Shown here in pieces: positions 1 to 64,000 of a stretch of DNA of 64,000 nucleotides; the first letter of the stretch is position 1; each line of letters starts with the position of its first letter. This DNA is from an archaeon (GTDB lineage: Archaea > Asgardarchaeota > Thorarchaeia > Thorarchaeales > Thorarchaeaceae). Made by a program: the position numbers and the translations under genes. The notes below the pieces were generated by a model, which did no database searches, was not told the DNA's origin, and saw only the letters and a program-made list of their open reading frames with translations. Location of the stretch: the NCBI GenBank assembly GCA_024276825.1, contig JAJRWI010000077.1, forward strand, positions 14,502 through 78,501, written 5' to 3'.

Positions 1-1
1 A

Positions 2-2779
2 CACAACTTTACTATTGACGTCATAGTATACGACATATCACGAACAAACGTAACTGTTGACGGTGCTGATTTAACATATCAGTGGTATATGCAATATGTA
101 GTAGATCAAAGTGGTACTCTGACAAACAACGGCAATGGATCATATTCGGTCACTCTCAATGCATATGATGCCCTGCCTTTGAGTCAATTGTATACTGTGA
201 CAATATCTGCAACCATGGCTGGTTCCACATCATCAAGCATTACTATCTTTGTGCGTATCAACTCCGTACCAAATGAGATAGTCCTAGAACAGAGTTTCTT
301 TGAGGTATATTATGCAGATGTGTTTGATGTACGATTCTATTGGAACAACACCTTGGATAACCAACCAATAACTTCTGCAGATTCAACAACTTACTATCTT
401 GCATCACTTGGTACTTATATCACAACAGGTGTAAATGAGGGCGAAGGCTGGTATCACTTTACAGTTGACACCCGGGCTCTGGAAATGAATACTGATGGGG
501 CAGCAGTTTATGTGATTCAAATAACTCATGCAAAAGATGGATACGCGCCACATGATATCACAACAGTCATCATTCTCGTCAGAGAGACCGATGCATCACT
601 TGTAGTGGACCCGATTGACAATGTCAACTGGTCAGACAGCTTCACAATCACCGCAAGTCTATATGATGACAGGCATGGTGACCTAATCTGGATTGGTGCA
701 CAGGTGACCGTTTCATATGGCACATATTCAGCTGTGATGACCAACAATCTGGATGGCACTTTCACAGTGGCAATAGACTCAGATGCTTGGTTTGCAGCAT
801 CAGCCATTCCATATAACCTGACATTCACCTATACTATCCCGAATTATGTTGATAGCACCAACTCATCATCAGTCATCATCGACCCGATTCCTGGTGTCAT
901 AAACAAGGATCCGACAACTGATGATCCAATAGTGGTGATTTGGGGTGATATGGTGACTGTGCGTGTGAGTGTCAATAACATCTATGGTGGTGGAAACACG
1001 CCGATAGATGACACAGCAGTCTACTATCTATGGAGTGGTTATGATACACTCCATCCAATGACCTTCTTGCCAAGCACCCATGACTACTATGTTGAGTTCA
1101 ACTCTAGTGAAGTTCCCTCAGGAAGCTATAACTTGATTGTACGTGTGATCAATGAGAACTTTACGATTCCAGATCTTCTAATCTCCGCAACCGTCAATCC
1201 AGTCAGCACAACTCTGATTGGTGATGTGAACTCCATAGTAGCGATTGTTGGTGTAGACCAGACTGCACGAGTCGTGCTCACATACTCAATGGTTGGTGGT
1301 ACACCGCTATCAGGTGCAACAGTCTACTATGACTGGGCTGGACTAACAAGAAATGGAATTCCAAGTGATGGGAACTATGTATGCGACTTTAATCCAAGTG
1401 AAACCACACTTGATGTTCCCGGAGTCTATGTCTTGACCTTCCATGCCGAGCTTCAGAACTATACAGCACAGACCTATAATGTGTCTCTCCATTTGATTGC
1501 ACAGACAGAGATTCAGGTCGAGAATCAAGTACTTCAGTCTGACCAGATTCTACGCCTGCACTTCAAGTATTATGATTTGACTAATGATCGCGAGGTGCCT
1601 GTATCAGCCATCATCAGTCTTACTTTGATTCTCCCGGATGGCAGCACAATGCCTGTAAACCTTGACAACCATGATACAAATGGATACTTTGTAGACATTG
1701 CAGCCACTGCAATTGGTGAAGAGAGCACAGATGCATATCCACTTTACATAATTGCCTTGGCAACTGGCTATCAGAATCACACTCAGACTGAATATCCCGA
1801 GAGCTTCACTGTTCTCATCATCGAACCTCAGATTGAGATTCCAGTACTTTCCAACTTCATTGGTCCCATTCCAAAGTCTTGGTTGATACTGGCAGGTGGA
1901 ATCAGCTTCATATTTCTCATTGGAATTGCTGGAGCAGTGGCCATACGCCGCATGAGGATTCCATACCAGATAAAGCAGATCAACAAGGCTCTAAAGGCAA
2001 TTGAGAACCAGAAGCGGGCAGAGGTAGAAGGAATCAAGAGCATGGGTCAGGTGATTGCAGAGCTGCTGGCTCCTGGTCTAGCAGAATTGAATCTACCTGC
2101 CCCAGTGATTGAGGTTGGTCCATCTGAAATATACGAGGAAGTCCTTGATGAGGAGACCGAGGGTCTGCTTGATGAACTAGATGCCCTCGAAGACATTGGC
2201 GAGGCAGAAGGAGCTCCTGAAGAGCCTATTGATTATGAGGCCGAACTTCAGGCTGAACTCGAGGCAGTGGAAGTTCCTGAGGAACCAACTGAGATTAAGC
2301 CAGAGGTTGAGGAAGCGGCAGAAGAGCCAGAGGTGGAAGAGCCCACTGAAGAGGTTGAAGCTGAACCTGAACCTGAGCCTGAAGCAGAGGTTGAAGCTGA
2401 GGCTGAAGAGAAACCCGAACCAGAGGCCAAAGCTGAAGCTGAATTGGAAGGTGAAGAAGCCCCTGTCGAACCTGCCATTGAACCAGAAGCTGAAGAGAGT
2501 GAAGACACAACTACTGAGGAACCTGACTCATTGGAAGAGGAACCAGTTTCTGAAGACTCCGAAGCAGACTCTGAAGAGCCAACTGACGAATCGTTTGAAG
2601 AAGATATGGCCGAGTCGACCGAGTCAACTGATATTGGCGAGTCACTCTCAAAGGAGGAGATCATTGAGCGTTTGCCACCAGAAATCAAGGAATCCATGAG
2701 TGTGGAGGAGTTGAAAGCGCTCACAAAGGAGGAACTCCTTGCCCTTCTCAAGTCACCTAAACAGGGAGGTGAGGAGTGA
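2..2779 (+). CDS. Receptor-like surface protein, 5'-truncated by the window edge. It has a beta-sandwich-rich ectodomain with many NxS/T sequons, a single TM (~1881-1950), a conserved juxtamembrane motif and a ~290-aa polyacidic E/P-rich cytoplasmic tail. It is a paralog of the 2822-9379 protein.
   Basis: The frame is open from nt 2, upstream of the annotated ATG at 89, so the N-terminus lies outside the window. A hydrophobic stretch LILAGGISFIFLIGIAGAVAI is followed by RRMRIPYQIKQINKALKAIENQKRAEVEGIKSMG. The tail is low-complexity E/P/A-rich. The ectodomain is collinear with the C-terminal 600 aa of the next protein's ectodomain. Confidence 0.8.
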   Translation, partial: HNFTIDVIVYDISRTNVTVDGADLTYQWYMQYVVDQSGTLTNNGNGSYSVTLNAYDALPLSQLYTVTISATMAGSTSSSITIFVRINSVPNEIVLEQSFFEVYYADVFDVRFYWNNTLDNQPITSADSTTYYLASLGTYITTGVNEGEGWYHFTVDTRALEMNTDGAAVYVIQITHAKDGYAPHDITTVIILVRETDASLVVDPIDNVNWSDSFTITASLYDDRHGDLIWIGAQVTVSYGTYSAVMTNNLDGTFTVAIDSDAWFAASAIPYNLTFTYTIPNYVDSTNSSSVIIDPIPGVINKDPTTDDPIVVIWGDMVTVRVSVNNIYGGGNTPIDDTAVYYLWSGYDTLHPMTFLPSTHDYYVEFNSSEVPSGSYNLIVRVINENFTIPDLLISATVNPVSTTLIGDVNSIVAIVGVDQTARVVLTYSMVGGTPLSGATVYYDWAGLTRNGIPSDGNYVCDFNPSETTLDVPGVYVLTFHAELQNYTAQTYNVSLHLIAQTEIQVENQVLQSDQILRLHFKYYDLTNDREVPVSAIISLTLILPDGSTMPVNLDNHDTNGYFVDIAATAIGEESTDAYPLYIIALATGYQNHTQTEYPESFTVLIIEPQIEIPVLSNFIGPIPKSWLILAGGISFIFLIGIAGAVAIRRMRIPYQIKQINKALKAIENQKRAEVEGIKSMGQVIAELLAPGLAELNLPAPVIEVGPSEIYEEVLDEETEGLLDELDALEDIGEAEGAPEEPIDYEAELQAELEAVEVPEEPTEIKPEVEEAAEEPEVEEPTEEVEAEPEPEPEAEVEAEAEEKPEPEAKAEAELEGEEAPVEPAIEPEAEESEDTTTEEPDSLEEEPVSEDSEADSEEPTDESFEEDMAESTESTDIGESLSKEEIIERLPPEIKESMSVEELKALTKEELLALLKSPKQGGEE

Positions 2780-2821
2780 ACAGGCTCACTCTTATCCCCA
2801 TTTTCTTATGGAGGCAATGAT

Positions 2822-5800
2822 ATGCTAACGATGCGGAGAAAGATACTACTTCTGTCATTTGTTCTCGTTTTCTTGTTGATTCCAGGATCCAACAATGCTA
2901 TCTTTGATACAGTCAGACAAGACCTTGCAGTGACGAATCACTCCACAATATCAGCAGATATTGAGGAGTCGACGCCTTGGTGGAACACAACATTCCATTA
3001 TAGAATGCATGTAAATCTCACCGACACGAACTCTACCACTCGTGTTGATGTTCCTACTCACGTGTGGCTGACCTTTGAGAACAATACCTGTTACAAGTAT
3101 TCCATCCGTGTTGTTGACAGTAACAATGTCGAGGTCCCATCTCAAGTATACAACTACACATATTGGGAAAACCCCAACTATGTGAAGAGTGCCACAGTCT
3201 TCTGGTACGCCAATATCAGCGCTGACAGCACTTCAGTCTACTGGGTCTATTTTTCAGAACTAACAACAATTGAACAGACAAACTATGACTCAGTCGTCTG
3301 GTTTGCTCGAACTACGGGGGCTCTCTCTGGAAAGTTCGATGTAAATTATTGGAGCTTTCGTGGGGAGTGGTACAATGTCACCATGTACAATGCAGCCGGT
3401 GGAAAGATCACTAATGGTGCCCACAAGAAGGCTGATGGAACTTGGGACTGGAACTGGGGCACCAATCGTGGAAGCATGCACTGGAATCCTGATGGTCTTG
3501 GAGGGCAGGCGACCTCTGCAACTCCTCCCATCTCAGGCACAACTTTTGTAAACATCAATGGTCCCCTCTTCATTAATTATACTACCCAGCTTCCATTTGG
3601 ATCTTATGCAAAATTGAATGTGACCTATACATTCTATAAATGGGGCTGGATCACTAGAATATACATCAAATACACTGCTTCTACTGGTGGTTCAGGGCGT
3701 ACTGATGAATGGGTGTTCTACCCTTACTTGACTATTGAGGGAATTGAGGTGGCCCCTGATGGAACCCAGACCTATTACAGTAACTGGGCCCCAAGTTCAA
3801 ACAAGGGTTTACCTGCAGGCTTTGGCTGGTGGAACAACAACGGCATTTCTCATGGCACTGTCAGAATCTTGCATGAGGCCTACAACATGCCAGCAGGTCA
3901 TGAGGATGACTTCAATAACTACTATTACAGATGGTGGGATACAAGCTCATATGAATTCTGGGACACATATCATCCAAGTGTGACTGTTCAGGCAGGTACT
4001 GTTCTTAAGGAAGAATGTGCTTTTGCAGTCTGGAACGGTGCAGAGGGCGAGGATGGCTACATGAGAGTGTTCAACGCCACTTCCCGATATCTGCCCATAT
4101 TTCGAGAAATAAGCAATGTGTCATCCTATTCATTCAGAATCAATGTGAAGGATCTTGGTGGAAACAATATCGAGGGAGCAAATGTCACGCTTCTCAATCC
4201 CATTACTGGTGCAAGACTGTACAAGCCAACTGGTGCACCCTATACCGATCTCACGGACTCAGATGGAAACGTCACCTTCATTGGTCTTCTCAATCAGACA
4301 TACCGAATCGATGTCTGGATTGATACAACAACATGGCTTACTCCTGAAGCTGGTGCTACAGGAATGAACGTGACCTGGAGCGGCACAGCTGTGGCCGATG
4401 GCCCATTTACACCAGTTTCAATCACGTTGGACCTCGCATCAATCACAATTCATCTGGATGATCTCGCTGGTGACCCCTTGGGCACAGTTGGCGCAGAAAC
4501 AGTCAAAGTCTGGATATACAATGCCAGCGATCCTTCAAGGGCGAACTGGAAGTACATGGACTATGAGACCACAGACTCATCTGGCGATCTCACATTCTAT
4601 AGACTGCCTAAATGCGATTGGTTGTTCAACTTCACCTATAGCAACACCGATACTGGTCATATATACACAAAAGCGGACTTTGGTCTTTACGTGTCGCATA
4701 ACATTGATGAGAGTCTGATAACTGATGATCTCACACGAAGCTGGGTGCTACCTCTCACAACCATTGACTTCTATGTGGAGGCTTATGATGGACAACCTGT
4801 AGAGAATACATATGTCAGAATCTCAAAAGCAGGCACAGCAGATCCCATAGCAACAGGAGTTACGGACTCCTATAACATCACCCATATGACAGATGCCAAT
4901 GGAAATGTCACCTTCTACCGAGTACTAAAGGGCAACTGGACAGTCGTTGTCTACAGAACTGATGACTATGGCCAGACTGCTTACAATACAAGTGAATATG
5001 TCTATGACACAACAGGTTATGCTTACAAGAAGATATCTATTCCTCTAACTTGGCTACGAATACGAGTTGTGGACAATAATAACAACCGAGTAACTGGCGC
5101 AAAGATCGATCTCTATGCTAATGGCGTTTTTCTTGTGACTGCCTATTCAGACAGTGCGGGTGAGTACAATTTTCATTGGATCAAAGCCAATGATACTTCA
5201 ATTGGATGGAGTTATACTGTTACTATTAGTAAGAACACAGCCCAAACTAGTGATTCGGTTTATGCTTCATATGACTATCTCCATTGGAACACTATTACAT
5301 TAACACCACCTGCTTATACTCAGAAATATACCGAACTCAACTGCACAGCCTCCGTATATTCATGGTATTATGCAGATAATGGGACATTCCAAATTGGCTG
5401 GTTCAATCGTACCAGCACAAGCCCATCAACGTGGGAAGACCAATCTTTGAATCAATCTGAGTACTTTGCAGGAACCATGAATTTCACAATATCTCATAAT
5501 GGTGTTGTGATTGGGTTCGGTGTGTGGAATTCTACCCACCATCTATATATCTCGCATTATACATCCGATGGGATATATTTCACAATTGCAATTGATACAT
5601 TACTTTTCAAAATGAATGCGAGCAATATACCCTATATTATAACAATAAAGGCTGAAACTCCCAATTATGATGCTCCTGAAGAATATACTGTGACCGTTGT
5701 TATCTCAGTGGCAAGTACTACTAGAAATGGAGCCACTTCATTGGAGGCATATTACCTTGATGGCTTTGCTGCATTATATTCATTGACAACAAATCCCTCT

Positions 5801-8800
5801 GGACGCGACGCTCTCAATCTGACTGATCTCGACTTTACGAACTATACAATTTATGACTCCGATAACAATATTATTTCAACAGGCAATCTCACCCATCTTG
5901 GCTCCGGCATCTATCGGTTCTCGGACTCCAACCTCAATACATCAGATGTTGGAAGCTATGAGATTGTAATCTGGCTTCATAAACTGAACTATATGAACCA
6001 TACTTTCACTTTAACAGTCACAATCAATGCAGTGCTAACTGAACTTGTCTGGACCACCGACCCATCTGATTATACTTGGGGCACAGGAATAAGTTTTGTA
6101 ACCCTTGAGTTTCGAGATACTGTTCATGGGGGAACGATATCTGGTGTGTCAGTGACGTATTCATGGATAGACGTTTCATCAGGGACAACTGTTCTCGTAG
6201 AGTCATCAAGTTCTCTGACATACTTGTATGCAAACAATATTGTTGCAAATGGCACATATCGAATCTATGCCTATGCCACCAAACAAAATTATCTCGCTGC
6301 TGATAGTACATCTGTTTCTTTTCTGGTTTCTCCCGCAAGTACAAGCATCTCGCTGAAATCATCCGACACAATAACTATTGAATGGGGCAGCGAATATGCA
6401 GAGTTTGACTTTGACTATGTTCAGGCACCTTTCACCGTAGCGGGCGCCTCTGTGATTAATATTGATTGGACTGGAGAATACAGTCTTGTTGATTATGACA
6501 ATGGAACTTACACATTGAGAATGCTTGCAGTTCAAGAAGCAGCAAACTATACAGTCACTTTCACGATGTGGATAGAAAATCGTACCAAGGCCTCAGAGAC
6601 CGTATATGTCAATGTGCTGATCCCATTGGATGTTTCATCATCTGAAGGGAAATCACTACAAGACCCAATTCAGGAGTACTGGACACGTTCATTCATGCTA
6701 CAAGTAATCGCTGGAGATCAATCCAATCAATCAGAATATGTTTCTGGAGTAATTGTCACTTACAACTTTCCAGCGGGTGGTATCTCTGGAACTTTCACAG
6801 AGAACGCCACTGGTCAATACTATTGGCTGGAGTTTCCAGCATCACTTGCTCCTGGTCCTGGAGTGTACGAGATTCAAGTGGAAGCAGCAAGAATTGGGTG
6901 CACAGGAACTTCTCTGTCAATTTACATTGAAGTTCTTCCAACTCCAACAAGGATAACCGCTCAGAATCAATTATTGACAGTCTACTATGCAGACTCTTAC
7001 CTACTCAATTTCAGCTGGTCAACAACTATTGATACTCCTGTTGGCATTGAAGGGCCAGATAATGTGCACATTGAACTATGGAAGAGCACGAGTCTTGTCA
7101 ATGGAAGTATTGCTGGTATTGTTGAGCTGGGCAATGGTGACTATCAATTCTTGATGGACACACGAATGCTTGGAATGACCGCAGACTCTCCTCTATTTCC
7201 AACTAGTTATTACTTTGTCATCACAATGAACAAACTTGGATACGAGGAGCCTCTTGCCGTCACAATAATCATTCTTGTCTTGCAGACTCCTACAGAGATG
7301 ACAGCAGATCCAATAGAGCCAGTCATCTGGTCGGAAGATTTCACAGTCAGAGTTCACATTCGCGATATAGTTCACAATGAGTATGTCTGGACTGATGCTT
7401 CAGTATACTTCATTTATGAGGACATTAATGTTACAATGACCTCTCTTGGTAATGGGACATTTGTACTGACTGGCGATTCTGCTGACTATTTCTCATCGTC
7501 AGACTTGCCTCACTCAGTTACTATCATCTATACATTACCAAACTACGTTGATGGACAGATTCAGGTGGAAGTGCAGATCAATCCAAAACCTGCCTATATT
7601 CTTAATCTACCGCTAGATGATACTTATGACTGGACTGACACAATCGATCTTACTCTGGATATTATTATCAATGGCACAACCACAAGACTTGAGGTTGACA
7701 GTTGCTACTTCTATTGGAAAGAGTACCCTGCAATAAATGGAACACTCGCATATGATTCAATATTCAACAGATATCTTGGTACGGTGAACACAAAACTAGT
7801 TCCAGCAGGTAACCTGACACTTGTGCTTGCAGCAGTCAAGGGCAACTACACAATTCCTGAGATTGAAATCTCACTGGAAATTAAGCCATTGCCTGCCAAG
7901 CTTAATTCAGTATCTGGTGATCTGCTAACTGTGATATATGGTCTTGATCAGTCAGCTCAGATTATTATGGCATATACACACGGAGACAATGATACTGTTC
8001 TGGAAGGTGCGAGAATCACCTTCATTTGGAATGGCCTTGAGCGTGAGGCTCTGTGGAGTGATGGTCAATACATCTTCGAGTTTAATCCATCATCTGACAC
8101 TTCACTTGAAGTTCCTGGTACTCTGGAACTTGTGTTTACTGCAGCACTTCAGAACTACACAACTGAAACTACCACAGTTCTAATGAGACTCGCTGCAAGA
8201 ACCGAAATTGTTGGCGGTCCCTATCGAGTCGAGTCTGAACAATATCTCAATCTTATCTTCAAGTATTGGGATGTTGTCAATGACAGACCCGTTGGGTCTG
8301 CAGCCACGGTTCAATACCAGATTGGAAACAACACCCCTGTCACGGTGACTGCAGAGCAGTTTGATGGAACTCAGTACATAATTCGTATACTTGCCGATGA
8401 CATCGGTGAAGTGAGCCCCGATCCCTATCAGATCCGGATATTTGCAAGCGCACCTGGCTATCAGAATTGGACCGTATTGGATGATCCTCAATACATCACA
8501 GTCTATGTAGACCCACCTACTGTCCAAATACCATTAATAGGCCTATCAATTGAGAGGTCTACGCTGTTTTTGGTTGGCGGAGTCAGTCTGCTGTTCATTC
8601 TTGGTATACTAGGTGCAATCGCAGTTCAACGCATGCGTATACCTTACCAGATTAAGCAGATTAACAAAGCACTGAAAGCTATTGAGAATGACAAGAAGGC
8701 CCGTGTTGAGGGCATCAAATCCATGGGCACTATCATCTGGGAGCTTCTTGAGCCTGGTCTAGCCACACTCAATATCACCCCTGATGTTCTTGGCGCAATC

Positions 8801-9379
8801 TTGGAAGCTCCCGTAGAAGAAGAGATTGCACTTGAAACTGAGGAACTCCTTGATGAGCTTGAGGCGCTTGAAGATATTGAGGCCGAACCAACTCGGGAAG
8901 ATGCTGCTTATGAGGAAGAATTGGTCGCCGAACTGGAAGAAGCAGTTGAAACCGCCGCGCAACCCGTAGAAGTCACAGGGCTGGTGGAAGAGCAGCCCGA
9001 AACCGGAAAGGCAGAGTTGATGCCAGAGGCTGAAGAAGAAACAACAGAAGAATCGGGGCCTGAAGAGGAACTCGAAGAAGATGAAGAAACTGACACTGGA
9101 GAACCTATTACCGAACCAGAACCCCCAGCTGATGAAGAGCCTAGCATGCCAGATGAAGAACCCATTGAAGATCTAAAGGACGACACAATCGAGCCTGACA
9201 TGGACGAAACTGAAGAGTCAGCGGGAAACATCGACCGGCCAGAAGAAGATGAATCTGTTGAATCCAATGATGAGGCGCCTGAGCCAGAATCGCAACTAGA
9301 TGAAGCCCCCTCTGATGACTCTGATGAATCATCTGGATCAACTGATCTTGTTGATGGAAATGGTGAAGGTGATGAATGA
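2822..9379 (+). CDS. Giant (2185 aa) secreted, membrane-anchored surface glycoprotein-like protein. It has a signal peptide, a DUF2341-like N-terminal region, multiple carboxypeptidase-regulatory/Ig-like beta-sandwich domains, a C-terminal TM (~8563-8628), a conserved juxtamembrane motif and a polyacidic tail.
   Basis: ATG at 2822 is preceded by GGAGG. The signal peptide is MLTMRRKILLLSFVLVFLLIPGSNNA. There are dozens of N-x-S/T sequons. The TM stretch is LFLVGGVSLLFILGILGAIAV, then QRMRIPYQIKQINKALKAIENDKKARVEGIKSMG, then a D/E/P-rich tail of about 290 aa. Confidence 0.85.
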   Translation: MLTMRRKILLLSFVLVFLLIPGSNNAIFDTVRQDLAVTNHSTISADIEESTPWWNTTFHYRMHVNLTDTNSTTRVDVPTHVWLTFENNTCYKYSIRVVDSNNVEVPSQVYNYTYWENPNYVKSATVFWYANISADSTSVYWVYFSELTTIEQTNYDSVVWFARTTGALSGKFDVNYWSFRGEWYNVTMYNAAGGKITNGAHKKADGTWDWNWGTNRGSMHWNPDGLGGQATSATPPISGTTFVNINGPLFINYTTQLPFGSYAKLNVTYTFYKWGWITRIYIKYTASTGGSGRTDEWVFYPYLTIEGIEVAPDGTQTYYSNWAPSSNKGLPAGFGWWNNNGISHGTVRILHEAYNMPAGHEDDFNNYYYRWWDTSSYEFWDTYHPSVTVQAGTVLKEECAFAVWNGAEGEDGYMRVFNATSRYLPIFREISNVSSYSFRINVKDLGGNNIEGANVTLLNPITGARLYKPTGAPYTDLTDSDGNVTFIGLLNQTYRIDVWIDTTTWLTPEAGATGMNVTWSGTAVADGPFTPVSITLDLASITIHLDDLAGDPLGTVGAETVKVWIYNASDPSRANWKYMDYETTDSSGDLTFYRLPKCDWLFNFTYSNTDTGHIYTKADFGLYVSHNIDESLITDDLTRSWVLPLTTIDFYVEAYDGQPVENTYVRISKAGTADPIATGVTDSYNITHMTDANGNVTFYRVLKGNWTVVVYRTDDYGQTAYNTSEYVYDTTGYAYKKISIPLTWLRIRVVDNNNNRVTGAKIDLYANGVFLVTAYSDSAGEYNFHWIKANDTSIGWSYTVTISKNTAQTSDSVYASYDYLHWNTITLTPPAYTQKYTELNCTASVYSWYYADNGTFQIGWFNRTSTSPSTWEDQSLNQSEYFAGTMNFTISHNGVVIGFGVWNSTHHLYISHYTSDGIYFTIAIDTLLFKMNASNIPYIITIKAETPNYDAPEEYTVTVVISVASTTRNGATSLEAYYLDGFAALYSLTTNPSGRDALNLTDLDFTNYTIYDSDNNIISTGNLTHLGSGIYRFSDSNLNTSDVGSYEIVIWLHKLNYMNHTFTLTVTINAVLTELVWTTDPSDYTWGTGISFVTLEFRDTVHGGTISGVSVTYSWIDVSSGTTVLVESSSSLTYLYANNIVANGTYRIYAYATKQNYLAADSTSVSFLVSPASTSISLKSSDTITIEWGSEYAEFDFDYVQAPFTVAGASVINIDWTGEYSLVDYDNGTYTLRMLAVQEAANYTVTFTMWIENRTKASETVYVNVLIPLDVSSSEGKSLQDPIQEYWTRSFMLQVIAGDQSNQSEYVSGVIVTYNFPAGGISGTFTENATGQYYWLEFPASLAPGPGVYEIQVEAARIGCTGTSLSIYIEVLPTPTRITAQNQLLTVYYADSYLLNFSWSTTIDTPVGIEGPDNVHIELWKSTSLVNGSIAGIVELGNGDYQFLMDTRMLGMTADSPLFPTSYYFVITMNKLGYEEPLAVTIIILVLQTPTEMTADPIEPVIWSEDFTVRVHIRDIVHNEYVWTDASVYFIYEDINVTMTSLGNGTFVLTGDSADYFSSSDLPHSVTIIYTLPNYVDGQIQVEVQINPKPAYILNLPLDDTYDWTDTIDLTLDIIINGTTTRLEVDSCYFYWKEYPAINGTLAYDSIFNRYLGTVNTKLVPAGNLTLVLAAVKGNYTIPEIEISLEIKPLPAKLNSVSGDLLTVIYGLDQSAQIIMAYTHGDNDTVLEGARITFIWNGLEREALWSDGQYIFEFNPSSDTSLEVPGTLELVFTAALQNYTTETTTVLMRLAARTEIVGGPYRVESEQYLNLIFKYWDVVNDRPVGSAATVQYQIGNNTPVTVTAEQFDGTQYIIRILADDIGEVSPDPYQIRIFASAPGYQNWTVLDDPQYITVYVDPPTVQIPLIGLSIERSTLFLVGGVSLLFILGILGAIAVQRMRIPYQIKQINKALKAIENDKKARVEGIKSMGTIIWELLEPGLATLNITPDVLGAILEAPVEEEIALETEELLDELEALEDIEAEPTREDAAYEEELVAELEEAVETAAQPVEVTGLVEEQPETGKAELMPEAEEETTEESGPEEELEEDEETDTGEPITEPEPPADEEPSMPDEEPIEDLKDDTIEPDMDETEESAGNIDRPEEDESVESNDEAPEPESQLDEAPSDDSDESSGSTDLVDGNGEGDE

Positions 9380-9498
9380 TTGAGAAAAGGCGATAGGTCA
9401 ACCATAGACAGGCAATGCTCATATTCATTCTGGCATCTGTATATCATGAAGCCATATCGCCAGTTCCCAACCTGCTGGACATTGGACGGTGATCAAAT

Positions 9499-10380
9499 AT
9501 GATTAGAGAGATTCATGTCTTTAAGGATGGCGAGACTCTGTTCGAGGATGTCATTGTGCCCAACAAAGACCTAGACACAAAAGCAGTAATGATGCTTGTT
9601 TCCTCATCCTGCAAGAAACTGCAAGAGTGGAAAATTGACAGCATGGAGATTGAACGCTTTCGATATGTATACATGAACAGTCATGATACACAATTCATCA
9701 TCACTATGGACCGCCAGGCCTCATTAATGAAGGTTCACGAGGCAATGACATCTGCTGTATCAAAATTCATGACTGCCTTTGAGAGTGTTCTGGAAACTGA
9801 TGAATGGAAATCAACTGACTTTTCACCCTTCAAGGATGGCTTTAGAAGGATTGTCAGTAGGATTCCAGTGAAAGTCTGTCTTGCAGGTCATGGTGGTACC
9901 GGTAAAACAACTCTTCTTGAGCTTGCCACAATGCCATCGCAAGGGCCACCTCAAGAGTATGTGCCAACTTTCTTTGGCGATAAGGCTCTATTAAAGGCAG
10001 ACTTTGATCCATATGTGTTCAGCATGTTTGACCTTGGTGGCCAAGACCGTTTCGTACAAGAATGGGGCAAGATAATTCGGGCTGGTTCTCTTGTTGTGAT
10101 TGTGACAGACTCTACTACTGAGAACTTGGCATGGACCAAGAGAGTCGCTTACCCCGTTCTAAAGAACGAGTTACCTTATGCACGGGCAATAGCAATAGCA
10201 AACAAGCAGGATCTTCCTGGAGCTCTATCGCCTCAAGAGGTGAGCAGGAAGCTGGGAGTACCGGCGTACGGCATGCAGGCAAATAAGATGGACTTTAGAG
10301 ATCGATGGTTGAAACTGCTAAGAGGGTTGGCTTTTGAAACCCTTGATTTTGCAGTAGTAGGAGAAATAGAGGTGGAATAA
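9499..10380 (+). CDS. Roadblock/LC7-like N-terminal domain fused to an Arf-like (Arf/Arl-type) small GTPase.
   Basis: Residues 1-110 predict an alpha-beta-beta-alpha-beta-alpha roadblock-like fold. The GTPase motifs are G1 GHGGTGKTT, a switch I Thr in YVPTFFG, G3 FDLGGQDRF and G4 IANKQDLPGA. The DxGGQ + NKQDLP.A pair is the Arf-family signature. Confidence 0.8.
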   Translation: MIREIHVFKDGETLFEDVIVPNKDLDTKAVMMLVSSSCKKLQEWKIDSMEIERFRYVYMNSHDTQFIITMDRQASLMKVHEAMTSAVSKFMTAFESVLETDEWKSTDFSPFKDGFRRIVSRIPVKVCLAGHGGTGKTTLLELATMPSQGPPQEYVPTFFGDKALLKADFDPYVFSMFDLGGQDRFVQEWGKIIRAGSLVVIVTDSTTENLAWTKRVAYPVLKNELPYARAIAIANKQDLPGALSPQEVSRKLGVPAYGMQANKMDFRDRWLKLLRGLAFETLDFAVVGEIEVE

Positions 10381-10381
10381 G

Positions 10382-10942
10382 ATGTCAGATCCAAGTGAAA
10401 CCACAAAGAGTATACTTAGTGAGGAGGAGCGAAAGAGACTCATCACTGAAATTGGGAATATAAAGAATATTCTTGATAGCTTCAAATATGGCCTGAACTT
10501 CGAGCAATTCGCTGATGCTTTGTTCAAGACCATTGACCGCCAGACACTGGCAATCAACAAGCTAGAGGCGCAGATGAGAGAGATCATTGAGAGAATGAAG
10601 AATCTTGAGAAACGATTCGATGAAGGTATTAGAGTCACAGTTTCTGGAGCTGTGAGTGCCGAAGGTGGTATTGAACCAACAGAAGTGATAATTGGCGACA
10701 AGGCAGAAGAAAAGGCAAAAGAAGAACCAACTACTCCTCCTGATATTGAAGTCATCAAAAAAGAGATAGAAGAGCTGAAAATCAAAATTGCCAAGCTGTT
10801 CGAGAAGGAGAATGAACTCACTGAGATGGCCATGAATGACCCGGCAGCAGCCGATGAGTATGAAGAGAAAGCAAGAGTTGCTCGTGAAATGAGAGTTGAA
10901 CTGGAGGCCAAGAAAAAAGAATTGGAGGACAAACTGCAATAG
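10382..10942 (+). CDS. Coiled-coil protein (186 aa). Its start is 1 nt after the GTPase stop.
   Basis: Charged heptad-rich sequence with a K/E-rich C-terminal half. Translationally coupled to the upstream GTPase gene. Confidence 0.6.
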   Translation: MSDPSETTKSILSEEERKRLITEIGNIKNILDSFKYGLNFEQFADALFKTIDRQTLAINKLEAQMREIIERMKNLEKRFDEGIRVTVSGAVSAEGGIEPTEVIIGDKAEEKAKEEPTTPPDIEVIKKEIEELKIKIAKLFEKENELTEMAMNDPAAADEYEEKARVAREMRVELEAKKKELEDKLQ

Positions 10943-10957
10943 CAATTGAGGTGATCA

Positions 10958-11305
10958 ATGAAAATGGGAATTTTCGATAAATGGAGAAGGAAGAAGCACA
11001 GAGCTGAAATGAGTGGTACTAAAGTGCCTGCACCACGACCAATTTCTGCAAGGGAAATGAGTTCTGAAGTGCAGGCGGAGATAGTCAGTCTTGTTGCTGA
11101 ATATGAGCAATTGTACAAGCGACGATCAGAACTTCAAGCTGAAAGAAGCGAATTGACTGAGCGCCTGGACCGCGGTGAATTGACCGCAATTGAATTCAGG
11201 AAACTTCTGATGGAGAAGATTCAGGAAGCCGCACAAGTGGCAGAGAGCTTAAAAGCAACAGCTGCTCGGTTGACAGAACTCGGCTATCGTGGAGTACTTC
11301 GCTGA
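10958..11305 (+). CDS. Small coiled-coil protein (115 aa).
   Basis: A GAGGTGA Shine-Dalgarno sits 6 nt upstream. Basic N-terminus followed by a predicted long helix. Same operon orientation. Confidence 0.55.
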   Translation: MKMGIFDKWRRKKHRAEMSGTKVPAPRPISAREMSSEVQAEIVSLVAEYEQLYKRRSELQAERSELTERLDRGELTAIEFRKLLMEKIQEAAQVAESLKATAARLTELGYRGVLR

Positions 11306-12695
11306 GGTGGGAACGCTGTCCAGGCGTGAAGATGAAGAACCCGAGACCCCCTCTGATATTGAGGAAAGGACTCGTCAGCTAATGGAGAAAGCATTAGGCA
11401 CCTCTGAATCGACAGATGTGCATGATGAAGGAGCCCCATTAGCACCAAGCACATCTCTCGCGGGACAGATATCTGAAACTTTTTTCAGGATTCAGATTCG
11501 CATGGAAGATCTCATCTCATCGATTGAAGACTCGATTAGGTCTATAGAACCTGAGATCAACGAGTCCCTAAAGAGCACGATTGAATCCATTTCTGAGCGG
11601 TTAAGGCGTGAGGCAGGTCTTGGTGTGTTCACAAGCAAGACAGTGAAAATTGTAAGAGAAGAGCTGGAAAAGGCCCTCTCCGTAGAGGCAGTTCATAAGG
11701 GCCTATTTGCTGCTCTTGCTGAAAGCCGTGAACAGGTGCGTGACATAATTCAAAAAACCAGCCGCGGTTCAATTCGTGAAATTGACAGACGCATTAGCAC
11801 ATTACAATCGAAAATTGTTCATGTTTATGCCAGACTGAACGAGCGAGAGCAAGAGATTGACAAGTTAAGATCAACAATAACCGAGCTTCGCAGCAAGATT
11901 TCCGAGATGAATGACATAATCGCACGTAAGGACAAAGAGATGGCTGAATATGTTAAACGACTTGACTCATTATTAGCAACCAGAGACCAATTGGCTGCAA
12001 AACTTGTCGAACAAGACTCCACCATATCCTCATTAACTGGACAGCTCAAGCAAGCAAGCTCTGAGATATTGCAATTGAAGACAATGATTGAGAAGATGGA
12101 CTCTGCTGAGGAGCTTGTTGTCGAATATGAAAACATGACAAAGACACTATCTGAATTGCAGGGACGCTTGGCTGAACTTCAGGAAACCCTCAAGCAGAAA
12201 GACATGACTATTGACGAGCTAAGCGAAACAATTAAGGAGTTCAATGCCGAGAGATCTGAACTTCAGTCACGTGTGCAAGAATTGGATGAAGAGGTCTCAC
12301 AGCTTCGTGGTGCCAAAGAGGGCTTGCTGTTAGAGATCGAAACCCTCAGGCGAAAGATTGCTGAACTTCAGGCACGTTGGGAACTATTATATCAAGTGGC
12401 TGAGGAAAGCCCTGCTTTCAGAGCATATTTTGTGGTCGCTGATAAGGAACACTGGTTTCCCCTATCTCACCTGTCTTCAGCACTGGGCATTCCTGTTGTG
12501 CGACTGAAACAACAATTAGAACGATTCATAGAAGTTGGTCTCTTAGAGATTGATGGCGACCGCATCCGCCCGAAAAAGCTCACTGAGGTTGTCAAAGAGG
12601 TCTTGGACCAGGATGAAAGGGTCCTTTCAGAGGCGAGGGGGGACTTGGGCATGGGGGATGACACCAATAATGAACAATCAGACAACGATACATGA
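11289..12695 (+). CDS. Long coiled-coil protein (~460 aa) with a C-terminal winged-helix-like domain ending in ...GLLEIDGDRIRPKK. The start is uncertain (GTG at 11289 or GTG at 11307).
   Basis: An acidic N-terminus is followed by roughly 300 aa of heptad-rich sequence (LQSKIVHVYARLNEREQEIDKLRSTITELRSKISEMNDIIARKDKEMAEY...). The C-terminal segment looks like a winged helix. It overlaps the previous gene by 17 nt, or starts 1 nt after its TGA stop if GTG 11307 is used. Confidence 0.6.
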   Translation: MEYFAEVGTLSRREDEEPETPSDIEERTRQLMEKALGTSESTDVHDEGAPLAPSTSLAGQISETFFRIQIRMEDLISSIEDSIRSIEPEINESLKSTIESISERLRREAGLGVFTSKTVKIVREELEKALSVEAVHKGLFAALAESREQVRDIIQKTSRGSIREIDRRISTLQSKIVHVYARLNEREQEIDKLRSTITELRSKISEMNDIIARKDKEMAEYVKRLDSLLATRDQLAAKLVEQDSTISSLTGQLKQASSEILQLKTMIEKMDSAEELVVEYENMTKTLSELQGRLAELQETLKQKDMTIDELSETIKEFNAERSELQSRVQELDEEVSQLRGAKEGLLLEIETLRRKIAELQARWELLYQVAEESPAFRAYFVVADKEHWFPLSHLSSALGIPVVRLKQQLERFIEVGLLEIDGDRIRPKKLTEVVKEVLDQDERVLSEARGDLGMGDDTNNEQSDNDT

Positions 12696-12720
12696 ATAAC
12701 TAACTGGTAGGTGCATTGAA

Positions 12721-13062
12721 TTGGCAAGATCACTTGACGAAGTAATGAGGTTCCTAGAAAACTATACACTGGCTTGGCATCATTGGCTAATGATTCTAGC
12801 TTTGTTGAAATTGGGGGGTGCAGCGACCAAGGCGCAGATCTTCCCGGTGTACAAGAAGGAGGGCTTTTCTCCTCATGCAATTGAGGATGTGTTTCGCAGA
12901 GATTTGATAGAGCTTGGCGAAGCAATAGATATTGATGGCGACATAGACACTCTTCAAGACTCAACAATGATTTATCTTAGTGATAATCCCAAGTTTCAAC
13001 GGTTCATAAAGAAACATCTGAAGTCGGTGGTCCGAACTCTAAAGATGCAGAGACCGAACTGA
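12721..13062 (+). CDS. Small winged-helix-like protein (113 aa), paralogous to the C-terminal module of the 11289-12695 protein.
   Basis: It shares the motif ...LIELGEAIDIDGDIDTL with ...EVGLLEIDGDRIRP in the preceding protein. TTG start at 12721, or ATG at 12745. Confidence 0.45.
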   Translation: MARSLDEVMRFLENYTLAWHHWLMILALLKLGGAATKAQIFPVYKKEGFSPHAIEDVFRRDLIELGEAIDIDGDIDTLQDSTMIYLSDNPKFQRFIKKHLKSVVRTLKMQRPN

Positions 13063-13108
13063 GTCCTGTTCGTAAATCTTTTGAACACATCTATCCTGAT
13101 ACGCATGG

Positions 13109-13447
13109 TTGAGCATATTGAGCGTTAGAGCATCAGTTTGCAGTTCATGTGATCGGGCCATTGTGCCCCCTCGAAAAATATGTCCCTACTGCGGGCCTTC
13201 TGTTGAACCAATGAGAACAATAACCCTGGATGGTAAAGGTAAAGTCCTTAGTCATACTACTCTACATATGCCACCCGCTGGCTTTAAGGCCCCACTCCAT
13301 CTTGCTCTTGTTGTTCTAGAACACAATGCAATTGTCTTATGCCATGCTCTAAACGAGTCTGATGCCATGATTAAGATTGGTGACCGCGTTCAAGTTACAA
13401 CAGGCGAAAAGGAACTTCTCTACTATACGAAGATCAGACCTCTTTGA
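13109..13447 (+). CDS. DUF35-family Zn-ribbon + OB-fold protein, the short form of the thiolase/acyl-CoA-enzyme partner.
   Basis: Contains C-x2-C ... C-x2-C (CSSCD...CPYCG) followed by an OB-fold-like beta region. Paralogs at 39219-39875 and 59489-59887 sit next to thiolases. Confidence 0.6.
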   Translation: MSILSVRASVCSSCDRAIVPPRKICPYCGPSVEPMRTITLDGKGKVLSHTTLHMPPAGFKAPLHLALVVLEHNAIVLCHALNESDAMIKIGDRVQVTTGEKELLYYTKIRPL

Positions 13448-13509
13448 ATCGCAACTATAAGCAACTGTTTCATGAGCTACTAATTTAAGGTAGAATTTCT
13501 GAGGATGAG

Positions 13510-14694
13510 TTGGTGTCAGATCAAATGGACTACTTGTCAACGGTTCTTTGGACGGATGAAGAGTTAGAGTTTAGAAATGAAGTTCGTGCCTTCTGCGAGA
13601 AAGAGATTGCTCCGATTGCTGACGAACTTGATAAAGGCCCCTATCCCCGTGAACTGATCCGCAAGATTGGACAGGCTGGATATATGGGGGTTCATCACTC
13701 AAAAGAGGCAGGTGGCTCTCAGAAAGGCCTCTCCTATGAGATTATTGTGGCTGAAGAGATATCTGCCGTGAATCCCGGACTGGACATGGCCAGAATGGCA
13801 TCCACAACTCTCTATGGTATGCCAATAAGCAAGTTCGGGACCGAGGAGCAGAAAAAGAAATACCTTCTTCCCATCGTGAACGGAGAAAAGATAGGGTGTA
13901 TTGGCATCACCGAGCCAGATGTTGGTTCGGACACCGCTGGAATGAAGACCCGTGCTGAGAAGGATGGCGATGAATGGGTCATCAATGGAGAGAAACGGTT
14001 TATCACAAATGGCAGTCAGGCTGATTACATGTGCTGCTTTGCTATCACTGATCCTACGGTGAAATCGAAGCAGGGGATGACCGCATTCATTGTGGATACA
14101 AAGACTGATGGGTTCAGTGTGGTCAAGGATCATGACCTTATGGGTATGAAGTCCGCAAGGGTTTCATGGCTGAAACTTGAGAATGTCAGGGTGCCACCTG
14201 GAATGGTCTTGGGCGAGCCTGGTCAGGGGTTTCAAATCCTCATGGATGAACTTGATAGTGAGAGGACGGCAATTGCCGCCGAGGCTATTGGATATGGCCG
14301 CACACCATTTGAAGTTGCTGTAAAGTATTCAAATGAACGGGTTCAATTTGGAAGACCCATAAGAGCGTTTGAGGGTGTCAGTTTCAAGATTGCTGATATG
14401 TACATGAAGCTTGAAGCTGCTCGCGCACTGACCCTAACTGCCGCAAGAATGTATGATAAGGGATTGAAGATCACCAAACAGGCTTCTATTGCCAAACTCT
14501 ATGCCACCGAGGCTGCCATTCAGATCACCAATGATGCTCTTCAAGTACTTGGAGGTATGGGCTACACCACAGAATATCCCGTTGAACGCTTTCTAAGGGA
14601 TGCCCGCCTAATGACAATTGGTGGTGGGACCGCTGAGATTTTGCGGTTCTTGATTCAGAGAGAGATCTTCAAGGAATTCTTCCCTAAAAAATAG
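13510..14694 (+). CDS. Acyl-CoA dehydrogenase.
   Basis: Typical ACAD length and motifs (GITEPDVGSD, FITNG, ...GGMGYTTEYPVERFLRDARLMTIGGGTAEI). The likely true start is the ATG at 13525 (MDYLSTV...). Confidence 0.85.
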   Translation: MVSDQMDYLSTVLWTDEELEFRNEVRAFCEKEIAPIADELDKGPYPRELIRKIGQAGYMGVHHSKEAGGSQKGLSYEIIVAEEISAVNPGLDMARMASTTLYGMPISKFGTEEQKKKYLLPIVNGEKIGCIGITEPDVGSDTAGMKTRAEKDGDEWVINGEKRFITNGSQADYMCCFAITDPTVKSKQGMTAFIVDTKTDGFSVVKDHDLMGMKSARVSWLKLENVRVPPGMVLGEPGQGFQILMDELDSERTAIAAEAIGYGRTPFEVAVKYSNERVQFGRPIRAFEGVSFKIADMYMKLEAARALTLTAARMYDKGLKITKQASIAKLYATEAAIQITNDALQVLGGMGYTTEYPVERFLRDARLMTIGGGTAEILRFLIQREIFKEFFPKK

Positions 14695-14725
14695 AGGGTG
14701 ATGAGGAGGAAACTCCCTCCTCATT

Positions 14726-16528
14726 TTAGTCTATTGAGAAAGCTATTATTCTATATACATCTCCTACAATCTGGATTGTAGCTGTAAACGAGTCTCCCAC
14801 GCTAGCATTTAGCAGCTCATACCAGTCATTCACATCCATCCAGGCTTGAGCTCCCTCTATCCATTCATAGGTCGAATTATCTGTGCGGATGACGATGTGA
14901 GTGTTTCCATCTGACACATAGGATGCTTTGTTCAGAATTGTTGCATTCAATTGAATTGTATCTGTTGGTTCTTCCACTTCAATACCAAGCGCATTTCTTA
15001 CTTCTTGGATGTATGCCTCACGTACAGCCTGAACAAGACTTGCACCCACAAGGTTTCCCTGAGCCTGTAGAGCTGCATTAATGGTCACATCCTTTGCATC
15101 TGCAATGCCTAACGAATAGAGTCGAATGTCTGTGATGTACCACTCCTCGGTGTCTGAGTTATATTGTGTGTTCCACCAGTAGATTGGGCAATACCATGCC
15201 ATACGCGTGTATGTCGAATTGATCTGCACTGGATATATCAATGGCATGGCTCCAAAATAGCTGCCCTCAACAGGATCTGGATATTCCTTGATCACCTGAT
15301 TGATAGCAGCCTCTCCACTTGCATAGCCCAGATCGCTGAGGTCGTGGAAATAGACCCCATCTTTCGTTCCTCTTAGCATTCCACTTAGAGTGAGACTCGA
15401 AGCGCCAGGCGGATGCACTGCTATCATCGCCTCCACACGATTTGTGTCAGGGTTGACGATGTATCTTGTGTCCTCTGTCATTATCAATCGATCATTTGAG
15501 GGAGGAATCATCCAGAGGAATCCACCTGCAAACAGGTCAAAACCATCATCGCGGCGGTATCCGCCCCATCGATTGACCTGGCGCTCAAGCCATTCCTCGC
15601 TATATGCCTGAGTGATCCAGTTCGGGGTTTCTTCAATTGTGGCATAGGTCCTTATAGTACCATTTTGGCAGTACACCTTGGGACCAATAGGTCTCTCTAC
15701 AAAGTCCCAGCCAAGAACTGTTCTTGTTTGCACATACACAAGATTGCCTATAGGGTCCCATGTTGGGTATGCATACTCATAGGCGCTTGTCATGTCTTCA
15801 AGATAATTGCCAAACTGGATGTTCTTATCCCACCAGAGCCCTTCACCCACAGGTATCTGAATGTCGGTGATCACTTCAACCTGAGTCGGATCATTGGCAT
15901 CAACCACAATGAGTGCTTTGATGAAGTTCTCTGAGAGTACATTTGTTGAAACCACTACGCAGACCCATACTAATCGCCCATTTCGTGTTGTAATATGTGC
16001 TGCTGCAATATCGATATTGGACCCAATACTGGCAAAATGGCTTCTAGCAACAAACATGGCATACTCGCTGGTCACCAGCCTGACCATGTTGTCTGGAATT
16101 GGCGTGTTGAATAATGGATCGTCAGTTTGAATCACAAATGAATCAAAGGTTTCAGCGTTTGATAGATCGGATGTCCATGTTATAAGGCCCGAGAGTGTCG
16201 GCATAACAAGGATGATTAAGAGTCCAATGCACATGGCTGGTGTGCGAATTCCCTGCCTGATACTATCAAGGTCGTGTGGTCTGATGCCACCCCCGAATAG
16301 TAATAGCAGACCAAAGCTTGTGATAAGTGAGATTATTGCCCATGGCAGCACCTGCATTGTAAAAATACAGATAAACAACCATGTTGCAGTTCCCCAAACA
16401 AGTCTTAATGGCAACCACTTGAACAGTCTTTTGAACTTGAACATCTCTGTATTGAAAGGAATGGGTATTGCGAAAAATACCAGGGTAACTAGTAGGAACA
16501 GTATCACATTCAATCCTATGGTCTCCAC
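14726..16528 (-). CDS. Hypothetical membrane protein with 4-5 N-terminal TM helices and a large (~430 aa) extracytoplasmic domain.
   Basis: The N-terminus is hydrophobic and the remainder is hydrophilic with NxS/T sequons. No recognisable catalytic motif. Confidence 0.5.
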   Translation of the reverse strand: METIGLNVILFLLVTLVFFAIPIPFNTEMFKFKRLFKWLPLRLVWGTATWLFICIFTMQVLPWAIISLITSFGLLLLFGGGIRPHDLDSIRQGIRTPAMCIGLLIILVMPTLSGLITWTSDLSNAETFDSFVIQTDDPLFNTPIPDNMVRLVTSEYAMFVARSHFASIGSNIDIAAAHITTRNGRLVWVCVVVSTNVLSENFIKALIVVDANDPTQVEVITDIQIPVGEGLWWDKNIQFGNYLEDMTSAYEYAYPTWDPIGNLVYVQTRTVLGWDFVERPIGPKVYCQNGTIRTYATIEETPNWITQAYSEEWLERQVNRWGGYRRDDGFDLFAGGFLWMIPPSNDRLIMTEDTRYIVNPDTNRVEAMIAVHPPGASSLTLSGMLRGTKDGVYFHDLSDLGYASGEAAINQVIKEYPDPVEGSYFGAMPLIYPVQINSTYTRMAWYCPIYWWNTQYNSDTEEWYITDIRLYSLGIADAKDVTINAALQAQGNLVGASLVQAVREAYIQEVRNALGIEVEEPTDTIQLNATILNKASYVSDGNTHIVIRTDNSTYEWIEGAQAWMDVNDWYELLNASVGDSFTATIQIVGDVYRIIAFSID

Positions 16529-16590
16529 AAATTATTATTCTAAAATCTCTTCATGTGCTTTTATCATTTTGCCAAACAGTCTGCTTAAGA

Positions 16591-17100
16591 TTAATTGACT
16601 CGATGGTTTTTATAATATTGAATGGCCCCTCCTGCTCTTAGAATGTCCATCATGAACGCTGGAATTGGCATAAACTTGATGAGTTCTCCTGTGTCCGTAA
16701 TTTTGACTTGACCATCTTTTAGGAACACAGTTAACTGTTGACCATCAACTATCCTCTCTGTCGCGTTCTTTATCTCAATGACAGGTAGTCCAACATTGAT
16801 GGCATTCCTGTAGAAAATCCTTGCAAATGACTCAGCAGCAATGCATCCCACTCCCAAAATGGTGAGGATCATTGGTGCCTCCTCTCTTGAAGAGCCTCCT
16901 CCAAAGTTCCTTCCTGCGATAATAATATCATTCTCCTTCACATTCTGGGCAAACTCGGGCCTTGGTATTTCTAGAGCATGCTTGGCCATCTCCTCATAAT
17001 CCAGTAGATTAAGATGTTGACCCTGAATGATTTGATCGGTGTCAATGTTATCGCCCAACACCCAGGCCCGGCCAGTAATTATTTCAGAGAATGCTCGCAT
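16591..17100 (-). CDS. leuD: 3-isopropylmalate/homoaconitate dehydratase small subunit (LeuD family).
   Basis: Motifs GDNIDTDQII and GRNFGGGSSREEAP. Length 169 aa. It lies immediately downstream of leuC. Confidence 0.85.
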   Translation of the reverse strand: MRAFSEIITGRAWVLGDNIDTDQIIQGQHLNLLDYEEMAKHALEIPRPEFAQNVKENDIIIAGRNFGGGSSREEAPMILTILGVGCIAAESFARIFYRNAINVGLPVIEIKNATERIVDGQQLTVFLKDGQVKITDTGELIKFMPIPAFMMDILRAGGAIQYYKNHRVN

Positions 17101-17104
17101 AAGA

Positions 17105-18367
17105 CTAGAACCCCCTCGGATCCGTGATTCTCCCCATTATTGCACTTGCTGCGACAGTTGCTGGTGATGATAGATAAATCCTCGAGTCCGGATGACCCAT
17201 TCGACCCCTGAAGTTCCTGTTGGTACTTGTAATAGCGACCTCATTGGGACCTAGTATTCCCAGGTGCCCACCCACGCAGGCCCCACATGTGGGATTAGTG
17301 ACAATTGCTCCGGCTTGGATAAAAGTCTCAATAAAGCCCATATTAAGAGCAGCTTTGTAGGTTTCCATGCTGGCAGGGGTGATGATAAAGCGTACTCCCT
17401 CCTTGACTTTATGTCCCTTCATTATCATTGCAGCAATCTGGAGGTCCTCAAATCTCCCGTTTGTGCAAGAGCCCAAGAATGCTTGGTCAATCTCAACATC
17501 AACCTCAGTCACTGGTCTTCCATTTGCAGGGCTGTGTGGTGTTGCAATCATGGGTTCTACAGGGTCCGTATCCAGATCATAGGTTATCATCTCTACGTAC
17601 TCGGCAGTTGGATCTGGGTCAACCCGGGTCCAATGAGCCTCCCGTGCTCTGAGGCTTAGCCAGTCTTCCACCTGCTTGTTTACAGTCATGAGACCTGCCT
17701 TGGCACCTGCTTCAACAGACATATTGCACATTGTTGCCCTTGAGGCCACAGTCATCTTATCAACCACTGGCCCATGAAACTCAATGGCTTTGTAGTTCGC
17801 TCCATCCGGGCCAAGGTCTGCAATAATCTTGAGAATTAGATCTTTGCTCATTACCATCTCTGCAAGCTCGCCATCAATGTTGATTCTCATTGACTCAGGC
17901 ACTTTGAACCAATTCTTGCCTGTGGCAAGAACTATTGCACTATCCGTAGCCGCAAGTCCTGTTGAAAATGCATTCATGGCACCATAACTAGTTGTATGGC
18001 TGTCAGAGCCAATTATCAGGTCACCAGGCTTTGCAAGCCCCCATTCGATCAAGACCTGATGAGACACGCCGCAATTCACATCGCAAAAGTACTTGATACC
18101 ATGCCTCTTGACAAACTCTCTGTTTCTTTGATGGATTATTGCACTCTGTATGTTGGGTGCAGGCGCCCAATGATCATTGACGACCATAATTCTATTGGGG
18201 TCCCATACAGAATCTGTTTCCATCTCCTGCAATATATCAATGATTCTTGAGCCAAGCACCTCGTGGACCATAATAAAGTCAACAGATGCTTGAACGATCT
18301 CTCCAGCATCTGCCCTACCATTCTCCGTATGTCTGGCAAGAATTTTCTCAGCCATTGTCTTGCTCAT
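17105..18367 (-). CDS. leuC: 3-isopropylmalate/homoaconitate dehydratase large subunit (aconitase family, LeuC).
   Basis: The N-terminus reads MAEKILARH...DFIMVHEVLG. It contains the aconitase-family Cys ligand region (GSCTNGR, TCGACVG). Length 420 aa. Confidence 0.85.
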   Translation of the reverse strand: MSKTMAEKILARHTENGRADAGEIVQASVDFIMVHEVLGSRIIDILQEMETDSVWDPNRIMVVNDHWAPAPNIQSAIIHQRNREFVKRHGIKYFCDVNCGVSHQVLIEWGLAKPGDLIIGSDSHTTSYGAMNAFSTGLAATDSAIVLATGKNWFKVPESMRINIDGELAEMVMSKDLILKIIADLGPDGANYKAIEFHGPVVDKMTVASRATMCNMSVEAGAKAGLMTVNKQVEDWLSLRAREAHWTRVDPDPTAEYVEMITYDLDTDPVEPMIATPHSPANGRPVTEVDVEIDQAFLGSCTNGRFEDLQIAAMIMKGHKVKEGVRFIITPASMETYKAALNMGFIETFIQAGAIVTNPTCGACVGGHLGILGPNEVAITSTNRNFRGRMGHPDSRIYLSSPATVAASAIMGRITDPRGF

Positions 18368-18370
18368 GTC

Positions 18371-19534
18371 CTAGCTCTCCTGACTTTCTATCACTTTGAT
18401 GATCTCATCAGTGACCTCTACTGTTGTGGACGGCTCAATCCTACTCCACTGCTGTATGCACAAGTCGTATGTTCGCACTCTACTCTCACGTAAGACCTCT
18501 GCAACAGCGTTCTGTATGACATTCGAAATTGCAATTGCCTTTTTATCGTCATGCCTTATTCCTAACCAGTCCATCATCATGCTTCCTGCTAAAATTGCAG
18601 CAATTGGATTTGCCCTGTTCTGACCATAATGCTTTGGTGCCGACCCATGCACTGGTTCGAACACACCATGATGGTCTCCTATGTTTCCCGCAGGGGCCAT
18701 GCCCAATCCTCCCTGAATTGCACCACCAAGGTCCGTTATTATGTCTCCAAACTCATTGGGTGCGACAACAACATCATAGAACTCTGGCTTCTTTAAGGCC
18801 CACTGAGTCCAAGCGTCCACGTATGCATAATCTCTCTCTATTTTCGGATACTCATTGCCAAGTTCATCAAACACGTCACGGAACAACTGACATCCTGCCA
18901 ATAGATTGCTCTTATCAACACAGGTCACTCTTCTCTTACCATCCACAGGTGCTCCATCCCTCTTCAGTGCGGTTTCATAGGCATATCTTATGACTCGAGT
19001 AGCCCCTTTTCTTGTGATAACTCTCAGGTCAACAGCAGTGTCCTTTACACCCTCTCTAATCAGAGTGCCCCGAGCAGGAGTATAGAGCCCCTCCGTATTC
19101 TCTCTGATGATCACCATATCGATATCCTTGTGAGTCTTGTCCGCGAGAGGTGTGGGCACTCCCTCATATAACTTGACAGGTCTCACATTGGCATAGAGCT
19201 CCAGTGATAGCCTTAATCCGATGACCACATTATATCCTGCTAGATTATTGTCTGGAAGCCGAACATCCCTTCCATCAGAATCAACGGCACCAATTGCCCC
19301 CAAGAGCACTGCATCTGCCTCTTCCTTTGCAAATTGCTCGGCCTCTTTTGACCATTCTCTACCAGTCTTGAGATAGTATTCTCCGCCACATTCAAACTCA
19401 ATGATCTCAAACTCAATGCCTCCAACTTGGCTGGCTGCACTCTTTAAGACCCTTATTGCCTCAGGCACAACCTCTCTACCTATTCCATCACCTGGAAGGA
19501 CCGAGATCTTATACTTGCGGGCCATCATCTTCAC
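18371..19534 (-). CDS. leuB: 3-isopropylmalate dehydrogenase / homoisocitrate dehydrogenase family.
   Basis: N-terminal KISVLPGDGIGREV. Typical beta-decarboxylating dehydrogenase length. It is the first enzyme gene of the leuB-leuC-leuD operon. Confidence 0.85.
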   Translation of the reverse strand: MKMMARKYKISVLPGDGIGREVVPEAIRVLKSAASQVGGIEFEIIEFECGGEYYLKTGREWSKEAEQFAKEEADAVLLGAIGAVDSDGRDVRLPDNNLAGYNVVIGLRLSLELYANVRPVKLYEGVPTPLADKTHKDIDMVIIRENTEGLYTPARGTLIREGVKDTAVDLRVITRKGATRVIRYAYETALKRDGAPVDGKRRVTCVDKSNLLAGCQLFRDVFDELGNEYPKIERDYAYVDAWTQWALKKPEFYDVVVAPNEFGDIITDLGGAIQGGLGMAPAGNIGDHHGVFEPVHGSAPKHYGQNRANPIAAILAGSMMMDWLGIRHDDKKAIAISNVIQNAVAEVLRESRVRTYDLCIQQWSRIEPSTTVEVTDEIIKVIESQES

Positions 19535-19873
19535 CTAATAGCTTCCCAGCCAACCCAAGTCATTGCCCTTGTCATCAATAATACTGACCATGGTGTCATA
19601 TCGTTTGCCATCTACATATCTCACTCGTTGACGAATGGTGAATTGTCTATGGCACTTGTTGCACTTGACCAGCCAGTATTCAACAACAACCTCCAGACTC
19701 TTGCCCTTGATTCTCGGAGGTTCCTTCTTCACACTAATCAGAGTCAATTCTTTCCCATCACAAGCATAAGTGCACTCCTTTAGCGGAATTCCCTCCATTC
19801 CCCTCCGTCCGAGAGCCACGAAAACATTATCGGGCAAATCGTCGAGTGTTAGTTCATTATCCATTAACAACAC
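19535..19873 (-). CDS. Small hypothetical protein (112 aa) with a C-x-C...C-x2-C motif. Its 3' end abuts the leuB start.
   Basis: ORF with Cys residues (CTYACDG ... CNKCH). No family recognised. Confidence 0.4.
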   Translation of the reverse strand: MLLMDNELTLDDLPDNVFVALGRRGMEGIPLKECTYACDGKELTLISVKKEPPRIKGKSLEVVVEYWLVKCNKCHRQFTIRQRVRYVDGKRYDTMVSIIDDKGNDLGWLGSY

Positions 19874-19928
19874 CTAATTTGCATTCTACACCACTACGAA
19901 TAAATGAGTTGGTTGGACGAAATTACTC

Positions 19929-20831
19929 ATGCGACTAGTCAGCTATTCCAATGGCAATGGAACATCTTTTGGCGTTGAGATTGGGTCAGGAATACTAGAC
20001 ATCCCTGAGGCCTTAAGTGTATATCATATTTTAAATGACAGACCCGGCCAGCCTCTTCCGAGAACTATGATTGACCTCTTGCGTATGGACTCGGGAATTA
20101 ATGCTATAGAGGAAATGATTAAACAGTACTTGGAGATTACTGATGAGATGCGACCCCCACTGGTCCCTCTTGATGAAGTCCGTATTATGGCACCAATTGA
20201 GCGACCAGGGAAGATTATTGCCTTGGGTTTGAATTATGTTGATCATATCAAAGAAACTGGTCGCGATGTTCCAAAGTTTCCTGTCATATTCGCAAAATTC
20301 CCATCTAGCGTTGTTGGACCCGATGCTGACATTAAGTACCCAAAGCTCACAGAACAGTTGGACTGGGAAGTAGAACTAGGTGTAGTCATTGGAAAGCGCT
20401 GCAAGGATGTATCCGAAGATAAGGCATTAGATTATGTTGCTGGTTATACAGTCATCAATGACCTCACTGCACGAGACCTTCAGAGAGGTGATGGTCAATG
20501 GGTGAGAGGCAAGTCTTTAGATGGTCTATGTCCCATGGGACCCTGCATAGTCACAAGGAATGAACTCGGCGATGGATCTGGTCTTAAGATGCATTCGAAG
20601 GTCAATGGTGAGATTAAGCAGGACTCAACCACATCTAATTTGCTATATAATGTTCCTCAGATTGTTTCATACCTCTCGGAGGCCTTCACTCTCGAGCCTG
20701 GTGATGTCATTGCTACCGGAACTCCCTCTGGCGTCGGCTTTGTAAGAGACCCCCCTGAGTTTCTTAAACCGGGTGACGAGGTTGAGGCCTATATCGAAAA
20801 GATAGGCACAGTACGAAACAGAATAGTCTAG
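19929..20831 (+). CDS. Fumarylacetoacetate hydrolase (FAH) family hydratase/isomerase.
   Basis: FAH-like motifs (IIALGLNYVDH, DWEVELGVVIGK). About 300 aa. Confidence 0.8.
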   Translation: MRLVSYSNGNGTSFGVEIGSGILDIPEALSVYHILNDRPGQPLPRTMIDLLRMDSGINAIEEMIKQYLEITDEMRPPLVPLDEVRIMAPIERPGKIIALGLNYVDHIKETGRDVPKFPVIFAKFPSSVVGPDADIKYPKLTEQLDWEVELGVVIGKRCKDVSEDKALDYVAGYTVINDLTARDLQRGDGQWVRGKSLDGLCPMGPCIVTRNELGDGSGLKMHSKVNGEIKQDSTTSNLLYNVPQIVSYLSEAFTLEPGDVIATGTPSGVGFVRDPPEFLKPGDEVEAYIEKIGTVRNRIV

Positions 20832-23110
20832 ACTGATTGAAAACTGATGATGACGCGATCTCTCTTCCTAAACTGGTGGATCACAGACACGACACCATGT
20901 GCTGGAGTTCTGAACTCCATTGAATTCCCGTTTATCATCACTGATACGGGACTGTAATTCTCGGGATATGAAACATGAATTTCCTCAACATGTCGTAGGT
21001 CCCTTGCAATTGACAATGTCAGCTTATTGGAGGACTCGTCCCAGTTTACATCTTCAATTTCCATAGCTCCTTGTGTGAAGTGTGCTGATGTGCCTAGAAG
21101 ATCAGGTCTTTCCAATACAGGCCTTAGACCTAACAGCCTGCATGAGTGTGATGGTAACTGTAAGACCTTAATCATCTCATGAACCCCCAAGTATTCCTGC
21201 CCCCAAAACTCGAATATGTGGGCTCTATCATCAACAAGCCCTACTCTTGACAGTGGTATTCTGAGGTCAATGGGTTCCGAAGTGAGATTGACCACTGCTA
21301 GAATGACCCATACTCCAAAACCGGTCTTAATCGGCAGGGCAAACAACCTTGGCTCTGGCTCATCCAGATAGTCAAGAGATATTGCACCCTGGTGGTAGAC
21401 TGGTAAAATCCGGTCGATGATATGAAGACGTTCATCAGAAACATCCATCATTCTATCACTCAACATTACAATTCCACCACTCATGGCAACAACGGTCGCC
21501 CAGAGGATGACCTCATCGATTGTCAGTTCATTGTCATCCTGACGAACCAGTATACAATCTGGATCATTTATCCAAAGCCTGTTATGCATTACAGCGCGAG
21601 TCATTGTGTTAATTGAACACTCGTAAACTCCACCGCCCCAGTCATACCTCCATGCTGTAGCGATATCAGTGCCAATCCTCATGGCATTTACGAAACCAAC
21701 GCATGGCACTATTGGAGCGCCGCAGCCAAGAATTATCGAGTCACCCACCGCCCGTCTAATCACATCAAGCCCCTTACGGAACAACGCTGCTCTGGTTGTT
21801 CTATCATCTAGTCTTTGACCTTCAACAACCGCATGATATAGAAAGTCAATCTTAAAGTAATCAAAGCCTACCCTCTTCAATTCTTTGAAGACTGACTCGA
21901 TGTATGCAAGCACTTCCATTTGTGTCAAATCAAATGCATAGTAGTTTCCAAGCCAAAGAGGGTTTTGATCCACGACAAGAGGATTACCATCATCATCCTT
22001 GACAAACCAGTCTGGGTGCCTCTTGAACACATCGGATGGCTCAGTGGCGATGAAAGGCGCCACCCAAATCCCTGCCTTGAAACCCATTGACTCTATTGTT
22101 CTTACTAGTCGTTCAAGCCCATTAGCAAATCGCTCGTTTGTAGTCCAATCGCCAACAGTCTTCTGGTATCCATCGTCCAGCTGGATCCATCTGATATGCT
22201 CTGGCAATCTTCGCTGCAGAAAGCGCGCATTCTCAATAACTTCCCCCTCATCAGGCTGCGTGAGATAGAAGTACCAGCTACACCAACCAACAGGCACCTC
22301 GGAGCAGCTGATTGCCTGCATCTGCATCATCATTCTCTTAACATATTCGTTCAACAACTGATAAGCATCCCTGCCGGCAAGAACGAGTAGTTCCTCTGTA
22401 GTCACAGAACTATCGACATCTAAGACAATGTCATCGAGATGACAGCGGTTCTTTATTCCTGTAAGTCTGCCATTGACATTATCATCTCCAATAATTCTGA
22501 TTGTGGTCATCTGATTTGTTGCAGTAGTATACCCAAACACAAGGGCATCACGGCTTCTAATGTTGTGCAACACCGTGTAGAAGTGACTAATGTTCTCACC
22601 CGCGTCGATATCCTGAATCTGACTCAATATCCATGAATGCAGCCCATTCTTGAAGTATTTTACATCACTACCTTTAATGCCCGTGATGATGCTATACTCG
22701 TCTAAATCAATCACAAGCTGATCAATGTGCTGCAATCTGATGGGCTCGCGCGACTGATTTCTTAGCTGTGTGATGCATGTGAATCCCCTCAATCCCTCAA
22801 CAATACTGATTCTCACTCCTAGCTCGATTTCACCACTCCTCGCCCGCAACTTGATTGCAATGACTTTTCCCCTTGGATCATCAATGTCAATCGTTGCAAA
22901 TGACTGATACTCCATCTGACGTGAGTCTATAATACCAACATTTGTCTCAATCTGGATGTGAGCCCCCTCAAAGTATGTCATAGAATCATTTTTGGAATAG
23001 AACGATAGGGTCCCCCCATTGATGCTATATGACACTCTCACAAATCTATTCGAGAGAACCAGTTCATCATCTGAAACATCCAGACTGCAGGCATTTTTTT
23101 CATCACTCAC
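20828..23110 (-). CDS. Glycoside hydrolase, GH36-like alpha-galactosidase.
   Basis: Motifs GWCSWYFY, IQLDDGYQ...GDW and the nucleophile-context FKIDFLY. 760 aa. Confidence 0.7.
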   Translation of the reverse strand: MSDEKNACSLDVSDDELVLSNRFVRVSYSINGGTLSFYSKNDSMTYFEGAHIQIETNVGIIDSRQMEYQSFATIDIDDPRGKVIAIKLRARSGEIELGVRISIVEGLRGFTCITQLRNQSREPIRLQHIDQLVIDLDEYSIITGIKGSDVKYFKNGLHSWILSQIQDIDAGENISHFYTVLHNIRSRDALVFGYTTATNQMTTIRIIGDDNVNGRLTGIKNRCHLDDIVLDVDSSVTTEELLVLAGRDAYQLLNEYVKRMMMQMQAISCSEVPVGWCSWYFYLTQPDEGEVIENARFLQRRLPEHIRWIQLDDGYQKTVGDWTTNERFANGLERLVRTIESMGFKAGIWVAPFIATEPSDVFKRHPDWFVKDDDGNPLVVDQNPLWLGNYYAFDLTQMEVLAYIESVFKELKRVGFDYFKIDFLYHAVVEGQRLDDRTTRAALFRKGLDVIRRAVGDSIILGCGAPIVPCVGFVNAMRIGTDIATAWRYDWGGGVYECSINTMTRAVMHNRLWINDPDCILVRQDDNELTIDEVILWATVVAMSGGIVMLSDRMMDVSDERLHIIDRILPVYHQGAISLDYLDEPEPRLFALPIKTGFGVWVILAVVNLTSEPIDLRIPLSRVGLVDDRAHIFEFWGQEYLGVHEMIKVLQLPSHSCRLLGLRPVLERPDLLGTSAHFTQGAMEIEDVNWDESSNKLTLSIARDLRHVEEIHVSYPENYSPVSVMINGNSMEFRTPAHGVVSVIHQFRKRDRVIISFQSV

Positions 23111-23170
23111 GAAAATACCTCGCCATATTAGGAATATAGTCTTGTATAAATCTAATCTGCTGACCTATTT

Positions 23171-23755
23171 CTACTTTAATTCTGATGCTTTTTGCATGGC
23201 ATGTTCTGCCTCTTCATACTCAAACAGGTGCTTATGTGCCCTTGCTAGCATCTCCCAGACCTCTTTGTCTTTGGGAACGAGGTCCAGATATCTGAGACAG
23301 AACCGTTTCATGTCTTCCCAGCGTCCAAGTTCCTCATAGCATCTTGCACCATAATACAGTGCCCTCCTATGGTCAATATCGGGGTCTAAAAGTCTGTTAA
23401 AGAGTTCCAAAGCATCCTCCCATTCTTCCAGATCATAAAGCTCCTTGCCTTCTCTAAACAGTCTTTCCTCAGCCTCATAGGTGCCCAGTTTGCTGGATAA
23501 TGTTCCAACTGAGGATGATGCCACGCAGCAGATGATCAATGTGTCCAATAGGATTGTGAATCCGATTGTGGCGCTCACGGGTCCCAAAAAAGTGATTATT
23601 TCAGCTATCTGAAGTATTGCAATAGTCATGCCCACTATAAAGATCACTATGACTATTTTTGCAGCTTTCAAATACCCTGAATCCTGCTTCTTTTGTTTAC
23701 TCATGAGAACTCGTGGTGTGTGTGTGAACGGTGGCTTTTTAGTTTGTGGAATCAA
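23171..23755 (-). CDS. Membrane-anchored TPR-repeat protein.
   Basis: Two N-terminal hydrophobic helices are followed by TPR-like repeats (ALELFNRLL...ALYYGARCYEELGRWEDM). Confidence 0.6.
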   Translation of the reverse strand: MIPQTKKPPFTHTPRVLMSKQKKQDSGYLKAAKIVIVIFIVGMTIAILQIAEIITFLGPVSATIGFTILLDTLIICCVASSSVGTLSSKLGTYEAEERLFREGKELYDLEEWEDALELFNRLLDPDIDHRRALYYGARCYEELGRWEDMKRFCLRYLDLVPKDKEVWEMLARAHKHLFEYEEAEHAMQKASELK

Positions 23756-23758
23756 GAA

Positions 23759-24403
23759 TCAATCAATGCCAGGCTCATCACCAACTTCTAGTTCCTTAGG
23801 TACCCCCTTCTTTTCTCGATATTCTCGATCAATCTCTTTGGATGCAAGTCTTGCCTTAGCAATGTGAATCCATTGTTCAACTCTCTCAGCTAAGGAGGGG
23901 TCTAGTTGGATTGCGAGTTCAGCATAAGCCACAGCTCGCTCATCATCTTCTTCAATGAAGTGCGCATTCGCCTTGTTGTAGAATGCTGCTGCATAATCGG
24001 GTTTCAGAGCAACGGCCCTTGTATATGCTTCAATTGCCTTCTGCCCCTCTCCCATGCGCGAATAGCAGTTTCCCATATTGTTCCAGAGTTCTGCATCGTC
24101 GGGCATTAGTTCTGCCGCTGCCTTATAGCATTTCAAGGATCCTTGAAAGTCTGCCATCTCATAGAGCAGGTTGCCCTTGTTGAACCAAATCTCAAATATC
24201 TGATTGTCAATGGCCAGAGCCTCATCATATGCTCTGATTGCCTCCTCTTCATGACCACTCTCTGCGAGGGCAATAGCAAGGTTGTACCAGCCCTCCACTG
24301 AATCTGGATTCTCTCTGACGAATTGCCTGAGGTCTACTACTGCCTGTTCATAAAGCCCCGCCTCTATTTTTCTAATAGCTCGGGCCATTAACTCTTCGCT
24401 CAT
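23759..24403 (-). CDS. TPR-repeat protein.
   Basis: Five or more TPR-like 34-aa repeats (WYNLAIALAESGHEEEAIRAYDEALAID..., WFNKGNLLYEMADFQGSLKCYKAAAEL...). Confidence 0.75.
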   Translation of the reverse strand: MSEELMARAIRKIEAGLYEQAVVDLRQFVRENPDSVEGWYNLAIALAESGHEEEAIRAYDEALAIDNQIFEIWFNKGNLLYEMADFQGSLKCYKAAAELMPDDAELWNNMGNCYSRMGEGQKAIEAYTRAVALKPDYAAAFYNKANAHFIEEDDERAVAYAELAIQLDPSLAERVEQWIHIAKARLASKEIDREYREKKGVPKELEVGDEPGID

Positions 24404-24454
24404 TTCATTGTTGAAACGACTACTCTATAGATAAAATTTCTGAAAGGTCGATGC

Positions 24455-24766
24455 TCATTTAGCCTTTCTTCGTGCAAAGATTGACAGAACTATCGCAATC
24501 CATCCTGCAAATGAGGCCTCAAAGAGGAACATGTCATAGACTCCTGTAATGCCTCCAAGCCACACTGCCGTGATCAAGTTGATTATGATACCAATTAATG
24601 ACACTCCTGCAGCAAGCCCAATCACGAACTTACCTGTGCCAACCTTGTCCCTTGTAAGCATTAGCCCACTTATAATGACACCAATTCCACCAAGGGCCTC
24701 TATGAACGCAAGGATATGCAGCGTAATGTTAATCGCTCCCTCAAATGGTGCTAGTTCGGGAAACAA
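24455..24766 (-). CDS. Small membrane protein (3 TM).
   Basis: Hydrophobic throughout. Confidence 0.45.
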   Translation of the reverse strand: MFPELAPFEGAINITLHILAFIEALGGIGVIISGLMLTRDKVGTGKFVIGLAAGVSLIGIIINLITAVWLGGITGVYDMFLFEASFAGWIAIVLSIFARRKAK

Positions 24767-24947
24767 TGTGGTAATGTTTCCCAGATATTGAAATATTCCA
24801 ATACTGCCAGTTCAAGATATATGAATGAATATTAAGCCTGCTAGCAATGCCAGAATAAATGATATGCGATTCTCTATCATATCACTAAAATATGCAACTC
24901 ATCGTCCTCTTAATTCTTGTTGATCGTTTAATACATTTAACATAGTT

Positions 24948-25760
24948 CTAAAACCGAGCTGGCTCATTAATGCCATATTCTTTCAGTATATTATAGGCAT
25001 CAGTCAATCGATATCCAACATCTCTGGGACAGTGAGCATCAGAGCCAATTGTGATGGTTTTTATGCCTCTGTCAATAAGCGCCTTGATTATCTTTTTACT
25101 TGGCATTGGTTCATTCTGTCCTTTTCTCCAAGATGATGTGTTGATCTCAAAACCCACATTATTTTTTATCATCTTCCTTCCAAGCTCATCAATATATTCT
25201 CTCCACAAGTCATTGACCTCACCACCATATATGTCCTCACCAAATCTTCTGTAGATATCAATGTGTCCCAATACATTCACAAACGACATAGAAGTGGCAT
25301 CAATTAACTTTGAATAATATAATTCGCCCATCTCTTCCAGAGTGTGTTTCTTAAATATGACATCCGCATGTTCTCTGATTGATATTGCAAGATGATCAAT
25401 CAAATGAACCGATCCAATAACAAGGTCAAAATCTGTGTTAAAGAACTGTTCTGGCAAGTTCTCTAATACTTCTGGATAGATGTCGACTTCTACTCCAAGT
25501 AGAACTCGCAGCCCCTTTTCATTATACTTGTCGCCAATTACTCTAATTGAATGCTCATAATGTTCTAGCCATTCGCCCTGACGAATGTCCTTTTTTATTC
25601 CATCAATTATTACATAAAAGTCGTCACCCTTGGGATCAGTATCGAGGTGTGTTGTGAATGCAATCGCTTGAAGTCTTCTATTCAATGCGGCTTCACAAAA
25701 CTCATCAAGAGTTCCTTTGGCATCAATGGAATACGATGGGTGAATGTGATAATCTATCAT
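24948..25760 (-). CDS. PHP-family phosphoesterase (histidinol-phosphatase-like).
   Basis: N-terminal DYHIHPSYS (H-x-H). PHP-domain length. Overlaps the upstream MFS gene by 4 nt. Confidence 0.7.
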   Translation of the reverse strand: MIDYHIHPSYSIDAKGTLDEFCEAALNRRLQAIAFTTHLDTDPKGDDFYVIIDGIKKDIRQGEWLEHYEHSIRVIGDKYNEKGLRVLLGVEVDIYPEVLENLPEQFFNTDFDLVIGSVHLIDHLAISIREHADVIFKKHTLEEMGELYYSKLIDATSMSFVNVLGHIDIYRRFGEDIYGGEVNDLWREYIDELGRKMIKNNVGFEINTSSWRKGQNEPMPSKKIIKALIDRGIKTITIGSDAHCPRDVGYRLTDAYNILKEYGINEPARF

Positions 25761-26968
25761 GGTGACTCTTCCAAATCTAACACTATTGCATTCTTGTCCT
25801 TCTCATCAATAAATAGTGCGGCGATTGTTGCAAGTAGAGAGGTGCCAACCAAGAAGAGTATTGATGCACCAAGTCCAAAAGCGTCTCCTATTGCTCCGAA
25901 GATAATAGGGGCTACTGCGCCCGGAACTGCACCAATTGAGAACAATATACCGAATGCGAGACCTCGCGCATGCTTTGGACTGATCTCGGTTTCAAAGGCC
26001 TGGTTTGGAGGAACACCGAAGAAGTAAAAGAATCCAATTGCCATCAGCACCATTATCAAGGCAAAATTATCAAGCGAGTAATTCAACATTAATAGAAATG
26101 GTGCCATAAGGCCAGTTGATATTATTATGAATGGTTTTCTTTTTCCAACCCTGTCAGATAATGGTGCAGATACGAACTGCCCAAAGAGACCTGTGACTAA
26201 CATTAATGTTGTGAGTGATCCTGCCCATATTGGCTCATAGCCGTAGCTCATAACTAGATACAATGGCATTAGTAGTGTGGTACATCTGAAAGGCATTCCC
26301 CGAAGTCCTGATACGACTAGAGCGACAACGAAGTTCTTTGTCCAACCATCAGGGCCATCCTGCTCGATCTCTTCCTCCTTAACTCTCTCGGTCTTAAGGT
26401 TCGCATAAATCATTAGCAATGCTATCGGAGCAAAAACAAGAAATCCGACACCTGCTAGAATTGTCAATGAGACTCGCCATAGCCCATATCGTAGCAGTAG
26501 GCCAACGCCAAGGATTGGGATCAGTGCCATGCCAATCAGGCCACCAGCCGCCTGGATCCCTGTTGCTTTTGCTCTATAATTCGTGGGAAATCTCTCAGTC
26601 AATGCAGGAAACGCACTAGGGTGATAGGGTGCAGCACCAAAACCCAACAGTGCCATGCTTACAGCAAGAAACAGAAATGATGTGGCAAGACTTGAGATGA
26701 GAATAATCAATGCGGTGATCAAGACACTTAATGGAATGAAGATGTCTTTCCAACCCTTATCAACTAGATGCCCGACAAACAGATGTGATATAGTCATAGT
26801 GACAATTGCGGCACTCGTCACAGCTCCTGCTTCAGTCAGAGTGAGATTCAACTCATTCTTTATCGCTGGCAAAAATGGTGCAAGTGCCCCTGTGTACATG
26901 TGATTCATAAAATGTGCGAGAACGCATGCAAGAAGTACTGCATAAGATGCTCTTGTCACTTTACTCAA
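25757..26968 (-). CDS. MFS transporter (12 TM).
   Basis: Two sets of six hydrophobic helices. TTG start at 26968. Confidence 0.75.
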   Translation of the reverse strand: MSKVTRASYAVLLACVLAHFMNHMYTGALAPFLPAIKNELNLTLTEAGAVTSAAIVTMTISHLFVGHLVDKGWKDIFIPLSVLITALIILISSLATSFLFLAVSMALLGFGAAPYHPSAFPALTERFPTNYRAKATGIQAAGGLIGMALIPILGVGLLLRYGLWRVSLTILAGVGFLVFAPIALLMIYANLKTERVKEEEIEQDGPDGWTKNFVVALVVSGLRGMPFRCTTLLMPLYLVMSYGYEPIWAGSLTTLMLVTGLFGQFVSAPLSDRVGKRKPFIIISTGLMAPFLLMLNYSLDNFALIMVLMAIGFFYFFGVPPNQAFETEISPKHARGLAFGILFSIGAVPGAVAPIIFGAIGDAFGLGASILFLVGTSLLATIAALFIDEKDKNAIVLDLEESP

Positions 26969-27066
26969 TGCCTAGTTCACTCCGCCATGGAGTGGCAGGC
27001 CATCCTTTAGTTAAAGATGATGATTTACGTCATTTTTTTTTTAAAAAAGCAGTGTGGTTGGATTTT

Positions 27067-27100
27067 GACTGATGATCCGAGAAGTCCCAGATCATCAGTC
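27067..27100. other. Perfect 11-bp inverted repeat GACTGATGATC-N12-GATCATCAGTC inside a 248-bp ORF-free spacer that also carries a T10A7 tract (27036-27052). Probably a bidirectional terminator or a regulatory element.
   Basis: Read directly. It lies between the protease 3' end and the MFS 5' end. Confidence 0.4.
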
Positions 27101-27216
27101 GGCATCCGTTCGACTCGGTTTTTTATTGCAATAGACATATGAAAATCCTCCTTTTAAAGCTCCGAAACAGCGCAAGTTAGGTGTATCTAAATACACTTAG
27201 ACAACCATTTCATCTT

Positions 27217-29184
27217 TCATAGCATGCCTGCAATCCATTGGACGATCTGATATGCTAGAATGTCATCTTCAATACTGATGTATCGGCCATTGAGTCCCCA
27301 ATTGTCAATAAAATAATTTGTTCCAGTGACTACAATACGTCCATTATTGGCACCCTCTAAGATTCCAAGAACTGGCAATCCCATATATGAAGCAACAACA
27401 ATTCCTTCTGAGGGGACCACGATAGGGGCTCCAAGGTAATCGAAGGATGTGACACCATCTGTTATTGAGTGAGCTGCTATATCCTCAATGCCTACAGGAT
27501 TATCATTCATATCAATGCGTGAATAATCCAAAGAAAAGTTACTCCATGCAAGGAACTCGTTCAATGAATTAACATCAAGAGTGTCATTCGATAATCCGAC
27601 CACAAAAATTCCTCCCCCAGCATCATAATATTCATGATATGCCTGTATCTCAGAATCATTGTATGTTAATGAAAACAAAACTGGATTCAAAGGGTCGGTT
27701 TCATTCACATCCCAAACACATGGATCCAGAACAACCACTGCATCAAACTGCTGAAGCAGGTCAAGGGTGATGTTTGTCCTGTAACGTATCTCGGTCACTG
27801 AAATATTATTATGAGTGAGTAATAAATAGAACTCCCTAAATTGACCGTATATCGAATCAATCGCCCATAGTGTATGTGAAATATCAAATGCAATCTTGGC
27901 TCTTGGTTCGGCTAACATGAACTCAAAAGTTGTTTTGACTTCTCCATATTCATCTGATGTGAAATGTACTGAACCCAGATGGCTTAAGATAAGAGGATCA
28001 ACCTCGTCTGGTAGATGCAGAGTGATCTGTACAAGTCCAGTCTGATTAATCGTGATTGTTTCAGGAAAGTCATAGATGTCCATGTCCGAAATATCACTGA
28101 TTTCAAAAGTTGTGTATCCCGATGAGAAGAGATGAATATTGAATGTATAATTAGTTCCATAGAACAATCTATCAGTGATGACGGGGAGTGTTTCCGGCAA
28201 GACATATGACATTTTGACCCTGCTATCTTCACCAATACTCGATTGCAGAAGGCTTAACGCACTATTCACATTTAATTTACCTGCACCAACAAAGTATGAT
28301 GGGGCTGATAACGGAGTGGCACTCTTCAAAAGCAATGTCATGATTGTGCCGGCGTTGTAGATTACATCATTATCCTTACAATAGGCAATCAACTGGGCTG
28401 CAGCTGCAGATACTCTTGGTGCAGCAAAACTTGTGCCATAGTAGATATGAGTCAGGTCCCGTGCCTCTCCAGTGGTTGAGATGTCAGGCTTTATGACTCC
28501 ATCATATGTTGGTCCAATGCTTGTATAGTATGCTGGTGAATCAGTAGAATCTAAGGCCCCCACACTAAGTGCATACACCGAGATTCCTGGTGTGTTTATG
28601 CTACTTCCTCCAAATCCGCTATCCCCCTCATTTCCTGCAGCTGCTACAACAATCACTCCTTTTGAGAAGGCATATTTCACAGCCTTTTCTAATGGGTCGC
28701 CCACTGACGGAGTTCCACCAAGACTGAGATTGATCACATCACTGTTCTCTTCAACAGCCCAGTAGATTGCGGCGCTGATTCCTGCAGTTGTTGCCATTCC
28801 ATCATTGCCCAGAACTCTGGCATTAATAATCAATGCGTTGGCATAGTTCTCAGCAATAGTCTTTGCCACCAATGATCCATGAGGAGTCCCATCTGGTTTG
28901 CTATCATTTGGACTGGAATCATCTACATCATAACCATATTGCTTGAGGACAAAGCTCTTTTCTGATACAATGTTGATACGACTGGAAAAAGTTGCATCAA
29001 CCCCCGAGTCAATGACTGCGATTCGAATACCCTGACCCGAACTGAAGGTGTTTGGCGTGATTAGTATTGATCCAGTCCCGATGACGATCATTATAACAAA
29101 AATTGCTGCGATGATCTTAATACTACCTGAAGAACCCTTTTTCCTAGGCGCGGTTTCCCATACTAAAGCCATAACTTGCACCAA
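27217..29184 (-). CDS. Secreted subtilisin-like serine protease (S8) with a C-terminal beta-rich extension.
   Basis: A signal/TM segment near the N-terminus. Catalytic triad contexts are AVIDSGVD (Asp), GTPHGSLVA (His) and GTSFAAPRVSAAAA (Ser). Confidence 0.85.
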   Translation of the reverse strand: MVQVMALVWETAPRKKGSSGSIKIIAAIFVIMIVIGTGSILITPNTFSSGQGIRIAVIDSGVDATFSSRINIVSEKSFVLKQYGYDVDDSSPNDSKPDGTPHGSLVAKTIAENYANALIINARVLGNDGMATTAGISAAIYWAVEENSDVINLSLGGTPSVGDPLEKAVKYAFSKGVIVVAAAGNEGDSGFGGSSINTPGISVYALSVGALDSTDSPAYYTSIGPTYDGVIKPDISTTGEARDLTHIYYGTSFAAPRVSAAAAQLIAYCKDNDVIYNAGTIMTLLLKSATPLSAPSYFVGAGKLNVNSALSLLQSSIGEDSRVKMSYVLPETLPVITDRLFYGTNYTFNIHLFSSGYTTFEISDISDMDIYDFPETITINQTGLVQITLHLPDEVDPLILSHLGSVHFTSDEYGEVKTTFEFMLAEPRAKIAFDISHTLWAIDSIYGQFREFYLLLTHNNISVTEIRYRTNITLDLLQQFDAVVVLDPCVWDVNETDPLNPVLFSLTYNDSEIQAYHEYYDAGGGIFVVGLSNDTLDVNSLNEFLAWSNFSLDYSRIDMNDNPVGIEDIAAHSITDGVTSFDYLGAPIVVPSEGIVVASYMGLPVLGILEGANNGRIVVTGTNYFIDNWGLNGRYISIEDDILAYQIVQWIAGML

Positions 29185-29395
29185 TCTGACTCTGGTCTGA
29201 TGTTCTCAACGTAAGAGCAAGTATACATGAACTTACCGCTTACATCATAATTGGCATGTTGAATCTTACTATACTGGAAACTTTGAAAAGGCATTCTTCA
29301 TTATGTCAAAATACTTGGGCTTATCGATGACAACTTAATTTATCTATGAGAAATACAAACAACAATAAGCCGATAGAGAGGGACAAACAGTGTCT

Positions 29396-32332
29396 ATGAG
29401 CGAAGCCATCCAACCAACTGAATCGTCCGAACCTTCTTTTCACGCCATCCCCCTAGAAGAAATCTATAGGATTCTTGAAGTCGACCCTTCTACAGGACTG
29501 TCTAAAACTGAGGCAGTCAAGCGCATCGAGAAATATGGACCAAACACAATTCGAAAGGTCAAGGGCTCAATCTGGCAAGTGTACATTGCACCAATATTGA
29601 ACTGGTTGATCACAATTTATCTCATCAGCTCCTTTGCGCTTGTTGCATTAGCCTATTTTTTCCCTGAGGCTTACAGCAATGAGAATCCTCTTGCTCAAGC
29701 AACCCTGTGGCTTGGTGTTGTCTTCATCAACTGTATTGTTGCAATATTTCAACAGATTCGTGCACAGAAAAAACTGGAGGCACTTGAAAAGCTGTCTGCT
29801 GGTGAGGCGCGAGTAATAAGGAATGGCGTTGAAGTCAAGGTAAGCCCTGATGAGATAGTCCCTGGTGATATAATAAAGCTGGAACAGGGTGATAAAATTC
29901 CTGCGGATGGCAGAATTATCAACTGCAGCAATTTTGCCACAAATGAGGCCTCACTTACTGGTGAGAGTGTTCCTGTCACCAAATTTGCTGATGCTAAGGT
30001 GAACGAAGATGCCCCCCTCACTGATATGGCCAACACAGTGTTTCTTGGAACATATGTTGCAACTGGCAATGCACTAGTCATTGTCACTAAGACTGGAAGC
30101 GATACTGAGATTGGCAAGATTCAGGGTGAACTTGAACAATTGAACACTGGGGACATCCCCCTTCGGAAAAAAGTCAATATGTTGGCAAAGTATCTAGCAA
30201 TCACAGCAGTAGCTCTTATGACCCTTTCAATTTTCTGGCCCATGTATGGGCTACCACTCTTTGGATATGCTTTCGATATGACGATACCTGAGGCACTGAG
30301 TGTTGCTATCATTAAAGCAATGACAATCATGCCAATAAACATCCCCCTCCTGACGACCATTGTGCTTCTTACAGGAGTTCTTGCTATGGCCAAGAAGGGT
30401 GTTATCATAAGGGATCTCTCCGCTGTTGAGAGCCTTGGCCGTGTCAGCATTATCTGTTCCGACAAGACTGGAACAATGACAAAGAATGAGATGACAGTCA
30501 AGTACATCTGGGATCTAGAAAACCTCTATTATGTGACTGGAGATGGCTACTCACCTAGAGGTGACATCTTCAGATTACAGGACGAGCAGCAGGTGGACCC
30601 ACTAAATCTTGATAATGCAGTCAAGGTGACTGATGTTCTTGGATGGCGTGGGCTTTACAGGATTATAGTCAATGGCGGTATAAATAATGACTCTGCAATC
30701 GAGAAGCGAGAGCTTCCCGATCAGGGTACGGTCTGGCTACCAATGGGTGATCCCACTGACGCAGCACTCCTGACTCTATTTAGAAAGAGCGGTCTGAATG
30801 AAGATGCTCTGCATGAGAAATATCGGGTTGTGAAAGAATTCCCATTTGACTCTGAGCTCAAGAGGATGTCAAAGATATGTGTTGATGAAGATAAGTTCAT
30901 TGTGTTCACAAAGGGTGCAACCGAGATAATTCTTCCTCGCTGCACTATGATTAACGGAAGCAAAGAGCCCTCTTACATGACTGAGAATGATGTGAAGAGA
31001 ATTCGCGAGCTAGCGGACAGCTTTGCATCAAGGGGTTATCGTGTAATTTCACTCGCCTATCGCCGAATGGAAACACTCCCTCTATCTGAAGATGCAAGAG
31101 AACAAGCTGAAACCAACCTCATATACTTGGGATTTGTCTGCATTGTTGATCCACCAAGAGAGGGTGTAAAAGAGGCTGTTGAAGCGTGCCATAATGCAGG
31201 CATAAATGTAGTAATGATCACTGGTGACTCAGCACCTACTGCAAAGACCATCGCTGAAGAACTTGGCATCTATCAGGCCAACTCCCTTGTTGTTGAGGGT
31301 AGTGATATTGAACTACTGTCTGATGATAACTTTGTGCGAGTGAATGTCTTTGCGAGAGTCAATCCTGCTCACAAGCAAGTCATTGTCGAACGCTATCAGA
31401 ATGAGAAGAAAGTAGTAGGTATGACTGGTGATGGTGTCAATGACGCTCTTGCACTTGCGATGAGTGATGTGGGCATTGCTATGGGGATAACTGGTACAGA
31501 TGTAGCAAAAGAGGCCGCAGATCTTGTCATCACAGATGACAGCTTTGCATCCATTGTCAAAGGTGTAGAACAAGGCCGTGGTCTTATCTCGAAGATTCGA
31601 ATGATGATTTACTTCTACATCGCTATTAATCTGTTTGAGAGCATCATCTTCTTCGGCGCAATGTTCGTTCTTCCCGAAGTTATGAGTCTGCTGACCAATT
31701 GGCAGGCCCTCTATCTTGTTGTCACTACACACTCATTTCCTGGACTTGCTCTCGTCTTTGATAAAACGTCGCCTGGTGTTATGAAAGAGAAGCCCCGTGA
31801 CAGCGAAGAAATCATTACTCGCTCACTGGCGAAATTCATGGCATTGCATGTTGCACTCATGGCACTAGGTGCAGCACTAATCTATGCGATAACCTATACA
31901 CAATGGTTGGGCCTAATCCCAATTAATCCTACAAATCTAAGTGGGTATTACCCAATGTTTGCACCATTTGAGGATGGTAGCCCGACTGTTCAACCAATAC
32001 ACAAGGCTGCAATGATGATGCTTACAGTGTTTCTGATCGTTGAGAGCACTGTGGTGTTGATAGTCCGAAGGATAAACATGCCAATTACAAAAGGCATCAG
32101 AGAACCCGGAATACTACGTTTTGCTGTACTTCTTGGACTGATTTATCTTGCTCATCTATTGTTGATGTACAATGTTGCTGTGCAGGAGATTCTTGCGATC
32201 TACAACCTCAATTTTTACTTCATTCCGCTCTCACTGTGGGATTGGGTGATCTGCATCTTGTTCTCATTGCCGGCCATAATTGGAATGGAACTGTACAAGT
32301 CACATTTGAGATCTAGGGGAGTAACTCTATGA
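29396..32332 (+). CDS. P-type cation-transporting ATPase (type II, Ca2+/cation-like).
   Basis: Motifs CSDKTGTMT, TGDGVNDALALA and ~10 TM segments. The ORF tracker begins at GTG 29390. The first ATG is at 29396. Confidence 0.85.
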   Translation: MSEAIQPTESSEPSFHAIPLEEIYRILEVDPSTGLSKTEAVKRIEKYGPNTIRKVKGSIWQVYIAPILNWLITIYLISSFALVALAYFFPEAYSNENPLAQATLWLGVVFINCIVAIFQQIRAQKKLEALEKLSAGEARVIRNGVEVKVSPDEIVPGDIIKLEQGDKIPADGRIINCSNFATNEASLTGESVPVTKFADAKVNEDAPLTDMANTVFLGTYVATGNALVIVTKTGSDTEIGKIQGELEQLNTGDIPLRKKVNMLAKYLAITAVALMTLSIFWPMYGLPLFGYAFDMTIPEALSVAIIKAMTIMPINIPLLTTIVLLTGVLAMAKKGVIIRDLSAVESLGRVSIICSDKTGTMTKNEMTVKYIWDLENLYYVTGDGYSPRGDIFRLQDEQQVDPLNLDNAVKVTDVLGWRGLYRIIVNGGINNDSAIEKRELPDQGTVWLPMGDPTDAALLTLFRKSGLNEDALHEKYRVVKEFPFDSELKRMSKICVDEDKFIVFTKGATEIILPRCTMINGSKEPSYMTENDVKRIRELADSFASRGYRVISLAYRRMETLPLSEDAREQAETNLIYLGFVCIVDPPREGVKEAVEACHNAGINVVMITGDSAPTAKTIAEELGIYQANSLVVEGSDIELLSDDNFVRVNVFARVNPAHKQVIVERYQNEKKVVGMTGDGVNDALALAMSDVGIAMGITGTDVAKEAADLVITDDSFASIVKGVEQGRGLISKIRMMIYFYIAINLFESIIFFGAMFVLPEVMSLLTNWQALYLVVTTHSFPGLALVFDKTSPGVMKEKPRDSEEIITRSLAKFMALHVALMALGAALIYAITYTQWLGLIPINPTNLSGYYPMFAPFEDGSPTVQPIHKAAMMMLTVFLIVESTVVLIVRRINMPITKGIREPGILRFAVLLGLIYLAHLLLMYNVAVQEILAIYNLNFYFIPLSLWDWVICILFSLPAIIGMELYKSHLRSRGVTL

Positions 32333-32463
32333 TTAAGTATCCCAGAATCACATCTTGCATATGAAGAGCAATTCATGCAAAGTATATACATTATATAAAA
32401 CGCAAGAAAATATGTGGAACTCTATAAATAGCGCTTTCTATCCATTTATCATGGGCAATTTCA

Positions 32464-33303
32464 ATGGCACGTGTTACAACACACAAGATCAAACAGATGA
32501 AAGCAAAGGGCAAAAAGATTGTCATGCTCACCGCCTATGATACTCCCACAGCCAAGATTCTCAGTGATTGTGGTATTGACATCATCCTTGTGGGCGACTC
32601 TGTGGGCAACTCTCTGCTAGGCTACGAGAGCACAATTCCTGTGACCCTCAATGACATCATCCATCACTGTGCCGCGGTTTCAAGAGCGCATCCCAAAAGC
32701 CTTATCGTTGGAGACATGCCCTTTATGACCTACAAGGTCAGCATTGAACAGGCTTTAGAAAACTGTGGGAGGATGCTTCAAGAGGGTGGTGCAGAAGCAG
32801 TCAAGATTGAAGGTGGCGGTAAGGTAATAGAAAAGATCGAGGCTGTTGTCGATGCTGGGATACCGGTAATGGGACATATAGGCCTTACACCACAGTCTAT
32901 CTATGAACTTGGCGGCTATAGGGTGCAGGGCAGGACCGCAGAAACTGCGAAGGCGCTTGTAGAAACCGCAAAAAAGATTGAAGCCGCAGGGGCATTCTCT
33001 CTTGTGATAGAGCTTGTGCCCTCAGATACTGCCAAGTTAATCACAGAATCAATCAATATTCCGACAATAGGTATTGGGGCAGGTCCTTACTGCGATGGGC
33101 AGGTCCTTGTTCTATGGGACATGCTGGGGCTCTTTGATGAGTTTAACCCAAAGTTCTTGAAGAAATATGCCAATATTCGCAGTGTGATAACTGAGGCTGT
33201 AAATCAGTATTCTGATGAGGTCAGGGAGGGTATATTTCCCGACAAAGAACATAGCTTTGAACTCTCAGAAGAGGAGTCTGGTCGGCTCTACGGTCGCACC
33301 TAG
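32464..33303 (+). CDS. panB: 3-methyl-2-oxobutanoate hydroxymethyltransferase (ketopantoate hydroxymethyltransferase).
   Basis: Motifs KIVMLTAYD...ILVGDSVGN...VGDMPF...GIGAGPYCDGQVLV. Confidence 0.85.
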   Translation: MARVTTHKIKQMKAKGKKIVMLTAYDTPTAKILSDCGIDIILVGDSVGNSLLGYESTIPVTLNDIIHHCAAVSRAHPKSLIVGDMPFMTYKVSIEQALENCGRMLQEGGAEAVKIEGGGKVIEKIEAVVDAGIPVMGHIGLTPQSIYELGGYRVQGRTAETAKALVETAKKIEAAGAFSLVIELVPSDTAKLITESINIPTIGIGAGPYCDGQVLVLWDMLGLFDEFNPKFLKKYANIRSVITEAVNQYSDEVREGIFPDKEHSFELSEEESGRLYGRT

Positions 33304-33321
33304 CCGACCTTCAACATTCTT

Positions 33322-33543
33322 CTACTCTTTCTTTATCGTTTCATTAAGTGCTTTAACTAAGGCATCTGGATCAATTCCATGAGCTATGGCACCCTGTTCG
33401 ATGTTCTCAAACCTCGCTACAGCACAGCCATAGCAATGCAATCCCCACTCTAGAAAAGTTCCCGCAGTTTCAGGCCATCGGACAACTACTTCTCCAATTG
33501 TCATCTCTTTTGTAATCTCTTCATCAGTCATCTTTTTCTTCAC
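33322..33543 (-). CDS. DUF1858-type small redox/disulfide domain protein.
   Basis: 73 aa with IGEVV..P......G..C.GC, characteristic of DUF1858. Confidence 0.6.
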   Translation of the reverse strand: MKKKMTDEEITKEMTIGEVVVRWPETAGTFLEWGLHCYGCAVARFENIEQGAIAHGIDPDALVKALNETIKKE

Positions 33544-33644
33544 CGATTCAATTAACTATGATTAATTTTTATTAATTACTTAAATATATGTTGTCGGCGG
33601 CATGACTCTGTTCGAAACTAATATTGGCTTATCAAGGTGGCATT

Positions 33645-33929
33645 CTACTCAGTACTAACAATCTCATTCACAAGTTTGATTAATCGTGGGATCTTTTTGT
33701 TTGCAATCTTATAGAGACGCTTTTGTCCCTCTTTGCGGGAAACCAGAATCCCCGATTTTACTAGCTGTGTGAGATATGATGACACTGTTGATTGTGACAC
33801 ACGAATGCTGGGATGAATCTCACACTGACAGAGCTCGCCATCCAGCAACATCTGGATGATCTGCAACCTGACAGGATTGGCAAGTGCTCTGTAGAACTCT
33901 GCAGTTCTTTCAAATGTGTTCTCTGTCAT
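33645..33929 (-). CDS. ArsR/SmtB-family transcriptional regulator.
   Basis: LANPVRLQIIQML..GELCQCEI...STVSSYLTQLVKSGIL is a helix-turn-helix with a metal-binding CxC. Confidence 0.85.
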   Translation of the reverse strand: MTENTFERTAEFYRALANPVRLQIIQMLLDGELCQCEIHPSIRVSQSTVSSYLTQLVKSGILVSRKEGQKRLYKIANKKIPRLIKLVNEIVSTE

Positions 33930-33958
33930 ATAAACACCTCATTCATACTATAAATCTT

Positions 33959-33972
33959 GAATATTCGAATAT
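33959..33972. promoter_or_regulatory. Perfect 14-bp palindrome AATATTCGAATATT in the divergent arsR / membrane-protein promoter region, a candidate ArsR operator. A related half-site TCGAATATTGAG lies at ~34022-34033.
   Basis: Read directly from the sequence. It lies between the arsR start at 33929 (minus strand) and the plus-strand gene starting at 34168. Confidence 0.45.
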
Positions 33973-34167
33973 TGAGATATTATTTCATCACTTCTATAAG
34001 AATCCCTTGGTTTGAAAACTCACTCGAATATTGAGGACTTATTGAAGACAACGATAATCTTCAGATATGGAAATGCTCAAGTGAATTTTTGCTGCTTTCA
34101 AAGATAATATTTAATATCTCGGAACGAGTTTCAATTTGAGTCTCATGAAACTAATGGAGGAATTCAC

Positions 34168-35010
34168 GTGGGGATAATAGAATTCGACGATTCGGATTTT
34201 GGCGAATTGAAAAAAGATCAGCTGACTTGGTTTCTGCCCACAAGCATATTATTTGGAATTGGATATCTGGGGTTGATCTTTGTCTACTTGCTCATGATAC
34301 CAATTTCATATGAAATGGCAATGTCTGCTCCATTCATTGCATTAACGACAGCTATGCATGTTCTTGTGCTCGCTCGCTTTTTTGGACTTCTGGGGCTCTA
34401 TGGCAAATACAAGAATAGTCTATGCCTTCTTGCATCAATTCTTATTTATCTTGATATACTCCTTTTAGCTCCAATTCAAGTAGGCCTTGCCACTCTTGCC
34501 AATTTGATTGGTGATCCCTCATTGTTTTTTTCCATGAATACAATCTTCAATTTTGCAATGTCGTTTGTGATATTCATTGTTATTGCACAATCTCTGATAC
34601 AACTTCGCCCACGATTGAAATCTCCTCAATTAGTCAATCTATTCATAATTGTTGGACTCATTTTCATGGCATATACTATATTGGACATTTCGGCTTTCAC
34701 TCTCAATCTATTCTTTGAATATCGACTATTATCCAGCTTGATTGGAGTGGTATTATTTGGCTCGTTCTTTCTCACTCTTCTTGGAATCTTTTACACTGAA
34801 TATGATGAGAGTGTTGTCCCACTATCAGAACCCTTAACTTCATCTATCGAGATTCTGATGGGATCCATTCTTCCTGTTATCGGTATGTCTTTCATTGGCT
34901 ATTCGCCAATTGTGGCTTTGGTGTTGATTGTGGTCGGAATAATTCTATTGCACCTCATCTATTCTGAGAGAAAACATAGTTTAGAATCATTTACAAGTAT
35001 CGAAGATTGA
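34168..35010 (+). CDS. Hypothetical polytopic membrane protein (~8 TM).
   Basis: GTG start with GGAGG 8 nt upstream. Hydrophobic throughout. Divergent from arsR. Confidence 0.5.
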   Translation: MGIIEFDDSDFGELKKDQLTWFLPTSILFGIGYLGLIFVYLLMIPISYEMAMSAPFIALTTAMHVLVLARFFGLLGLYGKYKNSLCLLASILIYLDILLLAPIQVGLATLANLIGDPSLFFSMNTIFNFAMSFVIFIVIAQSLIQLRPRLKSPQLVNLFIIVGLIFMAYTILDISAFTLNLFFEYRLLSSLIGVVLFGSFFLTLLGIFYTEYDESVVPLSEPLTSSIEILMGSILPVIGMSFIGYSPIVALVLIVVGIILLHLIYSERKHSLESFTSIED

Positions 35011-35157
35011 ATGTGAATGATATTAATTCATCGGACCAGTTGACCACTTTGAGAAGATTTGAAACAGGATTACTTTGCATTATAGTTGCTTATATAGCAT
35101 TATAAAAATATTCCAATATAGCGATATTCCTATTTGACGAATAATTGAATTTGTAGT

Positions 35158-36129
35158 CTAACCGTTATAGATAAACCTGTATAGATTTCCCACTCCATTA
35201 CTGATGAATGAATTGCCAAACTCTCTGGCCATTGAGCATTGTGCTCTCCAGCCTGTGCAATGACATGGTACAATCAAATTCGGATTATACTTCTTGAGGT
35301 CTCGAATTGTCCGCTTGATTCTCAGTTCATTACTTCTTCCGGCCAGATGAAGCCCCCCTATGATTGCAGTGATTTTTGAAACCCCAGAAATCCTTGTTGC
35401 TTCTTTGATAATATTGATGATTCCTGAGTGACTACAGCCTGTCAGAATTACAATTCCCTTGCCCTTCACATGAACCACCGCAAATCTATCATCCACAACC
35501 TTTTGATCATCATACCACTTTTCGCCCTCTTGAATCTCATGACCAATGAATCCTCCCTCATATTCAGTAATTCTGGGAACCTCTCCACTCAGAAGCATTG
35601 TGTTGTTTGCAATGAATGTGGGACTATTAGTGAGAACAAGTTCTCCACCACGCCTCGTAATCTCATCAAATGTGAATAGTGGTTTCATCTCTCTATATCT
35701 GGTGCCTGCATCAGTTTCATATCTAACACGACGCTTGTTTGCAGACTTAGGGTGCATGAAAACCCTCACTGATTCCTCCATGTTCTCAAGCAATGATAAA
35801 AGGCCACCTGCGTGATCCCCATGTCCGTGTGAGATTGCAATGGCTTCGATCTCTTTTGGGCTGACATTCAGTATCTCTGCATTATTCAGCAGCACTTGGC
35901 CTGAGCTTCCTGTGTCATATATTATGGTCTGAACATCCCTATCAACATAGATTCTGACCAGTAGCGACAGTCCATGAGTGGCCATCAACTTATGAGGATC
36001 AAAACTGGGACCAGAAACCCAATGCCTTGCTCGTATAACCTCCTTTCTTTCAACACTGGTCATCTGGTCTATGATGTTGTCTACAAGAGATATGATCTCT
36101 ACTCTATCTACAGGCCGAATTTTGGGCAA
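35158..36129 (-). CDS. MBL-fold metallo-hydrolase.
   Basis: HGHGDHAGG motif (H-x-H-x-D-H). Confidence 0.75.
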   Translation of the reverse strand: MPKIRPVDRVEIISLVDNIIDQMTSVERKEVIRARHWVSGPSFDPHKLMATHGLSLLVRIYVDRDVQTIIYDTGSSGQVLLNNAEILNVSPKEIEAIAISHGHGDHAGGLLSLLENMEESVRVFMHPKSANKRRVRYETDAGTRYREMKPLFTFDEITRRGGELVLTNSPTFIANNTMLLSGEVPRITEYEGGFIGHEIQEGEKWYDDQKVVDDRFAVVHVKGKGIVILTGCSHSGIINIIKEATRISGVSKITAIIGGLHLAGRSNELRIKRTIRDLKKYNPNLIVPCHCTGWRAQCSMAREFGNSFISNGVGNLYRFIYNG

Positions 36130-36141
36130 AATGGCGGCCTC

Positions 36142-36564
36142 TTATAGAATCATGTGTTCTAGACCTTTCTCTCTTAGGACTTCAGGATAGATCTTGTAGA
36201 GTGGTTTGATCTTTGACAGAAGACCCAAAGCCTTGGCTACTGACCCCTGAAGTTTGACCTGCCCTCTGGCCATTGCAATTGTTGTGTTCAGCTTGCCCTG
36301 CCAGAACTTGTTAGTGGTTTCAGATGTACTCCATACTGCAATCTCTGGCTCGACATCTGAATCAAAAGTAAGTGTTCCAATCTCTCCACCCGGACCAGGG
36401 TCCCTAAAGTTTATCGTCATGTGAATCTCTGGCTGCTCGATGTCGAACCTGACTACGATTTTTGATTTTTTGAGTTTCTCCATGACTTCGGTCTGCTGGG
36501 TGGCCAGTTCCCAGAATCTATTGAATACTTCCTTAAATTGCTCAGCGCTCTCAAAGAATGGCAT
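36142..36564 (-). CDS. SCP2 sterol-carrier-like domain protein.
   Basis: 140 aa. The C-terminal ...ARGQVKLQGSVAKALGL... is typical of SCP2. Confidence 0.6.
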   Translation of the reverse strand: MPFFESAEQFKEVFNRFWELATQQTEVMEKLKKSKIVVRFDIEQPEIHMTINFRDPGPGGEIGTLTFDSDVEPEIAVWSTSETTNKFWQGKLNTTIAMARGQVKLQGSVAKALGLLSKIKPLYKIYPEVLREKGLEHMIL

Positions 36565-36699
36565 TATATCTCACCTGTAATTATGTCCTGCGTTCCAACT
36601 GAAAACTTTTGGGATTCTTGTTATCTGGCATAAATTAGCGAAATTTGAAATATTCAACTACCTTCTAATACATTGACTGATTGAGAATTTTGAACTCAA

Positions 36700-38370
36700 T
36701 TAACCGCGATAGCCATTAACAATGGGCATTTTCCATCCTATTCCAAAGGCCTTTTTAGTTATCTTGATGCACGGGGGTGCCTGCCATCGCTTATACTCAG
36801 CCCTCCTGATACGTGAATATACATCCTCGACCACATCCGGGGGATAGCCCATTTCAATCAGTTCTTTCTTACTACGTCGGTTCTCCACTATCTCATCAAC
36901 CATTGGACTAACAATATCAAAGTCAAAAGGGTCATATTGGTCTGGCCTTAATTCGGCCGAAGGGCGCTTCTCAATACTCCCACGCGGAATGATATGACAT
37001 CCTGCCCTTCTGTTCACATACTCGGCAAGTCTGTATACTTCAAGCTTGCTGACATCACCGATGACTCCGACCCCTCCTGTCATGTCACCATAAAGTGTGC
37101 AATAGCCAAGAGCGAGCTCTGTCTTGTTTCCTGTGTTGAGGACGAGTATTCGAAGGTCTCTCAAGCGGTTTGAGATGTCCATCAAGATGTTGCCTCTGAC
37201 ACGAGGCTGAATGTTTTCATCAGCGACTGGGTCATCATGTTCCTTACTGACACCAAATAATAATCTCAAGTCTTCTAATGGGGCATCAAGCGTACAATGA
37301 TATTGATCAACAATCTCTTGTATGGGTATTGTAAGATACTTTATCCCCAAATTCTCTGCGAGAAGTTCTGCATCGGACTTGCTGTGATCGCTTGAGAACC
37401 TTGATGGCATAGAGATACCAATCACATTCTCGGGACCAAGTGCTTCAACAGCAATAGCAGCTGTCACGGATGAATCGATACCCCCACTTAGCCCAAGAAC
37501 GGCCCTCTTAAAGCCAGTCTTTCTAAAATAGTCACGAATGCCCAGCGCCAGAGCCTTGAATATCTCAGCATCTTGATCATACGGGGGAAAGTCCACTTTA
37601 TTTGCAGTACCCTTGATCACATCCAAATCAACAACAATTAGCTCCTCTTCAAATGCAGTCCCATAGGCTATTAGATCACCATCACAATCACAACCCAAAC
37701 TCTGACCATCAAATACAAGTTCGTCCTGACCTCCGATTAGATTGGCAAGAAACATGGGTACTCCATTTTCTCTGGCCTTGTTTTGAATGAGTTCGAATCT
37801 CTCTTTACACTTGCCCACATGAAATGGGGATGCTGAGATAATGATGATGAGTTGGGCCCCCCTTTCACACAGAATCTTTGAAACCTTAATGTCATATGAG
37901 TCATCCCAAAGGTCTTCACAGATCTCAATGCCAACTTTAAGTGGTTCTCCTAGCAGATTAATGTCTACTGGCTGTATCTCATCAATTGTAGCAGGTTTGA
38001 AATATCTGACCTCATCAAAGACATCGTAGGTGGGCAAAAGTGTCTTGTGAATGATTCCCTCAATTCTCTTATTGCTGATGACAGCAGCTGCATTTCTAAT
38101 AACCCATGAGTCGTCAAAGTCAGCAAACCCAACAATGATTGTGATACCCTCTGAATGATCAATGATTCTGTTCAAAGCAGCCTTGTTCAAACGCAAGAAC
38201 TCATGATCAAAGAGCAGGTCAAGTGGTGGATAGCCTGTGATTGAAAGCTCTGGAAACGCAATCAGGTCAACCTCTTGCTCCTTGGCCTTCTTCACCCAAT
38301 CAATAATCAACTCCGTGTTGCCATCAATGTCACCGACTGTTGTGTTGATCTGAGCAAGCCCGATTCGCAA
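36700..38370 (-). CDS. nadE: Glutamine-dependent NAD+ synthetase (N-terminal CN-hydrolase domain + NAD synthase domain).
   Basis: The N-terminal nitrilase-like region (LAQINTTVGD...FPELSITGY) is followed by a PP-loop SGGIDSS. 556 aa. Confidence 0.8.
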   Translation of the reverse strand: MRIGLAQINTTVGDIDGNTELIIDWVKKAKEQEVDLIAFPELSITGYPPLDLLFDHEFLRLNKAALNRIIDHSEGITIIVGFADFDDSWVIRNAAAVISNKRIEGIIHKTLLPTYDVFDEVRYFKPATIDEIQPVDINLLGEPLKVGIEICEDLWDDSYDIKVSKILCERGAQLIIIISASPFHVGKCKERFELIQNKARENGVPMFLANLIGGQDELVFDGQSLGCDCDGDLIAYGTAFEEELIVVDLDVIKGTANKVDFPPYDQDAEIFKALALGIRDYFRKTGFKRAVLGLSGGIDSSVTAAIAVEALGPENVIGISMPSRFSSDHSKSDAELLAENLGIKYLTIPIQEIVDQYHCTLDAPLEDLRLLFGVSKEHDDPVADENIQPRVRGNILMDISNRLRDLRILVLNTGNKTELALGYCTLYGDMTGGVGVIGDVSKLEVYRLAEYVNRRAGCHIIPRGSIEKRPSAELRPDQYDPFDFDIVSPMVDEIVENRRSKKELIEMGYPPDVVEDVYSRIRRAEYKRWQAPPCIKITKKAFGIGWKMPIVNGYRG

Positions 38371-38448
38371 CTAATCTCACCATCAATCATTGGATGGTTC
38401 TATGATGCTGTTCTATGTTTTGAGTCTTGTCAATTGGTCGGTGTTTAC

Positions 38449-39102
38449 TTAGAAATCAAATGTGAGGGCCCTGACCTTCCCCTTGGATTCGACCAGTTCC
38501 TTCAACATCTTTGATGCAGTTTCATAGTGTTCAATTGCCAAATTGATTGATGCTTCAGACTCGGGGTCATATTCAATCCCAATATGGGCGAAGATATCCT
38601 CGAATTGATCGATTGAGTCTTCTATACCATAGATATGAAGAATGGAGTCACATACATGATATCGCACAAGATACTCAGGATCAATCACTGCTCTGAATAA
38701 CGCGTCAATTACTTCTGGAATGGGGAAATGTTTCAAACTCAATGCGGCCTCTAGCCTGAAATACTCGCTATCATTTTCTAGAACCTCTATTATATTGCCC
38801 ACATATTCAGTTGACTCTTCTATGACACAGAGTGCGATCGCAACATGTATCTTCAGCATTTCTGTGGCTTGTGGCAACATCTCTTTCAGGTGTGGAACTG
38901 CCTTTTCTGATCGTAATTCACGGAGTCCAATTGCCCCCCAATAACTCCCTGATTTCATCGCTCCTATAAGCATGCCCTCTGCCTTCGTACGTTCTTCTCC
39001 TTTCAAGCGAATGACCGATTTTGTATCAATCCCATCATGCCACATCATATACGGATCGCCAAAGTAGTTCTCCATGAAATACTCCCAATCTTTGCTTGAC
39101 AT
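38449..39102 (-). CDS. HEAT/PBS-lyase-like repeat protein.
   Basis: Repeated helical hairpins (AVPHLKEMLPQATEMLKIHVAIAL...; EVIDALFRAVIDPEYLVRYHVCDSI). Confidence 0.45.
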   Translation of the reverse strand: MSSKDWEYFMENYFGDPYMMWHDGIDTKSVIRLKGEERTKAEGMLIGAMKSGSYWGAIGLRELRSEKAVPHLKEMLPQATEMLKIHVAIALCVIEESTEYVGNIIEVLENDSEYFRLEAALSLKHFPIPEVIDALFRAVIDPEYLVRYHVCDSILHIYGIEDSIDQFEDIFAHIGIEYDPESEASINLAIEHYETASKMLKELVESKGKVRALTFDF

Positions 39103-39185
39103 TCTGCATCACTCTTGAGTTGCACATCATTTCAAGTTTTAATTTCTGTATTGTCATATGATAAACAATGGACCAAAAAGAGAGA

Positions 39186-39209
39186 GATTGCTGAGGTCTG
39201 AACCTCAGC
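39186..39209 (-). terminator. Hairpin (10-bp stem TTGCTGAGGT / ACCTCAGCAA, 4-nt loop). On the minus strand it is followed by a T5 run (~39166-39170), downstream of the thiolase-DUF35 operon.
   Basis: Read directly. It sits 10 nt past the DUF35 stop at 39219. Confidence 0.5.
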
Positions 39210-39218
39210 AAGGATATT

Positions 39219-39875
39219 CTATTTCAGGGTGGCAACCCACTCATAGACTGGCTTGCAGAGTTCTTTCATTCGCTCTTTCTCGGGTGTCATCGGACCGGGT
39301 TTCCAACCGTCAGCGGGCTCAAACCAGAAGTCGGTGATTGTTCCACGACGGTCCCCATCAGGTGCCCAGACAACTTTCACTGGCATACCAAACTCTGCAT
39401 CCCATGGGTCGATGCCACGCAACTCATTTGCCACTGCAGTCTTGCAACCGTCAACGACAACATATGCAAGAACAAATGGAAGTCGCTTGAGGGATGACTT
39501 ACCGCTCCAGCCTGCAATCGTGAAGGTATGAACATAGCCCTCTGGCTTGAGTTTGATCCACTCTGCCTTCTCGAGGTTGCAGTCTAAGTTCCAGCAGTTC
39601 ACTCTGGGTGGGAAGAACTTATCGCCGCATTTCGGACATTGTGTGCCCCAGAGTTCCTTATCGAGGAGACCCTTACCCATCTTAGACAATTCAGCATATT
39701 TCCAGTAATAGAGCTGATCATAGTGAAGATAGACTTTGAATTGCTCCTCCTTCTCATCCCAATCATAGCCACAGAAATGGAAGCCATGTTCTCGCACATC
39801 GCCACGGAAGTCGTTTGAATGCTTGTCGTTAAACTCTACTTTATCGGGAATGCGGTGTAGTCTTTTATCAGTCAT
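39219..39875 (-). CDS. DUF35-family Zn-ribbon + OB-fold protein with an N-terminal Cys-rich extension, partner of the upstream thiolase.
   Basis: CPKCGDKFFPPRVNCWNLDC is followed by an OB-fold region. The real start is ATG at 39875, 2 nt after the thiolase TAA, with AGGAGG inside the thiolase 3' end. The longest-ORF call (to 40019) is an artefact. Confidence 0.7.
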   Translation of the reverse strand: MTDKRLHRIPDKVEFNDKHSNDFRGDVREHGFHFCGYDWDEKEEQFKVYLHYDQLYYWKYAELSKMGKGLLDKELWGTQCPKCGDKFFPPRVNCWNLDCNLEKAEWIKLKPEGYVHTFTIAGWSGKSSLKRLPFVLAYVVVDGCKTAVANELRGIDPWDAEFGMPVKVVWAPDGDRRGTITDFWFEPADGWKPGPMTPEKERMKELCKPVYEWVATLK

Positions 39876-39877
39876 TT

Positions 39878-41140
39878 TTACGGCCTCCTTAAAATGAAGT
39901 TTGAGATACTTGTTCCTGTACCAGCATGACTGTTCACAAGACCCGTCTGCGCATCTTTCACATATGTCTTTGAACTCAGATGTTTCTTTGGAATCTGGTC
40001 GGTCAGCTGATAGTAGCACTCAATTGCAGACATGATACCTGTGGCTCCAACGGGATGACCAAAGCCCATGAGACCTCCACCAGGATTAGTGGGAACATCA
40101 CCCTCCATGAAGGTGCGTTTCTCACGGACAAACTCCTTGATATTGTCCTTATCACACCAGTAGAGAGCCTTATAGATCTGGGTCTCAGAAGAACTGAATG
40201 CATCATGAATCTCTGCGACATCAATTTCCTTTGCCGCTCGCTTGTACTCAATTCCAGCCATGTCGTAGGCCATCTCTCCAGAACGTCTGCATGCTGCAAA
40301 CTCTGTCATGTCTGGATAGCCTTCACCATAGAGCTTTGTCCAGCCTGGGAAGTGAAGACGATCTCCCGCTCGGATTGTGCAGCTACTTAGGCCTGCACCG
40401 TCAATAACAACATACTTGTCATCAGCATATTTCTTGGCCCACTCCTCTGTTGTAATGAGGGCGAATGCTCCTCCTCGACTCATCAGACAACAGTCGTATC
40501 GCTTCAATGGATAACTGATCAATCTGCTGTGCAAAATATCATCGACAGTGAGGTCTCGTTTGTACTTTTGATATTCACCACGATACCACTGAGTCTTGGG
40601 GTTGTCAGCAGCATAGTTCCTGTTCTTTAGAGCAGCCAAGGCAAAGTCTTCTTCTGTAAGATCATGTTCTTTCATGAACTTGTATGCCATTGCTGCATAG
40701 TAGATTGGATAGATTCCCCCAGCCAGTGCCTCATATCGGGTGTCTGAGGCAAGAGCAATGAATTCAGAGCCTTGGGACTGCGTAACATTGTCCATTGTTT
40801 CCCAGCCAGCAACCCCCACAACGTCAAACATGCCTGATTTCACAGCCATGAATGCGGCGTAAAGGGCCGAACCTCCAGTATTTCCTCCGTTCTCAACTCT
40901 AAAATGCGGTAGACCCACCAACCCCAGATGATCATGCACAATCCACTCGGGGCAGAGTTGTTTGCCAAAGTGTACTGAGAAATGCGAGTAGACCATGAAT
41001 TGCAGGTCTTTCAGATGAAAGTCTGGAATGTCTTGTTGCGTTTCTACAATACAGTTGGCAATCATAGCCTCTGGTGTGATATGCATTGGATAATCAAAAG
41101 GAGTCGTGGCACCACCTACTAAACAGACCTTACGACTCAT
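39878..41140 (-). CDS. Thiolase-like protein (SCP-x/archaeal acetyl-CoA acetyltransferase type).
   Basis: Thiolase N- and C-terminal domain features (VCLVGGATTPF..., GNTGGSALYAAFMAVKSG, ...GHPVGATG). It pairs with a DUF35 protein. Confidence 0.8.
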   Translation of the reverse strand: MSRKVCLVGGATTPFDYPMHITPEAMIANCIVETQQDIPDFHLKDLQFMVYSHFSVHFGKQLCPEWIVHDHLGLVGLPHFRVENGGNTGGSALYAAFMAVKSGMFDVVGVAGWETMDNVTQSQGSEFIALASDTRYEALAGGIYPIYYAAMAYKFMKEHDLTEEDFALAALKNRNYAADNPKTQWYRGEYQKYKRDLTVDDILHSRLISYPLKRYDCCLMSRGGAFALITTEEWAKKYADDKYVVIDGAGLSSCTIRAGDRLHFPGWTKLYGEGYPDMTEFAACRRSGEMAYDMAGIEYKRAAKEIDVAEIHDAFSSSETQIYKALYWCDKDNIKEFVREKRTFMEGDVPTNPGGGLMGFGHPVGATGIMSAIECYYQLTDQIPKKHLSSKTYVKDAQTGLVNSHAGTGTSISNFILRRP

Positions 41141-41141
41141 T

Positions 41142-41230
41142 TTTATTCACTTGTAAATTTTTTCGCCAAAAATGGCATTGATCGCTGTGCCAAAACCATG
41201 CGACATCCTACTTAATAGCTTCGGCAGGCT
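41142..41230. repeat. Left copy of a ~75-90 bp direct repeat (core TGGCATTGATCGCTGTGCCAAAACCATGCGACATCCTACTT). The right copy is at 42693-42768.
   Basis: Aligned by eye. About 80% identity over the ~58-nt core, plus similar flanks (TTTATTCACTTGTAAATT vs TTTATTACTCATAATT). Confidence 0.6.
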
Positions 41231-41400
41231 AACTCACATTAAACGTAATGACTGAAGATTGCAGAACCATACTGTTTGAATCTTGCTAAACTCCAAGGCT
41301 GTCTGCAGACATGTGGAAGTTATTGTATTTAGCGAACAAATCAAGATGTTCGCTAAAATAATAAACATTAATCAATATTCATTAAATCAGTAAACTTATA

Positions 41401-41913
41401 TTGAAATTTGATAGATGTAAATTGATAAGGATGAATGCACGAAACAGAGAGTTCAGTTTGGTGGGAATTATTATCAGCCTTGTGTTCCTAATACTCAGTT
41501 CCTCTCTTCTTCAGAATATGCAACTGGGCAGCCTGATAGTCATAATTTTTGGCCTGATTCTAAATATAGCATTGCCCGGCCTAATTATTGATTTCCTCTC
41601 AGATCGGCTTGATGTTGCAAAGTGTGGAGGTCTTCCAAATGGTGGGTTCCTTATCGGTTGTACAGAAAGAACTATGATTTTTCTTGCTTTCCTAATTAGT
41701 TATTATGATGGTAATTTCTCCTATGCATCAATTCTAAGCTTTCTCTCAATAATAATAGCAGGAAAAGCAATTTTCCGATATTCTGGTCATGAAACAAACA
41801 GTCGCAACTGTGCTGATTGGCATATTCTTGGTACATTTCTTAGCATAACTATGGCTCTAGCATTGACATGGCTAATATTCAAGTTTCTTCTAGTTGGATG
41901 GACACCCCCATGA
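41401..41913 (+). CDS. Small polytopic membrane protein, a possible DUF3307-like partner of the downstream gene.
   Basis: Five hydrophobic helices. It overlaps the next ORF by 46 nt. Confidence 0.4.
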   Translation: MKFDRCKLIRMNARNREFSLVGIIISLVFLILSSSLLQNMQLGSLIVIIFGLILNIALPGLIIDFLSDRLDVAKCGGLPNGGFLIGCTERTMIFLAFLISYYDGNFSYASILSFLSIIIAGKAIFRYSGHETNSRNCADWHILGTFLSITMALALTWLIFKFLLVGWTPP

Positions 41914-42518
41914 TTGCGGTCATTATAGATCTTATAGAATCAAGAAAAATGTCACAATCAAGAAGGCGAACAACCGACAAATTGATTCGCAAGTTATTGA
42001 ATAATACCTATGTACGGTTCGAAAAATATTGTCAGGCCATACCCTCTCTGACTCAAGGTGATAGTATAGAGCTGCTCGTAAACCATTGGACTCCAATTAT
42101 TTTTATTTTTCATAGTCTTCTTAAAAATGGCTTGAAGTTTAATGTCGGTTTTGGAACAGGAAAAATCATCATCAAGAAGAAAAATGCAGATGACTGTGAT
42201 GGTCCTGCTTTTTGGAATGCACGTGAAGCAATTAATATTGTGAAGAATAGGAAACAACTTCGTAGAGGAGCAGAAGTAGTACTTGACAAGAACACTCCCC
42301 CCGAAGAAAAATGCACAATCTCAAACTCAATACTTTTCTTGACAAGCCTTCTGAACCTCTCCCCCAAGCAACTTCAATATAGCTACTACTACATCTGGGA
42401 AGAAAAACAAATCACGAAAATAGCTAAGATTGTTAAAAGCACAAAGGGCAATGTCAGTATGGTCCTAAATAGATCTTCATGTTTTCTCCTTGATAGAATG
42501 GTTTCATTTTATGAATGA
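41868..42518 (+). CDS. Hypothetical protein, possibly SatD-family-like. Call is low confidence.
   Basis: N-terminal MIAVIIDLIESRK and the pairing with a small membrane protein are reminiscent of SatD/DUF3307 gene pairs. This rests on recollection of the family, not on an alignment. Confidence 0.25.
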   Translation: MANIQVSSSWMDTPMIAVIIDLIESRKMSQSRRRTTDKLIRKLLNNTYVRFEKYCQAIPSLTQGDSIELLVNHWTPIIFIFHSLLKNGLKFNVGFGTGKIIIKKKNADDCDGPAFWNAREAINIVKNRKQLRRGAEVVLDKNTPPEEKCTISNSILFLTSLLNLSPKQLQYSYYYIWEEKQITKIAKIVKSTKGNVSMVLNRSSCFLLDRMVSFYE

Positions 42519-42692
42519 GTATTACCTAATTTGGGTTGCGCGTAGATGCATAGAGCTAGGACAAACTTGAGGGTGGTCTAAATAGTCTCATCAGAGATCA
42601 AAGTCTGAAATGTGCCCAGTGCCGTTCCTGGGCGGACGGGACTAAGATGTCCAAGAATGTCCAATTTACAATGAACGGTAAATTTGTACTCG

Positions 42693-42768
42693 AACTTTAT
42701 TACTCATAATTGGCATTGATTGCTGTGCCAAAACCATGCGATGTCCTACTTGATAACTTAGCCAAGTT
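42693..42768. repeat. Right copy of the direct repeat (core TGGCATTGATTGCTGTGCCAAAACCATGCGATGTCCTACTT).
   Basis: See the left copy. The two copies are 1.54 kb apart and bracket the 41401-42518 two-gene cassette. Confidence 0.6.
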
Positions 42769-42831
42769 GTTGGAGAACACACCACTTGCTTTATCAGGAT
42801 ACTAGGCAAGGTAAGAATCAGGGAGGCCAAA

Positions 42832-45800
42832 TTGTGTTCAAGAAAGCTGTTAATATTCGGACTGATAATGCTGATTACGCTCTTTCCGACATACTCAACA
42901 AATCCTAATTCAATATCAGTTAAACCTCTTATAGAGATTCAACTCACGCAAGAGCACTCGCAAGAGTTTACAGAATCAGACCCCATATACATTTGGAGTG
43001 ATGATGATTTTTTAACCAATGGCTTCTCTGGATCGGGTACTATTGACGACCCATATACTCTTGAAAGCAAAGAGATATTCTCAGATTACAGTGCAATACT
43101 AATTCAAGATACCTATGCACACTTTGTCATCCGAAATTGCATTCTAGGAGCAAATGGACCATATTCAGTTCCTGTTAGAATTATAGATGCAGCAAATGGG
43201 CGTATTGAGAATTGTACAATAATCTCTGGTGATTGCGGAGCCGTTCTAAGCTATTCAAAGTCGATTGAGTTTATCAATAACAAAGTTCATGCAAAATCAT
43301 ATGGACTTATGATTCGAAACTCAAAAGACAGTCTGGTCAGCAAGAATAGTTTCTATAATTGTGGAATTGATATTTACGGTGAAAAGATAGAGTATTGGAC
43401 AAATGAGATATATGACAACGATATTAATGGTCGGCCGATTAGAATAATAAAAGACAAAGTCAATGTGACAGTTGGTTCAGAAGACTTTGGTCAATTAATT
43501 CTAATTAACTGCACAAATGTCATTTCTGAAGATATCAGTATTGTCAATAATTCTACTGGACTCGTTATGGGATTCTGTAGTAATATAACAATAAACAGGA
43601 CTACTTTTACTAATAATTATAGAGATCTCTCCTTTATTGCCTGTCAGGACATTGCAATTACAAATTCAATAATGACTAACATCACAGATGGAATTAACGC
43701 GGACTATTGTACGAACCTCGTATTGGACAATGTTACAGCTATTTATTCATCAAGTGATCATAGAGTCTATCTATATTTGTATGATTGTCAAAACATCACC
43801 ATGACAAACTGCATCTTGAATTTCACTGGAAATGGGGTTATAATCAGCTCAAGTGATAACATGCTGATTTCAAACTGCATTTTCATCGGCATTAATAATG
43901 CAATCACACTTCAACAGGGTGAAACTATAATTGCTAGCAATAATACCTTTGTTGACGCATATTATGTATGTGCATTATATTCTTCTTCCAATTTTAGGTT
44001 CTCTAACAATACCGTTGAGAATTGCCGATACGCTTTTGCTCAGATCTTTGATTGCACGGATATATATGTTAGCGATAACACAATCGCTACATATGGCCTC
44101 TTTTATTGGGGATTTTCAAGGAATTCCAGTTTTAGAAGAAATCATATAACAATAACAGGAAGCGGTGAGTCAGATCTTTCTATGCTGAGTGATTCATTTA
44201 TCGAGAATAATACAATTATAGCTATTAATCCATCATCTGTTGTAATACAGAATTGTGATAATCTCAAAGTTTCTAATAACAAGTTCATCAATGCAGGGAT
44301 TGTAATATCAGGGGAATATCAGATTGGCTCTATCACCTTCTCTGGGAATACTGTGAACAGCCTTCCGATGATTGTTGTCATAAATCAAAATGGACTGACA
44401 TTTCAAGACTCGCAGATTGGCCAACTGATCATTATCAACTCAAATAATATTGATGTGAAAAATTGCACCTTTACTAATAGTGCGGTTGGAGTTCAGTTTC
44501 TGAATTCAACGGATATCCTTGTATCAGATTCTACATTCTTAAATCTGCGAAAAGCTGGAGTCTTAGTACAAGGCTTTGATATTAATGTTGAAAACTGCTA
44601 TTTTGAAAATGCGACTGTTTCAGGCAGATTGTCTACCAATTTAAGAATAAGCAATTGTTACTTTGTCAATGCGGCGGCTGAGTTTGATAGTTGTCAGCTG
44701 GTCCAAATTAGTTTATCCACATTCATCAATCATCGTATGGAGTGGCAGAAATCGAATAATATTACGTTTGCAAAGTGGAAGATGATTGGAGAACAAACTA
44801 GTTTACGGTTTGTTTGGTGTAATGACATATATCTTAGTTACGTTCAAATCGTTCAAGGAGAAGGAATTGAATTTTCATCTTGCAGCCTAGTGGCTTTGGT
44901 AGACTGTGATCTCGAAATATCTTACCTCCATTTTTGGGATAATTTGAATGAAGGATTGCCTCTTACAGTGTCTAATGTAACCATTAATGGAAAGGAACTG
45001 GGATACTTTGTAGAAATCAATAATGGAAGACTATTTTGTGATAATTATGGTCTAATTATTCTAATAAGATGTTCGAATATCTCAATTTCAGCATCATCTG
45101 GTGAACCTATCCTAGGAATCATGTTATATCGCTCACTGAATTGTACAATTAATGAAGTCACTCTAGAGAGTGAGAAAGTATCAACAGTTCAAATAATAGA
45201 AAGTGAGGATTGCATTGTACAGAATATCCGTCTTATAGGTGGGGGAATTGAGATTTTGGCATCATCAGGAACACTCATTAAAAATGGCACATTTGACTCT
45301 GTTGAAAAGTCATTTAAGATAGTTGACTCATCAGCAGTCACAATTCAAAACATCAGTGTTAATAATTCTGGAGGGATTTTAGAGAGCCATGAATCAAATA
45401 ATCTAGTTGTCAATGGGTCTCGTTGGTACAATACCACCTATTCTCTGTTTATTCATGGTGGAAAAAATTCAAGCTTTAATGGATGTAATTTTACCTATGT
45501 AAACAACTCACTATTATTTATTGAACTGCATGAACTGACTCTCAGTTTTATTGATGTAATTAATAATTCCGATGATGGAATTGTACTAACTAGTGTGAGC
45601 AACTTCACCCTATCCAATTCAAGGGTCATCTCAGCTAATGGGTACGGAATAGTTTTGATGAATTGCAATATTGGTAATATCACTAAAAATCGCGTATATT
45701 TCTGTGAGAATTATGGCATATACATGGGTTTTGCAAATAACATCACAGTCAAAAACAATGCAATCGGATGGAACAATTTAGGAAATGCAAAGACAGATAA

Positions 45801-46311
45801 AACAAGCGCTATTTGGGATAGTAATTGTTGGTCTGATTATGATGGTGGAGGGGTGTATATCATTGATGAAAAAGATGATCAAATAGACTATTCGCCCAGA
45901 ATTCTAGCGCAGCCTGATTACGAACCCCCTAAAATCGATCATCCCCAAGATGTTATCATTTCTGCGGGTGATGCCAGTAACATAGTCTGGCATCCAAGAG
46001 ATGAAAATCCATTCAGATATGAGATATTTCTTGATGGACAGATCATAGAGAATTCGGAGTGGGATGGACAAAACATAGAGTTTACCATCTCCATAACATC
46101 GCTTGGTGAACACATTCTTGTGATAAGAGTGTATGATGTCCTAGATGATTTTACAGAAGATATAGTGTTAGTAATAGTCAATAACAACAATGAACAGCTA
46201 TATTTGATGTTTTGGAGCGGAATAATCGTTGTTGAAGTTGTCATCTGGATCTATCTATTTCACCAACGGGGTCGTATATTGGAAAGACGGCAGCCTCCTG
46301 ATAGCGTCTAA
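42832..46311 (+). CDS. Large secreted parallel beta-helix (pectate-lyase-fold repeat) surface protein with a C-terminal TM anchor. Adhesin-like.
   Basis: TTG start with GGGAGG 5 nt upstream. Signal peptide MCSRKLLIFGLIMLITLF. There are ~40 imperfect ~22-25 aa repeats with N-x-x-I/V-x-N patterns (e.g. ITNSIMTNITDGINADYCTNLVLDNVTAIY). C-terminal LYLMFWSGIIVVEVVIWIYLF, then a short basic tail. Confidence 0.75.
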   Translation: MCSRKLLIFGLIMLITLFPTYSTNPNSISVKPLIEIQLTQEHSQEFTESDPIYIWSDDDFLTNGFSGSGTIDDPYTLESKEIFSDYSAILIQDTYAHFVIRNCILGANGPYSVPVRIIDAANGRIENCTIISGDCGAVLSYSKSIEFINNKVHAKSYGLMIRNSKDSLVSKNSFYNCGIDIYGEKIEYWTNEIYDNDINGRPIRIIKDKVNVTVGSEDFGQLILINCTNVISEDISIVNNSTGLVMGFCSNITINRTTFTNNYRDLSFIACQDIAITNSIMTNITDGINADYCTNLVLDNVTAIYSSSDHRVYLYLYDCQNITMTNCILNFTGNGVIISSSDNMLISNCIFIGINNAITLQQGETIIASNNTFVDAYYVCALYSSSNFRFSNNTVENCRYAFAQIFDCTDIYVSDNTIATYGLFYWGFSRNSSFRRNHITITGSGESDLSMLSDSFIENNTIIAINPSSVVIQNCDNLKVSNNKFINAGIVISGEYQIGSITFSGNTVNSLPMIVVINQNGLTFQDSQIGQLIIINSNNIDVKNCTFTNSAVGVQFLNSTDILVSDSTFLNLRKAGVLVQGFDINVENCYFENATVSGRLSTNLRISNCYFVNAAAEFDSCQLVQISLSTFINHRMEWQKSNNITFAKWKMIGEQTSLRFVWCNDIYLSYVQIVQGEGIEFSSCSLVALVDCDLEISYLHFWDNLNEGLPLTVSNVTINGKELGYFVEINNGRLFCDNYGLIILIRCSNISISASSGEPILGIMLYRSLNCTINEVTLESEKVSTVQIIESEDCIVQNIRLIGGGIEILASSGTLIKNGTFDSVEKSFKIVDSSAVTIQNISVNNSGGILESHESNNLVVNGSRWYNTTYSLFIHGGKNSSFNGCNFTYVNNSLLFIELHELTLSFIDVINNSDDGIVLTSVSNFTLSNSRVISANGYGIVLMNCNIGNITKNRVYFCENYGIYMGFANNITVKNNAIGWNNLGNAKTDKTSAIWDSNCWSDYDGGGVYIIDEKDDQIDYSPRILAQPDYEPPKIDHPQDVIISAGDASNIVWHPRDENPFRYEIFLDGQIIENSEWDGQNIEFTISITSLGEHILVIRVYDVLDDFTEDIVLVIVNNNNEQLYLMFWSGIIVVEVVIWIYLFHQRGRILERRQPPDSV

Positions 46312-47593
46312 CTGTTAATTCTTCATATGTCTGTGATGTCATATTCCAATGAAACCAGGCATTAACAGCATAATGGTCTGATGCAGTCTGAGCAGGAGGT
46401 GCAGTATAAACGCTGGAATTAATCAACATGCTATCGAAAAACGAGTTTACAATTATATAGTCAATTCGAAATGCATCAGTGGTTGTCTGATGCCCGTATG
46501 TAAAGCCTGGATCATCAGGATTAAGGGTCCTGTATACATCAGTGAAATTATGCACTTTTGAAGAGTAATGGCCATAGGTCTCATCAGAAGGGTCAAGAAG
46601 CATGGTCATTGGGCCATAGCCAAGATCCATATCACTCTGGGGGGCAAGCGTGCCATTGTCATAGGGCGAATACGAGTTCTGATCACTCAAGTAGATTATC
46701 GGAACATTCCCAAGATCGTCCATGTAATTGATTAGGCCCTCCATCTCACGTTCTCTACGATATTGATTCTGCTGCCCATCGGACGCTTTTAGATGGCCGC
46801 CAAAGACGTGAACATCGGTGCCATTAAAGTCGACAATGGCCTCAAGGAAGTCATGTGTGACTTTGTATGTGGAATTATCATCAAGCCGCACATTGGCAAT
46901 TTGATTGAACTGCTTGATTGGAAGACGACTCACAATCGCCTCGCCCGACGTGGAGTAATCAACATATTTTGTACAATAGCCGACATATAATGCCTCATTA
47001 GCGAAATATGAGTTAAACTCACTGACATAACGATTGAGCTTTTCATTTGCATTATCGTCCCAGGTGCCGGTTTCAACAAACACCACAAGATCTGGGTTCA
47101 CAGCCTTTACAACATCTTTCCATCCACTGTTGACTCCGGACTCCTTGATGTTATAGACCATTATGTTGATGTCGCCATCGAACTGATAACTGCGGTTCAT
47201 ACCATTATCAATATTGACCTCAATTGCTTGACGGTCTCTCTTGCCCTCACTGTCAATCGCATCTGCCCTGATTGTGTGTTTTCCATCAGGGAGTAGCGTG
47301 GTATTCCATTCGTATGTATTCGCAGTGGCTATCAGTGATCCATCGATGTAGACATTTGCCACAAGGTCTTCCTCATCGACAATCGAGATATTGATGGTCA
47401 CTGTCCCTGACAACTTCGAGCCTGGCGATGGGCTGAGAATTGTGAGTTCAGGGGTCAAGTTAATGTGGTTGTCTTGAGGTTCCTCTTGAGGTTGCGATAG
47501 GAATAAGAACAGGAATCCTGATGATACTATCACTATCAGGACTATGACAATTACAAGAAGACGGCTACTCATTTTATCATTCACATCTTGCAA
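46241..47593 (-). CDS. Secreted endonuclease/exonuclease/phosphatase (EEP) family protein with an N-terminal Ig-like domain.
   Basis: N-terminal TM/signal (LLVIVIVLIVIVSSGFLFLFL). Ig-like region (GTVTINISIVDEED...). EEP-like DINIMVYNI...VVFVETG... Confidence 0.55.
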   Translation of the reverse strand: MQDVNDKMSSRLLVIVIVLIVIVSSGFLFLFLSQPQEEPQDNHINLTPELTILSPSPGSKLSGTVTINISIVDEEDLVANVYIDGSLIATANTYEWNTTLLPDGKHTIRADAIDSEGKRDRQAIEVNIDNGMNRSYQFDGDINIMVYNIKESGVNSGWKDVVKAVNPDLVVFVETGTWDDNANEKLNRYVSEFNSYFANEALYVGYCTKYVDYSTSGEAIVSRLPIKQFNQIANVRLDDNSTYKVTHDFLEAIVDFNGTDVHVFGGHLKASDGQQNQYRREREMEGLINYMDDLGNVPIIYLSDQNSYSPYDNGTLAPQSDMDLGYGPMTMLLDPSDETYGHYSSKVHNFTDVYRTLNPDDPGFTYGHQTTTDAFRIDYIIVNSFFDSMLINSSVYTAPPAQTASDHYAVNAWFHWNMTSQTYEELTVRRYQEAAVFPIYDPVGEIDRSR

Positions 47594-47651
47594 GGACTGT
47601 ACATTTATTGCTTCAACCAGAATTAACCTCTTTCGGTGAAGCAGTTTTCAA

Positions 47652-48197
47652 TCAATCTCGTGGATTGTATCTTATGTTCAGATCATTGTTGTTCATAGTC
47701 TTGCTAAGGGCTCGCAGTTCCAATGTGTCCAGATAAGTGTCCATTGCGAACATGGTCAATGTTCTTTCAACGGCAGGGATGTTTCTGAGAAAATCAACTA
47801 TGAATCGGTTCAACTCATCGATGTCCCTTGTCCTTGTCTTGAGTAGCACATCATACTCTCCACTTAGCACATGAACCTCCTGAACTAGTGGGTGTTGAGC
47901 AATCTCCTGACAGAACTCTCGCTGAGACAGTACCGTCTTTCGCCCCGGAATCCGGTACCTAATTGTAATTAGAATGAATGCCACAGTGGTTCGTCCCAAC
48001 TTTGATGGGTCCAATACCGCCGTATATTTCTGAATGATACCCAACTCCTTCAGATTCTGAATGCGCGAATGAACAGTGGAGATTCCTTTTCCCACCTTCT
48101 TTGCAATCTGCGCAACAGTGAGTTTCGCATTCTCCTGCAATAACTCAAGAATCATGATATCGGTCTTATCCAAATCCACCGAATTTTTTCCTGTCAT
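47652..48197 (-). CDS. Lrp/AsnC-family transcriptional regulator.
   Basis: The HTH ILELLQENAKLTVAQIAKKVGKGISTVHSRIQNLKELGII is followed by a RAM-like C-terminal domain. Confidence 0.8.
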   Translation of the reverse strand: MTGKNSVDLDKTDIMILELLQENAKLTVAQIAKKVGKGISTVHSRIQNLKELGIIQKYTAVLDPSKLGRTTVAFILITIRYRIPGRKTVLSQREFCQEIAQHPLVQEVHVLSGEYDVLLKTRTRDIDELNRFIVDFLRNIPAVERTLTMFAMDTYLDTLELRALSKTMNNNDLNIRYNPRD

Positions 48198-48277
48198 GAG
48201 ATAATTATATCGAATAAAACAGAAATACTTTCGGTTTTTTGCGGGATAATCTTATAGTTAATTGTTTAGTGATATGA

Positions 48278-48310
48278 CAAGACAGAGGTCTGCAATGATA
48301 AGTTGTCTTG
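48278..48310. promoter_or_regulatory. Inverted repeat CAAGACA-N19-TGTCTTG in the lrp/glnA divergent intergenic region. Candidate regulator binding site.
   Basis: Read directly. It lies between the lrp start (48197, minus strand) and the glnA start. Confidence 0.3.
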
Positions 48311-48396
48311 TTGTCCAATAAGACTAACAATCCTAGCCCTGCATATTTCCCCCCAATTATCATTGCACCTCTGTCATTCTCACGGTGGAATTAGCA

Positions 48397-49692
48397 ATGT
48401 CAGACATAGAAAGCCCAGAATTCATTCGATTGATCTTTAGTACGCTCAAAGGTAGGATCAAATGTGTGGAAGTGGACTCTGCTGAGATTGAATCAATTGC
48501 CAGAATTGGCTACTCGTTTGATGGATCATCAGTTCCCGGGTATGCCAAGGTCAATGACAGTGATCTAATCTTGCGTCCTGTTCCATCAGCACCCATTATT
48601 CAAGGATGGGACACGAGCACAGCAATACTACTGTGTTCTGTCTATGAAATTAATGGCAAGCCACACGATAATGATCCAAGAAACATCTTGACAAGAATGA
48701 CCAAGCAAGCTGAGGAAAAGGGCATTCGTTTGAAAGTGGGCGCAGAGTTGGAGTTTTTCATGTTGAAAGCAAATGGTGATAATACCTTCTCTCCCGCTGA
48801 CATGGGCGGCTATTATGATATGATGCCATTGGACAGGGGTGCCAAGGTCAGAAGAGAAATAATTCATCATCTGAAGAATCTTGGAATTGGTGTAGTTGCC
48901 CATCATCATGAAGTTGCTAATGGTCAACATGAGATATGCATCCGATATGATGACGCCCAAACGGTAGCTGACTCCATAATGCTGGCACGGATTGTGATAA
49001 CAGAGGTCGTCAGTCAATATGGAATGCAAGCAACATTCATGCCAAAGCCCTTTGCATATTGCAATGGGAGTGGACTGCATTTGCATCAGAGTCTCTGGTC
49101 AGTTGATTCTGGAACAAATCTGTTTGCAAGTGATGCAAGTGGTGAGGTTTCGCAGCTGGCTCGACACTATATCGCTGGGGTTCTTGAACATGCAAGAGCC
49201 CTCACTGCTGTCGTCGCATCAACAGTCAATTCGTACAAGCGGTTGACACCGGGCTTTGAGGCTCCCACAAAGATTGCATGGGGACGACGGAATAGAAGTG
49301 TGATGGTCAGAGTTCCTCACTTTTCCACAAACTCTTCAGCAAGAATTGAGATCAGATGTCCTGATCCTCTATGCAGTCCTCACTTGGCAATGGCTGCAAT
49401 TCTTGCTGCGGGTCTCGATGGAATTGATAGGGCCCTTGAACCACCTGATGAACTGAGCGAGAACTTGTTTGAATCAGGGTTAGAAATAGCCTCACTTCCT
49501 GAAAACCTTGCAGTAGCAATTAGCGAGCTGAGCAGTGATAATGTCTTGAAAGAAGCGATTGGAGAAGCCACGGTGAAAAAAATAGTGGCACTTAGCCAAA
49601 AAGATTGGAACGATTACTTGGAAAGCGTTGGCGAACATGTGATATCAGAGATATCCCAATGGGAGATTGCCAAATATTGCAGTCAACCCTAA
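48397..49692 (+). CDS. glnA: Glutamine synthetase family protein.
   Basis: Motifs GAELEFF, HHHEVANGQHEI, CNGSGLHLHQS and NSYKRL. The ORF tracker starts at GTG 48385. The first ATG is at 48397. Confidence 0.8.
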   Translation: MSDIESPEFIRLIFSTLKGRIKCVEVDSAEIESIARIGYSFDGSSVPGYAKVNDSDLILRPVPSAPIIQGWDTSTAILLCSVYEINGKPHDNDPRNILTRMTKQAEEKGIRLKVGAELEFFMLKANGDNTFSPADMGGYYDMMPLDRGAKVRREIIHHLKNLGIGVVAHHHEVANGQHEICIRYDDAQTVADSIMLARIVITEVVSQYGMQATFMPKPFAYCNGSGLHLHQSLWSVDSGTNLFASDASGEVSQLARHYIAGVLEHARALTAVVASTVNSYKRLTPGFEAPTKIAWGRRNRSVMVRVPHFSTNSSARIEIRCPDPLCSPHLAMAAILAAGLDGIDRALEPPDELSENLFESGLEIASLPENLAVAISELSSDNVLKEAIGEATVKKIVALSQKDWNDYLESVGEHVISEISQWEIAKYCSQP

Positions 49693-49756
49693 CTATTTCA
49701 TAAGCCTCAATAAGCATCGACCTATAGAGTGCGGCACGATAGAATGAGGTTTCACA

Positions 49757-50206
49757 ATGGCCGATGAACATGAATATACTCTAAAATGCTGCTATTTGCA
49801 GGATCGAGTGGTTGAAATCAAGGTTGAAGGTGTAAAATCACTCAAGATTGCAACTCCTGAGGATTTTTGGCCTGAGAGCCCAAGTGGTGTTTTGTCGCCT
49901 GAAGACTTACTGGTAGCATCCGTTGCTTCCTGCTATGGTGTGTCGCTCACAGGAGCGGCATTGCGATTCCATGCCAAGATCACCGATTTTGAACTTGATG
50001 CGAAAGGTAGACTAATGCAGGGTAAATTTGGTTGGGAGTTCGAACGAATCGACATTGAGGCAAAGATTATCGTTCCTACTGAGAAGGACAAGAAGAAGGT
50101 CTCTAAAGCTGCTGAGAGGGCCCATACCTATTGTGTAATTTCAAACTCTCTCAAGTGTCCAGTGGGTCTCAATTATGAGATTGAAGTACAAAAAGACCCA
50201 CAATGA
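49757..50206 (+). CDS. OsmC/Ohr-family protein.
   Basis: 149 aa. The paired Cys context LLVASVASCYG...AHTYCVISNS is typical of OsmC. Confidence 0.7.
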   Translation: MADEHEYTLKCCYLQDRVVEIKVEGVKSLKIATPEDFWPESPSGVLSPEDLLVASVASCYGVSLTGAALRFHAKITDFELDAKGRLMQGKFGWEFERIDIEAKIIVPTEKDKKKVSKAAERAHTYCVISNSLKCPVGLNYEIEVQKDPQ

Positions 50207-50208
50207 CC

Positions 50209-50625
50209 TCAGTCAGACACGAGTTGTGGTAGGGGGACCTCAATATTGAAAGTGGTACCGCAATCGCAGGTGAGTTTTGCAGACCAGCGCTTTGGCATTG
50301 TCACATTGAACTCTGCTATATAATCATTAATGCATGACCTAATGCCCTTGATGAGATTCACATAGACTTCAGCAAGGGTCTTAACCTCTGCTACGAAATC
50401 CAAGTCGGTATGAAAGTATTGATTGACCTGCTGACAATCGGGACACTTGGCAAGAATGAGATGCGTGGCATTTCCGCAATTTGGACATGTGACCATTTCT
50501 TGAACAATATCCGGTGCTGTGGGAGGGTCAAACTCAAGACTCATTGAATGTCCACATGCACAACAATAATGTTGAATGGTCACCTTATTCATATGTTTCA
50601 CCAATGAACCTGTGATGCTTTCCAT
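50209..50625 (-). CDS. Zn-ribbon protein with four C-x2-C pairs.
   Basis: CCACGH, CPNCG, CPDCQ, CDCG. Confidence 0.45.
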   Translation of the reverse strand: MESITGSLVKHMNKVTIQHYCCACGHSMSLEFDPPTAPDIVQEMVTCPNCGNATHLILAKCPDCQQVNQYFHTDLDFVAEVKTLAEVYVNLIKGIRSCINDYIAEFNVTMPKRWSAKLTCDCGTTFNIEVPLPQLVSD

Positions 50626-50786
50626 TCAAAAATCTTTGTTAATCTAAATCTCTCAACTCAGAATGACTTATTCTTAATAATTTGTAGCATCATTCATTCT
50701 TGTTCATACAATGCATCATTCTCAATCAGTAATTCTTATTGGATAATTTAAAAATCAATAATCAGAATATGTAAACGGCGAGGAAC

Positions 50787-51665
50787 TTGACCGAAAGACT
50801 TGGACATCTTGATATTGTATTTGTGATTGATAATACAGGTAGTATGGGACCCTACATCGAGCAAGTAAAGCTCAGAGTTCTGGAAATAATTCGAACAATC
50901 CAAAAGGAAGAACTTGTGCATAACCTTCGAGTAGGTCTTGTTTCATATAGGGACCATCCCCCTGAAGAAACCACCTTTGTAACAAAGAAATACGAACTGT
51001 CAAGCGACATAGGCAGGATTGAAGAGAATGTTCGACAGATGAATGCTTCTGGCGGTGGCGATGGTCCCGAAGCAGTTGCAGATGGACTGCATGTTGCCAA
51101 TCGAATGGAGTTTCTTAATGAGTCTGCAAAGATAATCATCCTAATCGGTGATGCTCCGCCTCACGGTGTTGAACCATCAAGTGATAATTTCCCTGATGGA
51201 TGCCCTGATGGACATGATTGGAAGACAGAAGCAGAGCATGCATATGATAAGGGAATAGTCATTCATACTGTTGGTTGCCTTCCAGAGATTGAGAGTTACG
51301 AAAATGCTGTGACTACATTCAAGACAATCGCAGATATAACCAAAGGTCGTTATTTCGCGTTGGCTGATGCGGGGCAGCTCATTAGTCTAATAACTGGGAT
51401 TGCGATTGAAGAAGTTGATAAGGTTGCCATCCAACAACAGATCCTTAAAGAACTCGGTGTTACAGTTGAAGAGCTGGACTTTGGCAGTATTACTCCAGAA
51501 CAGATGATGAGTATAACCTCACGACTTCGAAGCAAAGGTGTTAAACGACGAGCGGTTGATGCAGCGCCTTCAATAGACAAACCTGTTGAAATGGAAGAAA
51601 CTGACATTGAGATTGAGGATGTCAAGGAGGCAATTCGTCAACTGAAGACGAAGTCTAGAGACTGA
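50787..51665 (+). CDS. von Willebrand factor type A (vWA) domain protein.
   Basis: LDIVFVIDNTGSMG has a MIDAS DxTGS motif. TTG start. Confidence 0.75.
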   Translation: MTERLGHLDIVFVIDNTGSMGPYIEQVKLRVLEIIRTIQKEELVHNLRVGLVSYRDHPPEETTFVTKKYELSSDIGRIEENVRQMNASGGGDGPEAVADGLHVANRMEFLNESAKIIILIGDAPPHGVEPSSDNFPDGCPDGHDWKTEAEHAYDKGIVIHTVGCLPEIESYENAVTTFKTIADITKGRYFALADAGQLISLITGIAIEEVDKVAIQQQILKELGVTVEELDFGSITPEQMMSITSRLRSKGVKRRAVDAAPSIDKPVEMEETDIEIEDVKEAIRQLKTKSRD

Positions 51666-51666
51666 T

Positions 51667-52197
51667 TCACTCAATCACTCGGAGTTCATTTGGATAGCGC
51701 CAAGTGATCTCGATGTACCAATCAAGGTATTTACTGATTGCAACTCTGGCAGGATCATCTTTTGCAAAATCACGCATCAGCTTTGCAGGAACTCCAGCAT
51801 AGATTTTATACGGCTCAGTCTTGGTGCTCGGATGGAGAAGCGCTGCATTAGCAATCAGCGCTCCCTCCGCAACCACAGAGCCCACCATCAGGACTGCTCC
51901 CATTCCAATCCCAACATTGTCCTCAATAAGCCTTGAATGAATTGAGGCATTGTGACCGATATTCACACGGTTCCCAATCCTTGTGACAAATTTGTCATCG
52001 GAATGAATCACCGCTCCATCCTGCACATTGGTTTCATCACCAATCTCAATCCTCCCTCTGTCTCCACGGATTGATGCCATTGGGGCCACAAACACCCTGG
52101 CCCCTATCTTGACATCACCAATCACACTAGCCTGCGGGTGGATGTACGCAGTCTTGTCAATCTCCGGTACTAGATCTCCCAATGCATATACAGTCAT
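51667..52197 (-). CDS. Gamma-carbonic-anhydrase-like / left-handed beta-helix hexapeptide protein.
   Basis: Hexapeptide repeats and the gamma-CA-like N-terminus (...IHPQASVIGDVKIGARVFVAPMASIRGD). Confidence 0.75.
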   Translation of the reverse strand: MTVYALGDLVPEIDKTAYIHPQASVIGDVKIGARVFVAPMASIRGDRGRIEIGDETNVQDGAVIHSDDKFVTRIGNRVNIGHNASIHSRLIEDNVGIGMGAVLMVGSVVAEGALIANAALLHPSTKTEPYKIYAGVPAKLMRDFAKDDPARVAISKYLDWYIEITWRYPNELRVIE

Positions 52198-52201
52198 CAG
52201 A

Positions 52202-53014
52202 TCACCTCTTTCTCAGTACTCCAATGAATATACTATCGTTCTTAATCACTTCTATGAGCTTCCAATCAGCTCTCTCAGCTATCTCCCTCATCTCTTCAGG
52301 AGTGCTCATCAGCAGTTCGAACCAGTCACCCACCATGTCGTGATATCGCAGTCGTATCTTGACCAAGCCTGGCGGAAGCCCCCTATCGCGGTTCATCTGA
52401 TGATAGTCCAAATGGGCCTTCTCATCCGTCTGCAGTGGGTTTCTGGTTTCTGCGAGTATGACTGCATCACTGGTTGTGACTTCATAAAGTCGTTGAAGCA
52501 TCTTGACAACATGGTCCGGATGGCCTAGGATCCCAAAATTATTACCAAACAGGATTACTGTTTGAAAGCTGGCCTTAGGAAAATTAATTGCATCTGCAGA
52601 CATCAGTCTTACATCACTGACTCCGCTTCTTCGGCAGGTTTCAATGGCAGTTGGAGAGATGTCAATCCCAGTCACCTCGAAGCCGTGCTCTTGCAGATAT
52701 AAGCAGACTCTGCCAGCTCCGCATCCGATGTCTAGTACTCTCCCCCTTACATATTTCATGGCATGTTGCTCTATTTCAAGCCAGTCTTCAAATCTGGCTA
52801 CATATTGTTTACCATCAGTTTCATTGATGTAGCCATCATCACGCTCTATTACATGATTTGCAGCTAGTCCTTCTGTGGCATCCTTGATTATCTCACCAAA
52901 TATGTCGGGCATAGATGAGCACTGTATGACCCCAACAAAAACCATTCGATTTATTAGAAACTGATTATACTGAATGAATGAGGGTTTATTGTGAACGAAA
53001 ATGCCGCACCACAA
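52202..53014 (-). CDS. Class I SAM-dependent methyltransferase.
   Basis: Motif [11 protein letters not shown]. An acidic residue follows at GIDIS. Confidence 0.75.
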
Positions 53015-53704
53015 TATGACTTTCGTATGATTGCCTATGGGGGCAATAAGCAGACGGTCCGTGAAAAGTTTGAACTTTACTTGGGAATCTCTAATGATAC
53101 AGAGTTCTATCAGACTTGGATAAGTGTTGCTATGATGAGAAGACTCGGGTTCCTCTTTGAGGGCGGCGTTGAGAGTGCAATGGGTGTCTTTGAGATTGTC
53201 TGCATGTTTGCAATTCTTGTTCTATTTATTGCAATATTTGTGTTCTGGCAGATAGTCATCTTTTTCATCGTGCTCGTTGTTCTCGCCATCTTTAGCGGGG
53301 GTGCTTCTCTAAAATATACTAAAGCAACATTCTATGGAGCATATGTGAACAACATAGATTCTACAAATCTCGAAGCACTTGTCAAAGACTTGATTCAAAC
53401 TGGTTGTTTTGTGTTTATAGACTCGAAGTCGTTTAAGACCAAGTTTAGCCCAATTACAAAGAAAGCCACGCGAAATGCATCGCTGTTTAGAACAGGAATC
53501 TCACTTGCATTGTTTACTGCTACAGCGTTTTTGATAGTCGAAGTTGCATATAGACTGGTCTATGGGTCTTGGTCATACAATGTTCTACCACTCCTAGTGT
53601 TTGGTATTCTGTTTCTAATAAGTATTGTAATACTTGATACTGGAGTGGCATTGAACTACAGGCTCCAAAAGTCCTTCGACGAGTCAACAAATGAAGCCAG
53701 TTAG
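52991..53704 (+). CDS. Hypothetical membrane protein (4-5 TM).
   Basis: Hydrophobic helices. GTG start. Confidence 0.4.
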
Positions 53705-54966
53705 ATCACATCGAACACAATCGCCCAGAACTCCCGCTCGGAAACCCCAGTGCGGAGTTCTTTCAACTTTTTCTTTATCTCATCGAATGAGTCAAGTGAC
53801 TGTTGTTTCTTCAGCTCCTCATGAGTTTTTTTCACACGTTCAGTGATTTCCCTCACCTGCTCAGGTGTTGCCCTGATTCCTCCCATCTTAAGTAGGTACT
53901 CTACAAAGTGCCTTCCCACGAATTTGCCTAAGTGAAATGATCTCTTTCTCCCAACCCTCAGAGGACTAATGGGCTCATATGTCATGGAGTGAGTCAGTTG
54001 GCCATGAGAGTGAATGCCACTCGAATGAGTGAATGCATTGTCGCCTGTGATTGCCTTATGCAGGGGAATAGGAACCACAAAGTGCCTTTCAACTAGAGTT
54101 GCCAGCTTGTATATCATTTCGGTTTCAATTCCGGTGTCAATATGATAGAGCTCTTCAAGTGCCATCACCACTTCTTCAAAAGCAGCATTTCCTGCTCTCT
54201 CACCGTAAGCATTCACACAGACATGAGGATAAGTAACACCCTCTTCGACTGCAGCAAGCGTGTTTGCTGTGGCAAGGCCAAAGTCATCATGGCAATGAAC
54301 AGCCATTGGGATCTTGTATTTACTCTCTGTCCATAATCTATTCTTGATCTCACGAATGATGTACCTCATCACTTCTGGTCTGGCAAACCCAACTGTGTCT
54401 GCAATACAAATTTTATCTGCCCCCGCATCAATTGCAGTCCTATATGCCTGACATAGAAAGTCCATGTCACTACGAGTTGAGTCTTCAGCAATGTAGTCAA
54501 TGATTAACCCATGGTCTTTTCCAAACTCAATGCACTCTTGCAAGCGGTCTAGCACTTGTTCGCGGCTCATCTGCAACTGATACTTAAGCCTGAAGTCTGA
54601 AGTTGCAATGAATATGGGCACCTCTTCAACATCTGCTTGGATACATGCCTCAATATCCGATATCACTGCTCTTGCAGGGGCTGCGACCTTGGCATTTGAG
54701 AGCCCCTCTCGTGCAATTGTTGCGACCGCTCTCCTCTCCTCCTGACTGACAGCAGGGAAGCCCACTGCGATGATTGCAGTGCCAATCTCGTCCAGCATCT
54801 TGGCTATCTCAATCTTCTCGTCAACAGTTAAAGCAACACCTGGCGTCTGTTCTCCATCCCTGAGGGTTTCATCCCAGATGAACACCTTCCCGGGAAGATC
54901 TTTCGAGAGTGTAGCCTTCCTCTTGTTATAGTTCACTGCAAGTCCAGCGCGTTCTAGGGCTTCCAT
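53701..54966 (-). CDS. 2-isopropylmalate / homocitrate / citramalate synthase family enzyme, the short form lacking the LeuA C-terminal regulatory domain.
   Basis: Motifs LRDGEQ and HCHDDFGLATANTLAAVEEG. 421 aa. Confidence 0.8.
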   Translation of the reverse strand: MEALERAGLAVNYNKRKATLSKDLPGKVFIWDETLRDGEQTPGVALTVDEKIEIAKMLDEIGTAIIAVGFPAVSQEERRAVATIAREGLSNAKVAAPARAVISDIEACIQADVEEVPIFIATSDFRLKYQLQMSREQVLDRLQECIEFGKDHGLIIDYIAEDSTRSDMDFLCQAYRTAIDAGADKICIADTVGFARPEVMRYIIREIKNRLWTESKYKIPMAVHCHDDFGLATANTLAAVEEGVTYPHVCVNAYGERAGNAAFEEVVMALEELYHIDTGIETEMIYKLATLVERHFVVPIPLHKAITGDNAFTHSSGIHSHGQLTHSMTYEPISPLRVGRKRSFHLGKFVGRHFVEYLLKMGGIRATPEQVREITERVKKTHEELKKQQSLDSFDEIKKKLKELRTGVSEREFWAIVFDVI

Positions 54967-54999
54967 TGCTATCAGCCTTTATTGGCATTGTCTTTGTTA

Positions 55000-55548
55000 T
55001 CACTCGAAACGATATAACCCATACTCTTTGACACTTTTTAGCTGTTCATCAAGATAGGCAACCTGTGCATCAAATTCTTCTTTGGACATCCTTCCCTGAT
55101 CAAGTGCACGCTTCGCCTTGGTCTTTTTGTACTCAAGACCTGCTCTTTTGACATAACCCAGGCGAAGCGAGTTTTCCACGATTGCCTTTGTACGGGTCCT
55201 TTCTGCAATCCCCTCAAGCATGGGCCCCCAACAGATCTTCTCAATGTGGAATGAATACTCGAGTCCACGTTCGAGAATTCTGTCCCAGAGTGGGCAAGAC
55301 TTGATCAATATCTCCTTGCCACTCTGCTCTGCCTTGAGTCCTAGTGCATTGAATATCTGCACTGCAATCTCCGCTGCCTTTTCGGGACCGGAGCCTCCTA
55401 ATCGTTCAGCGGTTTCTGCACCAAGCTGCCTGAAACCTCCCGCGTACCCCTCATACATTGAGAGGGCGCCAACGCTGTCCCTTAATCCCCACCACAGTCC
55501 ATCGATGAATGCAACAAAGCCCTTTCTTAGAATCTCCAGTTCACTCAT
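55000..55548 (-). CDS. Hypothetical protein, possibly V4R-like. Translationally coupled to the nitroreductase gene.
   Basis: ATGA overlap with the upstream gene's stop. The true start is ATG at 55548, not the longest-ORF start at 55584. Confidence 0.4.
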   Translation of the reverse strand: MSELEILRKGFVAFIDGLWWGLRDSVGALSMYEGYAGGFRQLGAETAERLGGSGPEKAAEIAVQIFNALGLKAEQSGKEILIKSCPLWDRILERGLEYSFHIEKICWGPMLEGIAERTRTKAIVENSLRLGYVKRAGLEYKKTKAKRALDQGRMSKEEFDAQVAYLDEQLKSVKEYGLYRFE

Positions 55549-56297
55549 TTCCTGACCCCCTTTGGCTTGTATGGGTTTCCCCATTTATTGACAAATGCGA
55601 TCTCCTCTGGCGGTTGTCTTGGTGGTCCCAAGGTTCGTTCGTATTTTGGATACCCAATCGTAAGACACAAGATTGGCACCCAATGGGGATATGGGATTCC
55701 AAGCCTTTCTGAGATGGCTCCCACATCATCAAAATGATCCAGTTGCACCGAAGACACACAGCTACCCAGACCGAGAGAAGCAGCAGCTAAGGCCATGTTT
55801 TGCATCATCATGGAACCAGCTATTACGGCGTGTCTTGGACTTGACCAGCCATAGACTCCTCCCGTTCCTCTCAATGTGGCTTGTGAATTGCCCACATGAG
55901 TCTGATCAACTGCAAGTACCAACAGAACCGGCGCACCAAAGGTTTCCTTCTTGCCCTTGATGTATTCGAATCGCCTGCCAGTGATCAATATCTCGATTGT
56001 CCTTTCAAGACTGACCTTTGACTTGATGTAACTCAGTCTTCGCTCCAGCTCCTGCCTTGGAGTGGCCCTGCCGAATAACTGTATGGTCCGATCGACTGCA
56101 ATCTGACCTATGAACTCCTGAAGTTCCTTGTCGCGGACAATGATTATTCTCCATGGCTGTTGGTTCTCAGCACTGGGTGCGTAGGTCCCAGCCTCAATGA
56201 TTTTGTACAAAACCTCATCAGGGACATTTTTCTCTGTGTCATAGTCCCTAATGGCCCTTCGTGCTTTAATCGTCTTGATGGTTTCATTATCTTCCAA
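55545..56297 (-). CDS. Nitroreductase-family protein.
   Basis: ARRAIRDY...LYKIIEAGTYAPSAENQQPWRIIIV. Confidence 0.8.
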   Translation of the reverse strand: MEDNETIKTIKARRAIRDYDTEKNVPDEVLYKIIEAGTYAPSAENQQPWRIIIVRDKELQEFIGQIAVDRTIQLFGRATPRQELERRLSYIKSKVSLERTIEILITGRRFEYIKGKKETFGAPVLLVLAVDQTHVGNSQATLRGTGGVYGWSSPRHAVIAGSMMMQNMALAAASLGLGSCVSSVQLDHFDDVGAISERLGIPYPHWVPILCLTIGYPKYERTLGPPRQPPEEIAFVNKWGNPYKPKGVRK

Positions 56298-56434
56298 AGT
56301 GAAGTCTCTCCATCTTTGATGATGACTTGACTGAATAATTCCTACTTAAGTAGATAACCGCTGCATGTCCAAGTGATTTTCTGGGCCGAATGAATTTCAC
56401 TGGCCAACAAAATCTAAAAAATAGAATGGAGTGC

Positions 56435-56451
56435 ATCGGGACTTGCCCGAT
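56435..56451 (-). terminator. Hairpin ATCGGG-acttg-CCCGAT. On the minus strand it is followed by T6 (~56416-56421), just downstream of the acyl-CoA dehydrogenase stop.
   Basis: Read directly. Confidence 0.4.
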
Positions 56452-56465
56452 ACACAACATCTAAT

Positions 56466-57677
56466 CTATATCATTGGGCCATCGCGGCCTTCATACTTGA
56501 CATGAAAACCAGTGTTTAGATTCACACTCTCTCGCAGAATGCTCTTACTCGCCACCAGGCGCTGAATCTGGTTGGTGCCCTCGTAGATCTGTGTGAGTTT
56601 TGCATCACGCATGAGCTTTTCAACAGGGTACTCTGTAAGATACCCATAGCCGCCCATGATCTGGACAGCATCAACTGCATTCTGCATAGCAGCGTCAGAT
56701 GCAAAGAACTTGGCAAATGCGGAGTCTTTCGAAACGGGCATTCCATGGTCAGCGCGCCATGCAGCATATCGAGTCAGGAGTCTTGCAGCGGATGCCCTTG
56801 CAGCCATATCTGCCAGCATGAAACCAATTCCCTGAAAGTTGCCAATCGGCTGTCCAAACTGATGACGGATATTGGCAAACTTGGCAGCCTCATCAACCGC
56901 ACGCTGTGCAACTCCAGTTGCAATAGCAGCAATGCCTGCACGAGTCTTGTCAAGTGTCATCATAGCAATCTTAAACCCTTCTCCTTCCTTGCCAACAAGA
57001 CATTCTTTTGGCACTCTGACATCCTCGAAGATCACTTCACTCTGGACCGAGTTGTTCTGCCCCATCTTGTTCTCAATGTGCCCAATCTTGACATTTTTGC
57101 TCTTAGGCACCATGAAGCAAGAGAGGCCCTTATGTTTCAACTCGGGTTGAGTAGAGGCAAATACAGTGAATAGCGATGCCTGGGGTCCATTTGTGATGAA
57201 ACACTTGACTCCATTGATGATATACTCATCACCATCGCGAACTGCGCGTGTTGCCATGCCTGCAACGTCAGAACCTGCCTTACGCTCCGTCAGACAGAAT
57301 GCCCCGAACTTGGGCTCCTTGCCTGTGATTAACGGTTCCACGTATGTCTTCAATTGTTCAATAGTGGCTCCAATCACTAGGGGCGCAAAAGCAAGGTTGT
57401 TGCACATAATCGATGTTGCAATTCCTGCACACCCATAGCCTGTGGCTTCGGACACAAGGGTTTCAGAGAGTAATGACATGCCGGGTCCTCCAGCCTCAGG
57501 CGGGATGTGCAGGTTCATTAAGCCTGCCTCATAGGCCTTTTGAACAACTTCTTTGGGGAATTCATTACGTTTCTCAAGTTCAATGGCACGAGGCGTTATG
57601 TGCTCGCGAGTGAACTCGACAGCCTTCTCCCAGAGTTTCTGTTCCTGTTCTGATAATGCAAAATCCATATTGTCCAC
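56466..57677 (-). CDS. Acyl-CoA dehydrogenase.
   Basis: ACAD motifs (CLTERKAGSD, FITNG, GGYGYLTEYPVEKLMRDAKLTQIYEGTNQIQR). Confidence 0.85.
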   Translation of the reverse strand: MDNMDFALSEQEQKLWEKAVEFTREHITPRAIELEKRNEFPKEVVQKAYEAGLMNLHIPPEAGGPGMSLLSETLVSEATGYGCAGIATSIMCNNLAFAPLVIGATIEQLKTYVEPLITGKEPKFGAFCLTERKAGSDVAGMATRAVRDGDEYIINGVKCFITNGPQASLFTVFASTQPELKHKGLSCFMVPKSKNVKIGHIENKMGQNNSVQSEVIFEDVRVPKECLVGKEGEGFKIAMMTLDKTRAGIAAIATGVAQRAVDEAAKFANIRHQFGQPIGNFQGIGFMLADMAARASAARLLTRYAAWRADHGMPVSKDSAFAKFFASDAAMQNAVDAVQIMGGYGYLTEYPVEKLMRDAKLTQIYEGTNQIQRLVASKSILRESVNLNTGFHVKYEGRDGPMI

Positions 57678-57772
57678 AGGGTCTTGAAAACTCTATTCCT
57701 CTTTAAATGCCTTTCATATTGTCAGAATTTGTTGAAACTCTTAGATTTCAATCGAAGATAAAATCGCCACGA

Positions 57773-58135
57773 TCATGTGTTCTTAAACTCCTTAACTCTT
57801 GTTCCAACCAACACCCCAATCAGACCACTGACAGCACCTATAAATGTGAGAACCGATATTAGAAAGACAGGTAGGGGCCATCCTGATGGACCAAGCCACA
57901 CGCCTTCAATAAGCACCCTTATGCTTGGTGTTAAGAAAAAAAGGCTATATACCTTGGTTTCTGGAATAAGCACCTCTTCAAACTCCATAATAAAGAATGG
58001 ATACATAAGACCAATCTGAAACACACCTGCAAGAATGCCCAGCACTGCACCAATTGCAAGAGATAAAGTCACTTCTATTCTTGAGTTTCTTATCTTGCCA
58101 GCTATTACATACCCTATTAAGAGTGGTAGTATCAT
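57773..58135 (-). CDS. Small membrane protein (3-4 TM).
   Basis: Hydrophobic. Confidence 0.4.
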   Translation of the reverse strand: MILPLLIGYVIAGKIRNSRIEVTLSLAIGAVLGILAGVFQIGLMYPFFIMEFEEVLIPETKVYSLFFLTPSIRVLIEGVWLGPSGWPLPVFLISVLTFIGAVSGLIGVLVGTRVKEFKNT

Positions 58136-58298
58136 CTTCTCGCCGTTATTTAATTACAAAGGCAGATTAATAACCTATTTACTTCTGCATTGCAAAAATG
58201 CTTATTAATTCAACCATATCTCAATATAAATCTTAATGCACTATTCACGCAGTAGATTTTTAACGTGTATCTTTTCTTCCCGGACCATCATAAACAGC

Positions 58299-59492
58299 AT
58301 GAACAAGAGGGTACTGAATTTGCCGCTGAACAACACCAATATCGTAAGCGCAGCCCAGACAAAATTTGGGAAGCTCGAAGGGATCACAATTAGAGAAATG
58401 TTTGCTGAAGCCGTTGACAAAGCAACTGTTGAAGCTGGGATTCCCAAAAAGGACATTCAAGCTGCTTTCATTGGAACTTTCATCCCAGAGATGCTGATTC
58501 ATCAGGGACATACTGCACCGTTGCTAATAGATTATGCAGGACTAAGAGGTCTTCCAGCGACACGTCATGAGGCAGCGTGTGCTTCAGGAGCCACCGCATT
58601 AAGAGCAGGAATAATGGCCATCGAATCAGGTCTCTATGATACCGTGCTTGTCGCTGGTGCTGAGAAGATGACTTCGGTATCAACAAATAAAGTCACTGAA
58701 GCATTAGCCGCAGCAGCTGATGATGAGTTTGAATCATCAATTGGCTTGACGTTCCCTGGCGTGTTTGCAATTGCAGCAGTTGCACATATGCAAAAGTATG
58801 GGACCACTGAGGAAGACATGGCACGTGTAGCAGTTAAGGCCCATTACAATGCATCTACCAATCCACTGGCACAGTTTCAAAAAGAGATCACACTTGAGAA
58901 AGCACTCACTCCAAGATATATTGCATGGCCATTGAAACTGTTTGATTGCTCTCCCATATCAGACGGTGCAGCAGCAATTGTTCTGACCTCTAATGAAAAG
59001 GCAAAGGAATACACAGATCTGCCAGTGAAAATAATTGGGACTGGTCAGGCTTCTGCATCAATGGACCTGTGCAACAGGATTGAATTAACCTCTTTTGAAT
59101 CCTCAGTGAAAGCAAGTAAGATTGCCTATGAGATGGCAAAACTGGGTCCTGAAGACATGGACTTTGCAGTTGTACATGACTGCTTTACAATTGCTGAGAT
59201 TATTGCCAGTGAAGACATTGGGTTCTTCAAACCTGGTGAGGGTGCTAAGGCTGTCCGTGAAGGCATTACCGCCAGAGATGGTGATAAGCCGATCAATCCG
59301 ATGGGTGGTCTCAAGGCGGTAGGACATCCTGTTGGTGCTACTGGTGTCAAGCAGGCAGTTGTAATCTACAAGGAACTAATAGGTGAAGCAGGCAAGAATC
59401 AGGTGCCCAAATATGACACTGCATTGATGCACAATTTCGGAGGCACGGGCGCAACCTGTGTTGTCAATATAATGAGGAGGGCTGACGCATGA
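58299..59492 (+). CDS. Thiolase (acetyl-CoA C-acyltransferase family).
   Basis: AACASGATALRAG (active-site Cys context) and C-terminal GHPVGATG. The likely start is ATG 58299 (MNKRVLNL...), not 58236. Confidence 0.8.
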   Translation: MNKRVLNLPLNNTNIVSAAQTKFGKLEGITIREMFAEAVDKATVEAGIPKKDIQAAFIGTFIPEMLIHQGHTAPLLIDYAGLRGLPATRHEAACASGATALRAGIMAIESGLYDTVLVAGAEKMTSVSTNKVTEALAAAADDEFESSIGLTFPGVFAIAAVAHMQKYGTTEEDMARVAVKAHYNASTNPLAQFQKEITLEKALTPRYIAWPLKLFDCSPISDGAAAIVLTSNEKAKEYTDLPVKIIGTGQASASMDLCNRIELTSFESSVKASKIAYEMAKLGPEDMDFAVVHDCFTIAEIIASEDIGFFKPGEGAKAVREGITARDGDKPINPMGGLKAVGHPVGATGVKQAVVIYKELIGEAGKNQVPKYDTALMHNFGGTGATCVVNIMRRADA

Positions 59493-59887
59493 ATGACAAG
59501 TCCAACAAACCAACTATTGAGAAATACAAGCAATTCATCCAAGAAGGCAAGTTCCGCGCGTTCAAATGTTCAGACTGTGGTGCAGTGATTGCTCCACCTC
59601 TTGGCTCTTGCTATAGTTGTGGAAGCAGCAAGATGGAGTGGACTGAAATCAGTGGCAAGGGCAGGCTGGTTTCTTTCACAGTCATCCATGTTGCACCCGA
59701 GGAGTTTCAGGATGAGGCCCCTTACTACATTGCTATTATTGAGCTTGATGAAGGAACCCGTGTGACTGCAAGACTATCAGGATTTGACCCTCTCAAGCCT
59801 GAAGATGTCAAACTTGGGACTTCAATGGAACTCACTTTCATTGAGAGTCCAAAGGGGAGGAAGTATCTGGCCTTCAAAGCGGCCTGA
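59489..59887 (+). CDS. DUF35-family Zn-ribbon + OB-fold protein, thiolase partner.
   Basis: CSDCG...CYSCG followed by an OB-fold. ATGA overlap with the thiolase stop. AGGAGG 10 nt upstream. Confidence 0.75.
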   Translation: MNDKSNKPTIEKYKQFIQEGKFRAFKCSDCGAVIAPPLGSCYSCGSSKMEWTEISGKGRLVSFTVIHVAPEEFQDEAPYYIAIIELDEGTRVTARLSGFDPLKPEDVKLGTSMELTFIESPKGRKYLAFKAA

Positions 59888-59942
59888 AAATGTAGAGCAT
59901 TCAAGCTCTGCTTCCTCTTTTTTCCATGTTTCGATATAATGA

Positions 59943-60638
59943 TCAATTCTCTCTGGTCATCAATTTGGCCCAATCTATCTTTACGAGAAGATAAATTGCG
60001 ATTATTATTAGCAGTACTGTAGCCACCTCTATGCTCCTCGACATCGGGCTGTCAGGGTTACCACCTGCAAATATCTGGGCTACAAACTCCATTCCTAAGA
60101 ATCCTGCCCATGCAATTCCAATTAGCATCATGGCCTTACCGATGAAACTAGGAATCACGATCTTCCACCATGGATATTTTGCGGCACCTAACGGGACAAT
60201 CAAAAAGTCATCTGGCAACGGTGTAATGGCAAGAATCCAGATGATGAGTGGAATCGCTCTTGGGTGATTCTCGGCATATCTCCTAAAGCCATCTGTATGA
60301 CTCTCATCAAGAAGATGGCCCCCACCATAGCCCACAACATATCCAGTCATCTCACCTGCAAGAGCCCCAACAGCTTAAATTATTCCAACAAGTGTGGGGT
60401 CTAGAAGACCTCCAAGAACAAAAGGAATGATCACGTATGGAAATGGAAAGACTATTGTTGCATTGCCAATGAATGATCCAATTAGGACACCAAAGTATCC
60501 TCCATGAATTGCAAATGTTGTTAGTCCCTGATACATGGCAGTAAATGGGCTAGCAATCTCTGGATAAACAAGTGCTATAATCCAATACGCAATAACAAGG
60601 ATGACCGCAATGCCAAATACTTTGTCAGCTTTATCCAT
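59943..60638 (-). pseudogene. DedA/VTT-domain membrane protein interrupted by a single in-frame TAA (minus-strand codon at 60375-60377).
   Basis: The two ORF-track pieces (60375-60638 and 59943-60350) are in the same frame. Their joined translation ...PFVLGGLLDPTLVGII*AVGALAGEMTGYVVGYGGG...PLGAAKYPWWK... reads as one continuous DedA protein. Confidence 0.6.
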
Positions 60639-60742
60639 GGTTAGTCCCCATATTACTTGGTGTTAATTACTGATAATTGCTGAGTCTATGCCATGGTATA
60701 CTTAAGTAATCTTGGCTTCACTAATACTTGGAGTTCTTGATA

Positions 60743-61936
60743 ATGACTGTAATCCCCTATGGAGATGAAGAATTAACATTGAATCTTCCAACTGGTTGTG
60801 ATCAAACAGAACTCAATATAATTGATCCTCCCCCATTGTACGACTTTAAGATGGAACTATTGCGCTTACTTGAGTCTTCACCATTCAGTCTTAATTCCAA
60901 TAATATAATTGCCCTAATATGTGATACTAATCCTGCTTCTGTTCAGGTATTAAATACTCTTCTCAATTCTCTATCCTATATTACTGAGCTGGAACGTGTG
61001 AGAGTATTCATTATTGCCCAGAACGGAATTCCTTCTGATATGCCCAAGCTAGACTCCAAATATCCAATTATTTATCATGACCCACGAGAATCAGCAAAAC
61101 AGATGATTGGTTACACTTCGTATGGCACACCTGTTGAGATCAATGCAGATTTTCTTGAATCTACAATTAGAATCACACTCGGTTCATTTCTGCCAGACCC
61201 ATTTTGGTCAATGACCGGCAGCCTGACTCATATATTGCCTGGCTTGACTTCTCACAGGACCAACATCACAAACACAAGACTTGCATTAAGTCAGAAACCC
61301 ATGCCAATGAATTTCAAGGCAAAGCGGTTCATAGATGCAAGTGACGCAGTTGAACTTGCCAATATTGACATGTTTCTGACTGTTCAAACCAAGACTCGAA
61401 ATCAGATCGTAGGACTATCTGCTGCTTACTCCATAAATGATCTCCTAATGCTCTTCAAAAATGCATCCAGAATCTTTTTTCAAAGAGTTAATCGATATCA
61501 CGACCTTATTATTGTTGGAGCAGGAGGCTCGCCACTAGACTCTACACTGTTTGATGCAATACCAGCACTTTACTCTGCTCTCTCAATAACTAGAAGAAAT
61601 GGAACAATTGTGTTAGTTTCAAAATGTGCATCGGGTCTGGGCCCTATCAGCTTTGCTACACTAGTGAATAAACTTGACCAATTGGAACAATCACAAATAC
61701 CTTGCCAAATTGGCTCTGAAAAGATACATTTCCTTCTGGAAGTTTTGAAATATAACCGTCTTCTAATATATTCAGATTGTCTTGATGCCAGACTGAATGA
61801 TATACACCCTAATATTGAGGTTCTCTCAAACCTTGAATCATGTATCGATGCTGCATATTCATCCATGACAAGTGCATCTAGAATCCTAGTAATTCAGGAT
61901 GGACATCGAATCATTCCAATGACTGCAACTATCTAG
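60743..61936 (+). CDS. LarA-like (DUF2088, nickel-pincer lactate racemase family) protein. Call is tentative.
   Basis: About 400 aa. The N-terminus MTVIPYGDEELTLNLP resembles the LarA N-terminal 'l.lpyG...l...lp' signature. The ORF tracker start is TTG at 60728. Confidence 0.35.
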   Translation: MTVIPYGDEELTLNLPTGCDQTELNIIDPPPLYDFKMELLRLLESSPFSLNSNNIIALICDTNPASVQVLNTLLNSLSYITELERVRVFIIAQNGIPSDMPKLDSKYPIIYHDPRESAKQMIGYTSYGTPVEINADFLESTIRITLGSFLPDPFWSMTGSLTHILPGLTSHRTNITNTRLALSQKPMPMNFKAKRFIDASDAVELANIDMFLTVQTKTRNQIVGLSAAYSINDLLMLFKNASRIFFQRVNRYHDLIIVGAGGSPLDSTLFDAIPALYSALSITRRNGTIVLVSKCASGLGPISFATLVNKLDQLEQSQIPCQIGSEKIHFLLEVLKYNRLLIYSDCLDARLNDIHPNIEVLSNLESCIDAAYSSMTSASRILVIQDGHRIIPMTATI

Positions 61937-62250
61937 GAACGATTATCACTGTCAAAAATCGCATCCACAGCAGTGAGGGCCCCATCAATCTCAGAAGGAG
62001 TAAATTCCTTCAACTCGCCAGTCTTTGCAATCTTGATAATGACAAGGGCATCCTCATTTTGCGGTGTCATTGTCCAAGAGATATCAAATCCCGGAATCTC
62101 TTTCATAATAGACTTCAAAACGCTGAGCCATGCATCTTTCACATCATCCAGAGTGATATAGAGAAACTCAATAAGGGGGATTGTTATCTCTACCGTTAGT
62201 ACCTTTCCCTCTATAATGTAATAGTTTTCAACAGTCCATTGACCAGTCAA
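61933..62250 (-). CDS. Small hypothetical protein (105 aa).
   Basis: ORF only. Confidence 0.3.
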   Translation of the reverse strand: MTGQWTVENYYIIEGKVLTVEITIPLIEFLYITLDDVKDAWLSVLKSIMKEIPGFDISWTMTPQNEDALVIIKIAKTGELKEFTPSEIDGALTAVDAIFDSDNRS

Positions 62251-62307
62251 AGGATGTGCACCATTAACTTCGAATTATTTGCATCAGATAAGTATTATTC
62301 ATTGGTA

Positions 62308-64000
62308 TTAGTCGGTGTTCTCATCGTCTTCCTCTTTTTGAGACTTTAATAGAATTTCTACATCTTCAATGAATGCTTCTCGTGGGTCTTTCTCCTTTGG
62401 TTCCTCTCCCAAGGGTTGATCTTTCAAACTCTCATCCTCATTAGTTTCAGCGGGTCCCTCTCTATCTCGCTTCTCCTCACCGGGCTCAACCTCCTCCCCT
62501 TCCAATTGACCCTCCTCTATGGACTCTACGCTGTCTTGGCTTGTTTCTTCCAGCGAACTTTCAACGTCGGTGAAATTAACATCATCACTACCACATACAA
62601 AGCTACTGCCTATCCGTCTTGCACTTTCTGTCACATCAACAGGCATAATGAAGCCTCGCTTTGCCATACTTAGCAATATGTCCAATGTTTCAGGCTCTGT
62701 TTTGCCCAGTGTGTTTGCCACTTTTTCTAAAACATCTGCAATTCTTACAAGGCCTGCGTCATTAACTAAGGGCGATATTATTTTAATAACAGTCTTCTCC
62801 AAGCCTTTTGGCTTCTTTTTGGCATTAATTCTATGCGGAACCATCCACTCATAATGTAGGCATTCATATAGTGTTCCTATTATCCACTTTTCATCAAAGC
62901 CATTGAGAATTCCTACCCAATTCTCCAACACATCATGATATTGCCTCTCAAACTTTGAAACAAATGCCTCCAGATTCTTTCTCATTTCAGAATTGACCTC
63001 GCCCTCTGAAATCAGAATCCCTACAACATAATCACCACTATAGCTATTCAGCCTGAGTCCCTGATAATGGATTTCCTCCAGTGTTCCCTGTCCTCCCTCA
63101 CCTGTAATTTCCCCATAGACACTAGTGATAGCAGAAATGAATCCACTGATTAAATCGGGTTGAATGCGTGCTTCCGTAAATGGATGATAAATGACACAAA
63201 CCCCTCGATTGATGTAGATGGCCATGAAGTGTCTTAGTGATTTTAGCATATTGAAATACTGCATTTGCTCTGCCAAGTTCATCAGTTTTGCTCTTTTCTT
63301 GGGCTTGTGCAATTTCGAATATGCTGCAACTACAGAACCAACCACTACCACTAATATGATCAGAATCAAACCTATTGGGCTAGTTAGAAATGCAGTCAAG
63401 CTCTCTATTAGACCTGGTGCGGGTCTGACTGCCAGCTCGACTTCCTGAGTTGATACGGCCCACTCAGATACTGATCCTCTAAACTCTGCCCATACAATAA
63501 CACTCTCGACTCCCTCAGGTATTTCAAAGGCAACTTCTGCAATTCCCTCTGCATTTGTGATGGCGCTCTTGTTGAGAATATTTCCATTGATCTTCATATG
63601 CACGATTATCTCTTTACCACTTACAGCTCCATGATCACTTGTGAGCTGTACGCTCACTCCAAGAGTTGCTCCTTCAATGGCCTGACTTGTTTCAATATCC
63701 AGATAGTACAGCGTCTTTGCATCAACAATTAAAGAAACTGTTGTCGTTGAGATTTCGCAGTAATCTCCGAAACCTGTGAGTGTCATCACATAGTTCCCAG
63801 GTTCCAAGTCCACTAGAAAGTCTTTTGCAAAGTATCCATTTTCGTCATCATATGTGAGATTGAATAACAAATCGCCAACATCAACTATGACCCACCCCCA
63901 CCTGACTGGGATGTTTCTATCAGTGTCCATGAACTCTGCAATAATGTGAATTGTTTCTTGCTCATATTGCGAGTAGCTCGACTCCACATTCAAGGATGTG
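62308..64000 (-). CDS. Receptor-like membrane protein. The frame is still open at the window edge, so the N-terminus is outside. It has a beta-sandwich ectodomain, a single TM, a cytoplasmic roadblock/LC7-like domain and an acidic E/D-rich tail.
   Basis: No signal peptide at the called TTG start, and the frame stays open to nt 64000. TM segment IGLILIILVVVVGSVVAAY, then KLHKPKKRAK. The cytoplasmic region has a roadblock-like pattern (GVCVIYHPF...LISGFISAITSV...YVVGILISEGEVNSEMRKNLEAFVSKFERQY). The tail is ...EEGQLEGEEVEPGEEKRDREGPAETNEDES... Confidence 0.65.
   Translation of the reverse strand, partial: TSLNVESSYSQYEQETIHIIAEFMDTDRNIPVRWGWVIVDVGDLLFNLTYDDENGYFAKDFLVDLEPGNYVMTLTGFGDYCEISTTTVSLIVDAKTLYYLDIETSQAIEGATLGVSVQLTSDHGAVSGKEIIVHMKINGNILNKSAITNAEGIAEVAFEIPEGVESVIVWAEFRGSVSEWAVSTQEVELAVRPAPGLIESLTAFLTSPIGLILIILVVVVGSVVAAYSKLHKPKKRAKLMNLAEQMQYFNMLKSLRHFMAIYINRGVCVIYHPFTEARIQPDLISGFISAITSVYGEITGEGGQGTLEEIHYQGLRLNSYSGDYVVGILISEGEVNSEMRKNLEAFVSKFERQYHDVLENWVGILNGFDEKWIIGTLYECLHYEWMVPHRINAKKKPKGLEKTVIKIISPLVNDAGLVRIADVLEKVANTLGKTEPETLDILLSMAKRGFIMPVDVTESARRIGSSFVCGSDDVNFTDVESSLEETSQDSVESIEEGQLEGEEVEPGEEKRDREGPAETNEDESLKDQPLGEEPKEKDPREAFIEDVEILLKSQKEEDDENTD

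What the first reader, a model, noticed from the sequence alone, without database searches (positions are those of the whole stretch)
2..9379. Tandem paralogous giant surface proteins sharing a strictly conserved cytoplasmic juxtamembrane motif and ~290-aa polyacidic tails
The two adjacent genes (the first is truncated by the window) encode collinear, sequon-rich beta-sandwich ectodomains with single TM anchors. Immediately inside the membrane both carry R(R/Q)MRIPYQIKQINKALKAIEN(Q/D)K(R/K)A(E/R)VEGIKSMG, followed by long E/P/D-rich low-complexity tails. The motif is conserved at the protein level while the underlying nucleotides differ at many synonymous positions (cgccgcatgaggattccataccagataaagcagatcaac vs caacgcatgcgtataccttaccagattaagcagattaac). 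That pattern points to purifying selection on the peptide, not recent gene conversion. The architecture is that of a receptor with a conserved docking site for cytoplasmic partners. I do not know a described family with this motif. Ordinary archaeal S-layer proteins lack such cytoplasmic tails.
Basis: seen in the sequence. Interest (0 to 1): 0.75.

Follow-up and report, generated by a model that had tools for sequence, protein, structure and literature searches.

The report
Thorarchaeal giant surface proteins, conserved cytoplasmic tail
Two neighbouring genes of an uncultured Asgard (Thorarchaeota-type) archaeon encode giant, sugar-coated cell-surface proteins whose best-conserved part is a short, undescribed helical module just inside the membrane. 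That pattern suggests the proteins connect the cell surface to machinery inside the cell, but this has not been shown.

Summary
Gene 1 (2-2779, cut at its 5' end) and gene 2 (2822-9379, 2185 aa) are collinear paralogues, 36% identical over about 720 ectodomain residues. They are 80% identical over the 50 residues after the single TM helix. Synonymous sites there are saturated (pS 0.80) while pN is 0.19, against 0.48 in the ectodomain, so this is purifying selection, not recent gene conversion.

The motif is a family signature, not a peculiarity of this pair. An exhaustive HMMER search of 1.84 billion representative proteins found 22 carriers, all giant proteins or fragments of them. Genome and metagenome scans gave 29 loci. 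Those that carry a taxon label are labelled Thorarchaeota. Across 20 full-length members the juxtamembrane stretch is the most conserved 40-aa window (0.68 against a mean of 0.38). A second giant family (at least 4182 aa) with no detectable ectodomain similarity also carries it. Pfam, NCBIfam and PDB have no match.

The tail is modular: a basic helix, an ELLxPGLxEL helix, an acidic LLDELDAL helix, a disordered polyacidic spacer, and optional C-terminal helical or HhH modules.

Both giant families sit on one conserved backbone (X, a longin-like/Arf-like GTPase, g7). Three of the eight loci fetched through GTPase homologues have no giant there. A cytoplasmic docking function is the best reading but is unproven, and the partner is unknown.

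The parts
2..2779 (+). g1: 3' part (925 codons) of a type-A giant surface protein, cut at its 5' end by the window edge
   Evidence: Translation. 36% identical and collinear with g2. Orthologues at 55-56% identity in L001 and L002.
1877..1945 (+). g1 transmembrane helix (SWLILAGGISFIFLIGIAGAVAI)
   Evidence: Kyte-Doolittle 19-residue maximum 2.46. AF2 helix with pLDDT above 90. Coordinates.
1946..2095 (+). g1 juxtamembrane (JM) module: RRMR-IPYQIKQINKALKAIEN...GIKSMGQVIAELLAPGLAELNL
   Evidence: 80% aa identity to g2 with pS 0.80 and pN 0.19. AF2 predicts two helices (model residues 34-47 and 60-74). Residues P, IKQI, A, L and G are invariant across 28 sequences.
2135..2272 (+). g1 acidic amphipathic helix (EEVLDEETEGLLDELDALEDIG) and the following helix (IDYEAELQAELEAVE)
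   Evidence: Conserved between the paralogues and across the family. AF2 helices at model residues 88-113 and 124-135.
2273..2644 (+). g1 disordered polyacidic E/P-rich spacer
   Evidence: pLDDT below 50. Composition. Length and sequence vary across the family.
2645..2755 (+). g1 C-terminal 'LP' helical module (LSKEEIIERLPPEIKESMSVEELKALTKEELLALLKS)
   Evidence: Conserved in most type-A tails and present in about three copies in type-B tails. AF2 predicts four short helices at pLDDT about 95. No Pfam family matches.
2822..9379 (+). g2: complete 2185-aa type-A giant surface protein
   Evidence: ORF and translation. Orthologues at 51-69% identity in L002, L003, L011, L018, L024 and L026.
2822..2899 (+). 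g2 signal-peptide-like N-terminus
   Evidence: MLTMRRKILLLSFVLVFLLIPGSNNA; Kyte-Doolittle 1.95.
8558..8626 (+). g2 transmembrane helix
   Evidence: Kyte-Doolittle 2.62. Coordinates.
8627..8776 (+). g2 juxtamembrane (JM) module
   Evidence: It contains the most conserved 40-aa window of the protein (g2 residues 1944-1983) across 20 non-redundant family members.
8816..8950 (+). g2 acidic helix (EEEIALETEELLDELEALEDIE) and the following helix (AAYEEELVAELEEAVE)
8951..9376 (+). g2 polyacidic tail without an LP module
   Evidence: No remnant of the module in any frame downstream. Several g2-type relatives also lack it.
9499..10380 (+). g3: N-terminal longin-like domain joined to an Arf-like small GTPase. 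It is a context gene and a candidate partner; no interaction has been shown.
   Evidence: Pfam Arf, 47.7 bits against a cut-off of 22.3. PDB Arf1 and Arl8 hits. The top 120 homologue clusters are 77-100% identical. The AF2 N-terminal domain matches longin-fold proteins in Foldseek at E 5e-4 to 2e-2, from a low-confidence model.
10382..12695 (+). g4 (10382-10942), g5 (10958-11305) and g6 (11289-12695): coiled-coil proteins. g4 was found only in loci with a type-A giant, and so was g6 except that L024 and L026 lack it.
   Evidence: Pfam and NCBIfam give coiled-coil-type hits only. Presence and absence.
12721..13062 (+). g7: small conserved protein with no family assignment; part of the constant X-g3-g7 backbone
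   Evidence: 57-80% identical in the loci that extend far enough downstream to include it, including those without a giant gene. No Pfam or PDB hit.

Best explanation
g1 and g2 are tandem paralogues of a giant type-I cell-surface glycoprotein family known so far only from Thorarchaeota-type Asgard archaea. Each has a signal peptide, about 1900 residues of sequon-rich, probably beta-sandwich ectodomain, one TM helix, and a 250-280-aa cytoplasmic tail.

The tail, not the ectodomain, is the constrained part. It has these elements in order:
- a basic stop-transfer cluster;
- a Pro kink;
- a lysine-striped helix (PYxIKQIxxALK);
- a second helix (ELLxPGLxEL);
- an acidic amphipathic helix (LLxELDxL) followed by FEAELxAEL;
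- a disordered polyacidic spacer;
- in g1, a small C-terminal helical 'LP' module.

I infer that the juxtamembrane module is a protein-protein interaction platform on the inner face of the membrane, and that the acidic spacer holds the terminal module out as a flexible tether. Together they would couple the giant surface protein to cytoplasmic proteins for positioning, clustering, or surface-to-interior coupling.

Shown: the sequence features that imply the topology, the selection pattern, the phyletic restriction, the modularity, and the sharing of the module between two ectodomain families.

Inferred: that the function is docking, and who the partner is. Candidates are the products of neighbouring genes: g4 and g6, which co-occur with type-A giants, or the constant X / longin-like Arf-like GTPase / g7 set.
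For: (1) Selection. In the JM module pN is 0.19 against 0.48 in the ectodomain, with synonymous sites saturated in both.

(2) Family-wide constraint. The JM window is the most conserved 40-aa stretch of the roughly 2200-aa protein in 20 non-redundant members, 0.68 against a mean of 0.38. The invariant residues include the polar K and Q (P, IKQI, A, L, G), which simple amphipathicity would not require.

(3) The module is separable from the ectodomain. The type-B giant in L027 shares only the TM and JM region with g2 (80 aa, E 1e-10) and shows no other BLASTP similarity at E below 0.1. Type-B tails (L027-L029, P0022) also keep the acidic helix and carry about three LP-like modules.

(4) Modularity typical of interaction tails. 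The LP module is optional. Three members carry an inserted HHH_5 domain, Pfam E 1e-12 to 1e-13. The spacer varies in length. AF2 gives confident short helices separated by a disordered region.

(5) Cytoplasmic location. There is a signal peptide and a single TM helix, K+R counts are 1 outside against 4-5 inside, and sequons are enriched 2.2-fold in the g2 ectodomain (1.6-fold in the g1 fragment) but absent from the tails.

(6) Locus association. The 26 type-A loci from the two scans that extend far enough downstream (all but L003 and L018, whose sequence ends first) have the giant directly upstream of g3, with g4 next wherever the locus reaches that far. Two more type-A loci fetched through g3 homologues show the same order. 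Type-B giants lie just downstream of g3-g7 on the same backbone in L031, L032, L034 and L035.

(7) Nothing known explains it. Pfam, NCBIfam, a PDB profile search and Foldseek are all negative. Only 22 carriers were found among 1.84 billion representative proteins.
Against: - No interaction was computed or measured. Multimer modelling was not available.
- The X-g3-g7 backbone exists without an adjacent giant in L033, L037 and L038. Synteny in the type-A loci also extends into housekeeping genes (ACAD, aconitase), so adjacency partly reflects general collinearity.
- The co-occurrence of g4 and g6 with type-A giants may trace back to a single evolutionary event.
- JM helix 1 has an a/d heptad pattern (I..I...L..I), read directly from the sequence. 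This fits self-association as well as it fits partner docking.
- Hydrophobic moments are unremarkable: the observed value of helix 1 is reached by 11% of shuffles.
- The topology is inferred from sequence rules, not from a dedicated predictor or an experiment.
Confidence: 0.5

Rival explanations
1. Self-assembly element. The TM helix and JM helices form a homo- or hetero-oligomeric coiled-coil or helical bundle that organises the giant proteins into a lattice or stalk. The polyacidic tail is a non-specific polyanionic brush (spacing, cation binding, nucleoid exclusion). There is no dedicated cytoplasmic partner.
For: JM helix 1 carries a heptad-like I..I...L..I pattern directly after the TM helix (read from the sequences). 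AF2 predicts it as a helix continuous with the TM helix apart from the Pro kink. Strong purifying selection would be expected for an oligomer interface too. The acidic spacer is poorly conserved in sequence and length.
Against: A brush does not explain the conserved, confidently folded C-terminal LP module, the inserted HHH_5 domains, or the conserved acidic helix. If the tandem paralogues had to co-assemble, their JM modules should track each other within a genome. In L002 and L011 they do not, at 55% and 53% identity and ranks 31-37 of 44.
Confidence: 0.22
2. Biogenesis or sorting signal. The JM module is recognised during membrane insertion, glycosylation, quality control or proteolytic processing of very long secretory proteins. 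It would be a stop-transfer or retention signal, or a recognition site for a processing enzyme, rather than working in the mature protein.
For: It lies immediately after the TM helix and begins with the basic cluster typical of stop-transfer sequences. It is found only on giant secreted proteins. C-terminal sorting signals are common on archaeal surface proteins (established knowledge of the PGF-CTERM/archaeosortase system).
Against: Known archaeal C-terminal sorting signals put the motif on the outer side of the TM helix and end within a few residues after it. Here the conserved part is inside the cell and is followed by 200-400 further residues that include folded modules. About 110 residues of conserved helices is far more than a stop-transfer signal needs.
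Confidence: 0.12
3. Nucleic-acid or nucleoid tether. The terminal modules of the tail (an HhH domain in some members, and the LP module with a faint SAP-like signal) bind DNA or RNA, linking the envelope to the nucleoid or to ribonucleoprotein.
For: An HHH_5 domain above Pfam's threshold sits in the tails of P0016 and P0020, and P0019 carries the homologous insert. There is a very weak SAP hit for the LP module, E 0.28.
Against: Only a minority of members have the HhH insert, and g1 and g2 do not. The tail carries a net charge of about -80, which disfavours nucleic-acid binding. The SAP hit is at noise level.
Confidence: 0.06
4. Artefact or recent gene conversion. The shared peptide reflects a recent copy event between neighbouring genes, or an overlapping nucleotide-level element, and not selection on the protein.
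For: The genes are adjacent paralogues, an arrangement prone to conversion. g2's closest JM relative in the data set is g1, at 71% over 58 aa.
Against: 27 of 33.8 synonymous sites differ (pS 0.80), as saturated as in the ectodomain. The motif is conserved in 45 distinct tail sequences from many genomes. g1's nearest JM relatives come from other genomes.
Confidence: 0.02

Closest known systems
Archaeal S-layer / surface glycoproteins with a C-terminal anchor (e.g. the Haloferax S-layer glycoprotein processed by the PGF-CTERM/archaeosortase ArtA system)
   Same: A large secreted N-glycosylated protein held at the membrane by a C-terminal hydrophobic segment. [quoted passage not shown]
   Different: There is no PGF-type motif before the TM helix (sequences). 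The TM helix is followed by a 250-280-aa conserved, partly folded cytoplasmic tail instead of a few basic residues. No S-layer family matches at or above its curated score.
Bacterial giant Ig-like adhesins (invasin/intimin Big_1, SdrD B-repeats, Ca-stabilised tandem-repeat adhesins)
   Same: A very long ectodomain apparently built of beta-sandwich modules, with weak Pfam hits to Invasin_D3, Big_1, SdrD_B and CarboxypepD_reg.
   Different: All hits are below the Pfam gathering scores. The anchoring mode (type-I TM helix plus cytoplasmic tail) differs from outer-membrane, sortase or T1SS-retention anchoring.
Eukaryotic type-I adhesion receptors (integrin beta subunits, classical cadherins)
   Same: The logic of the architecture: a large glycosylated ectodomain, a single TM helix, and a conserved membrane-proximal cytoplasmic segment that is the best-conserved part and, in the eukaryotic cases, docks adaptors (established knowledge).
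   Different: There is no sequence or domain homology, and no integrin or cadherin families were hit. The tail here is polyacidic and far longer, and no partner is known. This is an analogy only.
Asgard longin/roadblock-small GTPase fusions (Rag-like and related; described in PMC10933270 and bioRxiv 10.1101/2020.10.19.343400)
   Same: The neighbouring g3 combines an N-terminal domain whose AF2 secondary-structure order is beta-beta-alpha-beta-beta-alpha with a small GTPase domain. Such fusions are reported as typical Asgard signature proteins.
   Different: The g3 GTPase domain scores best as Arf, not Rag. The papers read do not mention a link to giant surface proteins: term searches within two papers on Asgard Arf-family GTPases found no genomic-context discussion, and PMC10933270 states that small GTPase genes in MK-D1 are mostly not in operons with regulators.
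Acidic-linker-plus-terminal-docking-helix tails (ribosomal stalk P1/P2/aP1, bacterial SSB C-terminal tail)
   Same: The design principle: a long acidic disordered linker ending in a short conserved helix that recruits partners (my own knowledge, not tested here).
   Different: These are unrelated proteins with no sequence similarity, and here the tail is tethered to the membrane.

Membership tests
PGF-CTERM / archaeosortase-sorted surface proteins | A PGF (or related) motif immediately before a C-terminal TM helix | tested here: not met
   The pre-TM sequences are ...NFIGPIPKSW (g1) and ...PLIGLSIERST (g2), with no PGF-type motif.
PGF-CTERM / archaeosortase-sorted surface proteins | The protein ends within a few, mostly basic, residues after the TM helix | tested here: not met
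   277 (g1) and 250 (g2) residues follow the TM helix.
Any curated protein family covering the tail (Pfam-A, NCBIfam) | An HMM match to the JM module or LP module at or above the curated cut-off | tested here: not met
   No family reaches its cut-off. The best hits for isolated tail pieces have E of 0.025 or worse.
Proteins with a solved structure related to the JM module | A profile or fold match in the PDB | tested here: not met
   hmmsearch with the 28-sequence JM profile gives a best E of 0.56. Foldseek with the tail model gives a best E of 8.
Bacterial Ig-like / beta-sandwich adhesin repeats (Big_1, Invasin_D3, SdrD_B, CarboxypepD_reg) | A Pfam match at or above the gathering score | tested here: inconclusive
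   CarboxypepD_reg scores 28.2 bits against 32.3, SdrD_B 25.2 against 29.7, Invasin_D3 24.0 against 33. All are sub-threshold but consistent with one another. No structure prediction of the ectodomain was run.
Type-I single-pass membrane protein with a cytoplasmic C-terminus | An N-terminal signal peptide, one further TM helix, and positive-inside charge bias | tested here: met
   g2 has a signal-like N-terminus. Each protein has one hydrophobic segment with Kyte-Doolittle above 2.4. K+R counts are 1 outside against 4-5 inside, and sequons occur essentially only on the N-terminal side. These are rule-based tests; DeepTMHMM and Phobius were not available.
Arf-family small GTPase (for neighbour g3) | A Pfam Arf match above the gathering score, with P-loop and DxxGQ motifs | tested here: met
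   PF00025 scores 47.7 bits against 22.3. GHGGTGKTT and DLGGQ are present in the sequence. The best PDB hits are Arf1 and Arl8.
Longin-domain fold (for the g3 N-terminal domain) | A beta-beta-alpha-beta-beta(-beta)-alpha fold matching known longin domains | tested here: inconclusive
   AF2 gives beta-beta-alpha-beta-beta-alpha for residues 4-98 at pLDDT 44-89. The top Foldseek hits are AP sigma subunits, the SR-alpha SRX domain, Sec22b and VAMP7 longin domains, and also roadblock-type LAMTOR proteins, at E 5e-4 to 2e-2. Model quality is low overall (mean pLDDT 55).
Acidic dileucine sorting signal [DE]xxxL[LI] | The motif is conserved at a fixed position in the cytoplasmic tail | tested here: inconclusive
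   ETEGLL (g1) and ETEELL (g2) fit the pattern. Only 31 of 45 family tails match, against 38% expected in composition-matched shuffles, and type-B tails do not match. Binding cannot be tested with these tools.

The most novel reading that the evidence does not exclude
The tail is a cargo- or anchor-type signal read by the Asgard small-GTPase machinery encoded at the same locus. Through its JM and acidic LLxEL helices, a giant surface glycoprotein would be recognised by the longin-like domain (whose best structural matches are AP sigma subunits) of an Arf-like GTPase, or by its X and g7 companions. This would be a prokaryotic forerunner of cargo-tail/adaptor/Arf coupling, used to position, cluster or traffic envelope proteins.
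Probability: 0.12. Interest if true: 0.9.

Novelty: new variant of a known kind. Interest (0 to 1): 0.6.

Why it matters
The two cultured Asgard archaea, both Lokiarchaeia, lack a regular S-layer. 'Ca. L. ossiferum' shows 'complex surface proteins' on a single membrane, and these have been proposed to mediate the cell-cell contacts relevant to eukaryogenesis (PMC9834061). Putative S-layer proteins were not detected in the P. syntrophicum proteome (PMC11284389).

Nothing is known about how such surface proteins connect to the Asgard cytoskeleton or small-GTPase repertoire. This family gives a concrete, sequence-defined handle on that question. It has a conserved cytoplasmic module of about 110 residues on giant surface proteins, restricted to Thorarchaeota-type genomes, and it sits beside one of the most conserved Arf-like GTPases of the clade.

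If the tail docks cytoplasmic partners, this would be the first described archaeal surface protein family with a conserved, receptor-like cytoplasmic tail. It would also make surface-to-interior coupling in Asgard archaea directly testable with peptides and recombinant proteins, with no need for a culture. If the module only oligomerises or sorts the protein, it is still a useful marker for the main envelope proteins of an uncultured class.

Tried and rejected
- Word-indexed protein search with the two-sequence motif profile found nothing. With 715 aa of g2 it found a single fragment. The exhaustive HMMER search then found 22 carriers, so the blanks reflect index sensitivity, not absence.
- Exact look-ups of g2 and of the 100%-identical g3 homologue P0023 returned no contig, and the cluster listing gave no name. 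The source genome was therefore not identified. The taxon is inferred from relatives.
- A PDB profile search of the JM module and Foldseek with the tail model gave no meaningful hits.
- Concerted evolution or hetero-oligomer matching of the tandem paralogues was rejected as a general rule. The pairs in L002 and L011 are only 55% and 53% identical in the JM module.
- The acidic dileucine signal reading has only weak support: 31 of 45 tails match against 38% by chance.
- A membrane-surface amphipathic helix as the sole explanation is not supported. The hydrophobic moment of helix 1 is not unusual, being reached by 11% of shuffles.
- ESCRT-III MIM1-like or clathrin-box readings of the C-terminal and acidic helices were compared by eye with the consensus patterns. 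They do not fit and were dropped (not a tool result).
- An obligatory giant-GTPase operon was rejected, because three giant-less backbones were found.
- AF2 of g3 with a shallow alignment left the GTPase domain unresolved. Only the fold class of the N-terminal domain is used here.
- Literature searches for a prior description of this family or locus found none. The library covers open-access papers only.


Full report
**What is in the window**

The frame open from base 2 to 2779 (g1, 925 codons, cut at its 5' end by the window) and the ORF 2822-9379 (g2, 2185 aa) lie 42 nt apart on the + strand. BLASTP aligns g1 collinearly with g2 residues 1289-1990 at 36% identity, E 1e-117.

Both proteins end with one strongly hydrophobic segment: g1 at window 1877-1945 and g2 at 8558-8626.

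- It spans 50 residues after the TM helix (1946-2095 and 8627-8776) at 80% identity. At the ectodomain identity rate this has P = 2e-11.
- A second conserved acidic element follows: ETE.LLDEL.ALEDI, then YE.EL.AELE.

The rest of each tail is E/P/D-rich low complexity with a net charge of about -80.

**Selection, not conversion**

Nei-Gojobori counts give pS 0.80 and pN 0.19 for the 50 motif codons. The 610 aligned ectodomain codons give pS 0.70 and pN 0.48. Synonymous sites are therefore saturated everywhere, and only the protein sequence is held constant. It also rules out a nucleotide-level element.

The duplication is old. g1 has orthologues at 55-56% identity (L001 and the upstream gene of L002). 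g2 has orthologues at 51-69% (L002, L003, L011, L018, L024, L026) in other genomes.

**Topology**

- g2 starts with a signal-peptide-like segment.
- Each protein has a single further TM helix.
- K+R counts are 1 in the 15 residues before the TM helix against 5 (g1) or 4 (g2) after it.
- N-X-S/T sequons number 53 in the g2 ectodomain against 23.6 +/- 4.1 in shuffles, about one per 36 residues. The tails have 0 and 1.

With a cleaved signal peptide and one TM helix, the tail must be cytoplasmic. This rests on sequence rules, because no dedicated topology predictor was available.

**How widespread the motif is**

Pfam and NCBIfam give nothing for the tail. A profile of the two window motifs was searched exhaustively with HMMER against 1.84 billion representative proteins. 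It found 22 proteins, 21 of them at E of 1e-10 or better. In each hit that reaches its own C-terminus the motif sits 150-410 residues from the end of a giant protein or fragment.

Pattern scans gave 9 loci among GTDB species genomes, labelled Thorarchaeota or 'uncultured archaeon', and 20 metagenome loci.

In an alignment of 20 non-redundant full-length members, the juxtamembrane window (g2 residues 1944-1983) is the most conserved 40-residue stretch of the whole protein. Its mean pairwise identity is 0.68 against 0.38 overall. Residues P, IKQI, A, L and G are invariant across 28 diverse sequences.

So the 'strict conservation' is a family signature and not a property of this gene pair. In two other tandem pairs (L002, L011) the paralogues' motifs are only 55% and 53% identical.

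**Anatomy of the tail**

AF2 was run with an 18-sequence alignment. It predicts, in model residues:
- the TM helix (pLDDT above 90);
- after the Pro kink, a helix PYQIKQINKALKAI (residues 34-47);
- a loop, then a helix MGQVIAELLAPGLAE (60-74);
- a long acidic helix (88-113) and a short one (124-135);
- about 120 disordered residues;
- in g1, a C-terminal bundle of four short helices at pLDDT about 95 (window 2645-2755, the 'LP module' LSKEEIIERLPPEIKESMSVEELKALTKEELLALLKS).

g2 lacks this module, and no remnant lies downstream. Several g2-type relatives also lack it. Three members carry an HHH_5 domain inserted in the tail, Pfam E 1e-12 to 1e-13. Others carry a different terminal helical module. 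No PDB sequence or fold relative was found.

**A second ectodomain family with the same tail**

Loci L027-L029 and protein P0022 encode a much larger, internally repetitive protein. L027 holds more than 3810 aa of it, and its orthologue in L031 is annotated at 4182 aa. The L027 protein resembles g2 only in the TM helix and juxtamembrane module (80 aa, E 1e-10); no other BLASTP segment reaches E below 0.1. These tails also keep an acidic helix (SEAELLDIMDEF) and carry about three LP-like modules. The tail therefore behaves as a unit that is independent of the ectodomain.

**Genomic context**

In the window, g2 is followed after 119 nt by a tight operon:
- g3 (9499-10380), separated from g4 by 1 nt;
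- g4, then a 15-nt gap to g5;
- g5, which overlaps g6 by 17 nt;
- g6, then a 25-nt gap to g7 (12721-13062).

g3 has a Pfam Arf domain (47.7 bits against a cut-off of 22.3) at residues 124-255 and matches Arf1 and Arl8 structures. Its N-terminal 100 residues are predicted as beta-beta-alpha-beta-beta-alpha. In Foldseek they hit longin-fold proteins (AP sigma subunits, the SR-alpha SRX domain, Sec22b, VAMP7) and also roadblock-type LAMTOR proteins, at E 5e-4 to 2e-2. The model has a mean pLDDT of 55. 'Longin-like' is therefore more apt than 'roadblock', but it is not firm.

g3 is strikingly conserved. Its 120 best homologue clusters are 77-100% identical, and nearly all that carry a name are labelled Thorarchaeota. 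g4-g6 are coiled-coil proteins. g7 has no family.

**How strong the linkage is**

All 26 type-A loci from the two scans show the same downstream order as far as their sequence extends: giant, g3, g4, g5, (g6), g7. In L003 and L018 the sequence ends before g3. Collinearity there continues into ACAD and aconitase genes, so it is partly just conserved gene order.

Sampling from the g3 side is more informative. A constant backbone of thiolase, X (388-410 aa, with only weak wHTH hits), g3, (g5), g7, OB-fold protein and ACAD carries one of three arrangements:
1. A type-A giant between X and g3, together with g4 and g6 (L030, L036, and the window type).
2. A type-B giant just downstream of g7 (L031/L032 and L034/L035). 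The L031 giant is 62% identical to the motif-bearing giant of L027.
3. No giant at all (L033, L037, L038).

So both motif-bearing giant families occur at the same few-kilobase locus but at different positions. That is suggestive. However, the GTPase backbone does not need an adjacent giant. g4 was seen only in loci with a type-A giant, and so was g6 except that L024 and L026 lack it. This pattern may trace back to a single evolutionary event.

**Interpretation**

The best-supported reading (confidence about 0.5) is that these are major envelope or adhesion glycoproteins of Thorarchaeota-type archaea. Their juxtamembrane module would be a protein-protein interaction platform on the inner membrane face, with the acidic spacer presenting optional terminal modules as a flexible tether.

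Which partner it binds is open. Rival readings are:
- self-assembly through a TM-proximal coiled coil plus a non-specific polyanionic brush (0.22);
- a biogenesis or sorting signal (0.12);
- a nucleic-acid tether through HhH or SAP-like modules (0.06);
- conversion or artefact (0.02, contradicted by the synonymous-site data).

The tempting parallel is a [DE]xxxL[LI]-like motif in the tail next to a sigma-adaptin-like longin domain fused to an Arf-like GTPase. It is recorded only as the most novel reading that is not excluded. The motif matches 31 of 45 tails against 38% by chance, and the fold match comes from a low-confidence model.

**Comparison with what is known**

The proteins share size, glycosylation density and a C-terminal anchor with archaeal S-layer and surface glycoproteins. 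They fail the defining features of PGF-CTERM-type sorting: there is no such motif, and a long tail follows the TM helix. They give only sub-threshold hits to bacterial Ig-like adhesin repeats. Any resemblance to integrin- or cadherin-type receptors is architectural only.

Longin or roadblock domains fused to small GTPases are already described in Asgard archaea (PMC10933270; bioRxiv 10.1101/2020.10.19.343400). The papers I read do not link them to surface proteins. Literature searches found no description of this family.

I rate it a new variant of a known kind: a giant archaeal surface protein with an undescribed, conserved, modular cytoplasmic tail. Interest is 0.6, because the function is still inferred.

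Noticed in passing
window 9499-10380 (g3) and homologues P0023-P0142: The longin-like/Arf-like GTPase is unusually conserved. Its 120 best homologue clusters are 77-100% identical over the full 293 aa, and nearly all the named ones are labelled Thorarchaeota. The N-terminal domain's best structural matches are AP sigma subunits and the SR-alpha SRX domain.
   Followed up: partly
L030 1513-2679; L033 8802-9968; L034 8723-9955 (outside the window, upstream of g1 in relatives): A 388-410-aa protein 'X' with only weak wHTH-type Pfam hits always sits next to the thiolase gene. It lies directly upstream of g3, or of the type-A giant where one is present. Together with g3 and g7 it forms the constant backbone of the locus.
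   Followed up: partly
L027 2-11434; L031 2311-11603; L035 6317-10456: A second giant family (type B, at least 4182 aa, internally repetitive with many self-hits). It shares only the TM helix and juxtamembrane module with the window proteins, and its tail carries about three LP-like modules.
   Followed up: partly
proteins P0016, P0019, P0020 (tails): An HHH_5 helix-hairpin-helix domain (Pfam E 1e-12 to 1e-13) is inserted in the otherwise polyacidic cytoplasmic tail of some family members.
   Followed up: partly
window 11289-12695 (g6) and 12721-13062 (g7): The C-terminus of g6 (about residues 385-440) and g7 both look winged-helix-like by eye. g6 has a weak HemN_C hit. g7 has no Pfam or PDB match despite being 57-80% conserved.
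   Followed up: no
window 42000-47600: A low-GC stretch (0.36 against about 0.44 elsewhere) encodes a 1159-aa right-handed beta-helix/NosD-like protein (42832-46311, +). Next to it is a Big_7 Ig-domain protein (46241-47593, -). This may be another surface-protein island.
   Followed up: no
window 13109-23110: A housekeeping block is collinear with other Thorarchaeota-type contigs: OB-fold/zinc-ribbon ChsH2-like protein, acyl-CoA dehydrogenase, aconitase large and small subunits, isocitrate/isopropylmalate dehydrogenase, FAA hydrolase, and a GH31/melibiase-like protein.
   Followed up: partly
L024 and L026: In these loci only a g2-type giant is seen directly upstream of g3. g6 was not detected, and about 1.2 kb of other sequence lies between g7 and the OB-fold gene.
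   Followed up: no
tool behaviour: The word-indexed protein search missed the family almost entirely, although the exhaustive HMMER search and the DNA pattern scans found it. Negative results from that index should not be read as absence.
   Followed up: yes

Follow-up and report, generated by a model that had tools for sequence, protein, structure and literature searches.

The window, i.e., the whole stretch of 64,000 nucleotides that was analyzed, contains a gene for a small GTPase with a fused N-terminal domain, which is preceded by two paralogous genes for giant surface proteins and followed by genes for four smaller proteins, here called partners A to D (Table 1). As the preliminary description had proposed, the GTPase is encoded by a single open reading frame (ORF), which was borne out on the forward strand with an ATG start and 293 codons for amino acids. 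The two motifs cited there, FDLGGQDRF and IANKQDLPGA, are both present exactly. The protein consists of two domains, an alpha/beta domain and a small GTPase domain (G domain), as delimited by the AF2 model, Pfam, and the motifs.

Table 1. Features of the GTPase locus. Positions are those of the window; aa, residues of the GTPase protein. Fractions for the partners refer to testable loci from 38 genomes, and invariance was scored on 120 homologues.
Feature	Position	Strand	Basis or remark
Giant surface protein, first paralog	89..2779		C-terminal TM helix, conserved cytoplasmic segment, long acidic tail
Giant surface protein directly upstream, 2185 aa	2822..9379	+	Signal peptide, C-terminal TM helix, conserved cytoplasmic juxtamembrane segment, acidic tail
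Longin::ArfL small GTPase, complete ORF, 293 aa	9499..10380	+	ATG start; ORF list; same-length homologues
Predicted N-terminal longin domain, aa 1–120	9499..9858	+	Predicted fold
ArfL-class small GTPase domain, aa 123–293	9865..10377	+	Pfam Arf, 47.7 bits; best blastp matches to seven labeled ArfL; NJ clade with 97.5% bootstrap
G1/P-loop GHGGTGKT, aa 130–137	9886..9909	+	Invariant, 120/120
G2/switch I PTFFG with T157	9964..9978	+	T157 invariant, 120/120; aligns with Arf1 IPTIGF
Motif FDLGGQDRF, aa 177–185	10027..10053	+	Motif mapping
G3/switch II DLGGQ, aa 178–182	10030..10044	+	Catalytic-type Gln182; invariant, 120/120
Motif IANKQDLPGA, aa 233–242	10195..10224	+	Motif mapping
G4 NKQD, aa 235–238	10201..10212	+	Invariant, 120/120
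G5 QAN, aa 260–262	10276..10284	+	A261 invariant; aligns with [VT]A[IV][DN] of the labeled ArfL in the available part of Table S3
Partner A, 186 aa, coiled-coil/acidic	10382..10942	+	Start codon 1 nt past the GTPase stop; in 24/37 Thorarchaeota loci
Partner B, 115 aa, basic N-terminus and helical region with ELTERLDRGELT..EFRK	10958..11305	+	In 37/37 loci
Partner C, 468 aa, long coiled coil	11289..12695	+	Start codon uncertain; in 23/35 loci
Partner D, 113 aa	12721..13062	+	In 26/26 loci

A sequence search among 5.8 billion proteins returned 244 matches to the GTPase protein. The best 120 clusters of these matches are 77–100% identical, have about 293 amino acids, and are mostly labeled Thorarchaeota. 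When one genome per species was scanned, the gene was found in 38 species-level genomes, nearly all labeled Thorarchaeota, including the founding Thorarchaeota MAG SMTZ1-45 and the complete chromosome CP070658.1. Over 120 homologous clusters that match it in length at this level of identity, together with its occurrence in 38 genomes, show that the ORF is a real gene and no chance frame. Across the 120 homologues, the mean identity to the window protein is 78% in the N-terminal half and 84% in the C-terminal half, indicating similar constraint on both. Many of the Thorarchaeota orthologues carry the NCBI name "ADP-ribosylation factor-like protein."

The N-terminal domain had been described as roadblock/LC7-like, and this identity does not hold. 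Two AF2 models, both based on a shallow alignment (77–100% identity), were obtained for the full-length protein (mean pLDDT 81.7; about 84–94 in blocks of the N-terminal domain) and for the N-terminal domain alone (pLDDT 83.4; 78–83 in all five models). Both agree on the order of the elements, namely β1 (residues 2–9), β2 (12–18), α1 (27–39), β3 (46–51), β4 (54–61), β5 (64–71), α2 (76–98), and α3 (111–119). This β-β-α-β-β-β-α-α order, strand-first and with two C-terminal helices, is the longin arrangement. Because β1 begins at residue 2, there is no helix before it, whereas the roadblock topology, unlike that of longin domains, has a helix before β1 (Tran et al., 2024, PMC10933270). In a structure comparison with the N-terminal domain model, the nearest solved structures are longin domains, which align over almost the whole domain, and 33 longin structures rank above the first roadblock match. 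The roadblock/LC7 identity is thus contradicted by the missing N-terminal helix, the absence of a Robl_LC7 match in Pfam, and the higher ranking of these 33 structures. The structure prediction and comparison suggested in the preliminary description therefore returned a non-roadblock fold, a result that the description itself had named as speaking against its claim. The annotation of residues 1–120 is corrected here from roadblock to a predicted longin domain, an assignment made entirely from the predicted fold.

Sequence searches gave little for this domain. Pfam produced neither a Robl_LC7 nor a longin-family match at E ≤ 1, and NCBIfam recognized no family. The profile of the N-terminal domain family matched nothing relevant among all PDB sequences, and the curated longin families (Pfam Longin, Sedlin_N, SRP-alpha_N, Clat_adaptor_s, and similar) gave no profile match. 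An exhaustive phmmer search against 1.84 billion representatives yielded six matches, of which three are fragments, one is a PAS protein hit regarded as spurious, and two are full-length but distant relatives. The two relatives (P0124 and P0125) have the same two-domain architecture and are, besides the family itself, the only relevant phmmer matches of this domain. The longin and roadblock folds are related to each other.

For the G domain, all Ras-superfamily G motifs (G1–G5) are present and conserved. Judging from its sequence, the domain is catalytically intact, with every nucleotide-binding and catalytic element in place, including Gln182. Pfam matched residues 124–255 to the Arf family (PF00025) well above the cut-off of 22.3 bits, while other Pfam scores were 18.0 for Ras and 16.0 for SRPRB (cut-off 25), and no match to Gtr1_RagA (PF04670) was found in the window protein. 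The general small GTPase model TIGR00231 (small_GTP) scored 40.4, just short of its cut-off of 42.5. Among PDB sequences, yeast Arf1 (E = 8e-11) and GerdArfR1 of Asgard origin (8oun) match best, and the top Foldseek ranks are likewise taken by GerdArfR1 and Arf1/2.

Two Asgard groups of Arf-related GTPases have been distinguished, i.e., ArfR, which led to eukaryotic Arf/Arl/Sar/SRbeta, and a separate ArfL clade for which a direct relationship to eukaryotic Arf is denied (Vargova et al., bioRxiv 10.1101/2024.02.28.582541). ArfL was defined by Klinger et al. (2016). Author-labeled Asgard GTPase sequences from the accessible part of Table S3 of Vargova et al. were compared with the window G domain locally by blastp. 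All seven labeled ArfL in that part are the top matches, with 68–99 bits and 33–39% identity. Scores were lower for yeast/human Arf1, Arf6, Arl1, and GerdArfR1 (46–59 bits; Arf/ArfR identity 26–32%), for RasL, RagGtr, RagA, MglA, Rab1, and Sar1 (at most 41 bits), and for the labeled MglA1 and MglA2-5 and M. xanthus MglA (≤30 bits). A neighbor-joining (NJ) tree was inferred from 37 sequences and 156 columns with 200 bootstraps and MglA as the outgroup; it is a small, distance-based tree for which the eukaryotic and M. xanthus references were entered by hand, and its only ArfR entry is a partial sequence taken from PDB. In this tree, the window protein, a Thorarchaeota homologue, P0124, and P0125 are nested inside the ArfL clade with 97.5% bootstrap support, apart from the eukaryotic Arf/Arl/Sar plus ArfR, RagGtr, RasL, and MglA groups. 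By these sequence relationships, the window G domain is ArfL and not Arf proper. The motifs of the window family were not found in Table S3 as far as its Lokiarchaeales rows; the Thorarchaeia rows come later in that table.

These results separate two parts of the preliminary description. Its proposal of an Arf/Arl-type G domain outside MglA, Rag, and Ras stands insofar as the domain is Arf-like by Pfam and the Ras-superfamily tree suggested there places it within neither the MglA nor the Rag clade, but the affinity is to ArfL rather than to eukaryotic Arf/Arl. The reading of FDLGGQDRF and IANKQDLPGA as a eukaryotic Arf/Arl signature has to be given up. The ArfL protein NVM28297.1 in the available part of Table S3 carries WDLGGQDQF and IANKQDLPGALSP, the same G3/G4 motifs as the window protein, and because Asgard ArfL share them, these motifs are not diagnostic of eukaryotic Arf/Arl.

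The fusion itself has relatives in other Asgard archaea. Among the seven Helarchaeales ArfL in the accessible part of Table S3, four carry an N-terminal domain of some 125 residues ahead of the G domain. Three of these four align with residues 1–274 of the window protein in blastp (E 1e-30 to 1e-34), and the N-terminal domain alone has 27% identity to NVM30058.1 over 114 aa. In addition, the N-terminal domain profiles of the Thorarchaeota and Helarchaeales ArfL match each other in hhalign (probability 96.6%, E 6e-10, 115 columns). The full-length alignment and this profile match indicate that the two-domain protein is homologous across Asgard orders. The Helarchaeales proteins NVM30058.1, NVM28342.1, NVM28386.1, and NVM30212.1, as well as WP_162306730.1 of MK-D1, have the same domain order and linker position as the window protein, and Asgard longin-ArfL have matching G-domain motifs (VTDST.EN, ANKQDLPGA, and [Y]G[M].A). 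The MK-D1 ArfL entries likewise start with longin-like N-termini. The Helarchaeales longin-ArfL differ from the window protein in that identity is merely 25–31% and in that several Helarchaeales ArfL have long C-terminal extensions, which the window protein lacks.

Asgard small GTPases and their longin/roadblock partners are under study because the membrane-trafficking switches of eukaryotes may derive from them, and fusions of this type were noted early. For Lokiarchaeum, a 2016 study reported five cases of a longin domain fused to an Arf-like GTPase (Klinger et al., as summarized by Dey, Thattai and Baum, PMC4917890). In MK-D1, longin-GTPase, GTPase-roadblock, and longin-GTPase-roadblock architectures are known (Tran et al., 2024, PMC10933270), Asgard Arfs with N-terminal "additional domains (such as longin)" have been described (PMC11914678), and longin-GTPase fusions are mentioned by Liu et al. 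In Asgard surveys, roadblock domains pair with Ras-like and Rag-like GTPases, not with Arf-like ones (PMC4917890, PMC10933270, PMC11914678). Because longin::Arf-like fusions have been reported since 2016, the longin::ArfL architecture is neither unusual nor new, contrary to what had been supposed of the covalent fusion. The search for the same fusion in Asgard genomes, also suggested at that stage, succeeded, with the 38 species-level genomes and the homologous Helarchaeales ArfL as its yield. The window protein is a conserved Thorarchaeota instance of the known longin::ArfL kind and not a new kind. The earlier idea of a eukaryote-like GTPase fusion in an archaeon is retained in the sense that, in an Asgard archaeon, an Arf-like G domain is covalently joined to an alpha/beta domain of the type that partners GTPases, and is amended in that the G domain is ArfL rather than Arf proper.

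The gene neighborhood is the only aspect of this locus that was not found described in the Asgard GTPase literature consulted, and it is possibly undescribed. None of partners A to D has a match above the cut-off to a curated family in Pfam or NCBIfam; partner C has only sub-threshold coiled-coil matches there and ends in a conserved C-terminal segment that is winged-helix-like by eye. Both giant surface proteins have a C-terminal TM helix and a long acidic tail, their cytoplasmic segments (RMRIPYQIKQINKALKAIEN..VEGIKSMG) are nearly identical, and the juxtamembrane peptide of the giant surface protein is RMRIPYQIKQINKALKAIENDKKARVEGIKSMG. The gene order of the window recurs in three other Thorarchaeota genomes. 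A homologue of the giant surface protein lies upstream of the GTPase gene in loci L001, L005, and L006, and its C-terminal region lies upstream in L004 as well. The tail motif of the giant proteins was found upstream of the GTPase gene in 27 of 36 loci and is thus frequent, not universal. Synteny within Thorarchaeota is partly due to shared ancestry.

Partners A and C and the giant-protein tail occur in about two thirds of the loci and are missing from about one third. In the remaining third, a different protein (E) is encoded upstream, followed by the GTPase, B, and D. Protein E has about 400 aa (MPEGLAVMKWDDELGPVV...) and ArsR-type winged-helix Pfam matches. Its gene also precedes that of P0125, with 33% identity over the full length, and neither an E homologue nor any further small GTPase was found within the 64-kb window. 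An NPRL2-like longin protein was reported in most Thor MAGs (Liu et al.), and one might guess that E, which has only the ArsR-type winged-helix matches in Pfam, is this protein. The genes downstream of the two distant relatives were also recognized by HMM, with A (2e-5, weak), B (2e-27), C (5e-49), and D (4e-18) at the P0124 locus (L002) and B (7e-10) and C (1e-14) at the P0125 locus (L004). The neighborhoods of P0124 and P0125 are otherwise different from that of the window. These distributions, as seen in genome sequences, suggest that the GTPase, B, and D make up a core unit to which different accessories can be added.

The window protein, as the Thorarchaeota-wide longin-fused ArfL orthologue, probably acts as a GTP/GDP switch with a longin platform for dimerization and/or partner docking. 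Such a switch would work without the Arf-type amphipathic membrane anchor. In the AF2 model, α3 of the longin domain ends three residues ahead of β1 of the G domain, and phmmer pairs residue 120 with residue 14 of Arf1. Given this linker of about three residues and this alignment, the longin domain occupies the sequence position of the Arf N-terminal helix. There, it may serve as a built-in protein–protein platform, by analogy with eukaryotes, where longin domains are such platforms for SRbeta, Rag, Rab, and Arf GTPases. The nucleotide state would then control assembly with the co-encoded helical/winged-helix-like proteins, with B and D always and with A and C in the window genome, possibly at the tails that the neighboring giant surface proteins extend into the cytoplasm. 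Since Gln182 is present and no intrinsic arginine finger was seen to be conserved across longin-ArfL, hydrolysis probably needs a GAP in trans. The sole family-invariant arginine in the longin domain is R72. This residue was considered as a general cis arginine finger and ruled out, since the homologous longin-ArfL of Helarchaeales carry T, Q, Q, or P there instead.

Several other explanations may be considered. The one put forward in the preliminary description, i.e., a roadblock/LC7 domain (MglB- or LAMTOR-like) fused to a eukaryote-type Arf/Arl domain as a novel membrane regulator with a GAP/GEF platform in cis, is scarcely credible given the strand-first fold and the missing Robl_LC7 match discussed above, together with a G domain within ArfL, not Arf/ArfR. 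With Arf/Arl/Sar1 and ArfR (GerdArfR1, PDB 8oum/8oun), the window protein has in common DxGGQ and NKQD as well as the Thr of switch I and the Trp of switch II (GGQDRFVQEW in the window protein, GGQDKIRPLW in Arf1). In Arf proteins, GTP-dependent membrane binding is mediated by an N-terminal amphipathic helix that is usually myristoylated at Gly2. In the window protein, neither this helix nor a Gly2 site is present; its N-terminus, MIREIHVF, is β1 of the longin domain, and the G domain starts from residue 123. Equally hard to credit is the idea that the protein represents a fused form of the SRP receptor of eukaryotes (SRX longin of SRalpha plus SRbeta), as its relative or precursor, and acts in co-translational targeting. 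In the SRX(SRalpha):SRbeta structures (PDB 1nrj, 2go5, 5ck3), the longin-type and GTPase components are two polypeptides and SRbeta has a TM anchor, whereas the window protein is one chain that contains no TM segment, and so no N-terminal TM anchor, and lacks the NG domain of SRalpha. Moreover, the SRPRB score stays below its cut-off, the module contains no SRP or translocon genes, and the published phylogeny has SRbeta arising from ArfR, not ArfL. If the protein were a pseudo-GTPase or had a purely structural role, with a G domain that has ceased to cycle, this would fit the low pLDDT of the switch I loop (residues 147–159) and the TIGR00231 score slightly under the cut-off. Such a loss is very unlikely given that all 120 homologues keep G1–G5 unchanged, including the P-loop Lys/Thr, T157, D178, Q182, NKQD, and A261.

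Rag proteins provide another parallel, with a fused roadblock/longin-superfamily domain that mediates dimerization. Like the window protein, Rag/Gtr and the Asgard RagGtr/"Rag-like" proteins, including LokiRagM (PDB 9m28), for which the literature search found no paper, combine a small GTPase with a domain of this superfamily. The window protein could then be a Rag/Gtr-type GTPase with a permuted N-terminal dimerization domain, forming an obligate dimer that signals nutrients as RagA/C or the Asgard "Rag-like" L-G proteins do (Tran et al.). This is improbable. Rag proteins have the G domain followed by a C-terminal roadblock domain and HKxD at G4 (also the case in most labeled Asgard RagGtr sequences in the available part of Table S3), whereas the window protein has the longin domain first, NKQD, no C-terminal domain after the G domain, and a place in a separate clade. 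A further explanation has the longin domain working in cis, as an SRX:SRbeta-like or longin-GAP-like lock that binds the switches of the attached G domain and sets the GTPase rate. This alternative has to be taken seriously but is rather unlikely. The arginine R72 is not kept in the Helarchaeales longin-ArfL, and the short linker joins the longin domain at the start of the G-domain β1, where Arf has its N-terminal helix; judging from Arf structures, this side points away from the nucleotide pocket. Four of the five full-length AF2 models have low confidence (mean pLDDT 62, 62, 47, and 39 against 81.7 for the one confident model), so that the relative orientation of the domains is unreliable, and the invariant co-encoded partners favor action in trans. 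The eukaryotic longin regulators and effectors of small GTPases (TRAPP, Mon1-Ccz1, DENN, FLCN-FNIP, NPRL2/3, C9orf72-SMCR8, sigma/mu-adaptins, delta/zeta-COP) act in trans, and most of them form longin heterodimers. In the window protein, neither a catalytic residue nor an interface could be mapped.

For the longin-fused ArfL protein, the analysis provides an annotation corrected to longin plus ArfL and a concrete set of candidate partners, in which B and D are invariantly co-encoded, while A, C, E, and the tails of the giant surface proteins are frequent neighbors. To our knowledge, no function is known for ArfL GTPases, and this set could therefore make ArfL function experimentally approachable. 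A more specific proposal can be made only tentatively. The longin-ArfL protein, B, and D may constitute a nucleotide-switch module across Thorarchaeota, so far undescribed, that, with either A/C and the giant surface proteins or E, couples the surface giants to a cytoplasmic coiled-coil scaffold. If so, the module would be an archaeal GTPase-controlled organizer of the surface and cytoskeleton, with a logic like that of MglA polarity modules or Arf-coat recruitment. The pairing of an alpha/beta platform domain with a small GTPase is common to the window protein, MglA-MglB, and Ragulator-Rag.

Four genes (A to D) follow the longin-ArfL GTPase gene on the same strand and form a conserved module with it. 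The most constant members are protein B (115 aa), which carries the motif ELTERLDRGELT..EFRK and was found in all 37 testable loci, and protein D (113 aa), which was found in 26 of 26; both also occur in two distant lineages. Protein A (186 aa) is present in about two-thirds of the loci, and so is protein C (468 aa), a coiled coil whose C-terminal segment is winged-helix-like in appearance. None of the four proteins matched a curated family. As mechanically called, gene C starts at a GTG within gene B, whose last 17 nt (window 11289–11305) are shared by the two genes. Given that gene C in L001 and L006, two of the compared loci, begins just past B, and that protein C of the window aligns with its L001 homolog only from residue 23 onward, the true start probably lies further downstream.

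Features of the GTPase neighborhood in the window and in compared loci
Feature	Position	Strand	Remark
Surface/secreted giant protein, 896 aa	window 89–2779	+	paralog of the 2822–9379 product
Surface/secreted giant protein, 2185 aa	window 2822–9379	+	paralog of the 89–2779 product
Module A–D	window 10382–13062	+	conserved on GTPase strand; also at L001, L002, L004–L044
Gene for protein E	L020 2769–3932; L021, L023, L027, L035–L044; L004 638–1750
493-aa gene between C and D	L002 11018–12499	+	P0124 lineage
Additional Arf-like GTPase gene	L004 3766–4311	-
Additional Arf-like GTPase gene	L004 4571–5572	+

About one-third of the Thorarchaeota genomes have a different layout, in which the gene order is E, GTPase, B, and D, and A, C, and the giant protein are missing. 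Protein E (~390–470 aa) begins with MPEGLAVMKWDDELGPVV and has ArsR/HTH_5-type winged-helix matches around residues 280–320. An NPRL2-like family has been reported from Thor MAGs (Liu et al.), and protein E could correspond to it. By eye, its N-terminus appears longin- or uDENN-like. The 64-kb window contains no homolog of E.

Genes beyond the module, which encode an acyl-CoA dehydrogenase, an OB-fold ChsH2-like protein, and aconitase (window 13510–14694 and neighbors), are also syntenic among Thorarchaeota. Part of the synteny within the order thus comes from limited rearrangement and not from functional linkage.

Both giant proteins upstream of the GTPase have many N-glycosylation sequons, a C-terminal transmembrane helix, and a very long acidic tail, and their juxtamembrane cytoplasmic segments (RMRIPYQIKQINKALKAIEN.K.A.VEGIKSMG) are nearly identical. 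The tail motif is found upstream of the GTPase at 27 of 36 loci and also at the distant locus L004, which hints at a docking site in the cytoplasm.

At L002, the locus of the distant homolog P0124, the product of the 493-aa gene has no Pfam match; over its first ~27 residues it is similar to the start of protein E, with an E-value of only 0.003–0.013. At L004, the locus of the other distant homolog (P0125), one of the two additional Arf-like GTPase genes encodes a 333-aa protein that aligns over its full length with the window GTPase (25% identity, E-value 2e-20) and, judged from this alignment, is a second longin-ArfL paralog within that neighborhood.

Follow-up and report, generated by a model that had tools for sequence, protein, structure and literature searches.

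The stretch of DNA analysed here (64 000 nt of a Thorarchaeota genome, hereafter the window) contains, at positions 9499–13062, five ORFs that the window's ORF list places close together on the + strand. These specify, in order, a GTPase with a longin domain (9499–10380), a 186 aa coiled-coil protein (cc186, 10382–10942), a small 115 aa protein (cc115, 10958–11305), a 468 aa protein with a long coiled coil (cc468, 11289–12695) and a 113 aa winged-helix protein (wh113, 12721–13062). The successive genes are separated by 1 nt, 15 nt, a 17 nt overlap and 25 nt; the single strand and the 1, 15 and 25 nt gaps given in an earlier note on this DNA are thus correct, whilst the junction it left as 'an overlap or 1 nt' is the 17 nt overlap. 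Shine–Dalgarno-like motifs (GGTGAT, GAGGTGG, GAGGTGAT and TAGGTG) lie 5–9 nt 5′ of the starts. A terminator-like hairpin with a T-rich run after it (13055–13082, + strand) overlaps the wh113 stop codon and possibly marks the end of the operon, this call being a consensus match of a kind no commoner in the region than in shuffled sequence. A scan for sigma-70 promoters, using a model that is uninformative for archaea, gave matches no more frequently than in shuffles, and no TATA box was callable upstream, where the intergenic DNA is too poorly conserved.

Two genes for giant surface proteins, also on the + strand, adjoin the cluster upstream, in agreement with the earlier description of the locus as lying directly downstream of receptor-like proteins. 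The first is represented by its C-terminal part (1–2779), its reading frame being open from nt 2 and continuing past the left edge of the window; it has a TM segment, a juxtamembrane block from approximately nt 1958 (RRMRIPYQIKQINKALKAIENQKRAEVEGIKSMGQVIAELLAPGLAELN) and then a long acidic tail. The second (2185 aa, 2822–9379) contains many NxS/T sequons and one C-terminal TM segment, and a motif scan located the same juxtamembrane block from nt 8639, with ∼200 aa of acidic cytoplasmic tail after it. The ectodomains of these surface proteins are only ∼30 % identical, whereas the juxtamembrane block of ∼50 aa is near-invariant. Homologues carrying this block were found upstream of the GTPase gene in 20 other loci, Atabeyarchaeia included.

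The GTPase is a single chain of 293 aa in which a longin domain (residues 1–121; 9499–9861) precedes an Arf-like G domain (9862–10380). The N-terminal domain has the longin topology, beta-beta-alpha-beta-beta-beta-alpha-alpha, and superposes on known longins, with those of VAMP7 and Sec22 scoring above SRX. For the G domain, the protein scored 47.7 bits against Pfam Arf (PF00025; cut-off 22.3), and among solved structures it comes closest to Arf1 and Asgard GTP-binding proteins (E-value about 1 × 10−10). The motifs are G1 GHGGTGKT, a switch I PT, G3 DLGGQ and G4 NKQD; DLGGQDRF and NKQD are invariant and conform to the DxGGQ and NKxD of Arf proteins. G1 is likewise invariant, in 17 orthologues, and lacks the Leu-Asp at positions 2–3 listed for the Arf family (GLDxxGKT; PMC11914678). 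The Arf N-terminal amphipathic helix, which in that family is coupled to an interswitch toggle, is absent, the 121-residue longin domain standing in its place, and no hydrophobic segment stands out on inspection of the sequence. Identity among Thorarchaeota is 74–91 %. The nearest sequence relatives of the G domain are the Asgard proteins AArf, ArfR and ArfL, the characterized members of which use an N-terminal amphipathic helix and have been studied alone with no partner operon described. Longin N-termini have been mentioned in passing for some Asgard Arfs (PMC11914678).

The earlier note counted three coiled-coil proteins, and two of these have a strong heptad signal. In cc186, heptad windows (residues 47–85 and 121–152) comprise 38 % of residues, compared with 2 % in shuffles; the protein consists of a conserved N-terminal block (EEERKRLI..LDSFKYGLNFE.FAD), then an acidic linker and, at the C-terminus, a coiled coil, and profile searches returned no family match. 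In cc468, 53 % of residues fall within heptad-rich windows, compared with 3 % in shuffles, and the coiled coil is followed by a winged helix (12378–12590, + strand) and an acidic tail. The winged helix gave profile matches to archaeal ArsR/Lrp-type wHTH structures (E-value 0.003–0.02), so that the description of this protein as mostly coiled coil ending in a winged helix is borne out. Its start is ambiguous, being either the GTG at 11289 or a position near 11316, where orthologues begin and where a CTG is found here. Short proteins with a coiled coil and a winged helix (cc-wH proteins) in Atabeyarchaeia and Baldrarchaeia are homologues of the C-terminal module (hhalign 98.6 % for Baldrarchaeia). 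The third protein, cc115, gave no heptad signal by the same crude measure. Its sole profile match in the PDB is to a generic antiparallel coiled coil (E-value 0.0055, weaker than the usual threshold of 0.001), and it probably folds as a helical hairpin. The listed ORF start at 10958 is possible; the ATG at 10964 is most likely the true one, as favoured by Shine–Dalgarno spacing, which gives a gene at 10964–11305. From this codon the protein begins MG[LI][FL]D in 39 of 39 orthologues, with the M and G invariant, usually followed by WRRKK; a second conserved segment at the C-terminus reads LGYRGVL or LGHP. The hydrophobic moment of the N-terminus is no better than in shuffles, of which 0.25–0.28 reach the same value, and we therefore do not call it an amphipathic helix. 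No relation between cc115 and cc186 was detected. The coiled-coil proteins gave only generic matches, far below threshold, to the coiled-coil arms of SMC, Rad50, LmuB and JetC, and matched no SMC-accessory, chemotaxis or defence family; PADLOC likewise returned only coiled-coil noise and the locus is therefore not a defence system.

The last gene, wh113, belongs to an orphan family for which a profile search of PDB sequences returned nothing. Its topology, H1-S1-H2-H3-S2-wing-S3, is that of a winged helix. Helix 1 contains a WHHW motif that is invariant, the C-terminal helix is basic and amphipathic, and the predicted recognition helix, HAIEDVFRRDLIELGEAI, has an acidic to neutral charge. The proposal that cc468 and wh113 carry a duplicated winged-helix module marked by 'IDGD' did not hold: hhalign gave a probability of 0.8 %, BLASTP aligned nothing, and the motif is the beta-turn of the wing, replaced in orthologues by EVEGG, ELEGD, EIQDD or EMEND. 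The two winged helices share a fold, and homology between them is undetectable. A sixth conserved member, LW (∼385 aa), is encoded just upstream of the window and contains tandem winged helices. The second of these matches Pfam HTH_20/HTH_5 above threshold, and the first is suggested by weak matches together with a reading of the sequence. Judged by eye, the N-terminal domain of LW appears longin-like; hhalign found no relation between it and the longin domain of the GTPase, none of 14 LW sequences matched the NPR2 or NPR3 profiles, and no catalytic arginine is evident among the invariant positions of this domain. An exact-sequence search for the contig that holds the window, which would show LW upstream, found no record. 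A metagenome scan for LW found only Thorarchaeota-level relatives, and comparisons of LW with wh113 (not significant) and with the Baldrarchaeia protein X303 (no relation detected) were likewise negative.

About 45 Thorarchaeota loci keep the gene order, a conservation far beyond chance. Homologues are not scattered, and this synteny strongly supports the earlier claims of an operon and of partners that are dedicated to the GTPase and inherited with it. About 26 loci have the full order GTPase–cc186–cc115–cc468–wh113, and about 20 more have a reduced order, LW–GTPase–cc115–wh113, from which both long coiled coils are absent. The minimal conserved set in Thorarchaeota comprises LW, the GTPase and wh113, along with cc115 in all but two loci (L064 and L065), where it is missing entirely. 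The accessory protein cc186 is confined to loci with surface-protein genes inserted between LW and the GTPase, and it and the inserted genes are both present or both absent with no exception; cc468 tracks the surface genes with one exception. In a neighbour-joining tree of the GTPase, a low-resolution tree of a very conserved protein, the reduced loci, in which the core module has no adjacent surface-protein gene, fall within the full ones at two or three separate positions. In Atabeyarchaeia the genes for LW and the longin-GTPase adjoin those for a cc115-like and a cc-wH protein, and in Baldrarchaeia LW and the longin-GTPase are accompanied by a cc-wH protein and a 180 aa coiled-coil protein, for which comparison with cc186 detected no relation; in both classes a large TM-anchored surface protein adjoins the module. 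One Baldrarchaeia locus (L044) has an extra member with sub-threshold matches to DUF742 (E-value 1.7 × 10−5) and NPR2 (E-value 0.018). Longin-Arf-like GTPases of Hodarchaeota and Promethearchaeota (31–33 % identity) are stand-alone genes in a different conserved context and therefore represent a different paralogue, and the Odinarchaeum homologue adjoins an ESCRT cluster without these partners. Synteny within Thorarchaeota also extends to metabolic genes downstream of the module, which encode a DUF35 protein and an acyl-CoA dehydrogenase. The searchable literature yielded no account of this operon.

We consider, with moderate confidence, that the locus encodes a membrane-proximal G-protein switch in which longin and winged-helix partners serve as regulators or scaffold of the GTPase. 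The five genes would be the window's part of a conserved Asgard G-protein module, with the 293 aa longin-Arf protein as the switch and LW, cc115 and wh113 as its fixed partners. We infer that these products would contact one another physically and bind the membrane, for which the hydrophobic and polybasic N-terminus of cc115 (MGLFDxWRRKK) makes it the best candidate to hold the complex. The longin and winged-helix partners would most likely set or read out the nucleotide state of the GTPase, by analogy with those systems whose roadblock or longin and HTH proteins, encoded next to a small GTPase, serve as its GAP and GEF. In this lineage the module appears to have gained cc186 and cc468, and with them a giant surface glycoprotein or two. 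The likely docking site is the cytoplasmic juxtamembrane block, which is near-invariant in these glycoproteins, and through it the module would link the surface proteins to the GTPase switch in the cytoplasm.

In its logic the module looks related to bacterial conservon and eukaryotic Rag/GATOR systems. Actinobacterial conservons (CvnA–D; MfpE–B) and this locus are both operons in which a Ras-superfamily GTPase is encoded with a membrane protein, with a member of the roadblock/longin superfamily and with a small protein of HTH or winged-helix type (PMC11343762, PMC13343842). Within conservons, MfpD (roadblock) is the GAP, MfpC (DUF742, HTH) the GEF, MfpB the GTPase and MfpE the membrane sensor (PMC11343762). 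The conservon GTPase, however, is MglA/Ras-like rather than Arf-like with a longin fused on, and here the membrane partner is a giant glycoprotein without a kinase domain and coiled-coil members are added. No window protein matches DUF742, Robl_LC7 or HATPase, wh113 and cc468 included, and the only sign of DUF742 is the sub-threshold one in the Baldrarchaeia accessory protein; the likeness is one of logic and the locus is not a conservon proper, in which a separate roadblock protein and a histidine-kinase-like membrane protein would accompany the DUF742 protein and the MglA/Ras-like GTPase. With Rag–Ragulator–GATOR1 (Nprl2/Nprl3) it shares a GTPase fused to a longin/roadblock-type domain. Ragulator likewise contains a small helical protein as anchor, LAMTOR1, with a membrane-binding N-terminus, and cc115 is its candidate counterpart. 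In NPR2 and NPR3, tandem wHTH domains come after a longin domain (PMC3521125), the arrangement that LW would have if the by-eye assignment of its N-terminal fold is correct. In contrast to Rag, the G domain here is Arf-like, the fused domain is an N-terminal longin rather than a C-terminal roadblock, nothing points to a GTPase heterodimer, LW has no NPR2 Pfam match, and the module would presumably act at the cell membrane, next to surface proteins. Taken further, the giant glycoproteins may be receptors or cargo whose juxtamembrane helix is read by the longin-Arf complex, with an NPRL-like regulator, an anchor and coiled-coil scaffolds; the whole would then be a prokaryotic plasma-membrane forerunner of Rag–Ragulator–GATOR, or of cargo-tail recognition by Arf and longin adaptors, an extension that we regard as speculative.

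Asgard archaea encode many small GTPases and longin/roadblock proteins, almost none of which has a known partner or context, and a pre-eukaryotic role for them as regulated switches is therefore hard to test. This locus gives one longin-Arf-like GTPase a defined and strongly conserved partner set, which includes candidate regulators (winged-helix and putative longin-type), a candidate membrane anchor and a candidate client in the membrane, whose cytoplasmic part bears an invariant motif. As the soluble components are all small and expressible, GAP/GEF activity, membrane recruitment and receptor coupling could be tested in vitro, with a bearing on the archaeal forebears of trafficking and signalling in eukaryotes.

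A different role would be tethering, in which the GTP-bound Arf-like protein recruits cc186 and cc468 to tether membranes or vesicles or to organize a submembrane skeleton. Both are true heptad coiled coils, are encoded right beside the GTPase and co-occur with membrane-anchored giant proteins, and the combination of a small GTPase, a roadblock-type regulator and long coiled coils recalls MglA/MglB with its effectors AglZ and FrzS or Arl with golgins. Nevertheless, we think this unlikely: the core does without both coiled coils in about 20 loci, only generic coiled-coil matches were found with no GRIP, GRAB or other Arf/Arl-effector domain, a separate MglB gene is lacking, and the GTPase has a longin domain instead of the Arf amphipathic helix. 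The anatomy of the locus does not favour a golgin/Arl or MglA-effector reading. Similarly improbable is a signalling route to DNA: cc468, LW and wh113 would bind it through their winged helices, and the GTPase would gate a membrane-associated transcription regulator or a chromosome–membrane tether. The C-terminus of cc468 and the second winged helix of LW do match DNA-binding wHTH domains of the ArsR/Lrp/TrmB type, and the C-terminal helix of wh113 is strongly basic; its predicted recognition helix, however, is not basic, the HTH protein of the closest operon precedent is a GEF rather than a DNA binder (PMC11343762), and the winged helices of NPR2/3 and ESCRT-II make protein contacts (PMC3521125).

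More doubtful still is that the longin-Arf chain acts as SR-alpha (SRX longin) and SR-beta (Arf-like GTPase) in cis, serving the insertion, sorting or turnover of the surface proteins, or, in a variant, that its longin recognizes the cargo tail in the manner of AP sigma. The same two domains are here fused in one chain, but VAMP7 and Sec22 longins outscore SRX, the GTPase has no evident TM anchor of the SR-beta kind, an SRP54-type NG domain is missing, the partners differ, and the core module is kept in loci with no adjacent surface gene. Finally, that these genes are mere neighbours without a common function is scarcely credible: synteny alone can be passive, as the downstream DUF35 and acyl-CoA dehydrogenase genes are syntenic too, but the spacing permits translational coupling, the set is kept in three Asgard classes although the surrounding genes are rearranged, and the accessory members come and go together.

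The five ORFs at 9499–13062 come from a Thorarchaeota (Asgard) genome, and Thorarchaeota is the label on almost every named homolog of the GTPase. They encode, all on the forward strand, a 293-aa protein with a longin domain fused ahead of an Arf-like GTPase domain (9499–10380), followed by four partners named by length and by coiled-coil (cc) or winged-helix (wh) label: cc186 (10382–10942), cc115 (10958 or 10964 to 11305), cc468 (11289–12695) and wh113 (12721–13062). The tight same-strand spacing claimed in the earlier note was borne out, with gaps of 1, 15 and 25 nt and one 17-nt overlap, an arrangement fit for translational coupling. Shine–Dalgarno-like motifs (GGTGAT, GAGGTGG, GAGGTGAT and TAGGTG) were found 5–9 nt ahead of the starts. 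For cc115, the spacing of this motif favours the second ATG (10964), in agreement with the MG[LI][FL]D that opens 39 of 39 orthologs. Where cc468 begins is ambiguous: the sole canonical candidate, GTG 11289, creates the 17-nt overlap with cc115; most orthologs have Met approximately nine codons downstream, where the window has CTG (11316), and a perfect GAGGTGG precedes this CTG, overlapping the cc115 stop codon (region 11289–11320). A terminator-like hairpin and T-run overlapping the wh113 stop codon gives a weak indication of the operon end, as such sites were no commoner here than in shuffled sequence.

The Pfam Arf match spans residues 124–255 of the GTPase protein (47.7 bits), and the closest solved sequences were Arf1 and two entries described as 'GTP-binding protein' (8oun and 8oum; E about 1e-10). 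The G3 (DLGGQ) and G4 (NKQD) motifs fit the Arf family, whereas G1 is GHGGTGKT rather than the Arf-specific GLD form (PMC11914678); judged by its motifs, the protein is thus Arf-like and not a canonical Arf. Whole-protein identity among Thorarchaeota species was 74–91 %, an unusual degree of constraint. One published sentence notes that certain Asgard Arf-like proteins have a longin N-terminus, in a paper that gives no partners for them (PMC11914678).

Among the three coiled-coil partners proposed in the earlier note, cc468 and cc186 retained this assignment: heptad-rich windows covered 53 % of the length of cc468 (3 % in shuffles), and two heptad segments made up 38 % of cc186 (2 % in shuffles). 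For cc115, no heptad signal was detected by the same crude measure and the sole structural hint was a generic antiparallel coiled coil (E 0.0055); it is accordingly regarded here as probably a helical hairpin rather than a coiled-coil protein. The winged-helix end proposed for cc468 was recovered, in that a profile built from its last 74 residues matched archaeal ArsR/Lrp-type wHTH structures (E 0.003–0.02). Its supposed duplication in wh113, based on a common 'IDGD' string, was not: the two winged helices had no detectable homology (hhalign 0.8 %; BLASTP), and 'IDGD' is a wing beta-turn whose string differs between orthologs. The C-terminal helix of wh113 is basic and amphipathic (muH 0.58, charge +7). 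ArsR-like winged helices could give the system a DNA-directed output, although we consider this unlikely.

A scan with each species represented by one genome yielded 42 loci, whose architectures were determined by tblastn of the window proteins and redetermined once metagenome loci had been added. The expected conservation of gene order in related genomes was found, in two main architectures: a full type (about 26 loci, including the window) comprising surface protein gene(s), GTPase, cc186, cc115, cc468 and wh113, and a reduced type (about 20 loci) comprising GTPase, cc115 and wh113. The set is co-inherited. One intermediate locus (L015) has cc468 with neither cc186 nor surface genes. Two metagenome loci (L064, 3910–5150; L065, 6892–8130) leave no space for cc115, which is therefore not strictly universal. 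In these, the GTPase and wh113 genes are accompanied by that of LW, an ∼385-aa protein (start MPEGLAVLKWDDELGPVV) recognised via the reduced loci; examples of its gene lie in L032 (7829–8995), L008 (466–1626), L040 (7878–8990) and L044 (5949–7004). LW has an N-terminal domain that by eye looks longin-like and two winged helices, the second matching HTH_20/HTH_5 above threshold. It was found in every locus with sufficient upstream DNA, always encoded together with the GTPase. Most reduced loci have 2–40 nt between the end of LW and the GTPase gene; in the full type, this junction is occupied by the inserted genes for the giant surface proteins. The LW of the window genome would be expected beyond the left edge, where the first ORF is truncated by the window start. 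The earlier note's reading of the coiled coils as tethering or cytoskeletal elements is improbable, being weakened by the position of the coiled-coil proteins outside the conserved core.

Thiolase and DUF35 genes are usually neighbouring partners. In reduced loci the LW–GTPase–cc115–wh113 cassette lies between a thiolase gene and DUF35/acyl-CoA dehydrogenase genes (in L032, flanking genes at 6544–7716 and 10744–12345, with thiolase on one side and a DUF35/ChsH2-type OB-fold protein and acyl-CoA dehydrogenase on the other). In the window, too, wh113 precedes these DUF35 and acyl-CoA dehydrogenase genes (13109–14694). Beyond them, a 600-aa multi-TM protein without a Pfam match (14726–16528, reverse strand) is syntenic 3' of the operon across almost all Thorarchaeota loci, and also in L037, from a divergent lineage (42–66 % identity). 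The GTPase of L037 is 57 % identical, and a 510-aa protein (11958–13490) with an LW-like N-terminus (MPAGIALCSWNEKEGL..) and no Pfam match for the remainder sits between cc468 and wh113 rather than upstream.

Upstream of the GTPase gene (1–9379) are two tandem, sequon-rich giant surface proteins, each with a single TM segment. Directly after it, both carry a common block (RRMRIPYQIKQINKALKAIEN..VEGIKSMG..I.ELL.PGLA.LN; starts at nt 1958 and 8639). This cytoplasmic juxtamembrane block of ∼50 aa (RRxRIPYQIKQINxALKxIE..IKTMG..ISELLAPGLAELD), followed by a long acidic low-complexity tail, is near-invariant in 18 other Thorarchaeota loci, with ectodomains only ∼30 % identical and diverging rapidly; the tail motif is, like the GTPase, unusually constrained. 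Variants were recognisable in Atabeyarchaeia and Baldrarchaeia (RTPVVLRIMGKVSKYVNKGR). Moreover, cc186 is present exactly in those loci with surface genes between LW and GTPase, and cc468 tracks them likewise with one exception. A neighbour-joining GTPase tree, of low resolution, had reduced loci nested among full loci at two or three places, which suggests that joint loss or gain happened more than once.

We propose that the longin and winged-helix proteins act on the GTPase as regulators or readers, that the hydrophobic-plus-polybasic N-terminus of cc115, and perhaps the C-terminal helix of wh113, would position the complex on the membrane or the acidic tails, and that cc186 and cc468 may scaffold a link to the juxtamembrane block. 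That the module serves the biogenesis or sorting of the giant proteins, in the manner of SR-alpha/SR-beta or of an adaptor, seems very doubtful. For regulation of the GTPase by its partners, the two best precedents by analogy are actinobacterial conservons, in which a roadblock protein is the GAP and an HTH-type DUF742 protein the GEF of the operon GTPase, accompanied by a membrane sensor (PMC11343762; PMC13343842), and Rag–Ragulator–GATOR1, in which a longin domain is joined to tandem wHTH domains in NPR2/3 (PMC3521125). LW resembles NPR2/NPR3 in architecture but had no profile match to them, and no window protein matched profiles placing it in either system; the proposal is that the module works in a similar way, not that it belongs to one of these systems. 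Published accounts mention Asgard GTPases with a fused longin domain and, in Thorarchaeota, longin proteins resembling NPRL2, and describe an ESCRT operon and a LAMTOR1-like/Rab-like/DENN operon; no description of the present operon or its surface-protein link was found in the open-access literature. We rate the locus as belonging among prokaryotic small-GTPase regulatory operons, and its naming of testable partners for a longin-Arf-like GTPase gives it real value in the study of eukaryogenesis.

Outside Thorarchaeota, two Atabeyarchaeia loci (L040 and L041; GTPase 39 % identical) have the order surface protein, LW, longin-GTPase, cc115-like protein and a short coiled-coil and winged-helix protein related to the cc468 C-terminus. 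In Baldrarchaeia (L044), a divergently oriented gene for a 1135-aa surface protein precedes LW, which is followed by the longin-GTPase, a 180-aa coiled-coil protein, a 303-aa protein and a 157-aa coiled-coil/winged-helix protein homologous to the cc468 C-terminal module (hhalign 98.6 %). The 303-aa protein showed winged-helix matches, sub-threshold matches to DUF742 (E 1.7e-5) and NPR2 (E 0.018) and, in its N-terminal part, a weak, non-significant match to Fuz_longin_1 (E 0.18). Partner genes were absent from the neighbourhoods of distant longin-Arf-like GTPases in Odin-, Hod- and Promethearchaeota. The module is therefore old in part of the Asgard radiation and not universal. At the Atabeyarchaeia-type loci a Rab/Ras-like GTPase gene is convergent to the operon (L040, 11101–11652, reverse strand; L041, 11001–11546, reverse strand), adjoined in L041 by a second longin-Arf-like GTPase of 338 aa with a C-terminal coiled-coil extension (11788–12804, forward strand). 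In Odinarchaeum yellowstonii (L043), a 291-aa longin-Arf-like GTPase (7001–7876; 31 % identical to the Atabeyarchaeia query) adjoins an ESCRT cluster (8584–14035) of two Snf7, Vps4, ESCRT-II, EAP30, Vps28 and an E2 enzyme.
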